A stretch of 50,913 bases of DNA, taken from positions 1 to 50,913 of the IMG/VR virus record IMGVR_UViG_3300049048_000060. The stretch is one strand, 5' to 3'. Under the pieces are notes generated by a model that saw only the letters and a program-made list of their open reading frames with translations, ran no database searches and had not been told where the DNA came from. Source of the DNA: a virus (lineage: Duplodnaviria > Caudoviricetes). Position 1 is the stretch's first letter, and every line of letters starts with the position of its first letter. A program made the position numbers and the translations under genes. Shown piece by piece: positions 1-50,913 of the stretch.

Positions 1-1
1 A

Positions 2-559
2 ATGAAGACAAAGACCATAAACCCTGCAGACCTAGTCGGTGATCTCGAATCGCCTGCGACAGCTCCTGTCGGGCGTCCTACGAAGTTCAAGCCAGAGTTC
101 GTCGAGCAGGCGTTCAACCTTACGCTGCTTGGGCTCACTGATCCTGAGATGGCTTCGGTGTTCGGTGTATCGGTAGACACGCTTCACGAATGGCGTAAGG
201 TTTATCCTGAATTTTCCGAATCCTGCAAGGCTGGCAAGGAAGACGCGGACGCCAAAGTTGCTCGCAGCCTGTATCGCAAGGCGAAAGGTGCCGAGATCGT
301 CGCGATCAAGATGGGACCTGACGGGCAACCCATGTACGCCGAAGACGGTAAGCCAGTCCTTATCGGCGTTCAGATGCCTGGCGACACCAGGGCTCAAGAG
401 TTCTGGCTCCGGAACCGCAGGAAGCTGAACTGGCGAGACAAGCAGGAGATCGAACACACGGGCAAGGATGGCGAGCCATTGGTGCCTCAAGCTAACGAGA
501 ACGAGATAGCACGCCGTGTCGCGTTTCTCTTGACCAACGGCGTGAAACAGGAGAACTAA
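2..559 (+). CDS. terS: Terminase small subunit
   Basis: GRPTKF motif followed by an HTH (TDPEMASVFGVSVDTLHEW), plus the WLRNRR..WRDK motif and a C-terminal EHTGKDG, all typical of phage TerS. Lies upstream of terL. Confidence 0.9.
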   Translation: MKTKTINPADLVGDLESPATAPVGRPTKFKPEFVEQAFNLTLLGLTDPEMASVFGVSVDTLHEWRKVYPEFSESCKAGKEDADAKVARSLYRKAKGAEIVAIKMGPDGQPMYAEDGKPVLIGVQMPGDTRAQEFWLRNRRKLNWRDKQEIEHTGKDGEPLVPQANENEIARRVAFLLTNGVKQEN

Positions 560-561
560 CC

Positions 562-879
562 ATGCCACGTACCCACCTTGAGCCCGTCCTCGTTGGCGGC
601 GAACAGTACGAAACCGTAGCAGCAGCACAAACCGATCAGGCCCTTGGCGCCACCGGAGCCAAGAATGACTTCCTCGCTCGCCTGATTGTCAACGTCACGA
701 CCAGCGCAACAGGCACGGTCGCGATCCAGGACGGCGCCGACGCGGCGATCGATCTCGTGCCAGCAAACACGCCTATCGGAGTGTACGTCATCGAACTCGG
801 CATCCGAAGCCGAACCGGTGCTTGGCAGGTCACGACCGGTGCTGGTGCAAGCGTGCTTGCAGTAGGTGACTTCAGCTAG
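562..879 (+). CDS. Hypothetical protein, probably virion-associated (beta-rich)
   Basis: 105-aa ORF with SD GGAG and phage-typical codon usage. Confidence 0.65.
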   Translation: MPRTHLEPVLVGGEQYETVAAAQTDQALGATGAKNDFLARLIVNVTTSATGTVAIQDGADAAIDLVPANTPIGVYVIELGIRSRTGAWQVTTGAGASVLAVGDFS

Positions 880-908
880 TTGATAAACGCGAAACGAAGT
901 GCGATAGT
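879..908 (+). promoter_or_regulatory. Late-type promoter, GTTGATAAACGC box (TTGATA-17-GATAGT)
   Basis: The same 12-mer occurs at 879, 7648 and 50879, each intergenic and upstream of a morphogenesis gene. Confidence 0.65.
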
Positions 909-952
909 GTTGTCGCATTTCCGCAGCAACTTTAACTAGAAAGGATCGCATC

Positions 953-1408
953 ATGGCAACTACCAAGAAGATTTTAACCTCGATTCACGGCAAGCGCGTC
1001 GGCCTCTCCGAGACTGACCGTCTGATCGTCAAGGGCAAGACCGTACCAGCAATGAACGACGCTGGTGTCTTGGCTGTTCTGCAGGGCGCCCCTGGAGCCC
1101 TCAACGCGACCGGCACGCTGACCGCAGCACTGATCGGCACCGGCATCGTCACCTCTACCTCGGCAGCAGGCGTCACCGCCACGCTCAACACTGGCGAGCT
1201 GATGGATGACGCTTTCGCGAAAGAGATCGAGATCGGTGAGGCGTTCGACTGGAGCGTCATCAACACTGGCCCTAACACCTTCACCGTGACCGCTGCAGCA
1301 TCCGGCCACACTGTCGTAGGTGCAGGTGCCGTGGCTACTACGACCTCGGGCCTCTTCCGTACCCGTCGTACCGCAGTAGACACCTGGGTCACGTATCGCC
1401 TGTCGTAA
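953..1408 (+). CDS. Probable virion structural protein (head decoration-like)
   Basis: 151 aa, rich in Thr/Ala/Gly, with strongly biased codons. It has its own promoter and terminator. Function is inferred. Confidence 0.55.
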   Translation: MATTKKILTSIHGKRVGLSETDRLIVKGKTVPAMNDAGVLAVLQGAPGALNATGTLTAALIGTGIVTSTSAAGVTATLNTGELMDDAFAKEIEIGEAFDWSVINTGPNTFTVTAAASGHTVVGAGAVATTTSGLFRTRRTAVDTWVTYRLS

Positions 1409-1421
1409 GTCGTAACGAACT

Positions 1422-1445
1422 GAGCCCGCTTCGGCGGGCTCTTTT
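1422..1445 (+). terminator. Rho-independent terminator
   Basis: GAGCCCGC-TTCG-GCGGGCTC followed by TTTT. Confidence 0.85.
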
Positions 1446-1460
1446 CCATGAGGACATCAC

Positions 1461-1715
1461 ATGAAGTTCGCAAGGATATTCGAGTTAGACCATAGCCAGT
1501 TGCTGGTCGTGCTGGCGCAGACACAGGCTCTTGAGCCTGCTATCCGGATCACTGGCGAGGTCAACGCCATGCTGATCGATACCACGGTCGTGTTCAAGAC
1601 CTGGCACGGGGCACACGAAGCCCTCAAGAACTTCACTCAACAGGATGCAAGGGCGCACTACAACGACCTGCTGAAGGCCTACATCCCGCACGATCCAAGC
1701 CCTTTCACACACTAG
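1461..1715 (+). CDS. Hypothetical protein
   Basis: 84-aa ORF with SD GAGGA that fills the gap before terL. Confidence 0.65.
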   Translation: MKFARIFELDHSQLLVVLAQTQALEPAIRITGEVNAMLIDTTVVFKTWHGAHEALKNFTQQDARAHYNDLLKAYIPHDPSPFTH

Positions 1716-1722
1716 GTACACC

Positions 1723-3294
1723 ATGCTAGACGAGATACTTGCCAGATACAACACGCTTCCCGAGGCCGAGAAGAAGGAGCTTGAACAGCTTGCCATACAG
1801 GCGACCAAGCACATGACCTTCATCCCGAACCCAGGCCCACAGACCATGGCCTACACCAGCAAGGCAGACATCCTTCTCTTCGGCGGTAGCCCTGGCGGTG
1901 GCAAGACTGCGCTCGAGGTAGGGCTGGCCCTCAACGAGCATCACCGTTCGCTAGTCGTGCGTCGCCAGTTCGTCGACCTCGAAGGCGTGCTACACACCTT
2001 GGCAAACATCGTCGGCTCACGGGACAACCTCGTCGGCGGCAACCGACCGCAGTACAACAAGCCAGATGGTGGCGTGATCCACTTCCAGGGTATGGGAGAA
2101 GACGCGACCGATCTCGGGGGCAAGCAAGGTAACCCGCATGACCTGATCTGCGTCGACGAGGCCGCACAGATGACAGAAGACCAAGTCCGGATGCTGATCG
2201 GTTGGCTGCGTTCCGATAGGCCAGGCCAGCGCACCCGCATGGTGCTAGGCAGCAACCCACCGCTTGACTCGACAGGTGACTGGATGGTCGAGTTCTTCGG
2301 CCCATGGCTCAACCCTGCCCACCCGAATCCTGCAGGCCCAGGCGAGCTTCGCTGGTACCTGCCTGACCCAGAGACGGGTCGCGACTTCGAGTGCGAGGAA
2401 GGCGACTCCATCATGCTTAACGGGGTACAGGTCTTCGCCCATAGTCGAACCTACATCCCGTCTAGTTTCACGGACAACCCATTCTACAGCAAGGAAGATT
2501 ACGCGAAGTCCTTGTCCATGCTGCCTGCTTCGGTGCGCGACAGACTGATGTCCGGCAACTTCCTCATGGCCCGTCCGGACGACGAGTGGCAACTGATCCC
2601 TACCTCGTGGATTCAGCAGGCACAGGACCGCTGGACGCAGCGGCCGCCCGAAGGCGTACCACAGTGCGCGATCGGCGCCGACATCGCACAAGGCGGTGAC
2701 GACCAGACCGTGCTCGCTGTCCGCTATGATGGCTGGTTCGACGAGCTGAAGGTCGTCCCGGGCAAGGAAACACCAGACGGGAAGAAGGCAGCAGGCAAGA
2801 TCCTGGAACACCGGAGAGACGACTCGATGGTCATCGTCGACCTTGGCGGTGGCTGGGGCGGCGACTGCTACGGGCACCTGAAGGAGAACAACATCAAGTG
2901 CAAGGGCTACATGGGCGTCAAGACCGACACCAATGCACGAACCAAGGACAACGACCTTCGGTTCTTCAACGTGCGGGCTGAAGCGTACTGGAAGCTACGT
3001 GAAGCACTCGACCCGTCACAGGAAGGAGGATCACGTATCTGCCTTCCACGTGACTCGAAGCTGCTGCAGGAACTCACGATCCTGCGCTACGAGATCACAA
3101 GCTCGGGCATCAAGCTCACGCCGAAGGACAAGGTCAAGGAACAGATCGGCCGAAGCCCAGACAGGGCCGACGCGGTGGCCATGGCGTGGTGGCAGGGACC
3201 GAAGCAAGAACACTTCCAAGGTGGATTTAAGTTGTTAAACGCAAGACCTCGTGTTATTTTGGGTCGTGAATCTGCTCGTCGAAGGAGAACGTGA
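1723..3294 (+). CDS. terL: Terminase large subunit
   Basis: Walker A GGSPGGGKT, Walker B ICVDEA, coupling motif GSNPP, nuclease motifs GADIA..GGDD and SPDRADA. Confidence 0.95.
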   Translation: MLDEILARYNTLPEAEKKELEQLAIQATKHMTFIPNPGPQTMAYTSKADILLFGGSPGGGKTALEVGLALNEHHRSLVVRRQFVDLEGVLHTLANIVGSRDNLVGGNRPQYNKPDGGVIHFQGMGEDATDLGGKQGNPHDLICVDEAAQMTEDQVRMLIGWLRSDRPGQRTRMVLGSNPPLDSTGDWMVEFFGPWLNPAHPNPAGPGELRWYLPDPETGRDFECEEGDSIMLNGVQVFAHSRTYIPSSFTDNPFYSKEDYAKSLSMLPASVRDRLMSGNFLMARPDDEWQLIPTSWIQQAQDRWTQRPPEGVPQCAIGADIAQGGDDQTVLAVRYDGWFDELKVVPGKETPDGKKAAGKILEHRRDDSMVIVDLGGGWGGDCYGHLKENNIKCKGYMGVKTDTNARTKDNDLRFFNVRAEAYWKLREALDPSQEGGSRICLPRDSKLLQELTILRYEITSSGIKLTPKDKVKEQIGRSPDRADAVAMAWWQGPKQEHFQGGFKLLNARPRVILGRESARRRRT

Positions 3295-3740
3295 TGGTAC
3301 TTAAAGTTGAAGAATCCGCACTCGGGACCGCCCCGCAGCCAGTGGCAAAGCCACGACCAAAGCCTATCCTCAAGCCTATCGAGCGTAAGGAAGCCCAGCG
3401 TCCGGGCTTCACGGAACGTGTTGGGTACACCAAGCCAACCGAGAAGCAGGACCCGGTAGCAGCAAGGGGCGAGAAGCCACGCGGTCCAGGCTCATTCAAC
3501 GAGTATATCGTCAAGACTTACGGCGTTCCCTACGACGACCTGCAACTGACCACCAAGCAAGCGAACCAGGTCAAGGCCGCGTACGACAAGGAGCTTTCCA
3601 GCTACAACGCCGCGATCAAGACGTACAACTCCCAGGCAGCCTCATACAATCAGGACATCGGCTACAAGACGCCGACCGAAAGCGCAGCCTTGGCGAAGAA
3701 GTACCTGAACCGCGTCGCCCCCAAAACCGTACTAACCTAG
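3291..3740 (+). CDS. Hypothetical protein
   Basis: 149-aa ORF overlapping the terL stop (GTGA), with SD AAGGAG. Confidence 0.65.
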   Translation: MMVLKVEESALGTAPQPVAKPRPKPILKPIERKEAQRPGFTERVGYTKPTEKQDPVAARGEKPRGPGSFNEYIVKTYGVPYDDLQLTTKQANQVKAAYDKELSSYNAAIKTYNSQAASYNQDIGYKTPTESAALAKKYLNRVAPKTVLT

Positions 3741-3750
3741 AGGACAAGCC

Positions 3751-3972
3751 ATGAAAGTTCTAGGGCTCAAACCACAAAAACTTCCTTCACCGATCGCTGC
3801 CGCATCTAGCGCACCGTCACGTTCGTCCGCGCCCACCGCTACGCAAACGGCGATGCCTACCGAGGACACCATGATGACGGAGAACGCACGCAAGCGTAAG
3901 CTACAGGAAGCACAACAACGCGGGGGCGTGCAAAGCACCGTCCTCGGCCAGAACGATTCCCTGGGGGGCTAG
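3751..3972 (+). CDS. Small virion protein (positional analogue of T7 gp7.3), paralogue of next gene
   Basis: Low-complexity protein with C-terminal QRGG..ST.L...LGG, located before the portal gene. Confidence 0.6.
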   Translation: MKVLGLKPQKLPSPIAAASSAPSRSSAPTATQTAMPTEDTMMTENARKRKLQEAQQRGGVQSTVLGQNDSLGG

Positions 3973-3975
3973 TAG

Positions 3976-4299
3976 ATGTCCGGCCTGAAGGGAGTAGGGG
4001 AAGCCGTAGTCGCAGGAGCCAAGTCACTCGCTCCTGTAGTCTCCGTCTTGTCAAGTGCCGTCGGCATCTACGGCATGATGAAGGGCGCACAAGGAATGGA
4101 CCTCAAAATGCCAAGCCTGTCGCAGTCATCTTCGCCGCAGTCGACCCTGGAAGCACCGAAGGCCATGCCTTCGCAAGACAGCGCCCTTGTGCAGGACGCC
4201 AAGAGACGCGCGGTACTGGCAGCATCCCAAAGAGGCGGCCGCAGCAGCACCTTCCTATCGAACAGCAATGACCGTGACGCAGACACCTTCGGGGGCTAA
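3976..4299 (+). CDS. Small virion protein, paralogue of 3751..3972
   Basis: C-terminal AMPSQDS...QRGGRSSTFLS...FGG. Abuts the portal start. Confidence 0.6.
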   Translation: MSGLKGVGEAVVAGAKSLAPVVSVLSSAVGIYGMMKGAQGMDLKMPSLSQSSSPQSTLEAPKAMPSQDSALVQDAKRRAVLAASQRGGRSSTFLSNSNDRDADTFGG

Positions 4300-5958
4300 G
4301 TGGACAAGATAGAATACCTACTCAAGCAGAGCGAGTCCTTATTCGGGAAGCGCGGATCGCTTCTCTCGTTGTGGCAAGAGATCGCCGACAACTTCTACGT
4401 GGAACGCGCGGACTTCACCTATACCAGAAACCTGGGCGAGGAGTTCGGTGACCACTTGATGTCGTCCTATCCCCTGCTAGTGAGGCGCGACCTGGGTAAC
4501 TCCATCGGCTCCATGCTTCGCCCGTCCAGCAAGGAGTGGGTGCATATCCGCCTCAAGGACACCAAGCAGGATATGGTAGACCTCGAGTCCAAGGCCTGGC
4601 TCGAATGGGCCACCAAGAAAATGATGCGGGTCTTCTACTCCCCTGGTTCGCAGTTCACCCGAGCGACAAAAGAAGGCGACCAAGACTTCGCCACCTTCGG
4701 CCAGTGCGCGATCCAGGTATCTCTTAACTCGAAGCGCGACGGCATGTTGTATCGCACGTGGCACCTGCGCGACGTCGCCTGGTGCGAGGACGAGGACGGC
4801 AACTGCTCCACGGTCTACCGCAAGTGGAAGCCAAAGGCTATCGAGCTGAAGAAGCTATTCGGCGACAACATTCACCAGTCTGTGAAAGAGAAGCTGGAGA
4901 AGGAACCCTACTGCGAGATCAACGTACAGCACGTCATCCTTCCTTCGTCCTGTCTCGGGTACGGTGTCGACGACATGAAGTCCACGGTCAAGGGCAAGCC
5001 CTTCGTGTCCGTGTACCTCGACATCGACAACAAGCACATCATGGAGGAGGTAGGCCTCTTCGAACAAGAATACCTGATCCCTCGTTGGCAGACCGTGTCC
5101 GGCTCCCAGTACGCCTACAGCCCTTCGACCGTGGCAGCGTTGCCTGACGCACGCTTGCTGCAGGCCATGACCCTGACCCTGCTCGAAGCTGGTGAGAACG
5201 CAGCACGCCCACCGATGGTGGCAGTGCAACAAGCGATCCGCGGCGATATCAGCCTTTACTCGGGCGGCATCACCTGGGTAGACGCCGACTATGACGAGCG
5301 TCTAGGTGAGGTGCTTCGTCCTATCACGACAGACAAGAGCGGCATCCCGTTGGGTGTCGACATGGCGCGTGACGTACGTGCGATGCTGATGGAAGCCTTC
5401 TACCTGAACAAGTTGAGCCTGCCACCGCCACAGGGCGAGATGACCGCATACGAGGTCGGGCAGCGCGTACAGGAATACATCCGCCAGGCCTTGCCACTTT
5501 TCGAGCCAATGGAATCGCAGTATAATGGACCGTTGTGCGAGATCACCTTCAGCAAGATGCTACGCGCAGGCGCCTTCGGGTCCATGGACTCGCTGCCAAA
5601 GGGCTTGCGAGACAAGGAGATCGACTTCGTATTCGAGTCCCCGCTGCACGACGCAACCGAGCGCGCCAAGGGCCAACGCTTCATCGAGGCCAGCCAGATG
5701 CTCGCTGCGGCTTCGCAGATCGATCCGAGTGCCGCGGATGTCGTGGATTCTGTCAAGGCTCTGCGAGACGTACTCGGCGCGATCGGTGTACCTTCCGATT
5801 GGCAACGAAGCGAGACCCAGGTTGCCGAGAGACGTGCCGTGCAGGAAGCCAAGGCAAGCGAGCAAGAGATGCTTAGTCAGCTCGCTGTCGGGGCCGAAAT
5901 CGCGAAGACCGCGTCTGAAGTACAAACTCAACCGGAGCCACAACAGGCCATTATATGA
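4300..5958 (+). CDS. Portal (head-tail connector), T7 gp8/BPP-1 type
   Basis: 552 aa with the PRW..SGSQYAYSP and MTAYEV..R motifs of podovirus portals. Position matches. Confidence 0.9.
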   Translation: MDKIEYLLKQSESLFGKRGSLLSLWQEIADNFYVERADFTYTRNLGEEFGDHLMSSYPLLVRRDLGNSIGSMLRPSSKEWVHIRLKDTKQDMVDLESKAWLEWATKKMMRVFYSPGSQFTRATKEGDQDFATFGQCAIQVSLNSKRDGMLYRTWHLRDVAWCEDEDGNCSTVYRKWKPKAIELKKLFGDNIHQSVKEKLEKEPYCEINVQHVILPSSCLGYGVDDMKSTVKGKPFVSVYLDIDNKHIMEEVGLFEQEYLIPRWQTVSGSQYAYSPSTVAALPDARLLQAMTLTLLEAGENAARPPMVAVQQAIRGDISLYSGGITWVDADYDERLGEVLRPITTDKSGIPLGVDMARDVRAMLMEAFYLNKLSLPPPQGEMTAYEVGQRVQEYIRQALPLFEPMESQYNGPLCEITFSKMLRAGAFGSMDSLPKGLRDKEIDFVFESPLHDATERAKGQRFIEASQMLAAASQIDPSAADVVDSVKALRDVLGAIGVPSDWQRSETQVAERRAVQEAKASEQEMLSQLAVGAEIAKTASEVQTQPEPQQAII

Positions 5959-6248
5959 CCCAACCAAAGAAGACGAAAGTCATCGTACCCCCGCCGGCCC
6001 AAGAACCGGCGGGTTACACTTTAGCCGACATCGCTGCCATGCAGGCGCTTGAGAAGGGTGAAGCAAGCCCAGACCAGCAGAAGCGTGCGCTCGCGTGGAT
6101 CATTAACAACGTATGCCTGACCTACGATCTCGAGTACCGGACCGAGGACAGGGATCACGCTTTCGCATCCGGCCGTCGATTCGCTGGCTTGCAGGTCGTG
6201 AAGGCGCTGAAGCTGAACACGACACTGCTTGCTAAGACAGGAGCCTGA
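5955..6248 (+). CDS. Conserved small protein after portal (Bbp19-like)
   Basis: The AFASGRRFAGLQV motif is typical of the gene that follows BPP-1-type portals. Confidence 0.65.
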   Translation: MTQPKKTKVIVPPPAQEPAGYTLADIAAMQALEKGEASPDQQKRALAWIINNVCLTYDLEYRTEDRDHAFASGRRFAGLQVVKALKLNTTLLAKTGA

Positions 6249-6251
6249 CAC

Positions 6252-6566
6252 ATGGACTACGGATACGGAGATCGCAAAGACGGGACCAAGAAAGGCCGTG
6301 GGTATTTCGGAGAGATCAAAGGCCCTGACGGGACCTTCTCTACGGAACTCAGCACGACGGTCGACTTTGGAAACGGCGATGAAGACATCCCTCTCCTGGT
6401 CCCAGTGCTGACGAAAGCAGAGATCGACCACATCATTGCCGGCAACAAGCCGACAGAGGAAACAGTGGAGAAAGCTATAAATTTCGCCCTTGCCCGTAAG
6501 AAGGCAGGACAGAGCCCCTACGCCGGTCCGGACGAAGAGGGTTCTTTCAAAGTCCCGGACCAATAA
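6252..6566 (+). CDS. Hypothetical protein
   Basis: 104-aa ORF with SD AGGAG and KGRGYFG...IPLLVP motif. Function unknown. Confidence 0.65.
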   Translation: MDYGYGDRKDGTKKGRGYFGEIKGPDGTFSTELSTTVDFGNGDEDIPLLVPVLTKAEIDHIIAGNKPTEETVEKAINFALARKKAGQSPYAGPDEEGSFKVPDQ

Positions 6567-6581
6567 AGGAGATACACCACC

Positions 6582-7601
6582 ATGGCCAACGACCAAACGG
6601 TAGACACCGCAGACACAACCGCGGACACCTCGACCGTAGACACGACCGTGACCACAACCGACGATAAGAGCACGACGACGGACACCACAACGGTAGATAC
6701 TTCTACCACGACCGACGATAAGAGTACGACTGTCGACGACAAGAGTACGACTGTCGACGACAAGAGTACGACCACCGACGACACCGACAAGAGCAAGGAA
6801 GGCGACAAGTCCTGGTCCGATACCGTAGCCCGGATCTCGAAGGGCGACGATAAGATAGCCAAACGCCTCGGGAGATACGACTCCGTCGACTCCCTGGCTG
6901 AAGCCCTGATCCAGGCCCAGAACAAGATCGCAAGCGGGGCCTTGAAGTCAGCCCTTCCGGAGAACGCTACCGAGGAACAGCTTGCCGCATGGCGAGCAGA
7001 GAACGGCGTGCCGGCAGCTCCAGAGGATTACGAGATCGCGCTCGAAGGCGATTACGTGATCGGCGAGGCTGACCAGCCTATCGTCGAGGAGTTCGTCAAG
7101 GAAGCACACGGACTGAACCTCGGTAACAAGGAAGTCAACAAGGTGCTCTCCTGGTACTTCGCCAAGGAAGAAGCCATGGTTGAGGCACGAAACGCGGAAG
7201 ACGCGCGACAACGTGACGAGACCACCGAGCTGCTGCGCGAGACATGGGGCGAAGACTACAAGGCCAACAAGAACGCGATCGTCGGCCTTCTGGACGCAGC
7301 CCCACCGGGTGTCAAGGACTTGATGCTGGGTGCCCGTCTTTCTGACGGCACGCCTCTCGCAAGCCACCCAGACACGCTACGCTGGATGGCGCAGATGGCA
7401 CGCGAGATCAACCCTGCAGCTACTGTGGTCCCAGGCTCTACCACCAACTCCGCCCAGGCGATCGAGACCGAACTCGAGCAACTGACGAAGAAGATGGGCG
7501 ACCTGGAAAGCGATTACTGGAAAGGCCCGTCGGCCGAGAAGAACCAAGCCAGGTACCGTGACCTATTGACCGCGCAGGAGAAACTGAAAGCGCGAGGATA
7601 G
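6582..7601 (+). CDS. Capsid assembly scaffolding protein
   Basis: Acidic, helical protein with a Thr/Asp-rich N-terminus and G.P..PEDY and L...WG..Y motifs. Directly upstream of the capsid gene. Confidence 0.8.
   Translation: MANDQTVDTADTTADTSTVDTTVTTTDDKSTTTDTTTVDTSTTTDDKSTTVDDKSTTVDDKSTTTDDTDKSKEGDKSWSDTVARISKGDDKIAKRLGRYDSVDSLAEALIQAQNKIASGALKSALPENATEEQLAAWRAENGVPAAPEDYEIALEGDYVIGEADQPIVEEFVKEAHGLNLGNKEVNKVLSWYFAKEEAMVEARNAEDARQRDETTELLRETWGEDYKANKNAIVGLLDAAPPGVKDLMLGARLSDGTPLASHPDTLRWMAQMAREINPAATVVPGSTTNSAQAIETELEQLTKKMGDLESDYWKGPSAEKNQARYRDLLTAQEKLKARG
6714..6776 (+). repeat. 21-bp coding tandem repeat x3 (DDKSTTV)
   Basis: gacgataagagtacgactgtc / gacgacaagagtacgactgtc / gacgacaagagtacgaccacc, with a related copy at about 6660. 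Confidence 0.9.
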
Positions 7602-7608
7602 TAAAACG

Positions 7609-7628
7609 AGGCCCTCTTCGGAGGGCCT
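7609..7628 (+). terminator. UUCG hairpin after scaffold gene (possible terminator)
   Basis: AGGCCCTC-TTCG-GAGGGCCT. The U-tract is offset, so termination is uncertain. Confidence 0.6.
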
Positions 7629-7639
7629 TAAAATTTTTG

Positions 7640-7677
7640 TTGACAAAGTTGATAAACGCATTTTTATAGCGTAGCCT
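7640..7677 (+). promoter_or_regulatory. Capsid promoter with GTTGATAAACGC box
   Basis: TTGATA(7649)-17-TAGCCT, with an overlapping TTGACA at 7640. Confidence 0.65.
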
Positions 7678-7819
7678 TCAAACTTAACAACAGCAAGAAC
7701 GGCCCCGAGCAAAGCTAGTACGGCCCCGAAAGGACACCCCGAAAAGCCAGCGTAGCAAGGACACCCCAGATCAAGCTGATAGGTAGTTCATATCAATTTT
7801 TTCGAAAGGAGCCTTCAAA

Positions 7820-8650
7820 ATGGCTGACTCCGCTTTTCAAACCCAGTACCGCAATGAGTTCATTGCGGGCTTCGAACAACGTCAATCGTTGGTTCGTCAA
7901 ACGGTAACCACCGAATCTACCATCAAGGGTAACCAAGCTACGTTCCTGGTTGCTGACTCTGGTAGCGCACAAGCTGTGACTCGTGGCCTGAACGGTCTGA
8001 TCCCTGCACGTGCTGACAACCTGAACCAGTACACCGCTACCCTGGTCGAATGGCATGACCTGGTTCGCAAGACCGGCTTCAACGTCTTCGCGTCCCAAGG
8101 CGATCAACGCCGCATCATGCAAATGACCACGATGGGCGTCGTCAACCGCAAGGTCGACCAAGACATCATCACCGAGCTGGGTAACGCTACCCAAGACACC
8201 GGTGCTGCTGCCACCGCAACCCTCGAAATGGTTATGCACGGCTTGGCTATCCTGGGCAACAACGCAGTTCCATTGGACGGTAACGTCTCTGCGCTGATTA
8301 CCCCAGCCTTCCACGCATATCTGATGCAAACCAAGGAGTTCGCCTCCGCAGACTACGTGACCAACAAGCCATTCTCTGGCGCGTTGACCATGTACCGCTG
8401 GGCCGGCATCAACTTCATCGTGCATCCGAACCTGCCAGGCAAGGGCACCGCAGCCGAGAAGTGCTTCCTGTACCATAAGGACGCGATCGGCCACGCAGTC
8501 AACACCGCCGGCATGGACTCCAAGGTAGGCATGGACGAAGAACAGGATTACTCCTGGGCACGTACCAGCGTCTACATGGGCTCCAAGCTCCTGCAGAACT
8601 CCGGTGTTGTTGTCTGGAACCACGACGGTTCTGGCTACGCAGCATCCTAA
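7820..8650 (+). CDS. Major capsid protein
   Basis: 276 aa after the scaffold gene, with strong SD AAGGAG and highly biased codons. Resembles the BPP-1-type capsid (F.TQY...F...FEQRQS.LR, C-terminal WARTSVYMG). Confidence 0.85.
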   Translation: MADSAFQTQYRNEFIAGFEQRQSLVRQTVTTESTIKGNQATFLVADSGSAQAVTRGLNGLIPARADNLNQYTATLVEWHDLVRKTGFNVFASQGDQRRIMQMTTMGVVNRKVDQDIITELGNATQDTGAAATATLEMVMHGLAILGNNAVPLDGNVSALITPAFHAYLMQTKEFASADYVTNKPFSGALTMYRWAGINFIVHPNLPGKGTAAEKCFLYHKDAIGHAVNTAGMDSKVGMDEEQDYSWARTSVYMGSKLLQNSGVVVWNHDGSGYAAS

Positions 8651-8659
8651 AGTGAGTGA

Positions 8660-8677
8660 GGTCCGCGAAAGCGGACC
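8660..8677 (+). other. GNRA hairpin after capsid gene, no U-tract
   Basis: GGTCCGC-GAAA-GCGGACC. Probably an mRNA-stabilising or processing stem. Confidence 0.55.
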
Positions 8678-8714
8678 CCTCTCCTGATTAACGCTTTAAG
8701 AAAGGAAACGCAAA

Positions 8715-9002
8715 ATGGCTTATGATTCCGATGAATTGGTACTGGTATCCCCAGCACCTCTGACCGGCAGCGGTCAAACCTGGAAGCATCGCAGCACCGA
8801 CGCCGGCGCGCAGGTACAAGTAACCGGCTACATCACTGATGGCGGCGCTCGTGGTATGAAGGTTGGTGACATCCTTCTGCACACGGACACCGACACCGGC
8901 CTGACGACCAGCCACTACGTCGAAACTGTCAGCTCCACCTACCCTGGTGCAGTCGACCTGTCCGACGCTACTACCGTAGTCAGCGGCACCAACTCCGACT
9001 AA
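8715..9002 (+). CDS. Probable capsid-associated protein
   Basis: 95 aa, co-transcribed after the capsid gene, with strong SD and biased codons. Confidence 0.6.
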   Translation: MAYDSDELVLVSPAPLTGSGQTWKHRSTDAGAQVQVTGYITDGGARGMKVGDILLHTDTDTGLTTSHYVETVSSTYPGAVDLSDATTVVSGTNSD

Positions 9003-9030
9003 GTAGTAAAACGGTAGCAGTTGTTATATA

Positions 9031-9066
9031 ATAAAGGGGTCCTCGAAAGAGGCCCCTTTATTTTTA
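9031..9066 (+). terminator. Rho-independent terminator
   Basis: ATAAAGGGGTCCTC-GAAA-GAGGCCCCTTTAT followed by a T-run. Confidence 0.85.
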
Positions 9067-9079
9067 GGAGATCTTCCCC

Positions 9080-9514
9080 ATGAAGCTGTTACACAATCAA
9101 GTACGACAGGCCGAATTCTGTCGCCAAGTATTCGTCGCCGTACCAGAAGCCGGTGCCGATTTCAAGGATCTGATTAAGCCCGAAGCCTGGGCTCATGTCC
9201 ACCAGCAATTCCAGCGCGGCACCCGTATCGAAGTCATGCCAGAAGACGGCGCCTACTTCGCAGAGCTGTACGTGACTTCCGTCAGCCTCAACGCGGCACA
9301 CGTAGTCGTTCTCCGTAAGATCGATCTTGACAAGGTCAAGGAAAATAGTGTTGCTAAACAGTCGGCCTTCGAGTACGCTTACAAGGGTCCAGTGAAGCTT
9401 CACTGCGTTATTCGGAAGTCGGACAAGGAGATCGTCAAGGATTCCCTGCCGAGCAAGAAAGCCTGCCTCGATTGGATCGAGCAGAACGAGAAGGTCACCT
9501 CGCAAAAGGATTAA
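9080..9514 (+). CDS. Hypothetical protein
   Basis: 144-aa ORF with SD AGGAG. Confidence 0.7.
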   Translation: MKLLHNQVRQAEFCRQVFVAVPEAGADFKDLIKPEAWAHVHQQFQRGTRIEVMPEDGAYFAELYVTSVSLNAAHVVVLRKIDLDKVKENSVAKQSAFEYAYKGPVKLHCVIRKSDKEIVKDSLPSKKACLDWIEQNEKVTSQKD

Positions 9515-9517
9515 AAC

Positions 9518-10156
9518 ATGCCAACACAGCTTTCGCTTTATAACGGTGCTCTCCGCAAGATTAAAGAGCGGAAGCTGTCGTCCCTCACCGAGAACCAGGA
9601 ACGTCGTCGTCTTCTCGACGACGCCTGGGACGGCCACATCAAGGAGTGCCTGGAAGCAGCCATGTGGCGCTTCGCTCGTCGCACCGTGAAGCTGGTGCGC
9701 GACAGCGAGTACACGGCATCCTTCGGCCACACCTACCGATTCACAAAGCCCGACGACTTCATCCGCACCATCGGCGTGTGGTACGACGACCGCTGCCAGA
9801 TCCCGCTGCTGGACTACCTCGAGGACGGCGGGTACTACTACTCCGATCTGCAGGAACCGTATTTTGCTTACGTGTCCTACGACGAAGAGTACGGCCGGAA
9901 TATGTCTATCTGGCCGGAGAGCTTCACCGAATTTGTGGAATGGAAGCTCGCGTCCAAGATCGTAGGCCGGCTGGCAAACGCCACTGTCGACGAGGCTTTC
10001 GTCGAGAAGCAACTCGAGAACCACGAGCTCAAGGCCAAGAGCCTGTCGGCCATGGAAGGACCAAGCCAGCGACAACCGATGGGTGGCTGGTCTTCCGCAC
10101 GAGTCAACAACTTCGGTCGACGCGACCGCGGCAACCGAGGTAACTTGATTGGCTAA
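9518..10156 (+). CDS. Tail tubular protein A / adaptor
   Basis: N.AL..I...L, W.FA, Y.F.KPDDF and F...LA..I pattern of T7 gp11-like proteins. Position matches. Confidence 0.8.
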   Translation: MPTQLSLYNGALRKIKERKLSSLTENQERRRLLDDAWDGHIKECLEAAMWRFARRTVKLVRDSEYTASFGHTYRFTKPDDFIRTIGVWYDDRCQIPLLDYLEDGGYYYSDLQEPYFAYVSYDEEYGRNMSIWPESFTEFVEWKLASKIVGRLANATVDEAFVEKQLENHELKAKSLSAMEGPSQRQPMGGWSSARVNNFGRRDRGNRGNLIG

Positions 10157-12800
10157 AACTCAGACTGAATTTCTCACCTTCAACCGCGGGGTCGTTAGCG
10201 CCCTCGCACAGGCGCGTACGGACATCAAGCGCGTCAATATGTCCGCGAAGAGCCAGGTCAACTGGATCCCGCGGGTGCTTGGGCCGATGTCCATCCGGCC
10301 AGGACAGGCGTATCTCCTGGAGACGGAGAACAGCAACGTCGCCTTCCACATACCCTTCATCTTCTCGCTCGACGACACAGCGATCATCCAGCTCACAGAC
10401 CAGACCATGCGAGTCATCGTCGACGACGTCGCTATCACCCGTGTGTCGGTAGCGACCACAATCGCGAACGGTAACTTCGATTCGAATGTCAACAGTTGGA
10501 CGGACAACGACGAGTCCGGCTGTACGTCAGACTGGCTTACCGGCGGGTACATGCGACTTATAGGCAACGGCACGCTTGCCGCTATTCGAGATCAATCAGT
10601 CTCTGTCGCCGTCGGCGACCAAGCGAAGGTACACGCGATCCGTGTGGTCGTCGAACAAGGCGACCTGATCTTCCGAGTAGGGACTACGTCCGGCGGAGAC
10701 GAGCTGGTGACGGAGACTGTCCTTCGCAAGGGCACCCATTCTCTGACCTTTACCCCAGGAACGGGCACGATCTACGTGCGGCTGATGTCACGAACCACCT
10801 ACAACACGCTCGTCGATTCCGTCAACATCGAGTCGTCCGGTGCGCTAGAGTTGCCTACCCCGTGGACGGAAGCCGAGCTTCCGAATGTTCGCTTCGAACA
10901 ATCCGGAGACGTGATCTGGGTGGCTTGCGGCCCAAACATCCGGCAGATGCGGATCGAGCGAAGAAGCGCGACCTCGTGGTCGGTTGTTGACTACCTGGCC
11001 AACCTCGGCCCTTTCCGTCCTCTGAACCTGACACCGGTCACGATCACTCCTAGCGGGCTGACAGGGAACATCACCCTGTCCTCGTCCGCCGCGTTCTTCA
11101 AGACAACAAACGTCGGCGGGCTTATCGCGATCAACTCCCTTGGTCAAACAGTTACCGCGAGCATCACCGCGCAGAACACGTTCACGTCCGAGATCCGAGT
11201 AACCGGCATCGGTGAAGGCCGACGCTTCGGGCTTACGATCACAGGACTCACCGGAACAGGAAGCTCGGTAACTCTGCAGCGATCGGTAGGCGCCCCAGGC
11301 GCCTGGGTCGATGTGATCTCCTACACGACCAACCAAACAACGACGTATCTGGACGCTCTCGACAACCAGATCATCTACTACCGTATCGGGGTAGCAACGG
11401 GTGACTACTCGTCCGGGACCATCGTGCCGACACTGGCGTACACCGCCGGTAGTATCAAGGGCATCGCCCGGATCACCGCCTTCACGAGCGCGACCGTCGT
11501 GTCAGCTATTGTGCTGAAAGACTTCGGTGCTACCACCGCCAGCCCAGACTGGGCCGAGGGCTCGTGGTCCGCGAGACGAGGATACCCGTCCGCGGTAGCG
11601 CTGCATGAAGGCCGCCTGTGGTGGGCCGGCTTCGACAAGATCGACGGGTCTGTCTCGGATGACTTTGCGAACTACTCGGACGAGGTCGAAGGAGATGCGG
11701 CACCTATCTCCCGAAGCATTGGTACCGGACCGGTGGAGACGATCAACTGGCTCCTGCCGGCACAGCTCCTGATTATGGGCGGCCAAGGCTCCGAGTTCAT
11801 CTGCCGGTCATCAACCCTCGGCGAACCTTTGACCCCTCTCAACTTCAACATCAAGGAAGCCACCACCCGCGGCTCCTTGCGAGTTGCCGCCGTTAAGGTG
11901 GACTCAAGCGCGGTCTTCGTTGACCGCTCCGGATCTCGCGTGTACGAGATGGAATACGACTCCGTCTCCAACAACTACGCGCCTATCGATCTCACGAGTA
12001 TTGTTCCAGAGATAGCCGCCGCAGGGGTACGACGCATCGGCGTCCAACGTCGTCCGGACACGAGATTCCATCTTGTACTTGACGACGGCACGGTAGCCTT
12101 GTTGGTGTTCGACAAGGCCGAAGACGTACGGGCATGGGTGACCTTGGAGACGGAAGGCGACTACGAGGACGTTATCGTTATGCCAGGAACTTTAGAGGAC
12201 CAGGTCTACTACTGCGTACGGAGAACGATCCAGGGGTCAAATAGGCGGTATCTGGAGCGCGTCGCGCTGCAGTCAGAGTGCGAAGGCGGAGCCGTCAACA
12301 AGCTGGCTGACTCGTTCATCCTGTACTCTGGAGCAGTCACCACTACGCTTACCGGGCTGACTCACCTGATACAGAAGGAAGTGGTCGTGTGGGGGGATGG
12401 CGTCGACCTGGGCACGTTCACGGTCGACACTAACGGGGAAATTGTGGTACCAACCGGCGTTGCCAATGCCGTCATCGGGTTGTCGTACAACGCGGACTAC
12501 GAAAGCTCCAAGCTCGGCGCGATCGGACAACGCCGCAACATCCAACGAATCGCGCTTGCGCTCTACAAGACTCACTACAAGGGCCTGAAGTACGGCACGT
12601 CTTTCGACACGCTAGACGATATGCCGGACGTGGAGCAGTGGGAGACGACCGAAGTGGACACGATCTGGGACGAGTACGATAACGACTCGACAGAGTTGAA
12701 CGGGTCGTGGGAGAACGACGCCAGGCTGTGCTTGCGAGCTACCGCTCCGAAACCATGTACCGTCCTCGGCGCCAGGGTAATAATGGACCAGAATGGTTAA
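10149..12800 (+). CDS. Tail tubular protein B / nozzle
   Basis: 883 aa with N-terminal F..G..S, GYPSAVALHEGRLW and C-terminal PCTVL, as in T7 gp12/P22 gp10-like nozzles. Confidence 0.85.
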   Translation: MAKTQTEFLTFNRGVVSALAQARTDIKRVNMSAKSQVNWIPRVLGPMSIRPGQAYLLETENSNVAFHIPFIFSLDDTAIIQLTDQTMRVIVDDVAITRVSVATTIANGNFDSNVNSWTDNDESGCTSDWLTGGYMRLIGNGTLAAIRDQSVSVAVGDQAKVHAIRVVVEQGDLIFRVGTTSGGDELVTETVLRKGTHSLTFTPGTGTIYVRLMSRTTYNTLVDSVNIESSGALELPTPWTEAELPNVRFEQSGDVIWVACGPNIRQMRIERRSATSWSVVDYLANLGPFRPLNLTPVTITPSGLTGNITLSSSAAFFKTTNVGGLIAINSLGQTVTASITAQNTFTSEIRVTGIGEGRRFGLTITGLTGTGSSVTLQRSVGAPGAWVDVISYTTNQTTTYLDALDNQIIYYRIGVATGDYSSGTIVPTLAYTAGSIKGIARITAFTSATVVSAIVLKDFGATTASPDWAEGSWSARRGYPSAVALHEGRLWWAGFDKIDGSVSDDFANYSDEVEGDAAPISRSIGTGPVETINWLLPAQLLIMGGQGSEFICRSSTLGEPLTPLNFNIKEATTRGSLRVAAVKVDSSAVFVDRSGSRVYEMEYDSVSNNYAPIDLTSIVPEIAAAGVRRIGVQRRPDTRFHLVLDDGTVALLVFDKAEDVRAWVTLETEGDYEDVIVMPGTLEDQVYYCVRRTIQGSNRRYLERVALQSECEGGAVNKLADSFILYSGAVTTTLTGLTHLIQKEVVVWGDGVDLGTFTVDTNGEIVVPTGVANAVIGLSYNADYESSKLGAIGQRRNIQRIALALYKTHYKGLKYGTSFDTLDDMPDVEQWETTEVDTIWDEYDNDSTELNGSWENDARLCLRATAPKPCTVLGARVIMDQNG

Positions 12801-13158
12801 GATAGAGAAGGCGACGGCCGAACACGTGAAAAAGTATTTCAACGGTAAGCTACCCGCTTTTAGCCTACGCGGGGTTGCCGCTGTCGATGGCGAACGAGTG
12901 TTGGGCATAGGCGGGATCTACCGGGCAGGTCACCAGTTCATGTTGTTCATAGACATGGACGAAGAAATGAAGAAGCACAAGAGGGCACTAATCGAGGCCT
13001 CACGACTGGTGTTACACGAAATAAACAGGTACACTATGGTAACCGCGATTGTTAATCCGGAAGACACGAAGGCCGTCGCCTTCGCAGAGCGTTTCGGGTT
13101 CGTGGACTCAGAGACGACAACCGAATACGGAAAGGTAATGGTGCGATGGAGCAGATAG
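12793..13158 (+). CDS. GNAT-fold protein (T7 gp13-like internal virion protein A position)
   Basis: V...N..A..F..RFGF acetyltransferase-like motif. Follows the nozzle gene. Confidence 0.6.
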   Translation: MVKIEKATAEHVKKYFNGKLPAFSLRGVAAVDGERVLGIGGIYRAGHQFMLFIDMDEEMKKHKRALIEASRLVLHEINRYTMVTAIVNPEDTKAVAFAERFGFVDSETTTEYGKVMVRWSR

Positions 13159-13697
13159 CAAATTACGCGCCCATGGTAGCGCAAGGCGTCGGAACCTTCC
13201 TCTCCTATAAAGGCGAGAAGCAGATCGGCAAGGCGCAAGCGGACCTCGCTAATTTCGAGGCCGCCCAGCTCGACCAAAACGCAGGCCAAGTACAGGCGGC
13301 AGGGCAACGCGCCGCCGAAGAAGAACGCCGCAAGACCACGCTCCTGTTGTCAAGAGCACAAGCCGTGGCCGCCGCATCTGGAGCTGGAACACTCGACCCT
13401 TCAGTCTTGAAGGTCATCGCTGGTGTCGCCGGAGAGGGCGCGCTGAACGCGGCAACCACCCAATACAACTACGACGAACAGGCCCGAGGTATGCGGAACG
13501 AGGGCAAGGGCCGCCGCTACTCCGGGCAGCTCGCAAAGGCTGCCAGCCGGATTCGAGCAAACACCACCGCCCTATCCGGCGCCGCGTCGATGCTTTCGAA
13601 GTGGGGTCCGACATGGGAAGAAGAGAAGAAAGCCCAGGGCTTCACCGGCTACGACTACGGCTCGTCCAAGGCCCCATCGGAGTTCTACAATGGTTAA
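13146..13697 (+). CDS. Internal virion (ejection) protein, T7 gp14-like
   Basis: Ala/Gln/Gly-rich, with the A..AASG.....S motif. Confidence 0.7.
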   Translation: MEQIANYAPMVAQGVGTFLSYKGEKQIGKAQADLANFEAAQLDQNAGQVQAAGQRAAEEERRKTTLLLSRAQAVAAASGAGTLDPSVLKVIAGVAGEGALNAATTQYNYDEQARGMRNEGKGRRYSGQLAKAASRIRANTTALSGAASMLSKWGPTWEEEKKAQGFTGYDYGSSKAPSEFYNG

Positions 13698-15432
13698 GTT
13701 AGTTGACCCGCTACAGCTAGACCGCGTTCAAGCACAACCTTCTACCAGAGTCGTTTCGCCTGAAGGTGTTGGCCGCGCGGAGCAGGCTCTGTCACAGATG
13801 GGCGACACCATCCAGACCCTCGCGATAAACGAGCAGAAGCGCATCGATGACGTCCGTCTTACGGAAGCGGAAACCCAGCTCATGCAGGCGGAGACAGAAC
13901 TCGAAGCCGACTACCGCACCAAGAAGAACGGCGACGTTCTGCAGCAAGGGTTCCACCAAGGGTACCAGGAAAAGTATCAGCAGGCCGCCAACGCTATCGG
14001 CGAGAAGCTCGTCACGCCTGGGCAGAAGCAACAGTTCCAGATGCTCACCAACCGTCGCCGTGCGGGGTACGACGCGAAGCGTGTTACCTACGCCATGGGA
14101 GAGACCGAGAGGTACGAGAGCGCGGTATTCAATAGCCGCATCGATCTCCTGACAAAGAAGGGCGCCGACAGCTACAAGGACCCTTCCGCGCTTGCTACCG
14201 CAGCCCTGGAGCTGGAAGACTCGTACGTGAAGGAAATGACTCGCAAGGGGCTCAAGGACCCTGCTATCCTGACGGCCGAATTGAGTAAGGTACGAGGCGC
14301 CTTCTGGGGTAACGTGCTTGACCGCGCGATCACCGACGAGGATTACTCGGCCGCGAACATGCTATTCGCTACGGCAGGATCTCAACTACCGGACGACAAG
14401 CGCCGTGAGATCGGTACCCGCCTGAACATCGCGAACGAAATGGTTAAAGGCACCACGATCGCGGAGACCGCTCTCGGGATGCAGAAGGCCGGCTCCAGTG
14501 CACAGGACATCGAGCTTTTCATCGCCAAGGAAGCAGGCTCGAACAAGGGCGTCTACAACGCCGCACAGACGGTACTGACGAACATCAAGCAGGCCGAGCA
14601 CACGCAGCGACAAGAGGCTGAAGGAACGATGCTATTGGATTTCCAGAAAGGCGGCGCCACCTTCGCGGCAATGAAGAAGGTCACCACTTCCGCGTCTTTC
14701 GCGCAACTCGACGCAGGTGCCCAGGCGAAGCTCATGGACACCATGCTATCCGACGCTCGTCAGACACAGACCTACAACCTACGGATGGCAGCCGAGGCGA
14801 AGGAAGCCGAACGGGCGAAGTTCGACACGCTTGAAACTTTCAGCAGGTACCAGGAAGTGCTTGACAGCCCAGAGTTCCCGAAGATGACACAGGCCCAACT
14901 GATGTCGTACCGGTCTACGCTCGGCCCTCAACTGACCTCGTCTTTGCTGAAGACACAGAAGGAAGTCGTATCCGGCGCCGCCAAGTTCCAGATCGACAAG
15001 GACATTCTCAACATGGCCATGCCGGAAGACGCGCTCAAAACTGGCAACAAAGACAAGCAGTATGCGTTCCGCGGTATCGTGGAACAGGAGCTGCAGAATT
15101 GGAAGGCCGCCAACCCAGGGAAGGTTCCTTCGATGCAGGAGCAGATGGCTATAGCCAGATCCGGCCTCAAGGAGTATAATATCAAGGGTGTCGTATTTGA
15201 TTCTACGAAGAAAGCCTACGAGCTGACGGACAAGGATCGAGCGAAGATCGCAGACCAAGCGAAGGCGGACGCAGCCAAGGCCCGCAAGGAAGCCGCTGAC
15301 CGCGCCAAGTTTGAGCGCGAGATTCAGGCAGAAGCCAGAAAGAACGGCGGACCCCTGACTCCGAAGCAGATCGAAGAAGCATGGAAGTTGAAGAACACAA
15401 CCCCTTCAGGAGCCGTACCTAGTCTCCTGTAA
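13690..15432 (+). CDS. Internal virion (ejection) protein, gp15-like position
   Basis: 580-aa helical protein between the gp14-like gene and the giant gene. Confidence 0.65.
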   Translation: MVKLVDPLQLDRVQAQPSTRVVSPEGVGRAEQALSQMGDTIQTLAINEQKRIDDVRLTEAETQLMQAETELEADYRTKKNGDVLQQGFHQGYQEKYQQAANAIGEKLVTPGQKQQFQMLTNRRRAGYDAKRVTYAMGETERYESAVFNSRIDLLTKKGADSYKDPSALATAALELEDSYVKEMTRKGLKDPAILTAELSKVRGAFWGNVLDRAITDEDYSAANMLFATAGSQLPDDKRREIGTRLNIANEMVKGTTIAETALGMQKAGSSAQDIELFIAKEAGSNKGVYNAAQTVLTNIKQAEHTQRQEAEGTMLLDFQKGGATFAAMKKVTTSASFAQLDAGAQAKLMDTMLSDARQTQTYNLRMAAEAKEAERAKFDTLETFSRYQEVLDSPEFPKMTQAQLMSYRSTLGPQLTSSLLKTQKEVVSGAAKFQIDKDILNMAMPEDALKTGNKDKQYAFRGIVEQELQNWKAANPGKVPSMQEQMAIARSGLKEYNIKGVVFDSTKKAYELTDKDRAKIADQAKADAAKARKEAADRAKFEREIQAEARKNGGPLTPKQIEEAWKLKNTTPSGAVPSLL

Positions 15433-15446
15433 CACCGAGGACCAGT

Positions 15447-18400
15447 ATGGCCAACCAGCATAAAGACCTGATCGCCCGCGTAGCGGAGTCTGCAGAACCA
15501 CAAGAAATTGATTACGGCAGTCTGATCTCCCAGGTCCGACCTACTGACAAGGTCAAGGAGTCCGTACTCACGGCCTCTTCCAAGAACCCAGACGAGGAAG
15601 CGCAAAAGCGCAAGCTCGCACCCCAGCTCGGCATCCCCGCTGGGCTGATAGATAACGTGAAGGACGCCCAGCGCGAAGTAGATCAGCAAGCCTACGACCC
15701 GCGCCGCCTGGTCGTCGAATCTCCAAAGACCGCTGACTATATCTCGAATCCGGACAAGCTGTCTTCTATGGGCCTTGACTCCGTCCAAGGGATGACGCAG
15801 CTCGAGCGTGTTATCTCCCAGGCAAAGATCGACAACGACACCAGCAGGTACGCGCCGAACCGTCCGAAGACGATCGTTGGCGCCGTACAGAACGCCTTCG
15901 GCCGAGCAGCAGGGCAGGCAGAGGCCTTGTTCTACGGCGGCATGGGCTTTGCTGCAGACGTACAAGGGCGCGACGACATCGCCCTGAATCTTCTTCGCCG
16001 CTACACCGCCACACAAGAGAAGACCGCCAAGGCCTACCCCGCAGCGGTACCTAGTTTCAAGGACATCAATTCCTGGGCTGACGTCCCTACCTACTTGCTG
16101 GAAGGCATCATCGAGAACGGCGGCTTCCTGGCAATGTCCATGGGCACCGGCCTTATCGGCAAGAAGACGGCCGAGATGGGCGTCAAACGCTTTGCAGACA
16201 CAGCCCTGACGGAAGCCGCGAAGCGTGAAGCCGTCAAGCGCGCTGGCGTCATCGGCGCCGCCGCTGGTTCCGGCACCGGATCTGTCGGGATGCAAACCGG
16301 CATGATCTACGGGGACGTGTTCGCCGAGACCGGGGAGCAGCGTCCTGGGGTGGCAGCGGCCTTCGGTCTTGCTACTGGTGCTCTGGATGCGTTCTCCGCC
16401 TTTAAAGGCGTACAGCAACTGTTCGGCAAGGAGATCGCCGAGCGGGTGGCCCAGACCGCAGTCCAACGCTACGGCGTCGAGGGCGCGAAGGCCATGTTCC
16501 GCGAAGGCTCCACGGAGTACATGCAAACCTGGCTCGAGAAGGGCGCTGTGTCCTTCGTCGACGGTAGGCCTTTGTTGAACGAAGAGAACCTGATCGAGAG
16601 CATGGACGCCTTCTTCAAGGGGGGCGCAGCCGGTGGTGCTATCCAGCAAGCCGGACAAGTGGCTGTCCACATCGCTGACCGCGTCACCGGTAAGCTCGAA
16701 ACCGCACGCGCGGAAAGCCGCGCTACCGAATCCCAGGAACGGGCAATGAAAGCCTGGGGCAACCTTATCATCAAGAGCGAGAAGCAAGAAGCCGACGCAA
16801 ACATCGTTACCGGCGCCGTAGACGCGCTAACGGAACTGAACGATACCGTTGCGAACCTGCCAGCCCGTTCGCGCGTTCCTGACCTTTTCCAAGAGTTTGT
16901 TGAGACTATGGTCGAGGACAGCAACCTGACCGACCTGTACGTGAACAGCACCACGGTCATGTCCGCAATCGAGACCGCTGGCCTGACGCCTGCCATGCTG
17001 CAGGAACAGGCACCGGTTCTGGCCGCACAACTTCAAGAAGCCCAGGACATCGGGACCGATGTCCGTATCCCGGTACAAGAATACCTTGCCGTCTTCCCTG
17101 GATCTGGCTCTGAACAAACGCTCCTGCAGGAAGCACGGGTAGAACCAGAAGGCCCAACCTACAAGGAAGCGGGCGAGTTCTACCAGAAGATGGGAGAGAC
17201 CTTCCAGCAAGAGATCGACACCGTCGAGCGCGAGACCCGTCCGGTCTTGACGCGCCAAGACTTCCAGCAAGCGAAAACCGCTGGCGACGTGACAGACCCG
17301 CTTGTCGGTGAAGCACAGTCGTACGAGCAGTACCTCGAGAAGCACGACAACCGCGAAGCGGTGAAGCAGGCCAACCGTGACGAGATCGAACAGACCCTGA
17401 TGGGCCAGATCCGTAACGTGACACGTTACACCGCTCCGGTACAACGAAGCATGATTACGCCTGTCATTTCGTTCTACGAGACCCAGGCCGCTAACCTCGG
17501 CATCTCCCCGATGGAGCTGTACCGTCGCTTCCCGCTTCGTATCTCTGATGCAATCGAGAACGCGATGCGTAGCCTGACCCAGATCATCACGCCGCTGAAG
17601 GGCGCTCCAGGGATCGTTACCCCGAACCCTGTGGCTCGTCGCCTGGCTGACAACTTCCGTGAAGACAATCGCGTAGCCGCTGATCCGGTACGCGACTACG
17701 CCGAAGTGAACGAGTCCCGCGCCAAGCGTATTGCTGCAGCATACGAGGACATGGAGCACGCGCCGAACGACCCGAAGGTCAAGGCTGCGTACGACGCGCT
17801 GATCTCCGAGACGGCCGCGCAGTACGAAGCCCTGCTCTCGACCGGTATCCGCGTCGAGTTCATCCCGGAAGGCGCAGAAGATCCGTATGCCGCGAGCCCA
17901 CGCATGGCGATCGACGACGTCAAGAACAACAACCATCTATGGGTATTCCCTACCACTGCCGGCTTCGGAAGCGGCGAGCAGTACGCGGGCAACCCGTTGC
18001 TGGCGAAGACCAAGTACGTCGACGCGAACGGCGTACCGATGCTCGCGAACGACGTCTTCCGTGTCGTGCATGATTACTTCGGCCACATCGCTGAAGGCGT
18101 CGGATTCCGTGCAGCGGGCGAGGAGAACGCATGGCGCCAGCACTCGTCTATGTTCTCGCCATTGGCCCGACGAGCACTGACGACCGAGACCCGTGGCCAA
18201 AACTCCTGGGTCAATTACGGCCCCTACGGCGAACGCAACCGTACCGCCAAGGGCAACGACACCACGTACGCAGACCAGAAGACCGGCCTCTTGCCGGACT
18301 GGGTTGTGTTCGAAGGTAGCGGCCAGGCTTGGATCGAGGACTTCCGTCCGGACAACATCCAGGAGATTCTGCAGAAGGATCACTGGGCTATACTGACGGC

Positions 18401-21400
18401 AGAGAATCCGAACAGCAAACCAGCAACACCGGAACAGAACGCAGCTCGCATGGCCGAGCTACGGGCAGAACTTGACACTATCGGCGCCGCGTACTACGAA
18501 GTCGACGGGTTCTATGACCGCCCAGAGAAGTCGCTCGCCGTGTTCGGTATCAGCAAGGACCAAGCCCTTGCTCTGGGCAAGAAGTTCGGACAGGAAAGCG
18601 TACTGACGCGCGAGGGTTTCATCTACCAGGACGGATCGATCAACCCAACTACCGGATCAGTAGACATCTTCGAAACCGCGCCAGAGAACTACTACAGCAC
18701 GATCCGGTTCCCTGACGGCGCCGTATCGCGGTTTGCGGTAGGGATTGACTTCGACACGAAGATCGTCCCTGGCCAACAGCGCGCAATCATGTTCCAGAAG
18801 GTTGACCAGACCAACACAGAAGCCTTCAAGAAGTGGTTCGGGGATAGCAAGGTCGTCGACGAGAACGGCGACCCGCTGGTCGTGTATCATGGCACGTTAA
18901 GCTCGTTCGATACGTTTGACAAAGCGGCCGTTGGAAAAAACTATGGTAAGTTTGCAAGAGGCCTACACTTTACGAGCGAACAAAAGCGCGCCAACTTCTA
19001 CGCCTTTATGTACCCGGAGTTCTACGGGAAATACTCGCCGAACATTGTTCCGGCGTACCTGTCGATGAAAAATCCACTAGTTATCGATTCAGGAGAAGAG
19101 TCCCCGATCGCGTACTTGGACGAAAACCCAGTGGCAGAAGAGCTTCTCGCCGGTCGAGACGGGATAATCGTAAACGGCAACGGGGAACAACACTTTGTGG
19201 TGTTTGAGCCAGAACAGATCAAGTCCGCCGTAGGTAACCGCGGTACGTTCGACCCAGAGAACCAGAACATAGTTATGCAATCTGGCAAGCCAGGCGAACT
19301 CACGATCCGTGGCACGCACTACTCGAACACGAGACGCGCCACCCTTAACGGCGATAAGTACGGCACTGGCTTGCGTGGCGCAGAGGCCGAAGCCGTTCGT
19401 CGTACCGAGGATCAGCGCCTCAAGTCCCGCGTCTACTTCTACGTTGACGAAGGCAACGGCACGTTCCCTGAAACGGGCGTCGGCTACGTGAAGCACGAAG
19501 TCACGCTGACAAATATGTACGACGGGGCTCGCAACCCTCTGAAGCTGAAGAGCACCAACCAGTTCGGCGTATTCGATTCGAACGTCTTCGAGGCCGCGGT
19601 ACTCGACGCCGGCTTCGATGGATACTACATAGAAGAGGGCTTTGGCCGCCAGGGCGTTGCAGTCGTTCTCGGTGACGCCGCGAAGTCGATCCCGGTAGAA
19701 GAACCGGAAGCGGCCATGTACCAGTCCGGCCCAGGATTCGAATCCTGGTTCGAAGGCTCGAAGGTCACGACACCTGAAGGCAAACCCCGTGTCGTGTACC
19801 ACGGCACGCAGGCTGATATCGGCGAGTTCAAACCGTCCGGCACGTACGGCGATATGTACTTCTTCACCGGTGACCAGGGGATGGCCAGCAAGTACGCAGG
19901 CGCTCGCGAAGGCGCGAACGTCATGCCATTGTATCTCTCGATCAAGAACCCGTACTACATCGACAGCATGGACCAGTACGACGGGCAGACGCTACGTGAA
20001 GCCAAGGCCGCTGGGCATGATGGCGCGATCCTTCGCACGAACGGTGAAGAGCTTGTCTACGTCGCCTTCCGTCCGTCGCAGATCAAGTCCGCGATCTCGA
20101 ACACAGGTGCGTTCTCCGGTTCCGACAACCGTCTCATGTTCCAGTCGACGCAACTGCGCCGAGGCACCGAGACCCTGAAACGCTTCGGCCTGGACCCTAC
20201 AAAGAGCTATACGACTCGCGAAGTCGCGGCGGCTCTGGAAGCGCGTCAACGTAAGAAATACGGGCAGATCGATACGAAGGATGTGAGCCCGGAAGCCAAG
20301 AAGAAGATCGCGTCCTGGATGGTCGACGAGGTCCTTTTCGAAATGGAGAACCCAGAAAGCTCCGGCATGGGCTGGTACAGCTACAAGTACCAGAACGCGA
20401 TCGACATTCTCGCGCAGGATGGCGCCCCTGAACTTGCTACCGACAAGGCCGCACGAGATCTCTTCACCGCTTTGGTGGCGATCACGTCCGACGGTCAGAA
20501 GGTCGTAGGCAACTTCGCGCAGGCGATGGACATCTACAAGAATATCCGCGACAACAATGTCTTCGAGAGCAGCCGCAAGCACCAACGCCAGGCGTCAGTT
20601 GACGCGAACCTTGGCGCGCTGAAGGACCTGTACGACACGCTCGGCCCAGAAGGCTTGCACGAGTTCCTGTTACAGGAGAAGACCGTCGGCGAGCTGAACA
20701 CCATCGCCAAGGAACAAGGCATCACCTTCAACGTGCAATACTCGCCGAAGGTGAAGCTGCCGATGGCGGCGGTCATCTTTGGCCCGAAGCTGGGCGCGTT
20801 CTACGCGAACCTGATGGGCAAGGAAGGCTACCTGACGATGGATCGCTGGTGGACCCGCACGTTCAACAGGTACCGCGGTACGCTTCTCACGGCACCGACC
20901 AAGGGCTCACTCGACAAGCTCCGTGAACTCCTGGGGGACGCCACTCTGTCGGACGACCAAGTCATCTCGGCAGCAGCGACCTACGAGGAGATCTACCGCA
21001 AGAGCGGGTACAAGGACAAGACCCCTATCAACGTGGCCGCGAACACGGTACATCGTGCCGCCTTCGGGATTCAGGACTCTCCTGCTCGGGTATCCGAGCG
21101 CACATTCATGATCGACACGGTAGCGGAGGCGAGAAAAATGTTGGCTCGCCGTGGTGTCGACATTTCGATCGCCGACATTCAAGCAGTTCTTTGGTATTAC
21201 GAAAAGAGACTTTATGGACAACTTGGAGCAAGAGATTCAGCAGACGTCAGCTACGAAGATGCAGCTAGACGAGTTGTCGCCCTTCGAGGAGATTACACCC
21301 GCCAAGCGGAAGCAGATCCTGCAGAAGATGGCGAAGCAGTATCGCCCGGTACAGAACTCTACCAAGCCGAAGGGGCGCTCGGCTCGTTCAACCTAGACAC

Positions 21401-24400
21401 GCTCACGATCTCGTTACTGTCCGGCGCGAACCTGTCGACGTTCATCCACGAGTCCGGCCACTTCTACCTGAAGATGCTGGAAGAATTGAGCAAGCAGCCT
21501 AACGCACCTCAAGGCGTGATCGACGACTTCAACAAGACCCTCGACTGGTTCGGCGTCACGCGCGAACAGTGGGAAGGCTTCGGCCTAGAAGAGATGCGTC
21601 CGTACCACGAGCAGTGGGCACAAAGCTGGGAACGCTGGAACCTGGAAGGCCAAGCACCTACGGCCGATCTGCAGCCGCTGTTCTCCCGCTTCCGCGCATG
21701 GCTTCTCATGGTCTACAGGTCCGTCGAGCAATTCCTGAAGCAGAACCCGCTTGCCGGCAACCTGAATGACGAGATCCGTCTCGTGTTCGGTCGCCTGATC
21801 GCAGCGGAAGACGCGATCAAGAAGACCGCCGAAGCACGTTCCTACCTGCCTCTGTTCGAGACCGCTGAAGAAGCGGGCACGAGCCAGGCGGCCTTCGAAG
21901 CCTACGTAAAACTCGGCAAGGAGTCCGAGCAAGTCGCTGTCGACACCATGCAAACGAAGAGCATGAAGGATATGCGCTGGCTGTCTAACGCACGCTCCAA
22001 GGCGATCCGCGAATTGCAAGCCCTGGCAAAGGTCAAGCGTCGCGAGATCCGCGCACAGGTCGAGCTGGAAGTCATGACTGAACCAGTGAACCAGGCTCGC
22101 ACTTTCATGCGTACTGGCTCGATCACGAATCCGGACACGGGAGAACGCACCAAGATCTCGGACGAGTTCAAGATGAACACGAGCGTGGTCCGTGCTATCG
22201 CTCCGGACGTCGACCTCGCTGACCTGCGTGGCATGACTTCCGACACCGGTGTCGACCCTGACCTGATCGCTCCTACCTTCGGCTTCACCAGCGGTGAACA
22301 GATGATCCGCGAGATCCTGTCCGCGGAGAACGCCCAGGAGAAGATCGACGGCATCACCGACCAGCGTATGTTGGAAGAGAACGGGGAGCTGATCGACGAA
22401 CGCGCTATCCAGCAAGCCGCTGACGAAGCTCTGCACAACGAAGCCCGTGCCCGCTTCATGGCCACCGGTCTCAAGATGCTGATGAAGCAAGGCAACATCC
22501 GGCAGATCGTGAAGGCAGCCAAGCAGGCAGCGGATACCGCCATCGCCGGCAAGCGCGTCCGTGACGTGAAGCCGAACCAGTACCTTGCAGCGGAAACCCG
22601 TGCGAACAAGGAAGCTATCAAGGCAGCGCCTACCAGCCCACAGAAAGCCGCTGAAGCGCAGCGCGCAGCTCTCTTGAACAACCAGCTCGCCCGTTCCGCG
22701 CAAGAGGCTGTAAAGGACGTGGAGAAGGCTTTACGGTACCTCGACAAGTTCAACAGCGAAGGCACCCGCAAGAATCTCGATATCGAGTACCTTGAGCAGA
22801 TCGACTCGCTCCTGGAACCGTTCGACCTGCGTCGTGGCTTGAGCCTCTCGACTATCGATCGCAACGTCGCGCTATCGGACTGGGTCGCCCAGCAAGAAGC
22901 CCTTGGCTTCCAGCCTATTATCGATCCGGAGATGGTTGCCGAGGCACGCCGTAAGTCCTACAAGAACATGACCGTCGAGGAGTTCCGCGGACTCGTTGAC
23001 ACGATCAAACAGATCGAGCATCTGGGTCGCCTGAAGAAGAAACTCCTGACGGCCAAGGATCAGCGCGAGTTCGACGAGCGTATCTCGGAAGCGCGTGCAT
23101 CGATCGAAGCCAACGCCAACCGCACGGTCAAGCAACGCGAGACGCCGAACGACGTGCTCGGCAATGTCGGCGCCTGGGTGCGTCAGATGGCCGCGTCTCA
23201 CCGTAAGTTCGCGAGCTTCATCCGTGAGCTTGACGGCGGCAAAGATCTCGGCGTCGTGTCCGAGCTTCTGGTCTACCCGATGCTAGAAGCTGGCCAACGC
23301 GAAACGGACATGAAGGGGCAGGCCGCAGAACGCATGGCACAGCTTTTCGAACCGATACTCGCGAACCTGAAGACAGGCTTCGTCCCTGGCAACGTGTACG
23401 CGCGCAAGTCTGTCGTGCCTGGTACCGACATCTCCATGACCCACGAACAACGAATCATGTTCGGGATGAACTGGGGGAACGAGGGCAACCGCCAACGTCT
23501 GCTGGATGGCGGGCTCCCTGGCAAGCGTGCCCTGTCTGTGCAAGAGGCTCGAGCGATCCTGGACACCCTGACCAAGGAAGAGTGGGACTTCATCCAGGCG
23601 ACATGGGACTTCATCGCCGAGTACAAGCCGCTGATCGCGGAACAAGAACGCACCCTTACCGGCAAGACGCCAGAATGGGTTGAGCCTGCTGAAGTCGAGA
23701 CCAAATTCGGTACCTACCGAGGCGGCTACTTCCCGGCCAAGTACGACGCGATCCTGTCCACCCGCTCCGATACTCTCGAAGCGGCAGCGGACTTGCGCCA
23801 AGCGATGCAGGGCGCGTACAACCGTGCCTCGGCTCGTGACGGCTACACCAAGCAACGGGCAGACGAAGTCATTGGCCGCCCTATCCTGTTGTCCTTCAAC
23901 GCGGTATCGAGACACGTCAACGAAGTCGTCCACCGTATCGCGTGGCAGGACTGGCTGATCGATGCTGCACGGGTTCTCAAGGCGCTTGACCCAGACATCC
24001 GTCTGCGTCTCGGCCAGGAAGCTCTCCGCGAGATGCAACTCGCGGTTCGGGATATCGCGTCCGGCGACGCCCCTGCCACGGGTCCGGTCGACGTTGCTAT
24101 CAACCGAATCCGTGCAGGCTCTTCGATCGTCGGCATGGGCTGGCGCTTCATGACCGCCCTGCTGCAGCCTTCAGGCATCTTCCAGTCCTGGGCAAGGCTC
24201 GACGCCAAGTGGACCGCGATCGGCATCAAGAACGTACTCGCGAATCCGGTAGAGGCAAATGACTGGGTGAACGCCAACTCGCCGTTCATGCGTAACCGTG
24301 CCAAGACTCTCAGTCGCGAGGTCAACGAGATCATGAACACGGTACGCGCAGGGAAGAACGTCTCCGCCGTCACTGCCAGCTACTTCGGCATGATCGCGAA

Positions 24401-25163
24401 GATGCAACGGATGATCGATCTCCCGACCTACCTCGGCGCGTACCACAAGGCCTTGGCCGAACTCAAGTACGAAGACGCAGCCAGCGACAAGCAACGCCAG
24501 GCTATCGAAGCGAAGGCACACGACTTCGCGGCACAGACCGTCATCGATACACAAACCGGTGGCGAGCTGAAGGACCTGGCAAGCGTGCAACGCGGATCAC
24601 CAGTCTACAAGCTGTTCACGAACTTCTACAGCTACTTCTCGACCCTGTATAACCTGAACGTCGAGAACTATCGGACGAAGCGATTCTCGAATCCGGCAGA
24701 GTTCGCGGACTTCGTTGGCACGTTCCTGTTGCTGAACACCATGCCTGCGATCTACTCCGTGCTTCTTCGAGAGGCCTTCCGCGAGGATTGTGGCTGGGAC
24801 GACACGCTGTGTCTGCTGAACAAGTACAAGACCGAGCAGTCGCAGATGATGTTCGGCCAGATGATTCTGCTGCGCGAAGTCGGCGCCGGGGTCGATGTGG
24901 CGACAGGCGGTAACGCTTACGGCTACTCCGGACCTGCGGGATTACGCTTCTTCGCAGACGTCTACAAGGCTGGCCAACAAGCCGAGCAGGGCGAGGCAGA
25001 CTTCGCGCTCTTCAAGTCGCTGAACAACGTCGCAGGGGCCTTGCTGCACTATCCGGCAGGGCAGATCAATACGACGACCGAAGGTCTTCTCGCGATTAAC
25101 GACGGCACGGTGGAAGGGGTCGACGCGATCCTGGCACTGATTGCAGGTCCGCCGAGAGATTGA
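15447..25163 (+). CDS. Giant internal virion polyvalent protein (ART-like x3, HhH-glycosylase-like, zincin metallopeptidase)
   Basis: 3238 aa in the gp16 position. Two F..WF..SKV....G.P.VVYHGT...QIKSA..N.G.F domains, HESGH at 21447, GPK..F...L.G...TMDRW, VHDYFGH and AILTAENP motifs. Confidence 0.85.
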   Translation: MANQHKDLIARVAESAEPQEIDYGSLISQVRPTDKVKESVLTASSKNPDEEAQKRKLAPQLGIPAGLIDNVKDAQREVDQQAYDPRRLVVESPKTADYISNPDKLSSMGLDSVQGMTQLERVISQAKIDNDTSRYAPNRPKTIVGAVQNAFGRAAGQAEALFYGGMGFAADVQGRDDIALNLLRRYTATQEKTAKAYPAAVPSFKDINSWADVPTYLLEGIIENGGFLAMSMGTGLIGKKTAEMGVKRFADTALTEAAKREAVKRAGVIGAAAGSGTGSVGMQTGMIYGDVFAETGEQRPGVAAAFGLATGALDAFSAFKGVQQLFGKEIAERVAQTAVQRYGVEGAKAMFREGSTEYMQTWLEKGAVSFVDGRPLLNEENLIESMDAFFKGGAAGGAIQQAGQVAVHIADRVTGKLETARAESRATESQERAMKAWGNLIIKSEKQEADANIVTGAVDALTELNDTVANLPARSRVPDLFQEFVETMVEDSNLTDLYVNSTTVMSAIETAGLTPAMLQEQAPVLAAQLQEAQDIGTDVRIPVQEYLAVFPGSGSEQTLLQEARVEPEGPTYKEAGEFYQKMGETFQQEIDTVERETRPVLTRQDFQQAKTAGDVTDPLVGEAQSYEQYLEKHDNREAVKQANRDEIEQTLMGQIRNVTRYTAPVQRSMITPVISFYETQAANLGISPMELYRRFPLRISDAIENAMRSLTQIITPLKGAPGIVTPNPVARRLADNFREDNRVAADPVRDYAEVNESRAKRIAAAYEDMEHAPNDPKVKAAYDALISETAAQYEALLSTGIRVEFIPEGAEDPYAASPRMAIDDVKNNNHLWVFPTTAGFGSGEQYAGNPLLAKTKYVDANGVPMLANDVFRVVHDYFGHIAEGVGFRAAGEENAWRQHSSMFSPLARRALTTETRGQNSWVNYGPYGERNRTAKGNDTTYADQKTGLLPDWVVFEGSGQAWIEDFRPDNIQEILQKDHWAILTAENPNSKPATPEQNAARMAELRAELDTIGAAYYEVDGFYDRPEKSLAVFGISKDQALALGKKFGQESVLTREGFIYQDGSINPTTGSVDIFETAPENYYSTIRFPDGAVSRFAVGIDFDTKIVPGQQRAIMFQKVDQTNTEAFKKWFGDSKVVDENGDPLVVYHGTLSSFDTFDKAAVGKNYGKFARGLHFTSEQKRANFYAFMYPEFYGKYSPNIVPAYLSMKNPLVIDSGEESPIAYLDENPVAEELLAGRDGIIVNGNGEQHFVVFEPEQIKSAVGNRGTFDPENQNIVMQSGKPGELTIRGTHYSNTRRATLNGDKYGTGLRGAEAEAVRRTEDQRLKSRVYFYVDEGNGTFPETGVGYVKHEVTLTNMYDGARNPLKLKSTNQFGVFDSNVFEAAVLDAGFDGYYIEEGFGRQGVAVVLGDAAKSIPVEEPEAAMYQSGPGFESWFEGSKVTTPEGKPRVVYHGTQADIGEFKPSGTYGDMYFFTGDQGMASKYAGAREGANVMPLYLSIKNPYYIDSMDQYDGQTLREAKAAGHDGAILRTNGEELVYVAFRPSQIKSAISNTGAFSGSDNRLMFQSTQLRRGTETLKRFGLDPTKSYTTREVAAALEARQRKKYGQIDTKDVSPEAKKKIASWMVDEVLFEMENPESSGMGWYSYKYQNAIDILAQDGAPELATDKAARDLFTALVAITSDGQKVVGNFAQAMDIYKNIRDNNVFESSRKHQRQASVDANLGALKDLYDTLGPEGLHEFLLQEKTVGELNTIAKEQGITFNVQYSPKVKLPMAAVIFGPKLGAFYANLMGKEGYLTMDRWWTRTFNRYRGTLLTAPTKGSLDKLRELLGDATLSDDQVISAAATYEEIYRKSGYKDKTPINVAANTVHRAAFGIQDSPARVSERTFMIDTVAEARKMLARRGVDISIADIQAVLWYYEKRLYGQLGARDSADVSYEDAARRVVALRGDYTRQAEADPAEDGEAVSPGTELYQAEGALGSFNLDTLTISLLSGANLSTFIHESGHFYLKMLEELSKQPNAPQGVIDDFNKTLDWFGVTREQWEGFGLEEMRPYHEQWAQSWERWNLEGQAPTADLQPLFSRFRAWLLMVYRSVEQFLKQNPLAGNLNDEIRLVFGRLIAAEDAIKKTAEARSYLPLFETAEEAGTSQAAFEAYVKLGKESEQVAVDTMQTKSMKDMRWLSNARSKAIRELQALAKVKRREIRAQVELEVMTEPVNQARTFMRTGSITNPDTGERTKISDEFKMNTSVVRAIAPDVDLADLRGMTSDTGVDPDLIAPTFGFTSGEQMIREILSAENAQEKIDGITDQRMLEENGELIDERAIQQAADEALHNEARARFMATGLKMLMKQGNIRQIVKAAKQAADTAIAGKRVRDVKPNQYLAAETRANKEAIKAAPTSPQKAAEAQRAALLNNQLARSAQEAVKDVEKALRYLDKFNSEGTRKNLDIEYLEQIDSLLEPFDLRRGLSLSTIDRNVALSDWVAQQEALGFQPIIDPEMVAEARRKSYKNMTVEEFRGLVDTIKQIEHLGRLKKKLLTAKDQREFDERISEARASIEANANRTVKQRETPNDVLGNVGAWVRQMAASHRKFASFIRELDGGKDLGVVSELLVYPMLEAGQRETDMKGQAAERMAQLFEPILANLKTGFVPGNVYARKSVVPGTDISMTHEQRIMFGMNWGNEGNRQRLLDGGLPGKRALSVQEARAILDTLTKEEWDFIQATWDFIAEYKPLIAEQERTLTGKTPEWVEPAEVETKFGTYRGGYFPAKYDAILSTRSDTLEAAADLRQAMQGAYNRASARDGYTKQRADEVIGRPILLSFNAVSRHVNEVVHRIAWQDWLIDAARVLKALDPDIRLRLGQEALREMQLAVRDIASGDAPATGPVDVAINRIRAGSSIVGMGWRFMTALLQPSGIFQSWARLDAKWTAIGIKNVLANPVEANDWVNANSPFMRNRAKTLSREVNEIMNTVRAGKNVSAVTASYFGMIAKMQRMIDLPTYLGAYHKALAELKYEDAASDKQRQAIEAKAHDFAAQTVIDTQTGGELKDLASVQRGSPVYKLFTNFYSYFSTLYNLNVENYRTKRFSNPAEFADFVGTFLLLNTMPAIYSVLLREAFREDCGWDDTLCLLNKYKTEQSQMMFGQMILLREVGAGVDVATGGNAYGYSGPAGLRFFADVYKAGQQAEQGEADFALFKSLNNVAGALLHYPAGQINTTTEGLLAINDGTVEGVDAILALIAGPPRD
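21214..21396 (+). CDS. Candidate overprinted small ORF inside the giant gene (alternative frame)
   Basis: ATG preceded by AAGAG. The 60-aa product is charged and helical-looking, and the host frame shows a local AT-rich codon shift. Confidence 0.35.
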   Translation: MDNLEQEIQQTSATKMQLDELSPFEEITPAKRKQILQKMAKQYRPVQNSTKPKGRSARST

Positions 25164-25213
25164 TAATCGGCTGAATCCATGAAACAATCGCGAGAACTAT
25201 AGGAGACACGCAC

Positions 25214-26434
25214 ATGACTTTTGAAGACCGAGGAAGAGGCGTCGTCGGGACGCTCGGGATGAAGGCCCCGTGCGTGGCCGCGAGTACAGGTAACCTGACT
25301 CTGTCAGGAGAGCAAAGCGTCGATGGCGTGGCTCTCGTCGCTGGTGATCGGGTACTGGTCAAGGACCAGACCGACGCTACTGAAAACGGGATCTATGCAG
25401 TAGCCCTCTCGAACTGGGAGCGCGAGCCGGACTTTGACGGTCCGGACGACGTCGCTGGCGGGACGAAGATTCCCGTAAATCAAGGCACCCAGAACTTCAA
25501 CACGATCTGGGGCGTCACCAACGTGGACGACATCACTGTCGGGACCACGGAGATCACCTTCGGCAACTTCGTAACGTCCGGCAATGCCGTCGCTGCCGAG
25601 GCTGCTCAAGCCGGTGCCGAGGCTGCTCAAGCCGGTGCCGAGGCGGCTGCTTCAGATTCCGCTACCTCGGCGGCCGAGGCCGCGGTATCCGCTGCCGCCG
25701 CACAAGCACAACTTACCGCCACGTCAAGCACGTCTCTCGGCATCGGTGCCGGATCGAAAGTGTTCACTACCCAGACTGGTCGCGCGTTCCAAGCTGGCGT
25801 GTTTATAATCGCGTACAGCGCCGGAGATCCGACGAACTGGATGATCGGGCAGTCCGCATCCTACAGCGGAACCACCCTTACGCTTACCGTCGGTGTTGAT
25901 GACTTCGAAGGTGCCGGAACGTACACGGATTGGATCTTACAGATCAGCGGCGCACGCGGCCCGGAAGGACCTACTGGACCTGCTGGCGCGGGGAGCGGCG
26001 ACATGCTGAAGAGCGAAAACCTATCAGGTCTCGCCGACTATCCTACCGCTCGCTCTAACCTTGGCGTTGCAATCGGGTCCGATGTCCAGGCATACGACGC
26101 CGCTACGGCGAAGACGGACGAAGTTCAGACCTTCACCGTATCCCAGCGCGCGAGCGCGACGACCGACGCAGACGGTAGCTTCGACATGAACGCGACAAAC
26201 GACTTCCTGTGGACGCCAACGGGTAACGATACGCTTGAGTTCACGAACGAGACCGCAGGACAACGCGGCCTTATCCGTCTCGTGAATCCGTCCGCGTACA
26301 CGATCTCCCTGGGAGCTGAAGTCGACGCAGACACGGACGTCGCGACCGAGCTTTCACAAGCCGGCACCTACGTCATCTCGTACTGGTGCTACAACGGAAC
26401 GGACGTTGCAATCAGCTTCGCGAAGGTAGGCTAA
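25214..26434 (+). CDS. Tail fibre protein (proximal)
   Basis: N-terminal LSGEQSVDGV..VAGDRVLVKDQT..ENGIY module, Ala-rich coiled coil, short collagen GxY run and AR.NLG motif. Confidence 0.8.
   Translation: MTFEDRGRGVVGTLGMKAPCVAASTGNLTLSGEQSVDGVALVAGDRVLVKDQTDATENGIYAVALSNWEREPDFDGPDDVAGGTKIPVNQGTQNFNTIWGVTNVDDITVGTTEITFGNFVTSGNAVAAEAAQAGAEAAQAGAEAAASDSATSAAEAAVSAAAAQAQLTATSSTSLGIGAGSKVFTTQTGRAFQAGVFIIAYSAGDPTNWMIGQSASYSGTTLTLTVGVDDFEGAGTYTDWILQISGARGPEGPTGPAGAGSGDMLKSENLSGLADYPTARSNLGVAIGSDVQAYDAATAKTDEVQTFTVSQRASATTDADGSFDMNATNDFLWTPTGNDTLEFTNETAGQRGLIRLVNPSAYTISLGAEVDADTDVATELSQAGTYVISYWCYNGTDVAISFAKVG
25594..25644 (+). repeat. 21-bp coding tandem repeat (AEAAQAG) x2.4
   Basis: tgccgaggctgctcaagccgg twice, plus a partial third copy. 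Confidence 0.9.
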
Positions 26435-28698
26435 TGTTTAACCCCCTGTTTACCCAGGCTGGCGGGTACGAGATCGGCAAGTCTTTACGGCTTCGCGGAT
26501 CTGCAAGCGCGTACCTGACCAGAACCATGACCACCCCTACAGACAACAAGAAGTGGACCTGGAGCGGGTGGCGTAAAAGGGGAAGCACGTCAGACAGAGC
26601 TATGTTTGGCGCGGGTGCCGCGAACCCGAACGCGATCTACTTTGCGGCGGACGATAGTTTGTCTATCGACGGCAACTACAGCGGAACTCGGCATTTGCGG
26701 TTCTCGTCTCAAGTCTTCCGCGACTACTCGGCGTGGTACCACGTCGTCGTGGCTTTCGACTCTACGGAGGCGACGGACTCAAACCGGCTGAAGGCGTGGG
26801 TGAACGGACAGCAAGTATCGCTCAACAATGCCGGTGTCGGCACCTGGCCTGCTCTTAACTCGTCCTCTGTGATTAACAGTGCCGTCGTTCATGCGATAGG
26901 TCGACGTAACAGTGCAGCGGATATGTACTGGGATGGGCAGATCGCGGAAGACGTCTTTGTTGACGGGCAAGCTCTTACGCCGTCTAGCTTCGGTGAGACG
27001 GACATATCGACGGGGGCGTGGGTTCCAAAACGCTACACCGGCACGTACGGCACGAACGGCTTCTATCTTCCGTACGACGACGGTACCAGCCTGACGACGT
27101 TGGGCTATGACGATTCAGGAAACAACAACGACTGGACCCTGAACAATGTCAGCCTTACGGCGGGCACGACCTACGACTGGTTTGACGATACCCCGACGAA
27201 CAACTTCGCAAGACTGAACCCTCTTCGGATCTCGGCAAGTCAGCTTCTTTCACAAGGCGCGTTGTTGTCGTCACAGTCCGCTAACGCTTTTTCAGGGGCG
27301 TTGGCTACGTTTAGCTTGGACAACGGCAAATGGTACTGGGAAACGGTGCTTACGGCTAGGTCAGGAACGGTAAACGTCTACAACGGGATTGCTCAAAACA
27401 CGTTCCCGACTACGCAGTACGCGGGCGCGACCACGGATTCCTATGGGTACTCGTCATTGAACGGCCAGAAGTATTATAACGGAGCGGGAGTTGCGTACGG
27501 CGCCTCATACACGGTAAATGACGTTCTCGGTTTTGCGTACGATTCAGCCACCGGGTCGTTGGAGTGTTTCAAAAACGGAGTAAGCCAAGGTGTTTTTGTG
27601 TCGGGTCTGACAGGAACTTGGTTTCCTGTAGTAAGCTATTCCGTAGCGGCGGCCTCGTCGGCTTCCCAAGCGGTTAATTTTGGACAACGCCCGTTCACGT
27701 ACTCGCCGCCGACAGGGTATCTCGCACTATCATCGAAGAACTTGGCAGTTCCTTCCGTAAAGAGAGGTGACGACTACTTCAACGCAAAGACCCGCACCGG
27801 AACCGGGGCCTCGTTCTCTGTCACCGGAGAGCGGTTCAGCCCTGACTTGGTGTGGGTCAAAGGCCGTAGCGGCGCGACAGATCACGCAATATATGACGCG
27901 GTTCGCGGAGCGACTAAACAGATCGAGTCGAACACAACAACGGCGGAGAGCACAGAAGCCACTGGTCTTACTGCCTTCAACAGTGACGGGTTCTCAGGGG
28001 GCGCGCTTGCCCAGATCAACACCAACGCTGCGACCTACATCGATTGGATGTGGCAAGAAGCCGCAGGGTTTCTGGACATCGTTTCGTTCACGAAGACTGG
28101 CGCCGCCGCGGAGAACTTTAACCACAATTTGGGGGTTTCTCCCGCGATGATTATTCTGCGGGATTTAGCAAACGCGAGTAATACTTTCGTCTTTCACCAG
28201 TCCCTTGCGGATATGACAGATAAATACTTGCTGTTAAACTCGACGGCAATCGTAGGAAGCCTGTCTACTGACGTCAACGCCCCAACAAGCACAACCTTCT
28301 CCGCGTCGGGGAGCACCGTTGTTGCGGGCAACACGGGTATCGCCTACCTCTTCGCGGAAGTCGAGGGCTTTTCCAAGATGGGGTCGTACACCGGCAACGG
28401 CTCTGCCGACGGGCCGTTTATCTGGTGCGGTTTCCGCCCCCGGTTTATCCTAATCAAGAGGACATCCGTAGCCGTAGGGAACTGGGTCCTATTCGACACG
28501 GCCAGGAACACGATCAACGTCATCGGGGAAGAGCTGTACCCCAACTTAGCAAACGCTGGCAGCACGGCGGCTGACCTGGACGCTTTGTCAAACGGGTTCA
28601 AACTACGAGCCACGGCCGCCGCGCTGAATACGTCTGGAAGTTCGTACGTGTTCTACGCCATAGCGGAGACGCCATTCAAATACGCAAACGCGAGGTAA
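26434..28698 (+). CDS. Receptor-binding/tail fibre protein with LamG (ConA-like) and SPRY domains
   Basis: SLRL..SAYL.RT...KWTWSGW.KR and RD.SAWYHVV (LamG), GKWYWE...G.AYD...KNG (SPRY), PDLVWVK.R and GSYTGNG...GFRP. The likely start is the ATG at 26434, which overlaps the previous stop (TAATG). Confidence 0.8.
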   Translation: MFNPLFTQAGGYEIGKSLRLRGSASAYLTRTMTTPTDNKKWTWSGWRKRGSTSDRAMFGAGAANPNAIYFAADDSLSIDGNYSGTRHLRFSSQVFRDYSAWYHVVVAFDSTEATDSNRLKAWVNGQQVSLNNAGVGTWPALNSSSVINSAVVHAIGRRNSAADMYWDGQIAEDVFVDGQALTPSSFGETDISTGAWVPKRYTGTYGTNGFYLPYDDGTSLTTLGYDDSGNNNDWTLNNVSLTAGTTYDWFDDTPTNNFARLNPLRISASQLLSQGALLSSQSANAFSGALATFSLDNGKWYWETVLTARSGTVNVYNGIAQNTFPTTQYAGATTDSYGYSSLNGQKYYNGAGVAYGASYTVNDVLGFAYDSATGSLECFKNGVSQGVFVSGLTGTWFPVVSYSVAAASSASQAVNFGQRPFTYSPPTGYLALSSKNLAVPSVKRGDDYFNAKTRTGTGASFSVTGERFSPDLVWVKGRSGATDHAIYDAVRGATKQIESNTTTAESTEATGLTAFNSDGFSGGALAQINTNAATYIDWMWQEAAGFLDIVSFTKTGAAAENFNHNLGVSPAMIILRDLANASNTFVFHQSLADMTDKYLLLNSTAIVGSLSTDVNAPTSTTFSASGSTVVAGNTGIAYLFAEVEGFSKMGSYTGNGSADGPFIWCGFRPRFILIKRTSVAVGNWVLFDTARNTINVIGEELYPNLANAGSTAADLDALSNGFKLRATAAALNTSGSSYVFYAIAETPFKYANAR

Positions 28699-28702
28699 CA
28701 AA

Positions 28703-29281
28703 ATGATCTACATCAAGGACGGTAAACGAATCAACATCTACGCAGGCGTAGTCACCGAAGAGGGAGTCAAGCACCCGGCTGGCTGGCTCACGAACCCCGA
28801 TAACCGGGTCGCTTTCGGTGTGTCGGAAGTCGCGGAACCGGTAGCCCCGGACCACGCCGAGTTCTACTATCGGCAGGAAACTGACGTCGCCCCGTACGTG
28901 GACTATATCGAGCGCCCGATCGAGGAGCTGCGCCTACAATTCCGCCGCAAGGTCAACGACCAACGATTCGAGTTGGAGCGCAACGGCTTCACTTACCAGG
29001 GGCGCAAGTTCGATTCTGACCAAGCGTCCTTCAACCGACTACAGGTCGCGCTGTCGATGGCAATGATCGCGAACACGGCGAACGTACCCTACGCGGTCGA
29101 TTGGACTACGGCCGACAACTCGGTCGTGACCCTGGACGCGAATCAGGTACTGGAGATGGCCAAGGCCCTCGCCGCCTACGGAACCAGTCTTCACGAGCGT
29201 GCTCGCCTGCTAAAAAAGAAGATCGAGACTTGCAAGTCGCTGGCCGAATTAGTGGCGCTGGATCTTGACTTGAATCAATAA
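28703..29281 (+). CDS. Tail fibre-associated protein (DUF4376-like)
   Basis: GF.Y.G..FDSD..S....W.TADN...L motif. Confidence 0.7.
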   Translation: MIYIKDGKRINIYAGVVTEEGVKHPAGWLTNPDNRVAFGVSEVAEPVAPDHAEFYYRQETDVAPYVDYIERPIEELRLQFRRKVNDQRFELERNGFTYQGRKFDSDQASFNRLQVALSMAMIANTANVPYAVDWTTADNSVVTLDANQVLEMAKALAAYGTSLHERARLLKKKIETCKSLAELVALDLDLNQ

Positions 29282-29322
29282 ACATAGTAGTATCCCCGGA
29301 AAGTAAGAAGAAAGGACGCACC

Positions 29323-29592
29323 ATGGACGAGTTCCAACTGATATACGACATCCTGATCGGGCTGGCTGCCGGTCTAGGCGGTTGGATTCTTCGCGGAGTG
29401 GACAAGGATATTCGCGATTTGCGAACCCAGGATAGCGTTCTTCTTACCCAAGTCAATGCTCTCAACGTACTCGTCGCTGGCGGGTATGTCAAACGTGACG
29501 AGATGGAACGAGCCGTCGACAAGCTCGGCGCCCAGCTCAACTCCAAGCTCGATCTGATTTTCGATAGGCTAGAAACCAAAGCCGACAAATAA
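29323..29592 (+). CDS. Holin-like membrane protein
   Basis: N-terminal TM helix (ILIGLAAGLGGWIL), coiled coil with YVKRDE and a KADK end. First gene of the lysis region. Confidence 0.5.
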   Translation: MDEFQLIYDILIGLAAGLGGWILRGVDKDIRDLRTQDSVLLTQVNALNVLVAGGYVKRDEMERAVDKLGAQLNSKLDLIFDRLETKADK

Positions 29593-29606
29593 CCCAAGAG
29601 GATATC

Positions 29607-30782
29607 ATGGCAAAATCCGCGCCGTATGACTACGGCAAGCTGGTGCAATTCGCTACTGTTCGTCAACTGGAATACATCGAAGCAATCGAAAAAGAAGGCA
29701 GCCACCGAAAGGCTGCCAAACTTTTGAAAGTGAACGCTTCCGTTATCGACTCCTCGATACGGGCTCTGCGTATAAAAGCGGCGCTCCACAGCGTCGACCC
29801 TGGTAACGGGCTCGCGAAGCTGGTAGACGAGCCCTTTACCGTCAAGGGTACCTCTACCCTGGTCGACGGTAACGGCGAGACCAAGCTCACCTGGATCAAG
29901 ACAGACCGCGACGCCGAGAAGATGCTCGAGCTGATGCGCGCCACGGCAGACGGGATGAAGGACGAACTCCCTCGGGAACCCGTCGTCGAGCCGCCACCTT
30001 CCGGCAACCGGAACCTGTGTAACACCTACGTGATTACCGACTACCACCTCGGGATGCTTTCCTGGTCCGAGGAGACGGGCGCCGACTGGGATATCCAGAT
30101 CGCGGAGAATCTTCTTGTCAAGTGGTTCGAGATGGCTATCGCGCAATCCCCGAACGCCGAGCAGGCTGTCTTCGCGCAGCTCTCAGACTTCCTTCACTTC
30201 GACGGCATGGACGCGGTAACCCCGGCCAGTAAACACCTGCTGGACGTCGACACGAGATTCCCAAAGCTGGTTCGCGTAGCGATCCGCGTGCTTCGTCGAG
30301 TCATCAAAATGCTTCTGCAGAAGCACGCCCGCGTCCACGTGATTATGGCTGACGCGAACCATGATCCGGTGTCAGAGATCTGGATGCGGGAATGGTTCGC
30401 AGTGCTCTACGAGGACGAACCACGGCTAACTATCGACACCTCCCCGAACCCGTACAACGTCTACGAGTTCGGGAACGTGATGTTGGGATTCCACCATGGT
30501 CACAAGCGCAACGTGTCGAACGTGTCTGAGGTATTCGTTGCACAGTTCCGCGAGATCTACGGCCGCACAAAGCACTGCTACATACACACCGGCCACATGC
30601 ACCACCGGATCGTCAAGGAGAATCCGATGATGATCGTAGAGCAGCACCGAACGCTCGCGCCGGCAGACGCTTACGCGGCACGAGGTGGCTGGCTGTCCGG
30701 CCGCGACGCGCAGGTCATTACCTACAGCTCTAGTCACGGAGAGGTAGGCCGAATCACAATCAACTCGGACATGGTGAAATGA
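29607..30782 (+). CDS. Calcineurin-like metallophosphoesterase with N-terminal HTH
   Basis: Metal-binding motifs TDYH, SDFLH, ANHD, HHGH and GHMH. EGSHRKAAKLLKVNASVI is an HTH. Confidence 0.8.
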   Translation: MAKSAPYDYGKLVQFATVRQLEYIEAIEKEGSHRKAAKLLKVNASVIDSSIRALRIKAALHSVDPGNGLAKLVDEPFTVKGTSTLVDGNGETKLTWIKTDRDAEKMLELMRATADGMKDELPREPVVEPPPSGNRNLCNTYVITDYHLGMLSWSEETGADWDIQIAENLLVKWFEMAIAQSPNAEQAVFAQLSDFLHFDGMDAVTPASKHLLDVDTRFPKLVRVAIRVLRRVIKMLLQKHARVHVIMADANHDPVSEIWMREWFAVLYEDEPRLTIDTSPNPYNVYEFGNVMLGFHHGHKRNVSNVSEVFVAQFREIYGRTKHCYIHTGHMHHRIVKENPMMIVEQHRTLAPADAYAARGGWLSGRDAQVITYSSSHGEVGRITINSDMVK

Positions 30783-30937
30783 AACAGGAAGTGGTAAAAT
30801 GCAATATCTGTCGGGGGCCTTTCGCTCCCTGGGATCTTAACGAGCACGGCGAATGTATCGCGTGCGAGGAAGAACCACCTAAACTAGGATGGGAAAATGA
30901 ATCCGATACAACCAAAGTGGTACCTGGTAGCGCGTAA
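30779..30937 (+). CDS. Small CxxC-CxxC zinc-finger protein (not in ORF track)
   Basis: ATGA overlap with the upstream stop. MKQEVVKCNICRGPF...GECIACEEE, 52 aa. Confidence 0.5.
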   Translation: MKQEVVKCNICRGPFAPWDLNEHGECIACEEEPPKLGWENESDTTKVVPGSA

Positions 30938-31388
30938 GTATCTCGGCGTCGCCGAGATCGTAGGCCCGAAGCATAGCTCCGTCATCCAGAAATGGTTGAC
31001 AGATCTCAAGGCGTGGTGGAAGGACGACGAGACTCCGTGGTGTGGCGTAGCTCTCGCGGCCTGGATGCAAGAAGCCGGGTTCGCATACCCGAAGGCTTAC
31101 TACCGTGCCAAGGCATGGGCTGACTGGGGCGCGCCATGCGATCCGTGTTTCGGTGCCATTGCCGTCTACGGCCGTCAAGGTGGCGGCCACGTCGGGATCA
31201 TAGTTGGCATCAACAAAGCCGGCAACTACATGATCCTCGGCGGTAACCAGAGCAACAAGGTATCGATCGTTCCTATCAGCAACTCCCGTCTTATCGCGAT
31301 CCGCTGGCCAGCGGAAGACGAGCCGGTGACCATGGGCACGCTTCCTGTTTACGAATCGGCGTTCGAACTCTCTACCAACGAGGCATAG
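30897..31388 (+). CDS. Endolysin, NlpC/P60-CHAP-like (TIGR02594 family)
   Basis: DDETPWC, GGGHVG and LGGNQSNKV motifs. Confidence 0.85.
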   Translation: MNPIQPKWYLVARKYLGVAEIVGPKHSSVIQKWLTDLKAWWKDDETPWCGVALAAWMQEAGFAYPKAYYRAKAWADWGAPCDPCFGAIAVYGRQGGGHVGIIVGINKAGNYMILGGNQSNKVSIVPISNSRLIAIRWPAEDEPVTMGTLPVYESAFELSTNEA

Positions 31389-31389
31389 C

Positions 31390-32028
31390 ATGGCACGTAT
31401 TATCGGCGTCAACGGAATCCACAACTGGTCATGGAGTAACAACTCCTTCACGGACAAGTTCCTCGCGATCCTGAACCAGGAACACCAGGTCGTGGACGTG
31501 CGGTATCCGAAGATGCTTGCCGTGCTCGGCTACGTGCCTGGCGCGATCTCTCGCCGCGCGAAACAGATTGCCGAGGCGAACATATCACCGGATGATATAG
31601 TCGTCGCTCACAGCTTCGGGTGCCTTGCAACGATCGTCGCCATGCGCGAGTACGGTGCCAAGTTCGACAAGGTGATCTTCTTCGCGGCAGCAGCCGAAGC
31701 GGATATCGAGATCCCGCAGAACTTCAACATCCTTTACAACATCCATTCTGACGGAGACTTCGCCCTTACCCTGGGTAAGCTCCTGCCGTTCCACAAGTTC
31801 GGCGCTCTTGGCCAAGACGGCCACCTCGGAACCAACCCGAAGGTCGTCAACGTCTTTGCTCCTGGGTACAACCACAACGATTACGTGGACCCAAAGAACA
31901 TCTGCAACTGGGTAGACGTCATCCGTAAGATAATCGATGGCAGATTCTGGAAGGCAGATGTCCCGCTAAACCGTAAGGACGGCCCACGCTACGACGCTGG
32001 CGTGAATAACCGTTTTGGTCAAGGGTAA
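31390..32028 (+). CDS. Alpha/beta hydrolase (esterase/lipase-like)
   Basis: Oxyanion segment VNGI, nucleophile elbow AHSFG, acid SDGD and His in HNDY. Confidence 0.75.
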   Translation: MARIIGVNGIHNWSWSNNSFTDKFLAILNQEHQVVDVRYPKMLAVLGYVPGAISRRAKQIAEANISPDDIVVAHSFGCLATIVAMREYGAKFDKVIFFAAAAEADIEIPQNFNILYNIHSDGDFALTLGKLLPFHKFGALGQDGHLGTNPKVVNVFAPGYNHNDYVDPKNICNWVDVIRKIIDGRFWKADVPLNRKDGPRYDAGVNNRFGQG

Positions 32029-32069
32029 GATATACCTCGATCTCTTTTAATGCGTCTAAGGAGGTCTCA

Positions 32070-32360
32070 ATGAAACACTTTTTAGCGGCAGTCCTGTTTC
32101 TCTTTTCACTTAACGCTTTTGCCACTGACGCCTGCCTGGATATCGAAGACGGCATCCTGATCCTGACAGACAAGCAATGCGCCACGCCTATGTGGGGCGC
32201 TAACTGGCACAAAGCAATCGCCACCCACTACGGCGAACAGTTCGAAGGATGCTGGGGCGGGGAAGTTACTGGCGGCACGGCAAGTGTGATCGTCGCGTTC
32301 CCGGAATACCCGAACATCCTATACCCGTTCAACCCCGCGATCTTCAAGCAGTGCAAATAA
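32070..32360 (+). CDS. Exported protein with Sec signal peptide
   Basis: MKHFLAAVLFLFSLNAFA signal (AFA cleavage site) and 4 Cys. SD AAGGAGG. Confidence 0.7.
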   Translation: MKHFLAAVLFLFSLNAFATDACLDIEDGILILTDKQCATPMWGANWHKAIATHYGEQFEGCWGGEVTGGTASVIVAFPEYPNILYPFNPAIFKQCK

Positions 32361-32387
32361 GAAACCCCCGAAAGGGGGTTTCTTTTT
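32359..32387. terminator. Terminator between convergent arms (possibly bidirectional)
   Basis: AAGAAACCCCC-GAAA-GGGGGTTTCTT followed by TTT, at the strand switch. Confidence 0.85.
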
Positions 32388-32595
32388 ACTCCTCACGATC
32401 CACGATTCTGCACGGTCCTACGAAAGCGTGTGTCGCGTTGCCTGTCGGATCTGGCACCTCGGTCTGACAAAAGAACGGCGTCTTGACTGGTGACGGTTTG
32501 AGCCAGATGACCCCAAGCATTAGGCCGCCAAGGGATAGTACCCCGACGGCGAAGCCCAGGATGAAGCAGTTCAACTTGATGTGCTGTAGGTTCAT
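32386..32595 (-). CDS. Small membrane protein
   Basis: One TM helix followed by a short domain with two Cys. ATGA overlap. Confidence 0.6.
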   Translation of the reverse strand: MNLQHIKLNCFILGFAVGVLSLGGLMLGVIWLKPSPVKTPFFCQTEVPDPTGNATHAFVGPCRIVDREE

Positions 32596-32792
32596 TCTTT
32601 TCTCCTCAAGATCTCATACACGTACGAATCCCGAACCCGGAACAGGTGTGCGATCTTCTTTGCTGTCCACCCTTGGGCCTTCAGCTCTCTCGCAGCGTGC
32701 TCGAAGTTGGGACGAGAAAAGACCTGCTTCTTGGCGCAGGTCTGTTTACCGAACACCGGTACATCTATGGAAGTTTGTAGGCGTCCCTGCAT
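32592..32792 (-). CDS. Small HTH protein
   Basis: LKAQGWTAKKIAHLFRVRDSYVYEIL resembles an HTH. Confidence 0.55.
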   Translation of the reverse strand: MQGRLQTSIDVPVFGKQTCAKKQVFSRPNFEHAARELKAQGWTAKKIAHLFRVRDSYVYEILRRKE

Positions 32793-32980
32793 TTCGCGCA
32801 GACTCCGTTCACTAGGCGGGGCTTATGCTCCCCGCACATGGTACATTCCCCTGGCTCGCCAGCCGGGATACGCTGCGCCTCGAGCCGCGCATAGTGAACA
32901 GCGCGGTCTCGGTGCATCGCTTCCAGCTCGCTTGCAATGTCGTGCTCGTCGACGAGCTTGTTTTCGTTACTGTCTTTCAT
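32765..32980 (-). CDS. TraR/DksA-family C4 zinc-finger protein
   Basis: DEHDIAS (DxxDxA tip), CTMC and CAKC. Confidence 0.75.
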   Translation of the reverse strand: MKDSNENKLVDEHDIASELEAMHRDRAVHYARLEAQRIPAGEPGECTMCGEHKPRLVNGVCAKCRDAYKLP

Positions 32981-33498
32981 TCATCTAGTCCCAGGTAATC
33001 TCGGTACGAGATCTTCGTTTTAGGTTGTGGCAGGAAACCCCACCGCTGCTGGTACTTGCCGGTGATGAATACCGTCCAGGCGGGTTGCCCTTCCAGGATC
33101 ACGAGGCGGTGCCACGACTTGGCGGGACGGAAGAGGATAGATCCAGGGCCGTGCCACTTGGTCTCGTCGCCTAAGTACAAGCCCGACTTGTCGTACATCG
33201 GGCGAACCTCATAGTACCCACCTTTGAGGATGATTGTCAAGTACGGCCACGGATGGTCGTGGAACGCACGTGCGTCATCGGATCGCAGGATGCAGTGTAC
33301 TCGGGCGGCGACGTCCAGTTTCTGGCACAGCCAGACGAAAGGGTTACGATACCACATGGCCTTGTAACACCCCGTGCTGCTCGCGCTTCCCGCTTCGGGG
33401 AACGGGACCAGCCAGTAGCGAAGCATGTAGTCAGTCAAGTGGTCGTAAGGTGTCTTCTTCGCCTTGGCGATAATCCAGTCTGCTATTCTGGTTTGCAT
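32977..33498 (-). CDS. Cupin-like phage protein
   Basis: H.ILRSDD...HDHPW....ILKGGY.E...HRL motif. Confidence 0.65.
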   Translation of the reverse strand: MQTRIADWIIAKAKKTPYDHLTDYMLRYWLVPFPEAGSASSTGCYKAMWYRNPFVWLCQKLDVAARVHCILRSDDARAFHDHPWPYLTIILKGGYYEVRPMYDKSGLYLGDETKWHGPGSILFRPAKSWHRLVILEGQPAWTVFITGKYQQRWGFLPQPKTKISYRDYLGLDE

Positions 33499-34229
33499 GG
33501 TCGATCGTCCCCTTCAGGATAGTGTTCCAGGAAGTGCAGCAGCATGATGATGTTGCACGCGATGTGGCCGTAGTGGGACTCGCCGGACTCGGGGTCGTTC
33601 TCCTCGCCTTCCAGGATCGCGAGCGCGTGACGGCCGATGCAGGCGATAGGGATGTTCCAGGCCATGCCCTTCATCCAGTTGTAGCGGGCGTACTTCTTCT
33701 CGCCGTAGGTGAACACGCGGGCCGCGGAGCGAAGCGCGTCCGGGATGTTCTTTAACGCCTCAAGCAACAAGACCTTGTCCGAAGGCGCCATGTGGTTTAT
33801 CTTGTTGTGCTGAAACGAAGTCATAAGGTCGAGCACTCTGGCCAAGTTTGACGGAGTTACGCCGTCTTGCGCGTCGACAATCAGAGACAAGGGGAACTGA
33901 CTGAAGTCAGGCTTGCCGGCGTTGTAGCGCGCGCCAGCCCCCCTGGCGTTGCTGTTCACGTCGCCCACTGTTTCAGAAAATCGGCCAAGCATCCTGTCTT
34001 TGCTTTCCGTCCTTATCAGGTATTCCGCCATCTGTTCCGGGGACACTGATATCGTCTCGCGATCAGGATTATGATGGCGGTAGTATTCTACTAGGCCCCA
34101 GTCCACCTCTCTCGCAACCCTACCGGAATATATCGCCCCAGAGTGGTACACAACATCCACAGCGTACAGCGGCGGAAACGGACACCCTGGTGCGGTCTTG
34201 CGAACATACCCCAATTCTTCGAATGTCAT
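33483..34229 (-). CDS. dATP/dGTP diphosphohydrolase domain protein (DUF5664-like) with N-terminal extension
   Basis: G.RYNAGKP, V.TYG.KKY..NW.KG, RH and GE..DPESG..H..H..CN motifs. Confidence 0.75.
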   Translation of the reverse strand: MTFEELGYVRKTAPGCPFPPLYAVDVVYHSGAIYSGRVAREVDWGLVEYYRHHNPDRETISVSPEQMAEYLIRTESKDRMLGRFSETVGDVNSNARGAGARYNAGKPDFSQFPLSLIVDAQDGVTPSNLARVLDLMTSFQHNKINHMAPSDKVLLLEALKNIPDALRSAARVFTYGEKKYARYNWMKGMAWNIPIACIGRHALAILEGEENDPESGESHYGHIACNIIMLLHFLEHYPEGDDRPCKPE

Positions 34230-35593
34230 TCTGCTTCTCTCCTTTTCATGGCTTCAAGTAACAGCTCCTGCACGGAGCGTTTGGATTCGTTGCGCGCCAT
34301 CACGAGTTCGTCTACCGTGTCGCGCGCGATGATGTTGTAGATAAAAACCGGCCTGTCGTACCCGGCCTGCTTTTGCCGCACCGGGCCGATGCGCTCAATG
34401 ACCTGCAGCCGCTCTTCGAGATTCCACCAGTGTCCAAAGAAGACAAGTATATTACCCCCGTCCTGCAGATTGAGTCCATGACCAGCACTAGCGGGGTGTA
34501 GAAACATGAGCGGTATCTTGCCTTCGTTCCATCTATCAATCGTTTCCGGGTTTCCGTCAAGCGCCACGCCTTTCGGAAAGGCCTTGACCAGACGGGCAAG
34601 ATCACTCTTGAAATGGTACGCGACAAGGATAGGCGCGCCTGCCGCTTCCTCGATAATACTTTCCAACGCTTCGAGTTTTTCGTTGTGTACGATCTCGTAA
34701 GATTCATTTTTCTCTCCAACATAAGCGGCGCCATTGGCCAGTTGCAAGCACTTGATCGTACGGCTCGCGGCATTGAAGGCCTCGATCTCGTGCTCGTTGA
34801 TCTGCATGAACATCTCCTTCTCCATGTCCTTGTAGAGGACACGGGCTCGGGGCGGAAGGTCCACCATGATGTTGCGGACAATCGGATCATCCAGGTCGAA
34901 CCAGTCCTTGGCATCGATCGTGATCGTGTTCTCTCGCATGGCTTCTTCGATCTGCTTTTGCGCGAAGTCCGTAGGCTCGCTTCCGTAGCCGTCATGCGCC
35001 TGCCTGAACCACCGCTGGGTGAAGGCAGTGAACGTGCGACCGAGTGCGGCGCCAGCGTCGACGAACCAGTTCTGCCCCCAGAGGTCGACGAGCCCGTTCG
35101 GCGAAGGCGTACCCGTGAGGTTGACAAACCTCTTGATCTTGGTGTGCGCCACCTTCGCAAGAGCCTGTGCTCGCTTGCCGCCCTGACGTAATCGGAATGA
35201 CTTCAGCCTGGTGGACTCGTCCGCGATCACGATCCGGAAAGGCCAGGACTCGCCGAAGAACTCAAGCAGCCATGGCAGGTTGTCATAGTTACAGGTGTAG
35301 ATATCCGCAGGCACCATTGCTGCGCGCCGTCTTTCAGCCACGTCTCCGATGATGACGCTCACCCGAAGGTAGTTGAGGTGAGGCCACTTGCGTACCTCTC
35401 CCGGCCACGTGGACCGCGCAACGCGCTTCGGGGCAAGCACGAGTACCGGCCCCTCTTCTCCCGCGAGGAATAGGCGATGAATAGCTTCAAGGGAAGACAC
35501 CGTCTTCCCCATCCCCATCGAAGCCCACACGTTGCAGCGCGCGTGGCTGACAATGAAATTAACAATCAGTCGTTGGTACGGTCTTAGCTGCAC
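34226..35593 (-). CDS. SNF2-family helicase
   Basis: LRPYQ, MGMGKT, DEST, LTGTP and HGLNLQ motifs. Likely GTG start at 35593. Confidence 0.9.
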   Translation of the reverse strand: MQLRPYQRLIVNFIVSHARCNVWASMGMGKTVSSLEAIHRLFLAGEEGPVLVLAPKRVARSTWPGEVRKWPHLNYLRVSVIIGDVAERRRAAMVPADIYTCNYDNLPWLLEFFGESWPFRIVIADESTRLKSFRLRQGGKRAQALAKVAHTKIKRFVNLTGTPSPNGLVDLWGQNWFVDAGAALGRTFTAFTQRWFRQAHDGYGSEPTDFAQKQIEEAMRENTITIDAKDWFDLDDPIVRNIMVDLPPRARVLYKDMEKEMFMQINEHEIEAFNAASRTIKCLQLANGAAYVGEKNESYEIVHNEKLEALESIIEEAAGAPILVAYHFKSDLARLVKAFPKGVALDGNPETIDRWNEGKIPLMFLHPASAGHGLNLQDGGNILVFFGHWWNLEERLQVIERIGPVRQKQAGYDRPVFIYNIIARDTVDELVMARNESKRSVQELLLEAMKRREAE

Positions 35594-35768
35594 GTTTTCT
35601 CTCTCGGTATTCTTTTGACCGGGCTTTGAGGCACTCGCCACAATACCCGAACTTGTAACCCTTGCTGCTCGTTTTCCGTTCACGGCCGCACCCTGACGGG
35701 CACATCCCGCTCGGTTCAGGGGCAGGCTGCGACAGGATCTGGTCGACGAGTTGCGATAGTTTCATCAT
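35559..35768 (-). CDS. Small Cys-rich (zinc-binding) protein
   Basis: CPSGC...CGEC, with an ATGA overlap with VRR-NUC. Confidence 0.55.
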   Translation of the reverse strand: MMKLSQLVDQILSQPAPEPSGMCPSGCGRERKTSSKGYKFGYCGECLKARSKEYRERKRAAKTVPTTDC

Positions 35769-36067
35769 CTGAAGAGCGCATCCACGTCTTCATAGCAGTC
35801 AACGATCACGACGACCTGGCCGGCATCGCGCATCCGCTTGTGCTCCCTGGCCTGTGCTCGCTCCCGCGCGTCGCACGGGAACTTGGCCTTGCCACCTGGG
35901 CGCTTGACTTCGATCCAGATGGTAGCTGGCTGCCACCGGTACGCAGGTCGTCGCATCAAGACGCGATCCGGGGCCGCGACTCGGTTGCCCCACTTGACCT
36001 TACGAACCTCGGCGCCCGCGATCTTGGCGCGGTCTACGAGATAGGCTTCAACGGTGGATTCTTTCAT
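35765..36067 (-). CDS. VRR-NUC domain nuclease
   Basis: E..VE, PDR, IEVKRPGG and Q...H motifs. Likely start MKES at 36067. Confidence 0.85.
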   Translation of the reverse strand: MKESTVEAYLVDRAKIAGAEVRKVKWGNRVAAPDRVLMRRPAYRWQPATIWIEVKRPGGKAKFPCDARERAQAREHKRMRDAGQVVVIVDCYEDVDALFR

Positions 36068-36159
36068 TCCTTGAACCACATCCAAATGAAAAACACGATC
36101 ACCAAGATCCACCAGCTTGCGTAGTTGATGATCGATTTTATGGATTCAACGTCGCACAT
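36064..36159 (-). CDS. 31-aa membrane peptide (not in ORF track)
   Basis: MCDVESIKSIINYASWWILVIVFFIWMWFKE exactly fills the gap between pol and VRR-NUC, with an ATGA overlap. Confidence 0.45.
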   Translation of the reverse strand: MCDVESIKSIINYASWWILVIVFFIWMWFKE

Positions 36160-36160
36160 A

Positions 36161-38227
36161 TCAATCCTTTCTGTATCTGTAAGATTCAAAACCGGCGGCC
36201 GCCAACGGCAGACCAACAGCCCAGTCGGGGTTCGTGGCCAGTAGTTCGGCCAGCCCTTCGCAGGAATAGTCTTCCGTGTCCGGTGCTTCCGTCACTGCTT
36301 CATCGTGTACCGGGATCACAGGCAAGTACCCGTGCTCCTCGGCCAACAACTCTCCGTGCTTGAACACGTCACGGGCCAGGGCCTGCGTGATGTTCTCGGC
36401 GAGCTTCCCGCCGTGGGTATGAATCCGGCTCCACTGCTTCGTGTACTGGTTCATGCCCATGTAACTGATGCCGCCCTTCTCGTCGACCTGCGGCGCAGGG
36501 TACGGCAGCACACGGCCGGACGGTAAGCCAAGGCGGAACCAGTTCCCGTCACGGCGGAACGTGAAGTTCCGGTAGCGGTATGTCTCGCCTGGGTGCTTGA
36601 TCGCGGCGATGGTGTTCTCCTGCAGCGCGGCCCACAGCTTCGTCGTCATCGGGTGCGCTTCGCGCCACAGACGCTTGAAGCTGTCACACATGATGAAGGT
36701 CTCGCGCTTCAGGCCAAAGGCGGTAGACTTCTTCTTGTTGACTAGCCAGTCGTGGAACGAAGCCGCTTCCTTGACGGTATCGCGAGGCAAAGTATCGTAC
36801 ACGATATCGGCCAGGGCGTCAAGGTCGATCCCGTACGCGAGAGCGAAGGCCACGAACGCGCCTACGCCACCCTCGTACCCGAGAGCAAGCTCCTGGACCT
36901 TACCGATCTGCCGTTGTGACTTGTTGACCGTGGTCACGTCGACGCTGAAGGACTTGGCGTACGTGAGGTTGTAAAGGTCGTGTCCAGTACCGGCATCGTA
37001 GTCGCGGAACGCTTGCAGCTTCCACTCCTCGCCCGCCTCCCAGGCCAGGAGACGGCCTTCGATGTTGGACAAGTCAGACACTGTGAGCTTCTTCCCTTCG
37101 GGCGCGATGATCGCACCCCGAATCGTGGACGCCGTCAGGAGCATTACGTTGTCGAAGGCTAGATGCTCGACGCCTGCCATGATGGCGGATATCCCGGACT
37201 CGACCTGCCCGTTCGGCAACAGGCCGCGCGAGGGGAGGTTCTGTGGCTGAAAGGTGCGGCCTGCGTCACGTCCGGTACGCTGGGCACCGCAGAACTGGAT
37301 CGTTCCCCGGAGCCGGCCGTCAAGATTTACGCCTCGGTCCAGTGCTCGGTACTTCGAGGTGCTGCTGGTGGATACCTGCAACCGAATCCGCAACAGCTCC
37401 TTGATCTCTTCCGGGATGTCTGGGTCCTTGAGGCGCAGCTCCAGCGTCGAGGACTGCAGGTCCGGCAAGGAGACGCCGAACTGTTCGAGAATGAACTCCA
37501 GCATCGCGGCACGCTGCGTCGTGCTCATAAGCTCGCCATCGGTGGCGAGGATGGTCTCGGTCTTCAGGCGTTTCTGTTCCGCGTCTACGGCTCTCAAACA
37601 CTGCTTAACGAGGTCGAGATCGACTAGCATACCGCGGTCGTTGCGACGTTGGTCCAGGAGGTAGTAAGCCCGTTCGGTGGCGGTCATGTTCCAGCGGGGA
37701 AGGATCTCGTCCAGGCGCTGCACTGGCGGGATATCCTGGCGCGCGTACTCGATGAACGCGGCCCACTCTACAGGGTGCGTGTCCTTAGTGGCTCGCCGGA
37801 TCTTGGAGTTCTTCGGCATGGGTTTGCAAAAAAGCTGGATCAGGCGCTTGCCGTCTTTGTCCTTCGCGTCGACGCCGAGCTTGAAGATTTCTGACAGCTT
37901 GTCAAGCCCGCCGGGGAGTCCGTGCTGCAGGGCGCGCACCATGAGGCAGTGCCAGGCGTCCATTGGCGTGTCGATGTTGAGCGCGTAACGCACCACGTTA
38001 CGGTCGAACATGGCGTTGTGTGCCTTGATATCGACACCGCCAAGGGTAAGCGCCTGGCGTACGTCCTTCGGCAAGACCTGTCCGTCGGTGAAGTCGACCA
38101 CCGTAGGCGCGTCCTTGTCAAAGGAGAACTGCGCCAGCATACACTCGGCGTTCTCCAGGTACTTGTAGGTCCCGTGCTTGATCGGGACTTCCGAGTACGT
38201 TTCGGTATCGAAGTAAAGGGATGTCAT
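36161..38227 (-). CDS. polA: DNA polymerase, family A, with 3'-5' exonuclease
   Basis: ExoI DTET, ExoII HNAMFD, motif A SDLSNIEGR, motif B RQIGKVQELALGY and motif C VHDE. Confidence 0.95.
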   Translation of the reverse strand: MTSLYFDTETYSEVPIKHGTYKYLENAECMLAQFSFDKDAPTVVDFTDGQVLPKDVRQALTLGGVDIKAHNAMFDRNVVRYALNIDTPMDAWHCLMVRALQHGLPGGLDKLSEIFKLGVDAKDKDGKRLIQLFCKPMPKNSKIRRATKDTHPVEWAAFIEYARQDIPPVQRLDEILPRWNMTATERAYYLLDQRRNDRGMLVDLDLVKQCLRAVDAEQKRLKTETILATDGELMSTTQRAAMLEFILEQFGVSLPDLQSSTLELRLKDPDIPEEIKELLRIRLQVSTSSTSKYRALDRGVNLDGRLRGTIQFCGAQRTGRDAGRTFQPQNLPSRGLLPNGQVESGISAIMAGVEHLAFDNVMLLTASTIRGAIIAPEGKKLTVSDLSNIEGRLLAWEAGEEWKLQAFRDYDAGTGHDLYNLTYAKSFSVDVTTVNKSQRQIGKVQELALGYEGGVGAFVAFALAYGIDLDALADIVYDTLPRDTVKEAASFHDWLVNKKKSTAFGLKRETFIMCDSFKRLWREAHPMTTKLWAALQENTIAAIKHPGETYRYRNFTFRRDGNWFRLGLPSGRVLPYPAPQVDEKGGISYMGMNQYTKQWSRIHTHGGKLAENITQALARDVFKHGELLAEEHGYLPVIPVHDEAVTEAPDTEDYSCEGLAELLATNPDWAVGLPLAAAGFESYRYRKD

Positions 38228-38643
38228 TTGGTTTTAGGTATCACTACGGCGCCTTCGAACCACGGCACGACCCGCAAAGGGAAACCAAACGCGCTCGGAT
38301 GACGGATGTCGACAACGGAGTTGATCGATAGCTGTGGGGTGTTCCCTACGACAAGCTCACGGAAATAGTCGTTCCCGATGACGATCATCTCGACATCGAT
38401 ATCTCGCATCCGGGTGTGGTGTAGCTGAGTGAGGATAAACTTCTCAAGCCCCGCGACTTCTATTCGCAAGACTTTGTACTCGCAAGTCGTCTGCTTTTCG
38501 TCGACACACCCTAGCTTGGAAAGGATGTCTAGCAGAATCCGCTGAAGCCACAGGACTTTCCCCGAGGGGGTAAGTCGCGTGTCGTACGGTCTTAGCGCCG
38601 AGCGGGTTCTCTCGGCAATTTGCAGGAACTGAATCCGTTGCAT
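38224..38643 (-). CDS. Hypothetical protein
   Basis: Likely start at ATG 38643 behind SD CAGGAG. ATGA overlap with pol. Confidence 0.6.
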   Translation of the reverse strand: MQRIQFLQIAERTRSALRPYDTRLTPSGKVLWLQRILLDILSKLGCVDEKQTTCEYKVLRIEVAGLEKFILTQLHHTRMRDIDVEMIVIGNDYFRELVVGNTPQLSINSVVDIRHPSAFGFPLRVVPWFEGAVVIPKTK

Positions 38644-38947
38644 GATAATCTCCTGGGTGAAAACAGCGTGAACAAGTAAACAACCTGCGTTCAGGATGCT
38701 TACTTGTTCACGCGACGTGAACAAGGGCTCTGCCATAATTCCAGTGTATATGTCCGTCACCAGACCCCGACACCGGGTTCGACCATCAAGAGTCGCGTGT
38801 AGAATACCCCTACCTTTGCGGCGGGGAGAGGGGCACGACTCGACAGCATTACAGCCTTTCTTGGACCAGCCAGAGGTCCATCTACCGTGCTCGGTAAGCG
38901 AGCCCTGTGGGGCGGAGTTTGCGGGGTCTCCTCTTTCTTCGTGTACT
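38644..38947 (-). ncRNA. Putative structured non-coding RNA block A
   Basis: Closing stem AGACCCCG/CGGGGTCT, several internal hairpins and a 17-bp stem at 38666-38713. No convincing CDS. Confidence 0.5.
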
Positions 38948-39514
38948 TTAGATCAGGTCTTCACCTGAAGCGGAACCACCAGCGTCAGCGTCTGCGCCAT
39001 CCGACAGATCGTCGAAGTCGTCAGCCTTCGCAGGACGGCCAGCCGTGAAGGCGTCGCCGTCAGACGAGAACTGCAGACCTTGGAGCGAGCAGTTGACTTG
39101 GTTACCGTACTTACTGTAGGCGAACACATCGACGATCGCGTTGACGTAGCAGCCGTTGTAGGGCTTGCCGTCTTCCGCTACCAGAGGCGAGCGGTCCTTG
39201 TCGACAATCGTGGGGCGGGCCTTGTTGGTCGCGGTCAGCGCCATCATGCCTTCGAAGCCATCGTAGTCCTTGAGATCACCATCGCGCAGGCAGATGTTGT
39301 CGCCTGCCTTCGCAGCGGCCAGGGTCTTCTCGGCCTTGTCCTTCCAGAAGTCGGAAGCGACCTGCTTGATAGCGGCACTGATCTGCTTGTGGGCTTCGCT
39401 GTTCTTGGGGATCAGAAGAGTGGCGCGGAACTTGAAGTTACCATCGCCTTGAAAATCGCTGGGGGTGAAGATGTCGCCAAAGGCCAGTCGTACGTTCTTG
39501 AGTTTGACTTCCAT
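38948..39514 (-). CDS. ssDNA-binding protein (DUF2815 / APSE-type)
   Basis: VRLAF, LRDGD, Y.GCYVNA and LQGLQF..DGDAF motifs with an acidic tail. Start MEVK at 39514 with SD AAGGA. Confidence 0.85.
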   Translation of the reverse strand: MEVKLKNVRLAFGDIFTPSDFQGDGNFKFRATLLIPKNSEAHKQISAAIKQVASDFWKDKAEKTLAAAKAGDNICLRDGDLKDYDGFEGMMALTATNKARPTIVDKDRSPLVAEDGKPYNGCYVNAIVDVFAYSKYGNQVNCSLQGLQFSSDGDAFTAGRPAKADDFDDLSDGADADAGGSASGEDLI

Positions 39515-39559
39515 TTTGAGTTTCCTTTTCGGTTTCGGTTTGAGTTTAGAAAAACAGTG

Positions 39560-39895
39560 ACGCGCTAAATCTATATCGGCAGACTCGCACTTAGTCAACG
39601 AGCCGTTATAAGCAAGACACTTAGCGTTGTCTTGAGGACTGCCTTATTCACTGCGCCACACGAACAGCGGCTGTTTGCTCCCTCTAGTAATTTAGGCTGC
39701 AAAGCCTAGACCTGTCGGGCAACCACTGTTCGTGTGGCCCCTGTTGCCAGGGACTGCACGGGCGTTCACTGCTTGCTAGAGATTACCACATCCCTCTTTA
39801 CCGCGTAGCAGCTTGCGGGGCTTCGCTATCCGGATTACTAAGCCATTCGTCGCCCTGACAGGCGCCGGATCGAATAAGAGAACAGCATACCACAA
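39560..39895. ncRNA. Putative structured non-coding RNA block B
   Basis: Perfect 13-bp inverted repeat GCCACACGAACAG/CTGTTCGTGTGGC plus multiple tetraloop hairpins. No ORF in the track covers it. Confidence 0.5.
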
Positions 39896-41143
39896 TCAGT
39901 CGAAGTCGTCAAACGAAACCGGCTTGATCTCAATAGCGGGGCGCTTGTCCGTTACCGGAGCGACGCTAGGCTGACCTTCACGCTGTACGATGTACGCCTG
40001 GAGACGTTGCCAACGCTTCGGTGTTTCCTTCAGCACCTTCTCGGCCGTGGTAGGCGAGATCAGTTTCATGTCGTACATCTCTTCGACCTTGAGGCGCATC
40101 GACTTCAGCACGCCCTCGACCTCGTCAGCGTTGTTCCACTGACGCGCGCCACGTTTGCCTTCGACCAGCTTGAAGCCCTCGACCTCGACACCGGAGAGGA
40201 GATTGCGCTCGACGGCCGCGCGGACTTGCTTGCACCAGTCCTCAACCATCTCTACCGCTTTCATCTTCTCGCCCAGGGTCAGCGCATCGTTGTTCGCGAC
40301 ATCGGCTACGACTTCCTTGGTGAGGTCTTCGAACTGGACACCAACTTGCGCCTGCACCCAGTCGTCTTGCTCCTTGCATTGTCCGGCAGCGCGGCACCAT
40401 CGGCATTGCTTCTTGCCAGGAATGGCGACCGGGTTGGGGAGCTGTGTTCGCGAAGCGCGCTCCGTTAGAAACTTGCTCCACCCCTCGGTCTCGGCCATCG
40501 TGTAGACCGCCTCACCAACGTACTGCTTACGCGGCTGACTGATGATGGTCCGAAGCGTGTCGAAGTCCTGCACCATGCCGAACTTACGGAGAGCGCCCAG
40601 GCCGTACATGATAAGCTGTTCGTTATCCTGTGCGTCGACTGGTTCGCCCGCGCCATACTTGAGATCGATCACGATAAGCTCGGACGGAGTCACGATCACC
40701 GTGTCGCTAGTACCGGTGGCGCCTTCTTCGCCCGTGATATGGTCGATCGGTAGGCGCTGCTCCACGAACAGCGTGCCGTTCGTCGACTTCACTAGATCTC
40801 GCACCAGGTCCGTGTACTTCTTGACCTCGTCTGCCATCTCGTCGTCGACTTCGTACTCTGTTCGTAGATCACACTGCTCCATTACATCTGGGCTGGCGTC
40901 TTCGATAAACTTCTGGAACTCCGAATCGGATTCCGGGTGTACGAATAAGCCGATGGTCAAGCCCAGATGATCGTGCGGCTCGGTTCCGTTCTCGAGACAG
41001 TGAGACGCCAGGAAGTGAGCAGCGGTACCTTCGTCCGCGTACTTGCTACCGGAGTCTGCAATGCCTTCCGAACGCTGTACCGAGGCTGGGCAACGCGACC
41101 AGCGAGACGCCCCTGACGGGCTAAGTTTCGCGTGGCCGGCCAT
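39896..41143 (-). CDS. DUF2800 PD-(D/E)xK Cas4-like exonuclease
   Basis: HAKLSPS..RW..CP.S, EGT.AH, GT.D, IDLKYG.G, QL..YG and C.WC.A...C motifs. Confidence 0.9.
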   Translation of the reverse strand: MAGHAKLSPSGASRWSRCPASVQRSEGIADSGSKYADEGTAAHFLASHCLENGTEPHDHLGLTIGLFVHPESDSEFQKFIEDASPDVMEQCDLRTEYEVDDEMADEVKKYTDLVRDLVKSTNGTLFVEQRLPIDHITGEEGATGTSDTVIVTPSELIVIDLKYGAGEPVDAQDNEQLIMYGLGALRKFGMVQDFDTLRTIISQPRKQYVGEAVYTMAETEGWSKFLTERASRTQLPNPVAIPGKKQCRWCRAAGQCKEQDDWVQAQVGVQFEDLTKEVVADVANNDALTLGEKMKAVEMVEDWCKQVRAAVERNLLSGVEVEGFKLVEGKRGARQWNNADEVEGVLKSMRLKVEEMYDMKLISPTTAEKVLKETPKRWQRLQAYIVQREGQPSVAPVTDKRPAIEIKPVSFDDFD

Positions 41144-41580
41144 TATTCGTTCTCGAGAGCAACGAACTTGTCATACAGCTCTTGCCACTTGTCCTGGGCA
41201 ACACCTGACAACTTGCCCTTGGTAGGCTTGTAGGACTGCATGAGCGCGATCGCGGCCTGGTCCTTACCGTCAAGCGCACACAGGGCCAGGAACTTGATAC
41301 GGAGAACGTCGAACGCTTCCGTGGTCTTGCCGTTAGCAAGCAAGTCTTCGATCGTGTCAGGGGCGGCCGGTGGCGGGGTGCCGACTTCGGGCTCCTCTGC
41401 CGGCTTGCCGTTGACGACGGGCTTCTCTTCCTCTGCCGGCTTGTCCTTCTTCGGCTTGTCCACTTTAGGTGGCGGTGCGGAGTTTTCGCGGTCAGGGATA
41501 CTAGCCTGGGAGATGACGGCAGTGAGTTCCTTCACCGCTGCCGTCAACTCCGAGATCTTATCTTCGATACTCATGTTCAT
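41143..41580 (-). CDS. Hypothetical protein (N-terminal coiled coil, Pro/Glu linker)
   Basis: Typical gene upstream of DUF2800, with a TAATG overlap. Confidence 0.7.
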   Translation of the reverse strand: MNMSIEDKISELTAAVKELTAVISQASIPDRENSAPPPKVDKPKKDKPAEEEKPVVNGKPAEEPEVGTPPPAAPDTIEDLLANGKTTEAFDVLRIKFLALCALDGKDQAAIALMQSYKPTKGKLSGVAQDKWQELYDKFVALENE

Positions 41581-41804
41581 GCCTTTCTGTCTGTAGAGAC
41601 GATCAGTTGATGCTTGTGGTCGTTGCGGCGAACCCGAAGGTGAACACCGTTGGGTGTCGCCGCTTGGACGCGCAGGAAAAACAGCTCCGCGCGAAGCTGG
41701 TCAGGCGTCATGTCCGTGATCCGCGAAGCGCGGCCATAGATACGGTGCCAAACGTAGGGGTGTGGGCGTGGCGCCCGCGTGATCTCGAAGCCGAAGATTC
41801 TCAT
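41577..41804 (-). CDS. Hypothetical protein
   Basis: ATGA overlaps on both sides. Confidence 0.6.
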   Translation of the reverse strand: MRIFGFEITRAPRPHPYVWHRIYGRASRITDMTPDQLRAELFFLRVQAATPNGVHLRVRRNDHKHQLIVSTDRKA

Positions 41805-42118
41805 GCTGTCGCGCTCCCGTGTACCCGACGTGCGGTCTCGCGGGTGCTCCAGTGAGGCGTGTACTTGCTACGGCCTTCGGTGTTCTTGTGGCGGAAGACC
41901 GGAGTTTCCTTGACACCGAGAGGTCCGTGCTCGCGGTGCGTTCCTACGTGACGCCAGTTATGGTTGAGCTCGAAGCCCTTCTTGCCATGGCCTCGCGAAA
42001 CGTAGATCGGTAGCGCGGCAAGCTCGATGTTCTTCAGGCCCTGGTCGATCGGCTTCGCGAGGATAGCCTGGATCTTGTTGGCCAGGGTAATGCTACGGTA
42101 AAAAGGTTTGATCTGCAT
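41801..42118 (-). CDS. Hypothetical protein
   Basis: SD AGGAG, basic 105-aa protein. Confidence 0.65.
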   Translation of the reverse strand: MQIKPFYRSITLANKIQAILAKPIDQGLKNIELAALPIYVSRGHGKKGFELNHNWRHVGTHREHGPLGVKETPVFRHKNTEGRSKYTPHWSTRETARRVHGSATA

Positions 42119-42131
42119 GTTTTTCTCCTAG

Positions 42132-42156
42132 AAAAAGAGCGCCCCGAGGGGCGCTT
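42132..42156 (-). terminator. Rho-independent terminator
   Basis: Minus strand AGCGCCC-CTCG-GGGCGCT followed by CTTTTT. Confidence 0.75.
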
Positions 42157-42176
42157 AAAAGTTTACCCTTTAGGGG

Positions 42177-42329
42177 CTAAGAGGCAGCCTTGACTTCTTC
42201 AGCCGGCTTAACCTGATACTTTTCGATGAACGCCTTTGTAGCGGCGTCCTGCGGGTTGTGCTTCGCCAGGATCTCGGCGGCGCGAGCGTTCTTGTTGTTC
42301 AGTGAGACGATGGTTTCTAATCCGTACAT
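42177..42329 (-). CDS. 50-aa hypothetical protein (not in ORF track)
   Basis: SD AAGGA. MYGLETIVSLNNKNARAAEILAKH..., between the tRNA and the terminator. Confidence 0.6.
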   Translation of the reverse strand: MYGLETIVSLNNKNARAAEILAKHNPQDAATKAFIEKYQVKPAEEVKAAS

Positions 42330-42350
42330 GGTGTTTCCTTTTCTAAAAAG

Positions 42351-42426
42351 TGGTTGCAGGGAAGGGACTCGAACCCCTGGCCTTCGGATTATGAACCCGC
42401 TGCTCTGCCGACTGAGCTACCCTGCG
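42351..42426 (-). tRNA. tRNA with CAT anticodon, initiator (fMet)-like
   Basis: CGCAGGG-TA-GCTC/GAGC-GCGGG-TTCATAA-TCCGA-AGGCC-AGGGG-TTCGAGT-CCCTT-CCCTGCA-ACCA: 76 nt, C1:A72 mismatch, encoded CCA. Confidence 0.9.
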
Positions 42427-42535
42427 ATTGTCTGTTTCCGGCTCACCAAAATTCTGGGCTTGCCACAAGGCCGGATTCAGGGAAGACGTTTCATCGGGGA
42501 GCGACCCCTCCGGTCTTCCAAGATGAAAACGTGAA

Positions 42536-42697
42536 TCAGTATGCCACAGACACCGAGAAACTGTCAAGGTCATACTCGTGGTCGCGCACGTCACGGATCA
42601 CCTTCTCGGTGTCTGGATCGTGTTTCTCGGCTGCGAGAATCTCGGCGACATCCTGGCCAACTTCCTTGGCCAACTGCTGTACTTGGTGCTGGGTCAT
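42536..42697 (-). CDS. 53-aa acidic hypothetical protein (not in ORF track)
   Basis: First ORF after the promoter at 42735, with SD AGGAG. MTQHQVQQLAKEVGQDVAEILAAEK... Confidence 0.65.
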   Translation of the reverse strand: MTQHQVQQLAKEVGQDVAEILAAEKHDPDTEKVIRDVRDHEYDLDSFSVSVAY

Positions 42698-42734
42698 GGT
42701 CAAACTCCTGTGTAAAAATTAACGAGACAGGAAT

Positions 42735-42763
42735 AGGTTATAGCATCCGCTACACTATGTCAA
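42735..42763 (-). promoter_or_regulatory. Sigma70 promoter with operator in spacer (copy 1)
   Basis: TTGACA-tagTGTAGCggaTGCTA-TAACCT, 17-nt spacer. Confidence 0.85.
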
Positions 42764-42987
42764 CACATTTTTGCAACAAAATCTGCAATAGCCTTCCTGG
42801 TCCACTCGACGCCGTCACTCGTGACCACGTCCTCGACCCCGATAAGGACGACCTGACCAGGATCAGCACGCCCTGTCCGGCGCCACTGTGCCTGGAGATC
42901 GATCGCTCCCGTCACAGTCGGCGCATGGCCTTCGTATTTCGAAGCCGCGATCGCCCACTGCCTAAGAGTCCAGCCCAGGATCTTCAT
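42760..42987 (-). CDS. Hypothetical protein
   Basis: ATGA overlap. The stop codon lies within the next -35 box. Confidence 0.55.
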   Translation of the reverse strand: MKILGWTLRQWAIAASKYEGHAPTVTGAIDLQAQWRRTGRADPGQVVLIGVEDVVTSDGVEWTRKAIADFVAKMC

Positions 42988-43388
42988 GCTTTGTCCTCTG
43001 GCACAATCTTAAAGCCGTCCGGGACCAGCACGGGCACTTTGCCAGCGTCCGACTCGTCGCTCGGGTCGACGTGGCAGTTATTCGTAGTGCATACCTTCCA
43101 CAATGGGGCGGCGTCGATCATGTGCATACTGCGTGCGTCATCGATTGCCACGCGCGCCAAATGTAGCTTGTCTTGAAACAGGTTGTCGTTACGATCATTC
43201 CATGCGGAGACCTCGGCGTCTGTCGGAGTCCACCCGCTCGGCACAGCCTGTCGCTTCTCTGGCGATGGGGCGGCTTTCATAATCTCCGTGCAAAGCAAAG
43301 TAAGCTCTTCCTCGCCGAGATACATCTGAAAGCGCCTTAGCACCTGTGCCGCTGTATTCTTCATAGATTCAGTAATTTCTGTGTTCAT
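42984..43388 (-). CDS. Hypothetical protein
   Basis: SD GAGG, part of the tightly packed early operon. Confidence 0.6.
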   Translation of the reverse strand: MNTEITESMKNTAAQVLRRFQMYLGEEELTLLCTEIMKAAPSPEKRQAVPSGWTPTDAEVSAWNDRNDNLFQDKLHLARVAIDDARSMHMIDAAPLWKVCTTNNCHVDPSDESDAGKVPVLVPDGFKIVPEDKA

Positions 43389-43395
43389 AATTGCC

Positions 43396-43683
43396 TCACT
43401 TTAAGCAACAGTCGCCACCAAAGCATCCGCCTCGTTGTGGACAAGTTGGGGCAGCCTGGCGCTCGCTCGGCGCTACGGCTTCGTGGCGCTGGCGTTGTTC
43501 ATATTTAGAAATTAATGAAGAGTACTTTGTTGCCTGCAAGTAGCAATCGTAACTGTAGCTGTCAGCAGGCTCATAGTTCATGTATTCATCTGCTTGCGCC
43601 CATGATATTTGGGAATAAATCCACTCACATTGATCTTTCAATGCCGCAAGCAATTCATCTTCAATCAGTTCTTTGGTAATCAT
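43396..43683 (-). CDS. Hypothetical protein
   Basis: SD AAGGA, AT-rich codon usage. Confidence 0.6.
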   Translation of the reverse strand: MITKELIEDELLAALKDQCEWIYSQISWAQADEYMNYEPADSYSYDCYLQATKYSSLISKYEQRQRHEAVAPSERQAAPTCPQRGGCFGGDCCLK

Positions 43684-43686
43684 GGG

Positions 43687-43851
43687 TTAGTCCTTAACGT
43701 AATCTTCCGTGTAAAACCCGACCAATCCCTCGTTTAGTGTCGCGCTAGTCGGCTCTATTACAATCACAACATGCGGATTACAGTTATTATTCATCCACTC
43801 AATAACAGGCCGAGTGAGTTCTTCAAACTCTTTTCGTTGATTTTCGTTCAT
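43687..43851 (-). CDS. 54-aa hypothetical protein (not in ORF track)
   Basis: MNENQRKEFEELTRPVIEWMNNNCNPHVVIVIEPTSA... fills the gap exactly. Confidence 0.65.
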   Translation of the reverse strand: MNENQRKEFEELTRPVIEWMNNNCNPHVVIVIEPTSATLNEGLVGFYTEDYVKD

Positions 43852-43853
43852 CT

Positions 43854-44072
43854 TTAATCTCTTTCGTAATCAGGTTCGTCAATAAAATACAAATTTCTTG
43901 GCGCGGGAATTCCCGCCGCATCTAACATGGAATCAAGTCCAAAAGCATTGCTTGCAACAAAAACCTTTCCATCTACCTGCGTCACTAATTCATCATCTTC
44001 TTCCCAAACAAACACTGGAAATTTCTCCCAATGTTTTAGATGAAGAGTTATTGCTTCACTCTTTTTCATCAC
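43854..44072 (-). CDS. Hypothetical protein
   Basis: SD AAGGAG, acidic and AT-rich. Confidence 0.6.
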   Translation of the reverse strand: MMKKSEAITLHLKHWEKFPVFVWEEDDELVTQVDGKVFVASNAFGLDSMLDAAGIPAPRNLYFIDEPDYERD

Positions 44073-44264
44073 TTACTCCTTATCGTTCGTTGCTTGCTGG
44101 TTAGCTTTCATTGCGCGGATTACTTTTTCTGCCGCAAAGTCACAGCACATAGCGAAGCACGCCACCAGCAAGGGAATGACAGCTAGCACGCGGTCTAGCA
44201 AATCTCCGAAATGCAGCATCATTAGAGCTGTCGCTATACCGCCCCAAAATACTAAAGTATTCAT
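44073..44264 (-). CDS. Small membrane protein
   Basis: Two hydrophobic segments and an ATGA overlap. Confidence 0.55.
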   Translation of the reverse strand: MNTLVFWGGIATALMMLHFGDLLDRVLAVIPLLVACFAMCCDFAAEKVIRAMKANQQATNDKE

Positions 44265-44686
44265 CCTTGGCTCCCGCTATCGGATAGAAGGGCGAGTGCT
44301 TCGTCGATTATCGTTCCGGTGTGAATGGCACAAATCCGCGCCTCGTTATTTTCAAACCGAAACTGTCGTACAATCGCAAAGCATCTTCTCTGAGTTTCGT
44401 TAACGGCTTCTTTTATGGCAGTTTCAGCGGCTTTAACCAGCGCCTCGCGTTCTTCCTTGAGCATTTCAACAGCTTGCTCATTGTCTTGCAGCATGGCCTG
44501 AGTTACGGCTAGAGAAGATTCCAGCGCCTCGCGTTCTGCTTCATGGCGGGATTGGGCGGCTTGCCAGCCTGCATAACGATTAACGTCATCCTCAAATAGA
44601 TACCCTCCAAACCTGCTTTTTATTGGCGCAGGGTATCCGTCTTCAACAATAGCCTTCTCAAACGCCTCTCGGCTGTCATTGCTCAT
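44261..44686 (-). CDS. Hypothetical protein (REAFE...W.A phage family)
   Basis: Likely start MSNDSREAFEK at 44686 with SD GGGAG. Confidence 0.6.
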   Translation of the reverse strand: MSNDSREAFEKAIVEDGYPAPIKSRFGGYLFEDDVNRYAGWQAAQSRHEAEREALESSLAVTQAMLQDNEQAVEMLKEEREALVKAAETAIKEAVNETQRRCFAIVRQFRFENNEARICAIHTGTIIDEALALLSDSGSQG

Positions 44687-44943
44687 TTGCTGTCTCCCTT
44701 GAGGGCGTAGAGGGGCGTGCAATCTGTAATCAGTCTTTCTGCCGCCTCGTTATAAATCATTCCAAAGTCATCGTCGTATAAAGTAGCAATCCCTATTTGC
44801 TCAAACTTCTGCGCGATGGCGAGGTTGATGGCGTTCTGTAAAGCTATAGCGCCAGCACCAGTGTTATAGACGTCCTCGAACGCAGCTTTGTAGGCTACTT
44901 CTATCAAAGCCTCGGCTTCCTCTTTAGTGATGAATTCAGTCAT
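44683..44943 (-). CDS. Hypothetical protein
   Basis: ATGA overlap, acidic, C-terminal TPLY motif. Confidence 0.6.
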   Translation of the reverse strand: MTEFITKEEAEALIEVAYKAAFEDVYNTGAGAIALQNAINLAIAQKFEQIGIATLYDDDFGMIYNEAAERLITDCTPLYALKGDSK

Positions 44944-44946
44944 GAT

Positions 44947-45177
44947 CTAGGCCTTTCTCAAAGCCGCAACGTGTTCCTTGTGTGGGCGAACGATCGACCC
45001 TGGCTGGTGCTTCACGCTACTCAAGAACGCGATCTCTTGCGTGACTCGGTTGGCGCGCAAGCGGATCGTGCTCCAGCGGGCACGAAGCGTGCCAATGACT
45101 CGGTACTGGCCAACCCGCCCGGTGAGCGGGTTGACGAACTCGGGCTCGTACCTTGCCCATACGCGGTACAGGCTCAT
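44947..45177 (-). CDS. Hypothetical protein
   Basis: Likely start MSLYRV at 45177, overlapping the upstream stop (ATGA). Confidence 0.5.
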   Translation of the reverse strand: MSLYRVWARYEPEFVNPLTGRVGQYRVIGTLRARWSTIRLRANRVTQEIAFLSSVKHQPGSIVRPHKEHVAALRKA

Positions 45178-45620
45178 GGAACGATATCCGAGAGAAGCGC
45201 AGCGGCGTACCCTGGCTGTTGCTTCAAGATCTTGACGATCTCCAAAGCCACGTTCTGGTCGTACACGGTCTGACTGCGCCTGTCGTTTCGGCTGTCCCGG
45301 ACATACCACCCCAACGGCCCGTCGAGGCTGGACTGCGTCCCTACCACGACATACGGGTAGGTGCCGCCTATGCTGTGCTCCTGAAGCCCGCCAGTGTTCT
45401 CTCCGTGCCCGGAATACGTGCGCGGAATCACGGCTTGCGCGATCTGCGGGGCGCAGTAGTCGTCCTCGAAAATGAAGTTTCCAGGGATCACGCGAATCGG
45501 CGTGTCAGGAAACGCTACGAAGTGGTGGGCGCCAACGAAGCGCGAGGCCTCGTGTGCCGAATCACGGATCAGCCCTACGGCGAGGACTGACAGCTTGTTT
45601 GCGTGTTGATCTCGGTTCAT
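45174..45620 (-). CDS. Hypothetical early protein
   Basis: First ORF after the promoter at 45655, with SD AAGGAG. Confidence 0.7.
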   Translation of the reverse strand: MNRDQHANKLSVLAVGLIRDSAHEASRFVGAHHFVAFPDTPIRVIPGNFIFEDDYCAPQIAQAVIPRTYSGHGENTGGLQEHSIGGTYPYVVVGTQSSLDGPLGWYVRDSRNDRRSQTVYDQNVALEIVKILKQQPGYAAALLSDIVP

Positions 45621-45654
45621 GGTAACTCCTTGTAATAATTAACGATGCAGGAAT

Positions 45655-45683
45655 AGTGTATAGCAGTCGCTACACTTTGTCAA
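45655..45683 (-). promoter_or_regulatory. Sigma70 promoter with operator in spacer (copy 2)
   Basis: TTGACA-aagTGTAGCgacTGCTA-TACACT, 17-nt spacer. Confidence 0.85.
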
Positions 45684-45828
45684 GCGTATTCAGATAAAAC
45701 TGCCCGATGTAGACGTTGTCCTTGTCGACGCAACGGGCGGCCTTGCCGAACGGTCCGCGCACCAGCTTCGCGATGAACAACTCCTTGCGCGGGCAGCTCT
45801 TGACTCTTACCTTGTCTCCTGGTTTCAT
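45670..45828 (-). CDS. 52-aa hypothetical protein (KOW/SH3-like start; not in ORF track)
   Basis: MKPGDKVRVKS..., SD GAGG, ATGA overlap. Ends inside the promoter. Confidence 0.55.
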   Translation of the reverse strand: MKPGDKVRVKSCPRKELFIAKLVRGPFGKAARCVDKDNVYIGQFYLNTLDKV

Positions 45829-46211
45829 GATTCCTCCCCAGTCCAGTCTAGCCTGGTGTAGTCGACAGTGTCGGGATAGGCTTCACAAAACTCCGAGTGT
45901 GTTAAGTGCGGAGTTATGATAGTCTCTCCGCCTTTGGTTTTACGTGCCCAGCGCCACCGCTTCGTCTTCGGTTTTGGCGGGTCGATTTTGACCTCGTCCC
46001 AGAACAGGCAGCGAACACCACGATCGGAGATATACACCCCCTCGGCGGTGTACGTGGAGTGGAGGTCGTCATCGTGTTTTAGTTTGATTTTGTGCTCTTT
46101 TTCCGAGTTGAGGTCGGAAACTACTCCCCACCCGCTAACGACGCTCCACATCCGGTCGCCGACCTTTACTTCTCTGCCTTCAAAAATAATTGGTTTCACT
46201 TTGCGCTCCAT
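45825..46211 (-). CDS. Hypothetical protein
   Basis: 128 aa with VKVGDR.W...GWG.V...LFWDEVK motif. Confidence 0.65.
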   Translation of the reverse strand: MERKVKPIIFEGREVKVGDRMWSVVSGWGVVSDLNSEKEHKIKLKHDDDLHSTYTAEGVYISDRGVRCLFWDEVKIDPPKPKTKRWRWARKTKGGETIITPHLTHSEFCEAYPDTVDYTRLDWTGEES

Positions 46212-46433
46212 TTCAGTAGTTCGTAAACAAACAGGCCGCCGAACACGACGACCACTATCACCAGGGCGATGAAGCCCTGGTCTTCAGGGGGTCTTGGTTT
46301 GTGGTCCTTCATCATTCATCCTTCAGGATCATGCGCGCGAACAGCTTACGGCGATCCGCGGCAAGTGATTGGTGGATCCGCTCGCGCATCTCGGCGGCGG
46401 TCTCTTGGTGGAACAGCTTCCGCATCCAGCCCA

Positions 46434-46835
46434 TCATTCCGTCACCTCGACTTGTGTTTCCGTCCAGGGGATCGGTATCGAGTTCACCACCGGCAGGTTC
46501 ATGTACTCGTTTGGCGCCTCTTCGATCGGTACGGTCACGACTTCGACAACCGACCCGGCAGGGCATGTCAACTGCAACAGATACTTCCGCTTCTGGACAT
46601 AGGCCTTCGGCTTCTCGTACTCCGCCACCTGGCGGGAGAAGGTCGACAACTGCCGGATGATCTCCGAGACCGTGTCGACTACATCCTGCTTATCGCGGGC
46701 GGTGTGGACCGCGCAGGCGATCGCGTAAAGTACGGCCTCGTCGCGCGTAACGAACTCTTCGTGGACGATGCTATCGATGATCTGGGCGGCGTCGGAGCGG
46801 AGCCCGGATAGGTGTTCTTTAGTCAGTTGGAACAT
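46434..46835 (-). CDS. Hypothetical protein
   Basis: SD GAGGT, 133 aa. Confidence 0.65.
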   Translation of the reverse strand: MFQLTKEHLSGLRSDAAQIIDSIVHEEFVTRDEAVLYAIACAVHTARDKQDVVDTVSEIIRQLSTFSRQVAEYEKPKAYVQKRKYLLQLTCPAGSVVEVVTVPIEEAPNEYMNLPVVNSIPIPWTETQVEVTE

Positions 46836-46838
46836 GAT

Positions 46839-47033
46839 CTACCTCACTTCCAAAGCGGTTTCGATGCAGCGGCAATGAAGGCATGGCTCGCCATTCTTCT
46901 TTTGCCACTCGCGGTCAGCGCGGAACTGACGCAGGCTCGGGACCTTGCTGTCGGGCTGACCTTCCTTGAGGTGCTGCCACTCGCTTGAGTTCAGCTTCTT
47001 GGCCCATTTAGGGCGATTCGTTTTCTTTGCCAT
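46839..47033 (-). CDS. Hypothetical early protein (C-terminal CxxC)
   Basis: First ORF after the promoter at 47070, with SD AAGGAG. Confidence 0.7.
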   Translation of the reverse strand: MAKKTNRPKWAKKLNSSEWQHLKEGQPDSKVPSLRQFRADREWQKKNGEPCLHCRCIETALEVR

Positions 47034-47069
47034 GGTATAAACTCCTTGTAATAGTTAGATTGCAGGGTA

Positions 47070-47098
47070 ACAGTATAGCATCCGCTACACTTTGTCAA
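47070..47098 (-). promoter_or_regulatory. Sigma70 promoter with operator in spacer (copy 3)
   Basis: TTGACA-aagTGTAGCggaTGCTA-TACTGT, 17-nt spacer. Confidence 0.85.
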
Positions 47099-47491
47099 CT
47101 ACTTTTTGATCTCGAGCACGGACTTCGTTCTTCTCTTCGCGGACCGCGTGCTCTCGACAGGTGCTCCGGCGTTGTGGGTCTGGTCCCACAGGATACCGTC
47201 ACGGCACGTGAAGATGTGCCCCGTGACGCGAACCAGATAGTGCTTCCCTGGGACCAGGTGATCCTGCAGCGCGACTGCGGTGAGGCCTTTGACGCCAGTG
47301 ACGGCCTTGGTCTTCACGCCGAAGTGCTTCAGGGCCGCCAGGATTTCGAACCAGTAGAGTCTCCCCTTCCAGTTGCCGCGCTTCTTGTCGGCGAAGAAGG
47401 CCTCGATGTCGCACACCCGTCTGTCGTAGGTCGCGAGGGCGATGGCGAAAAGCCCGCAGATCGGTTTGCTGCTTGGTGCTAATATACGCAT
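47099..47491 (-). CDS. Hypothetical protein, possible papain-like Cys-His-Asp fold
   Basis: ICGLFAIA...YLVRVTGH...DG..WD. Likely start MRIL at 47491 with SD AAGGAG. Confidence 0.55.
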   Translation of the reverse strand: MRILAPSSKPICGLFAIALATYDRRVCDIEAFFADKKRGNWKGRLYWFEILAALKHFGVKTKAVTGVKGLTAVALQDHLVPGKHYLVRVTGHIFTCRDGILWDQTHNAGAPVESTRSAKRRTKSVLEIKK

Positions 47492-47558
47492 GTCTGTCTC
47501 CTTGATATTATTTAACAACCCACTCGGCCCCTCTCCTCGAAAGGGGCCTGGTGGATGG

Positions 47559-48029
47559 TTACTTGGAACGGTCTAGGGCGTCCTGGCCTTTGACATGGAT
47601 CGCCTTCAGGTGCGTCTCGTAGTGCTCGAAAGCCTTGGTCCGCTCCGTGAAGGGGCCTACTTGAGCAGACGACCCGGTGGGGCATACATACCAAGCGCCT
47701 TCGATCAGGCAGATGTCGGCAGTGTTCCACTCAAGCAGAAGCTGAAGCGCGTTTCGGAGATCGGCGATCTGTTTCTGTTCCTCGGTCAGAGGAGCCGCCA
47801 GACTGTTGTCGTTGTAGGCCAGGTTGTGGCGGCGGATGTCGACGATGCAGTCATCGTAGTAGGAGCCGCGGATCACTTCCTGGATGTGTTCGTAGGTGCC
47901 AGCGGCTAGAACGACGTCCTTGCTGTCGCCTCGAACACCCAAGAGGACATATGGCTTGTATTGGTAGATCGGTGCGTCCGGGATGGTTGCGCCATTCTTG
48001 AGCTGAAGTGCGGTTACCGTGTTTTGCAT
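47559..48029 (-). CDS. Hypothetical early protein
   Basis: First ORF after the promoter at 48075, with SD AAGGAG. Confidence 0.7.
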   Translation of the reverse strand: MQNTVTALQLKNGATIPDAPIYQYKPYVLLGVRGDSKDVVLAAGTYEHIQEVIRGSYYDDCIVDIRRHNLAYNDNSLAAPLTEEQKQIADLRNALQLLLEWNTADICLIEGAWYVCPTGSSAQVGPFTERTKAFEHYETHLKAIHVKGQDALDRSK

Positions 48030-48074
48030 GATTAACTCCTTGTATTTGTTGCAGTCTTTAGTGACTGTGAAACC

Positions 48075-48104
48075 ATTGTATAGCAGGTGCTACACATCTG
48101 TCAA
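48075..48104 (-). promoter_or_regulatory. Sigma70 promoter with operator in spacer (copy 4, leftward)
   Basis: TTGACA-gatgTGTAGCaccTGCTA-TACAAT, 18-nt spacer. Confidence 0.85.
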
Positions 48105-48133
48105 CCCCTTTTTTGAAAATATTTTTATTCGCC

Positions 48134-48165
48134 TTGCTACACTGTTGTAGCCGATGCTATACTAT
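48134..48165 (+). promoter_or_regulatory. Rightward promoter with the same operator (copy 5)
   Basis: TTGCTA-18-TATACT containing TGTAGCcgaTGCTA. Confidence 0.7.
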
Positions 48166-48189
48166 TCAGGTCAATCAAAGGAGTAACAC

Positions 48190-48498
48190 ATGCAGAACCA
48201 GCTCAAGGCCTGGATGGACAAGGCATCCCCCAAACAGAAGAAAAGACTCGCAGAACTCGCATCCACTTCCCTTGGCGCGCTTCGCCAGGCGGCGGGCGCG
48301 TGGCGTACGGAAGGGCTCGTAAACGTGACCCCCGCTGTCGCGAAGCGCCTCGAGATCGCGATCCTGCAGGTCAACCAGGAGAACCCTGACGCGGCTCTCC
48401 CTGTCGTACACCGGGAGCATCTTTGCGTGGCCTGTGGCCAGTGCGAGCTTGCGCTCAAGTGTCGCGAGGCAAGTCAACCAGTAAACTCTGACAAGTAA
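48190..48498 (+). CDS. Cro-like HTH transcriptional regulator
   Basis: L..W......KRLAELASTSLGALRQAA.....A.RLE pattern. First gene from the divergent promoter. Confidence 0.65.
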   Translation: MQNQLKAWMDKASPKQKKRLAELASTSLGALRQAAGAWRTEGLVNVTPAVAKRLEIAILQVNQENPDAALPVVHREHLCVACGQCELALKCREASQPVNSDK

Positions 48499-48507
48499 GG
48501 GGCTTTT

Positions 48508-50523
48508 ATGTCCGAACAGCACTACGGTGCCGCTCTATCCGAGTGGCACCATTTCGCTTTCATGCTTGGCCTGTCACAGGACTTGCTTCCAGTGGTGTCT
48601 GACCCGAATATCCCGATCTCTTCGACATCGAAGATGAAGGCCCTTGGGAAGACGCCATCACTTATCAAGGGCGACGGTACCGCAATCGGTTTCGCGGACT
48701 GGACAGCTCACGTCACAACCCCACAGGAGATCAAGAGATGGTCAAGAGATTCCAGGCTAGGTATCTGCCTTCAGACACGGCTCGTCCGCGCAATCGACAT
48801 CGATATCGACACGGACCAGGCACAGGAAGTCCGAGACGCGATCGCGTCTCTCGTGGGGTATCTCCCACGTCGGTATCGGGCCAATTCAAACAAGTGCTTA
48901 CTTGTCTTCGAATTGCCAGGGGACTACCAGAAGCGCATTATCCGGACAACGGATGGGATAGTCGAATTACTATGCTCCGGGCAGCAGTTCATAGCTATGG
49001 GTACTCATGGCTCCGGAGTGAAATACGAATGGGAAGGCGGGTTGCCGGAAGAGATACCCACCCTCTCCCCCGAGCAACTGGAGTCTCTCTGGAAGTTATT
49101 GGAGCAGAAGTTTTCCGCGAGCGATGCGCCTACGTCGACGGAAGCGCGCTCTACCACTGACAGACGTGTCGTGCTTGCCGAGGCCGCGCAGCAAGATCCC
49201 GTGGCACAGCACCTGGTAGATAACGGCTGGGTGCTATCGACCGAGCGCGACGGCCGGCTCCACATCCGTTGCCCGTTCGAGGCCGAGCACACCTCTGACT
49301 CCGCCGAGTCGGCCACCAGCTACTTCCCGGCCAACACCGGCGGGTACGCCCTCGGCCACTTCCGCTGCTTGCACGCGCACTGCGAACACCGCACGGACTA
49401 CGAGTTCCAGAAGGGCGTAGGCTACTCCTCTCTCGACTTCGACGATATCACTGACGAGCCTGAAGTCGTACCAGAGGTCTCCACCCGCTTCACGCCTATC
49501 CACTGTTCGGAGTTCGCTGATCTCCCTACACCTACGTGGATCGTGAAGGACGTCATACCTGAAGCTGACCTTGGCGTCATGTACGGCGATTCAGGTTCAG
49601 GCAAGTCATTCATGGCTCTCGATATCGGCATGGCTATCGCTCTCGGCAAGCCGTGGCGTAACAACAAGGTCAAGCAAGGCCCTGTCGCCTACATCGCTGC
49701 AGAAGGCGCTGGCGGCTTCCGTAAGCGGCTCCACGCCTACCAGCATCAGCACCAGATCGATCTCAAGACCTTGCCTATCTACGTCATCGCTGGCGTGCCA
49801 AACTTCCTGTCCAGGCAGGACGCTATCGATGTCGTCTCTGGTCTCTCGACCATGCCGTCACCCCCAGCTCTCGTCATCATCGATACGTGGGCACAGACTA
49901 CCGCTGGTGGGAACGAGAACAGCGGCGAGGACATGGGTAAGGCCCTCAAGAACGCGCTCGAGATCAAGCGTAAGCTCGGCGCCATGGTATTACTTATCCA
50001 TCACTCCGGTAAGAACGTCACAGCCGGTGCTCGTGGATGGTCTGGGCTTCGTGCTGCAGCAGACGTGGAGCTCGAGGTGTTGAGGAGTGACGAGGATCGT
50101 GTCATGACAGTCACGAAGCAGAAGGACGGCGAAGAGGGCCAGGAGTTCGGCTTTAAGCTCATGGTCGTGCCGATAGGGCAGGACGCCGATGGTGACGTCA
50201 TAACGTCCTGTGTGGTAGAGGAGCACGCGGTGTCGCATCGTGAACAGCGGGCTGTGGTTAAGCTCGGGGGAAATGAGCGGGTCGTGCTTCAGGCTGCAAG
50301 GGACAGCATATCACTCGACGGTGCTATGCCTGACCTCAATACGGTGATCGAAACGGCGGTCAAAAACATGGTCCATGACCCAGCCCGCACGAAGCACGAT
50401 AAGCGTCGTCAAAACGCGACAAGAGCCCTCGATAACCTCGTCGAGAAGGGTATTTTGGCCCAAAAAGACGGCTTAATTTACCTGATTTCTGATACGGATC
50501 AAGAGGATACAGAAGACTCTTGA
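48508..50523 (+). CDS. Primase-polymerase / RepA-like (AAA_25) helicase fusion
   Basis: N-terminal AIDID..GQQFIA.GTH.SG..Y.W, Zn module CPF..EH...CLHAHC, Walker A GDSGSGKS, Walker B IIDT and IHHSGK..ARGWS. Confidence 0.85.
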   Translation: MSEQHYGAALSEWHHFAFMLGLSQDLLPVVSDPNIPISSTSKMKALGKTPSLIKGDGTAIGFADWTAHVTTPQEIKRWSRDSRLGICLQTRLVRAIDIDIDTDQAQEVRDAIASLVGYLPRRYRANSNKCLLVFELPGDYQKRIIRTTDGIVELLCSGQQFIAMGTHGSGVKYEWEGGLPEEIPTLSPEQLESLWKLLEQKFSASDAPTSTEARSTTDRRVVLAEAAQQDPVAQHLVDNGWVLSTERDGRLHIRCPFEAEHTSDSAESATSYFPANTGGYALGHFRCLHAHCEHRTDYEFQKGVGYSSLDFDDITDEPEVVPEVSTRFTPIHCSEFADLPTPTWIVKDVIPEADLGVMYGDSGSGKSFMALDIGMAIALGKPWRNNKVKQGPVAYIAAEGAGGFRKRLHAYQHQHQIDLKTLPIYVIAGVPNFLSRQDAIDVVSGLSTMPSPPALVIIDTWAQTTAGGNENSGEDMGKALKNALEIKRKLGAMVLLIHHSGKNVTAGARGWSGLRAAADVELEVLRSDEDRVMTVTKQKDGEEGQEFGFKLMVVPIGQDADGDVITSCVVEEHAVSHREQRAVVKLGGNERVVLQAARDSISLDGAMPDLNTVIETAVKNMVHDPARTKHDKRRQNATRALDNLVEKGILAQKDGLIYLISDTDQEDTEDS

Positions 50524-50538
50524 GATGTTAGTGTAGAA

Positions 50539-50820
50539 TTGACTCATTTGCAAAAAATTGCAAATGAGTCAAATGAGTCAAAAGGCAACTCGTAATTTTT
50601 TGCAAGTTGCCTTTTCTTTTTGTGGATCAGCAGTTTAGCGTATCGAGTTAAAGTAAACAGTAAGGAGTGACTCACGACTCATTTGACTCAAATGAGTCAA
50701 TTTGAGTCGCGTATCCATCCAGAAGGGTGCCTCAGGACGGTGTTGTTTATAAATATATATATAATATATATTTATTAAACACCTCGTGAGTCACTGGTGG
50801 ATATGAGTCGAAATGAGTCA
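50539..50820. repeat. Array of 11 TGAGTC/GACTCA iteron-like sites around an AT-only palindrome (putative origin or packaging site)
   Basis: 15-bp perfect IR at 50539-50553/50558-50572, further copies up to 50820, and a pure A/T tract at about 50747-50779. Confidence 0.75.
50580..50621 (+). terminator. Probable terminator after primase-helicase
   Basis: AAAAGGCAACT...AGTTGCCTTTT followed by a T-rich tail. Confidence 0.55.
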
Positions 50821-50878
50821 AGACTGTCAATATCTCGACACTCGTTCGGATCAGGATATAGCGGCGTCGCACTCGGGT

Positions 50879-50908
50879 GTTGATAAACGCGAATCGTTGC
50901 TGTACTGT
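50879..50908 (+). promoter_or_regulatory. Late-type promoter for terS across the window junction
   Basis: GTTGATAAACGC box, TTGATA-17-TACTGT. Confidence 0.65.
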
Positions 50909-50913
50909 TGGGC

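Follow-up and report, generated by a model that had tools for sequence, protein, structure and literature searches.

The window, a stretch of 50,913 nucleotides, encodes a protein of 3238 residues which may be an injected polyprotein of the Bbp10 type, in which hydrophobic-x-Gln joints (x represents any amino acid) within disordered linkers are the predicted site of the embedded zincin; the chance that this reading is right appears about even. The modules of this protein are delimited by a short junction peptide that is conserved in a relaxed form among its relatives, and the peptide changes with the type of zincin.

Module architecture and genomic setting

From the N- to the C-terminus, the protein comprises a conserved region, six cargo modules (in order, an unknown domain, DUF3293, ART-PolyVal, a further unknown domain, a second ART-PolyVal and a DUF7178-like domain), a zincin metallopeptidase and a helical IVP-D-like region (Table 1). 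The six tripeptides LTQ, MFQ, VMQ, MYQ, MFQ and LYQ and the motif HESGH, as placed in the preliminary description, all lie in frame 0 of the ORF. Its DUF3293-like domain and its first and third ART-like domains are confirmed by Pfam, and all three matches fall between the motifs. The "THYS" segment (residues 1276–1423) could not be confirmed as ART-like, as cargo D (residues 1279–1423) gave no match in Pfam and NCBIfam searches and its sole lead is to Atlas ART-PolyVal clusters, while cargo B1 gave no family in a Pfam search. The HhH-glycosylase-like label of residues 1564–1970 is likewise unsupported, as no Pfam or NCBIfam family exceeds the cut-off and the region shows a weak DUF7178 match (E 0.0055) together with DUF7178-like Atlas clusters; the module it contains, module F, is the best conserved of the cargo modules. 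The model of ART-PolyVal module 3 has tankyrase PARP domains as its top Foldseek matches in the PDB (E 9.5e-3, prob 1.00), and that of the zincin core contains two strands followed by the HExxH helix.

Table 1. Features of the 3238-residue protein and their positions in the window.
Feature	Residues	Position	Strand	Evidence
Giant ORF	3238 aa	15447..25163	+	Bbp10-type polyvalent internal virion/ejection protein, T7 gp16 (IVP-D) position
N-terminal conserved region	1-709	15447..17573	+	LPD22 at 39-127 (Pfam E 1.3e-08); 43 HSPs end at 699-700
Junction peptide LTQ	710-712	17574..17582	+	in frame
Cargo B1 ("VHDYFGH" domain)	713-957	17583..18317	+	phrog_3170 E 3.2e-13 over 762-926; 18 HSPs end at 957
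Cargo DUF3293	964-1114	18336..18788	+	PF11697 E 9.1e-16, Pfam match 983-1052
Junction peptide MFQ	1115-1117	18789..18797	+	in frame; HSP starts at 1116-1127
ART-PolyVal module 1	1118-1278	18798..19280	+	PF18760 over 1138-1268; tail ...FDPENQNIVMQ
Junction peptide VMQ, end of ART-PolyVal module 1	1276	19272..19280	+	in frame
Cargo D ("GTHYS")	1279-1423	19281..19715	+	Atlas lead to ART-PolyVal clusters, score 0.92
Junction peptide MYQ	1424-1426	19716..19724	+	in frame; 37 HSPs start at 1429-1431
ART-PolyVal module 3	1427-1566	19725..20144	+	PF18760 over 1444-1556
Junction peptide MFQ, end of ART-PolyVal module 3	1564	20136..20144	+	in frame
Cargo F, DUF7178-like	1567-1949	20145..21293	+	30 HSPs start at 1566; Atlas clusters DUF7178
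Acidic linker	1950-1977	21294..21377	+	pLDDT <50; contains LYQ
Junction peptide LYQ, within acidic linker	1971	21357..21365	+	in frame
Zincin-like metallopeptidase core	1978-2132	21378..21842	+	HESGH at 21447-21461 (residue 2001)
C-terminal helical IVP-D-like region	2133-3238	21843..25163	+	phrog_9880 over 1968-3225, 1081.9 bits; collinear with Bbp10

The phage is a BPP-1-like podophage, and sequence comparison places the giant gene in the gp16/IVP-D slot of a T7-like structural module, after gp14-like and gp15-like genes. On its 5' side are the gp14-like gene (13146–13697; PF24072 T7_gp14, E 7.7e-07; PHROG internal virion protein) and, between this gene and the giant ORF, a gene for 580 amino acids (13690–15432) with a lysin-type PHROG match. 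BPP-1 Bbp10, listed as a T7 IVP-D homologue in Table 2 of Hardies et al. 2016 (PMC4819975), is collinear with the C-terminal ~1258–1268 amino acids of the ORF, with 39% identity over 99%. The earlier proposal of an ejection protein at the gp16 position agrees with this setting and homology and, by analogy, the protein is probably located in the head and then injected.

Junction peptides in the protein and its relatives

The ends of 587 BLASTP HSPs between the protein and 119 relatives cluster at residues 699–718, 1103–1127, 1275–1283, 1415–1431, 1560–1571 and 1945–1988, and these six clusters are the six motif sites. An extra cluster at 957–966 lies beyond them; ILQ at residue 974, near this breakpoint, was considered as a joint and rejected, as it is not conserved and relatives have LLN. 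The AlphaFold2 models took in three joints (MYQ1424, MFQ1564 and LYQ1971) and gave pLDDT below 50 for residues 1405–1424, 1551–1572 and 1950–1990, with 1930–1977 in a second model, which places two joints, MFQ1564 and LYQ1971, within linker stretches of low confidence and the third, MYQ1424, at the margin of such a stretch; the acidic linker 1950–1977 falls below 50 in two independent models. As pLDDT is below 50 at the conserved ART tail, between domains modelled with confidence (~1427–1550, ART-PolyVal module 3, and 1573–1949, module F), this tail can be regarded as a linear motif outside the fold. The boundaries claimed on the motif are therefore upheld by the HSP ends, by the Pfam domains lying between motifs and by the modelled sites lying outside folded domains. 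Module order is permuted between relatives (P0006, P0023, P0010 and others), in which module D is found at other positions along the chain, and the suggestion that cargo is swapped between conserved joints holds in this respect.

The exact tripeptide fared differently in the protein and in its family. [LM][FY]Q occurs 5 times in the protein, versus 1.4 expected, and six of the eight matches to the originally described pattern [LMV][TFMY]Q are at junctions, whereas over 120 proteins [LM][FY]Q is not enriched (154 observed versus 133 expected) and, on these sequences, is a trait of the lineage of this protein, not of the family. The conserved form of the joint, as aligned, is [LIMVFY]-x-Q, followed mostly by Ser, Gly or Thr. 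The preliminary observation as a whole is retained in part, for positions and boundaries but not for the glycosylase label.

In 110 relatives, [LIMVFY]-x-Q is found within −10 to +6 of 64.6% of 413 cargo start-breakpoints, versus 25.4% of random positions. It precedes module F in 87 of 88 distinct windows (control 18%), where the Gln (Q162 of alignment A6) is invariant across 25 rows, and is present 18–48 residues before HExxH in 96 of 99 distinct relatives (control 37%) as well as in all five cultured relatives (BPP-1, Caulobacter SR18, Pseudomonas AF, Xanthomonas CP2 and Vibrio 1.185.O). ART heads carry it no more than 30 residues upstream in 44/55 cases (control 36%), and ART tails, with the motif QIKSAxGNxGxFDPxxPxILxQ in relatives, in 68/70 tails from proteins that have the Bbp10-type zincin. 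Where the N-terminal region ends, it follows a Y-P-L-K-V-like motif within 30 residues in 28 of 33 distinct relatives, mostly at a spacing of 12–15 residues. Against the reading as joints, the heads of module D (15/30; control 36%) and of DUF3293 (5/8; control 41%) are near their controls.

A motif with no function of its own, inherited with module ends or left as a trace of recombination joints, its agreement due to shared ancestry and chance, is very improbable. Tripeptide patterns in which one position is left open are frequent ([LMIV]-x-Q occurs 41 times in the protein, and hydrophobic-x-Q-type patterns in 25–38% of control windows), the exact form lacks enrichment in relatives, and the first, unrestricted breakpoint test gave only ~0.07–0.08 versus 0.05, all of which this explanation would accommodate. 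It is opposed by the fixed spacing of the motif in non-homologous modules (module F head, zincin head, ART head and tail, N-terminal tail), by Gln being the sole enriched third residue (others reach at most 1.53-fold at breakpoints), by module F keeping its own sequence but not the Gln where the lineage has another zincin, and by the nucleotide sequence of the six sites, nine bases each, which varies from site to site and is too short for a recombination signal.

The zincin, the joint type and the putative cut

The core may be assigned to the zincins from its motifs and the literature, as it has no match in Pfam, PDB sequences or Foldseek (PDB). An alignment of 28 rows shows no variation at S1997, H2001, E2002, H2005, E2055 or G2068 and very little at H2054, E2062 or Y2064, and HExxH is retained in 110 of 110 anchored relatives. 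Among IMG/VR loci with module F, Gln stands exactly before the module in 33/35 with the Bbp10-type zincin versus 2/22 without it (16/17 versus 2/12 in the 40–55% identity band), counts which ignore shared ancestry and in effect compare a few clades. The loci without the Bbp10-type zincin contain other HExxH types instead; in one such clade, a sister group, the corresponding joints carry hydrophobic-S-[LT]-R (in 9 giant ORFs, 31 occurrences versus 2.9 expected). By sequence, the junction Gln thus goes with the Bbp10-type HExxH domain among IMG/VR loci.

From these features we infer that the protein would be packaged in the capsid and would leave it before the DNA, as in the analogy with T7 gp16, and that the embedded zincin would recognise the junction peptide and cut the joints there, presumably after the Gln, either while the head is full or once the protein has been ejected. 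The cuts would free the ADP-ribosyltransferases and other modules as separate effectors, and a standard joint would allow cargo exchange by recombination with processing kept. The original interpretation is partly supported in this form, with cleavage by the zincin as a candidate activity. P1-Gln specificity is unusual among zincins, which speaks against cleavage by this domain. No cleavage product of the Bbp10-type family was found reported in the main texts consulted. Nor is the motif depleted in the N- and C-terminal structural regions (observed/expected 1.30 and 1.03, like control tripeptides), and a three-residue site by itself cannot make up the whole specificity.

This lack of avoidance is also compatible with a junction peptide that is functional and uncut, acting as a hinge or cap, a handle for head packing or a help for the unfolded polypeptide in passing through the tail, with the zincin acting on another target, such as the cell wall or a protein of the host; we consider this rather unlikely. 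Conservation within disordered linkers would suit any linear motif, and a preprint on phi24B gives the metallopeptidase of a large virion protein a role in peptidoglycan degradation (10.64898/2026.04.10.717836). According to Iyer et al. 2017 (PMC5512222), N4 virion RNA polymerase, ArdC and TraC1 have MPTases, yet are packaged or transferred uncut, while autoprocessing by the MPTase is proposed and processed P1 DdrB cited. A distant group of 594–678-aa proteins retains a conserved Y-L-P-Q before module F, and at no fewer than one of its loci (L092) the Bbp10-type zincin was undetected and the long plus-strand frames scanned contain no HExxH. However, a hinge or handle gives no reason for the peptide to change with zincin type at homologous joints, and the invariant polar residue, with a hydrophobic residue two before and a small one after, resembles a protease subsite pattern.

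Cutting of the joints by another protease, either of phage head maturation or of the host, is improbable. The head-maturation protease of T4, gp21, has the site Leu/Ile-x-Glu, which hydrophobic-x-Gln resembles in form. In the window, a 339-aa gene (6582–7601) with portal and capsid genes on either side has a weak match to phrog_458 "protease" (E 1.9e-6), and its BPP-1 counterpart, bbp18, is annotated as "protease"; the protein was matched to neither a peptidase family (Pfam, NCBIfam) nor a PDB sequence, and its gene position and C-terminal helical match fit a scaffold. Unlike in T4 prohead processing, the BPP-1 major capsid and cement proteins are full size and judged uncleaved (PMC3863775). 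Joint type, moreover, follows zincin type, the one grouping compared, which would favour the embedded zincin as the enzyme responsible.

Comparison with known systems

To our knowledge, T7 gp16 contains no zincin or ART modules, unlike the present protein. In T4, injected head proteins (the Alt ADP-ribosyltransferase and internal proteins) are processed by the prohead protease gp21; both systems share a short hydrophobic-x-polar site and head-packaged injected proteins including an ADP-ribosyltransferase, whereas T4 has a separate head-maturation protease and cargo in separate genes, and here cargo and zincin form one chain. Viral 3C and 3C-like proteases are chymotrypsin-fold cysteine enzymes cutting polyproteins after Gln, and their sites also have a small residue after the cut, a hydrophobic residue upstream and interdomain linker positions; no chymotrypsin-fold cysteine protease domain was found in the ORFs scanned, and the likeness is of form only. 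The metalloprotease CLCA1 cleaves itself. Residues 700–1000 of Bbp10, its zincin region, served as a seed of the related CLCA_X zincin set in Lenart et al. 2013 (PMC3650047), a distant and profile-based relationship to the CLCA metalloproteases.

The polyvalent proteins of Iyer, Burroughs, Anand, de Souza and Aravind 2017 (PMC5512222), as far as the main text goes, are like the present protein in having many effector domains per chain, ART-PolyVal and LPD22 among them, in lying beside virion genes and in containing a zincin HExxH domain as MPTase hub, which was proposed to set the domains free, either within the head or once injected. That main text names no junction or cleavage motif; the word "linker" is absent from it and "cleavage site" is confined to the title of a reference. 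The idea of processing by the zincin MPTase has thus been published and only the site is new, to which the present analysis contributes the definition of a junction peptide, its location within linkers that are disordered and the way it varies with zincin type. BPP-1 Bbp10 (NP_958679) is likewise encoded after gp14- and gp15-like genes and contains HESGH with K-F-Y-Q before it, but its 2052 amino acids include little cargo, whereas the six cargo modules of the present protein add up to ~1260 residues.

Genomic setting and modules of the giant ORF

The window is a genome-scale podophage contig with a T7-type structural module, and the giant ORF is surrounded by virion genes in the order terminase, portal, scaffold-position gene, major capsid, tail tube, gp14-like gene (matching T7_gp14, PF24072), a gene of 580 aa whose PHROG match is of lysin type, the giant ORF itself and the tail fibre genes. 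Its C-terminal 1268 residues match 49 phage records, the best of which belong to the Rauchvirus group (Caulobacter SR18, BL94, Jess A and RapA; Bordetella BPP-1, BMP-1 and BIP-1; 39% identity over 99–100%). Bbp10 of BPP-1, a protein of 2052 aa, is encoded at the same gene position and shares 39% identity over 99% of this C-terminal part. As Bbp10 is itself listed as homologous to T7 gp16 (internal virion protein D, or IVP-D) in Table 2 of Hardies et al. (PMC4819975), the gp16 position proposed in the preliminary description holds, on this identity and on the gene order after gp14- and gp15-like genes. By analogy with the IVP-D family, the giant protein would be packaged in the virion and would enter the cell by ejection. 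Portal and capsid are separated by the 339-aa gene, which is probably the scaffold. It has a weak PHROG 'protease' match (E 1.9e-6), a helical C-terminal match of WXG100-like type falls below the cut-off, and family searches assigned it to no peptidase family.

Features of the giant ORF and of the scaffold-position gene (nucleotide positions in the window; residues of the giant ORF)
Feature	Nucleotides	Residues	Evidence
Scaffold-position gene, 339 aa	6582–7601 (+)		
Giant ORF, 3238 aa	15447–25163 (+)		
LPD22		39–127	Pfam, E 1.3e-08, above cut-off
LTQ	17574	710	in frame
Module B1 ('VHDYFGH')		713–957	
DUF3293 module		964–1114	
DUF3293		983–1052	Pfam, E 9.1e-16, above cut-off
MFQ	18789	1115	in frame
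ART-PolyVal modules		1118–1278 and 1427–1566	
ART-PolyVal (PF18760)		1138–1268 and 1444–1556	Pfam, E 6.1e-46, above cut-off
VMQ	19272	1276	in frame
Module D ('THYS')		1279–1423	
MYQ	19716	1424	in frame
MFQ	20136	1564	in frame
Module F		1567–1949	
LYQ	21357	1971	in frame
Zincin-like core		1978–2132	
HESGH	21447	2001–2005	in frame

The six tripeptides and the HESGH motif, read earlier as module joints next to a peptidase, are all in frame at the positions first assigned to them. Pfam bears out the DUF3293-like domain and the first and third ART-like domains, and with two ART-PolyVal domains, LPD22 and DUF3293 in one polypeptide the protein carries at least two effector/LPD domains, the repertoire of a polyvalent protein. 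The ART-PolyVal fold is predicted to resemble PARP domains. No Pfam match above the cut-off was found for residues 713–960, 1279–1423 and 1567–1970 or for the HExxH region. The ART-like label of module D fails, and the HhH-glycosylase label of residues 1564–1970 (20136–21356) was not sustained, as no HhH-GPD match was obtained in Pfam (E up to 5), NCBIfam, Atlas or Foldseek; the nearest family is DUF7178.

Module boundaries were set without use of the motif, from the starts and ends of 587 BLASTP HSPs between the query and 119 relatives. These cluster at residues 699–718, 957–966, 1103–1127, 1275–1283, 1415–1431, 1560–1571 and 1945–1988, and six of the seven clusters coincide with the tripeptides, as expected if the motif marks domain boundaries. 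Two further candidates were rejected, namely ILQ974 as a seventh joint, whose Gln is not kept in relatives, and LFQ480, which is near an HSP-start cluster but has its Gln outside the family consensus. In two AlphaFold2 models, built on alignments of 28 and 25 rows (the latter on the fragment 1405–1990), confident domains are separated by segments with pLDDT <50 (1405–1424, 1551–1572 and 1950–1990; 1930–1977 in the 28-row model). MFQ1564 and LYQ1971 are predicted to lie inside such segments and MYQ1424 at the edge of one, so that the three modelled sites, of six, agree with the proposal that the joints stand outside folded domains. The predicted zincin fold starts at residue 1979, six residues past LYQ. 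A complex prediction of the zincin core (1975–2135) with a 36-residue joint segment (1550–1585) scored 0.00, 'no answer', which speaks neither for nor against binding.

The junction peptide among relatives

From the query sequence alone the case for a motif is modest, with five occurrences of [LM][FY]Q against 1.4 expected. The relatives number 1170, of which the top 120 proteins and the top 80 loci were sampled. The exact form [LM][FY]Q, the junction form named earlier, shows no enrichment across the best 120 proteins (154 observed, 133 expected) and was rejected for the family; the conserved form is hydrophobic-x-Gln (x represents any amino acid). A first breakpoint test on whole proteins (1243 end clusters) was nearly flat, and the test was then narrowed to those clusters of the cargo region that had 10 or more subjects. 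Among 110 relatives with the same zincin anchor, [LIMVFY]-x-Q lies within -10 to +6 of 64.6% of 413 cargo start-breakpoints versus 25.4% of random positions, kinship being ignored, and Gln is the sole third residue enriched more than 1.53-fold at the cargo breakpoints of these 110 proteins.

Counted over distinct upstream windows only, with kinship ignored, the motif precedes module F in 87/88 windows (control 18%), the zincin in 96/99 (37%), ART heads in 44/55 (36%), module D in 15/30 (36%) and DUF3293 in 5/8 (41%). Past the N-terminal region it is present in 28 of 33 distinct windows, kinship again ignored, mostly 12–15 residues beyond a Y-P-L-K-V-like motif, and the ART-PolyVal tail has the consensus QIKSAxGNxGxFDPxxPxILxQ. 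In a logo of 239 distinct joints, the residue two places before Gln is Leu (46%), Phe (22%) or Tyr (12%), and the residue after Gln is Ser (42%), Gly (13%) or Thr (11%). Hydrophobic-x-Q also stands before HExxH in five of five cultured relatives, the most distant of them at 27% identity. One short conserved peptide is thus found at the boundaries of unrelated domains, and as judged from these alignments the junction motif is real and, across the family, exceeds chance by a wide margin. Immediately inside the starts of modules it is a little underrepresented. Its observed/expected ratio in the structural regions at the N and C termini is 1.03–1.30, about that of control tripeptides and with no avoidance of the site, so that recognition by a protease would need disorder or extra residues.

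The junction peptides of the query favour Met (MFQ, VMQ, MYQ, MFQ), while relatives carry Leu, Phe or Tyr there and Met in only 3%, a difference that may reflect a shift of the junction site in this lineage. Internal translation starts at the junction Met codons were considered and rejected, given this 3% and given that the 24 nt upstream of each of the six sites hold nothing SD-like.

The same modules occur in differing orders between these looser hydrophobic-x-Gln joints, which upholds the earlier idea of a swappable cargo array. The relative P0006 has the N-terminal region followed by module D, module F and module B1, and P0023 has DUF3293, D, B1, F and ART in succession; hydrophobic-x-Gln always leads into module F, whatever precedes it. 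Two relatives are long ART arrays, P0022 (4536 aa) with 15 ART-PolyVal stretches in one chain and tails ending P-S-I-L-x-S, and P0024 (4957 aa) with 13 such stretches and tails ending N-P-D-I-R-F-S.

Module F and the zincin share one ORF in 39 of the loci with both domains. In one locus (L026:7472-11833 and 11547-17282) they lie in two ORFs overlapping by about 290 nt, an arrangement that a frameshift, an error in sequencing or a genuine gene split might explain. The ends of standalone module F proteins say little, since most short matches come from short contigs. In a distant group of 594–678-aa proteins, module F is preceded by a conserved Y-L-P-Q, the alignment of its Gln to the joint being only approximate, and no tblastn match to a Bbp10-type zincin was found in the loci of this group. 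At L092, a locus of a distant podophage group, module F is in a separate 626-aa gene (L092:9902-11782) after a gp15-like gene and is followed by a 974-aa gene without HExxH (L092:11782-14706); HExxH is absent from the long + strand frames scanned there.

The zincin and the type of joint

HESGH and the downstream residues H2054, E2055 and E2062 (a His-Glu...Glu helix) vary little or not at all, and the region is modelled as two strands followed by helices. It has no match in Pfam, NCBIfam, PDB sequences or Foldseek against PDB at E up to 0.001, a single hit among PDB sequences (E 1.2) being put down to chance; its tentative assignment as a zincin-like MPTase rests on both the motif and PMC3650047. 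A second, upstream HExxH was seen in two Bbp10 homologues, HEVQH at 807 in Pseudomonas phage AF_016 (L101) and HEVLH at 926 in ORF24 of Xanthomonas CP2 (L102).

The joint varies with the zincin. In the best 120 proteins, with kinship ignored, ART tails end in hydrophobic-x-Q in 68/70 cases with the Bbp10-type anchor versus 12/61 without the anchor by pattern, a pattern that missed at least one zincin carrier (P0040, scored absent); tails in anchor-negative proteins end S-I-L-x-S, D-I-R-F-S or D-I-R-L-R-R-K. An independent set of 80 IMG/VR loci found via module F gave 66 distinct upstream windows (35 with zincin, 22 without and 9 truncated where the contig ends), and in the 22 zincin-negative loci the sequence runs on for over 6 kb downstream. 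The residue exactly before module F is Gln in 33/35 loci with a Bbp10-type zincin match versus 2/22 without (kinship ignored), and in 16/17 versus 2/12 within the 40–55% identity band. The loci without a Bbp10-type match mostly carry other HExxH types. In the sister clade (L069-L082), whose zincin has the motif R-H-E-x-x-H-A-L-K-x-L-G-F-F, homologous ART and module F cargo is flanked at the homologous joints by hydrophobic-S-[LT]-R, which occurs 31 times against 2.9 expected in nine giant ORFs, ahead of both ART heads and module F as well as behind ART tails (e.g. residues 1032, 2046, 2243, 2406 and 2565 of the L071 giant ORF). Two other small zincin groups ([RK]ST[VLI]; basic-Q/S-A) have too few occurrences to judge junction dialects.

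The strongest argument for a protease site is that the sequence of module F is kept while the peptide preceding it changes with protease type. It is somewhat probable that the joints are cut by a protease of some kind, and cutting by the embedded zincin, at about even chances, is the best explanation, ranked above other proteases because the joint peptide changes with zincin type. A head protease could also cut the joints, as the weak 'protease' match of the scaffold-position gene would allow, but this alternative is weakened, since that gene falls in no peptidase family and the capsid proteins of BPP-1 are described as uncleaved (PMC3863775). Against cleavage itself stand the heads of module D and DUF3293, which are near background, the Y-L-P-Q before module F in the distant group, where the Bbp10-type zincin match and, at L092, HExxH in the frames scanned are lacking, and the N4 vRNAP, ArdC and TraC1, which carry an MPTase yet stay uncut according to Iyer et al. 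(PMC5512222).

If the embedded zincin does cut the joints, hydrophobic-x-Gln would be the peptide for the Bbp10-clade enzyme and hydrophobic-Ser-Leu/Thr-Arg that for the sister-clade enzyme, and homologous cargo modules moving between clades would have their junction peptide replaced. A standard joint would allow injected effectors to be reshuffled freely, each still being released as a single enzyme. Tentatively, giant ejection proteins may be polyproteins with private protease codes, in which each zincin clade reads its own junction peptide, cargo is re-tagged on transfer, and effector sets can be re-assorted yet freed singly.

Significance and known polyvalent proteins

If the joints are cut, sequence alone would suffice to predict which mature effectors hundreds of uncultured podophages inject, the exit of a 350-kDa chain via the tail channel would be explained by its passage as pieces, and a natural plug-in format would be suggested by which foreign proteins could be packed into phage heads and delivered. 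The zincin autoprocessing proposal of 2017 would also become a test with named residues. If they are uncut, the peptide would still be a conserved linear motif, not described before, in a very large protein family.

Polyvalent proteins, the MPTase as their hub and the autoprocessing proposal were set out by Iyer et al. in 2017 (PMC5512222), the main text of which names no cleavage or junction site, and the open-access papers searched include none that names such a peptide, for junction or for cleavage, in polyvalent proteins. A preprint on phi24B (10.64898/2026.04.10.717836) places a 2811-aa polyvalent protein in the virion and reports no processing of it. The protein class and the processing hypothesis are thus already known, while a concrete, testable site and its change with protease type are new.
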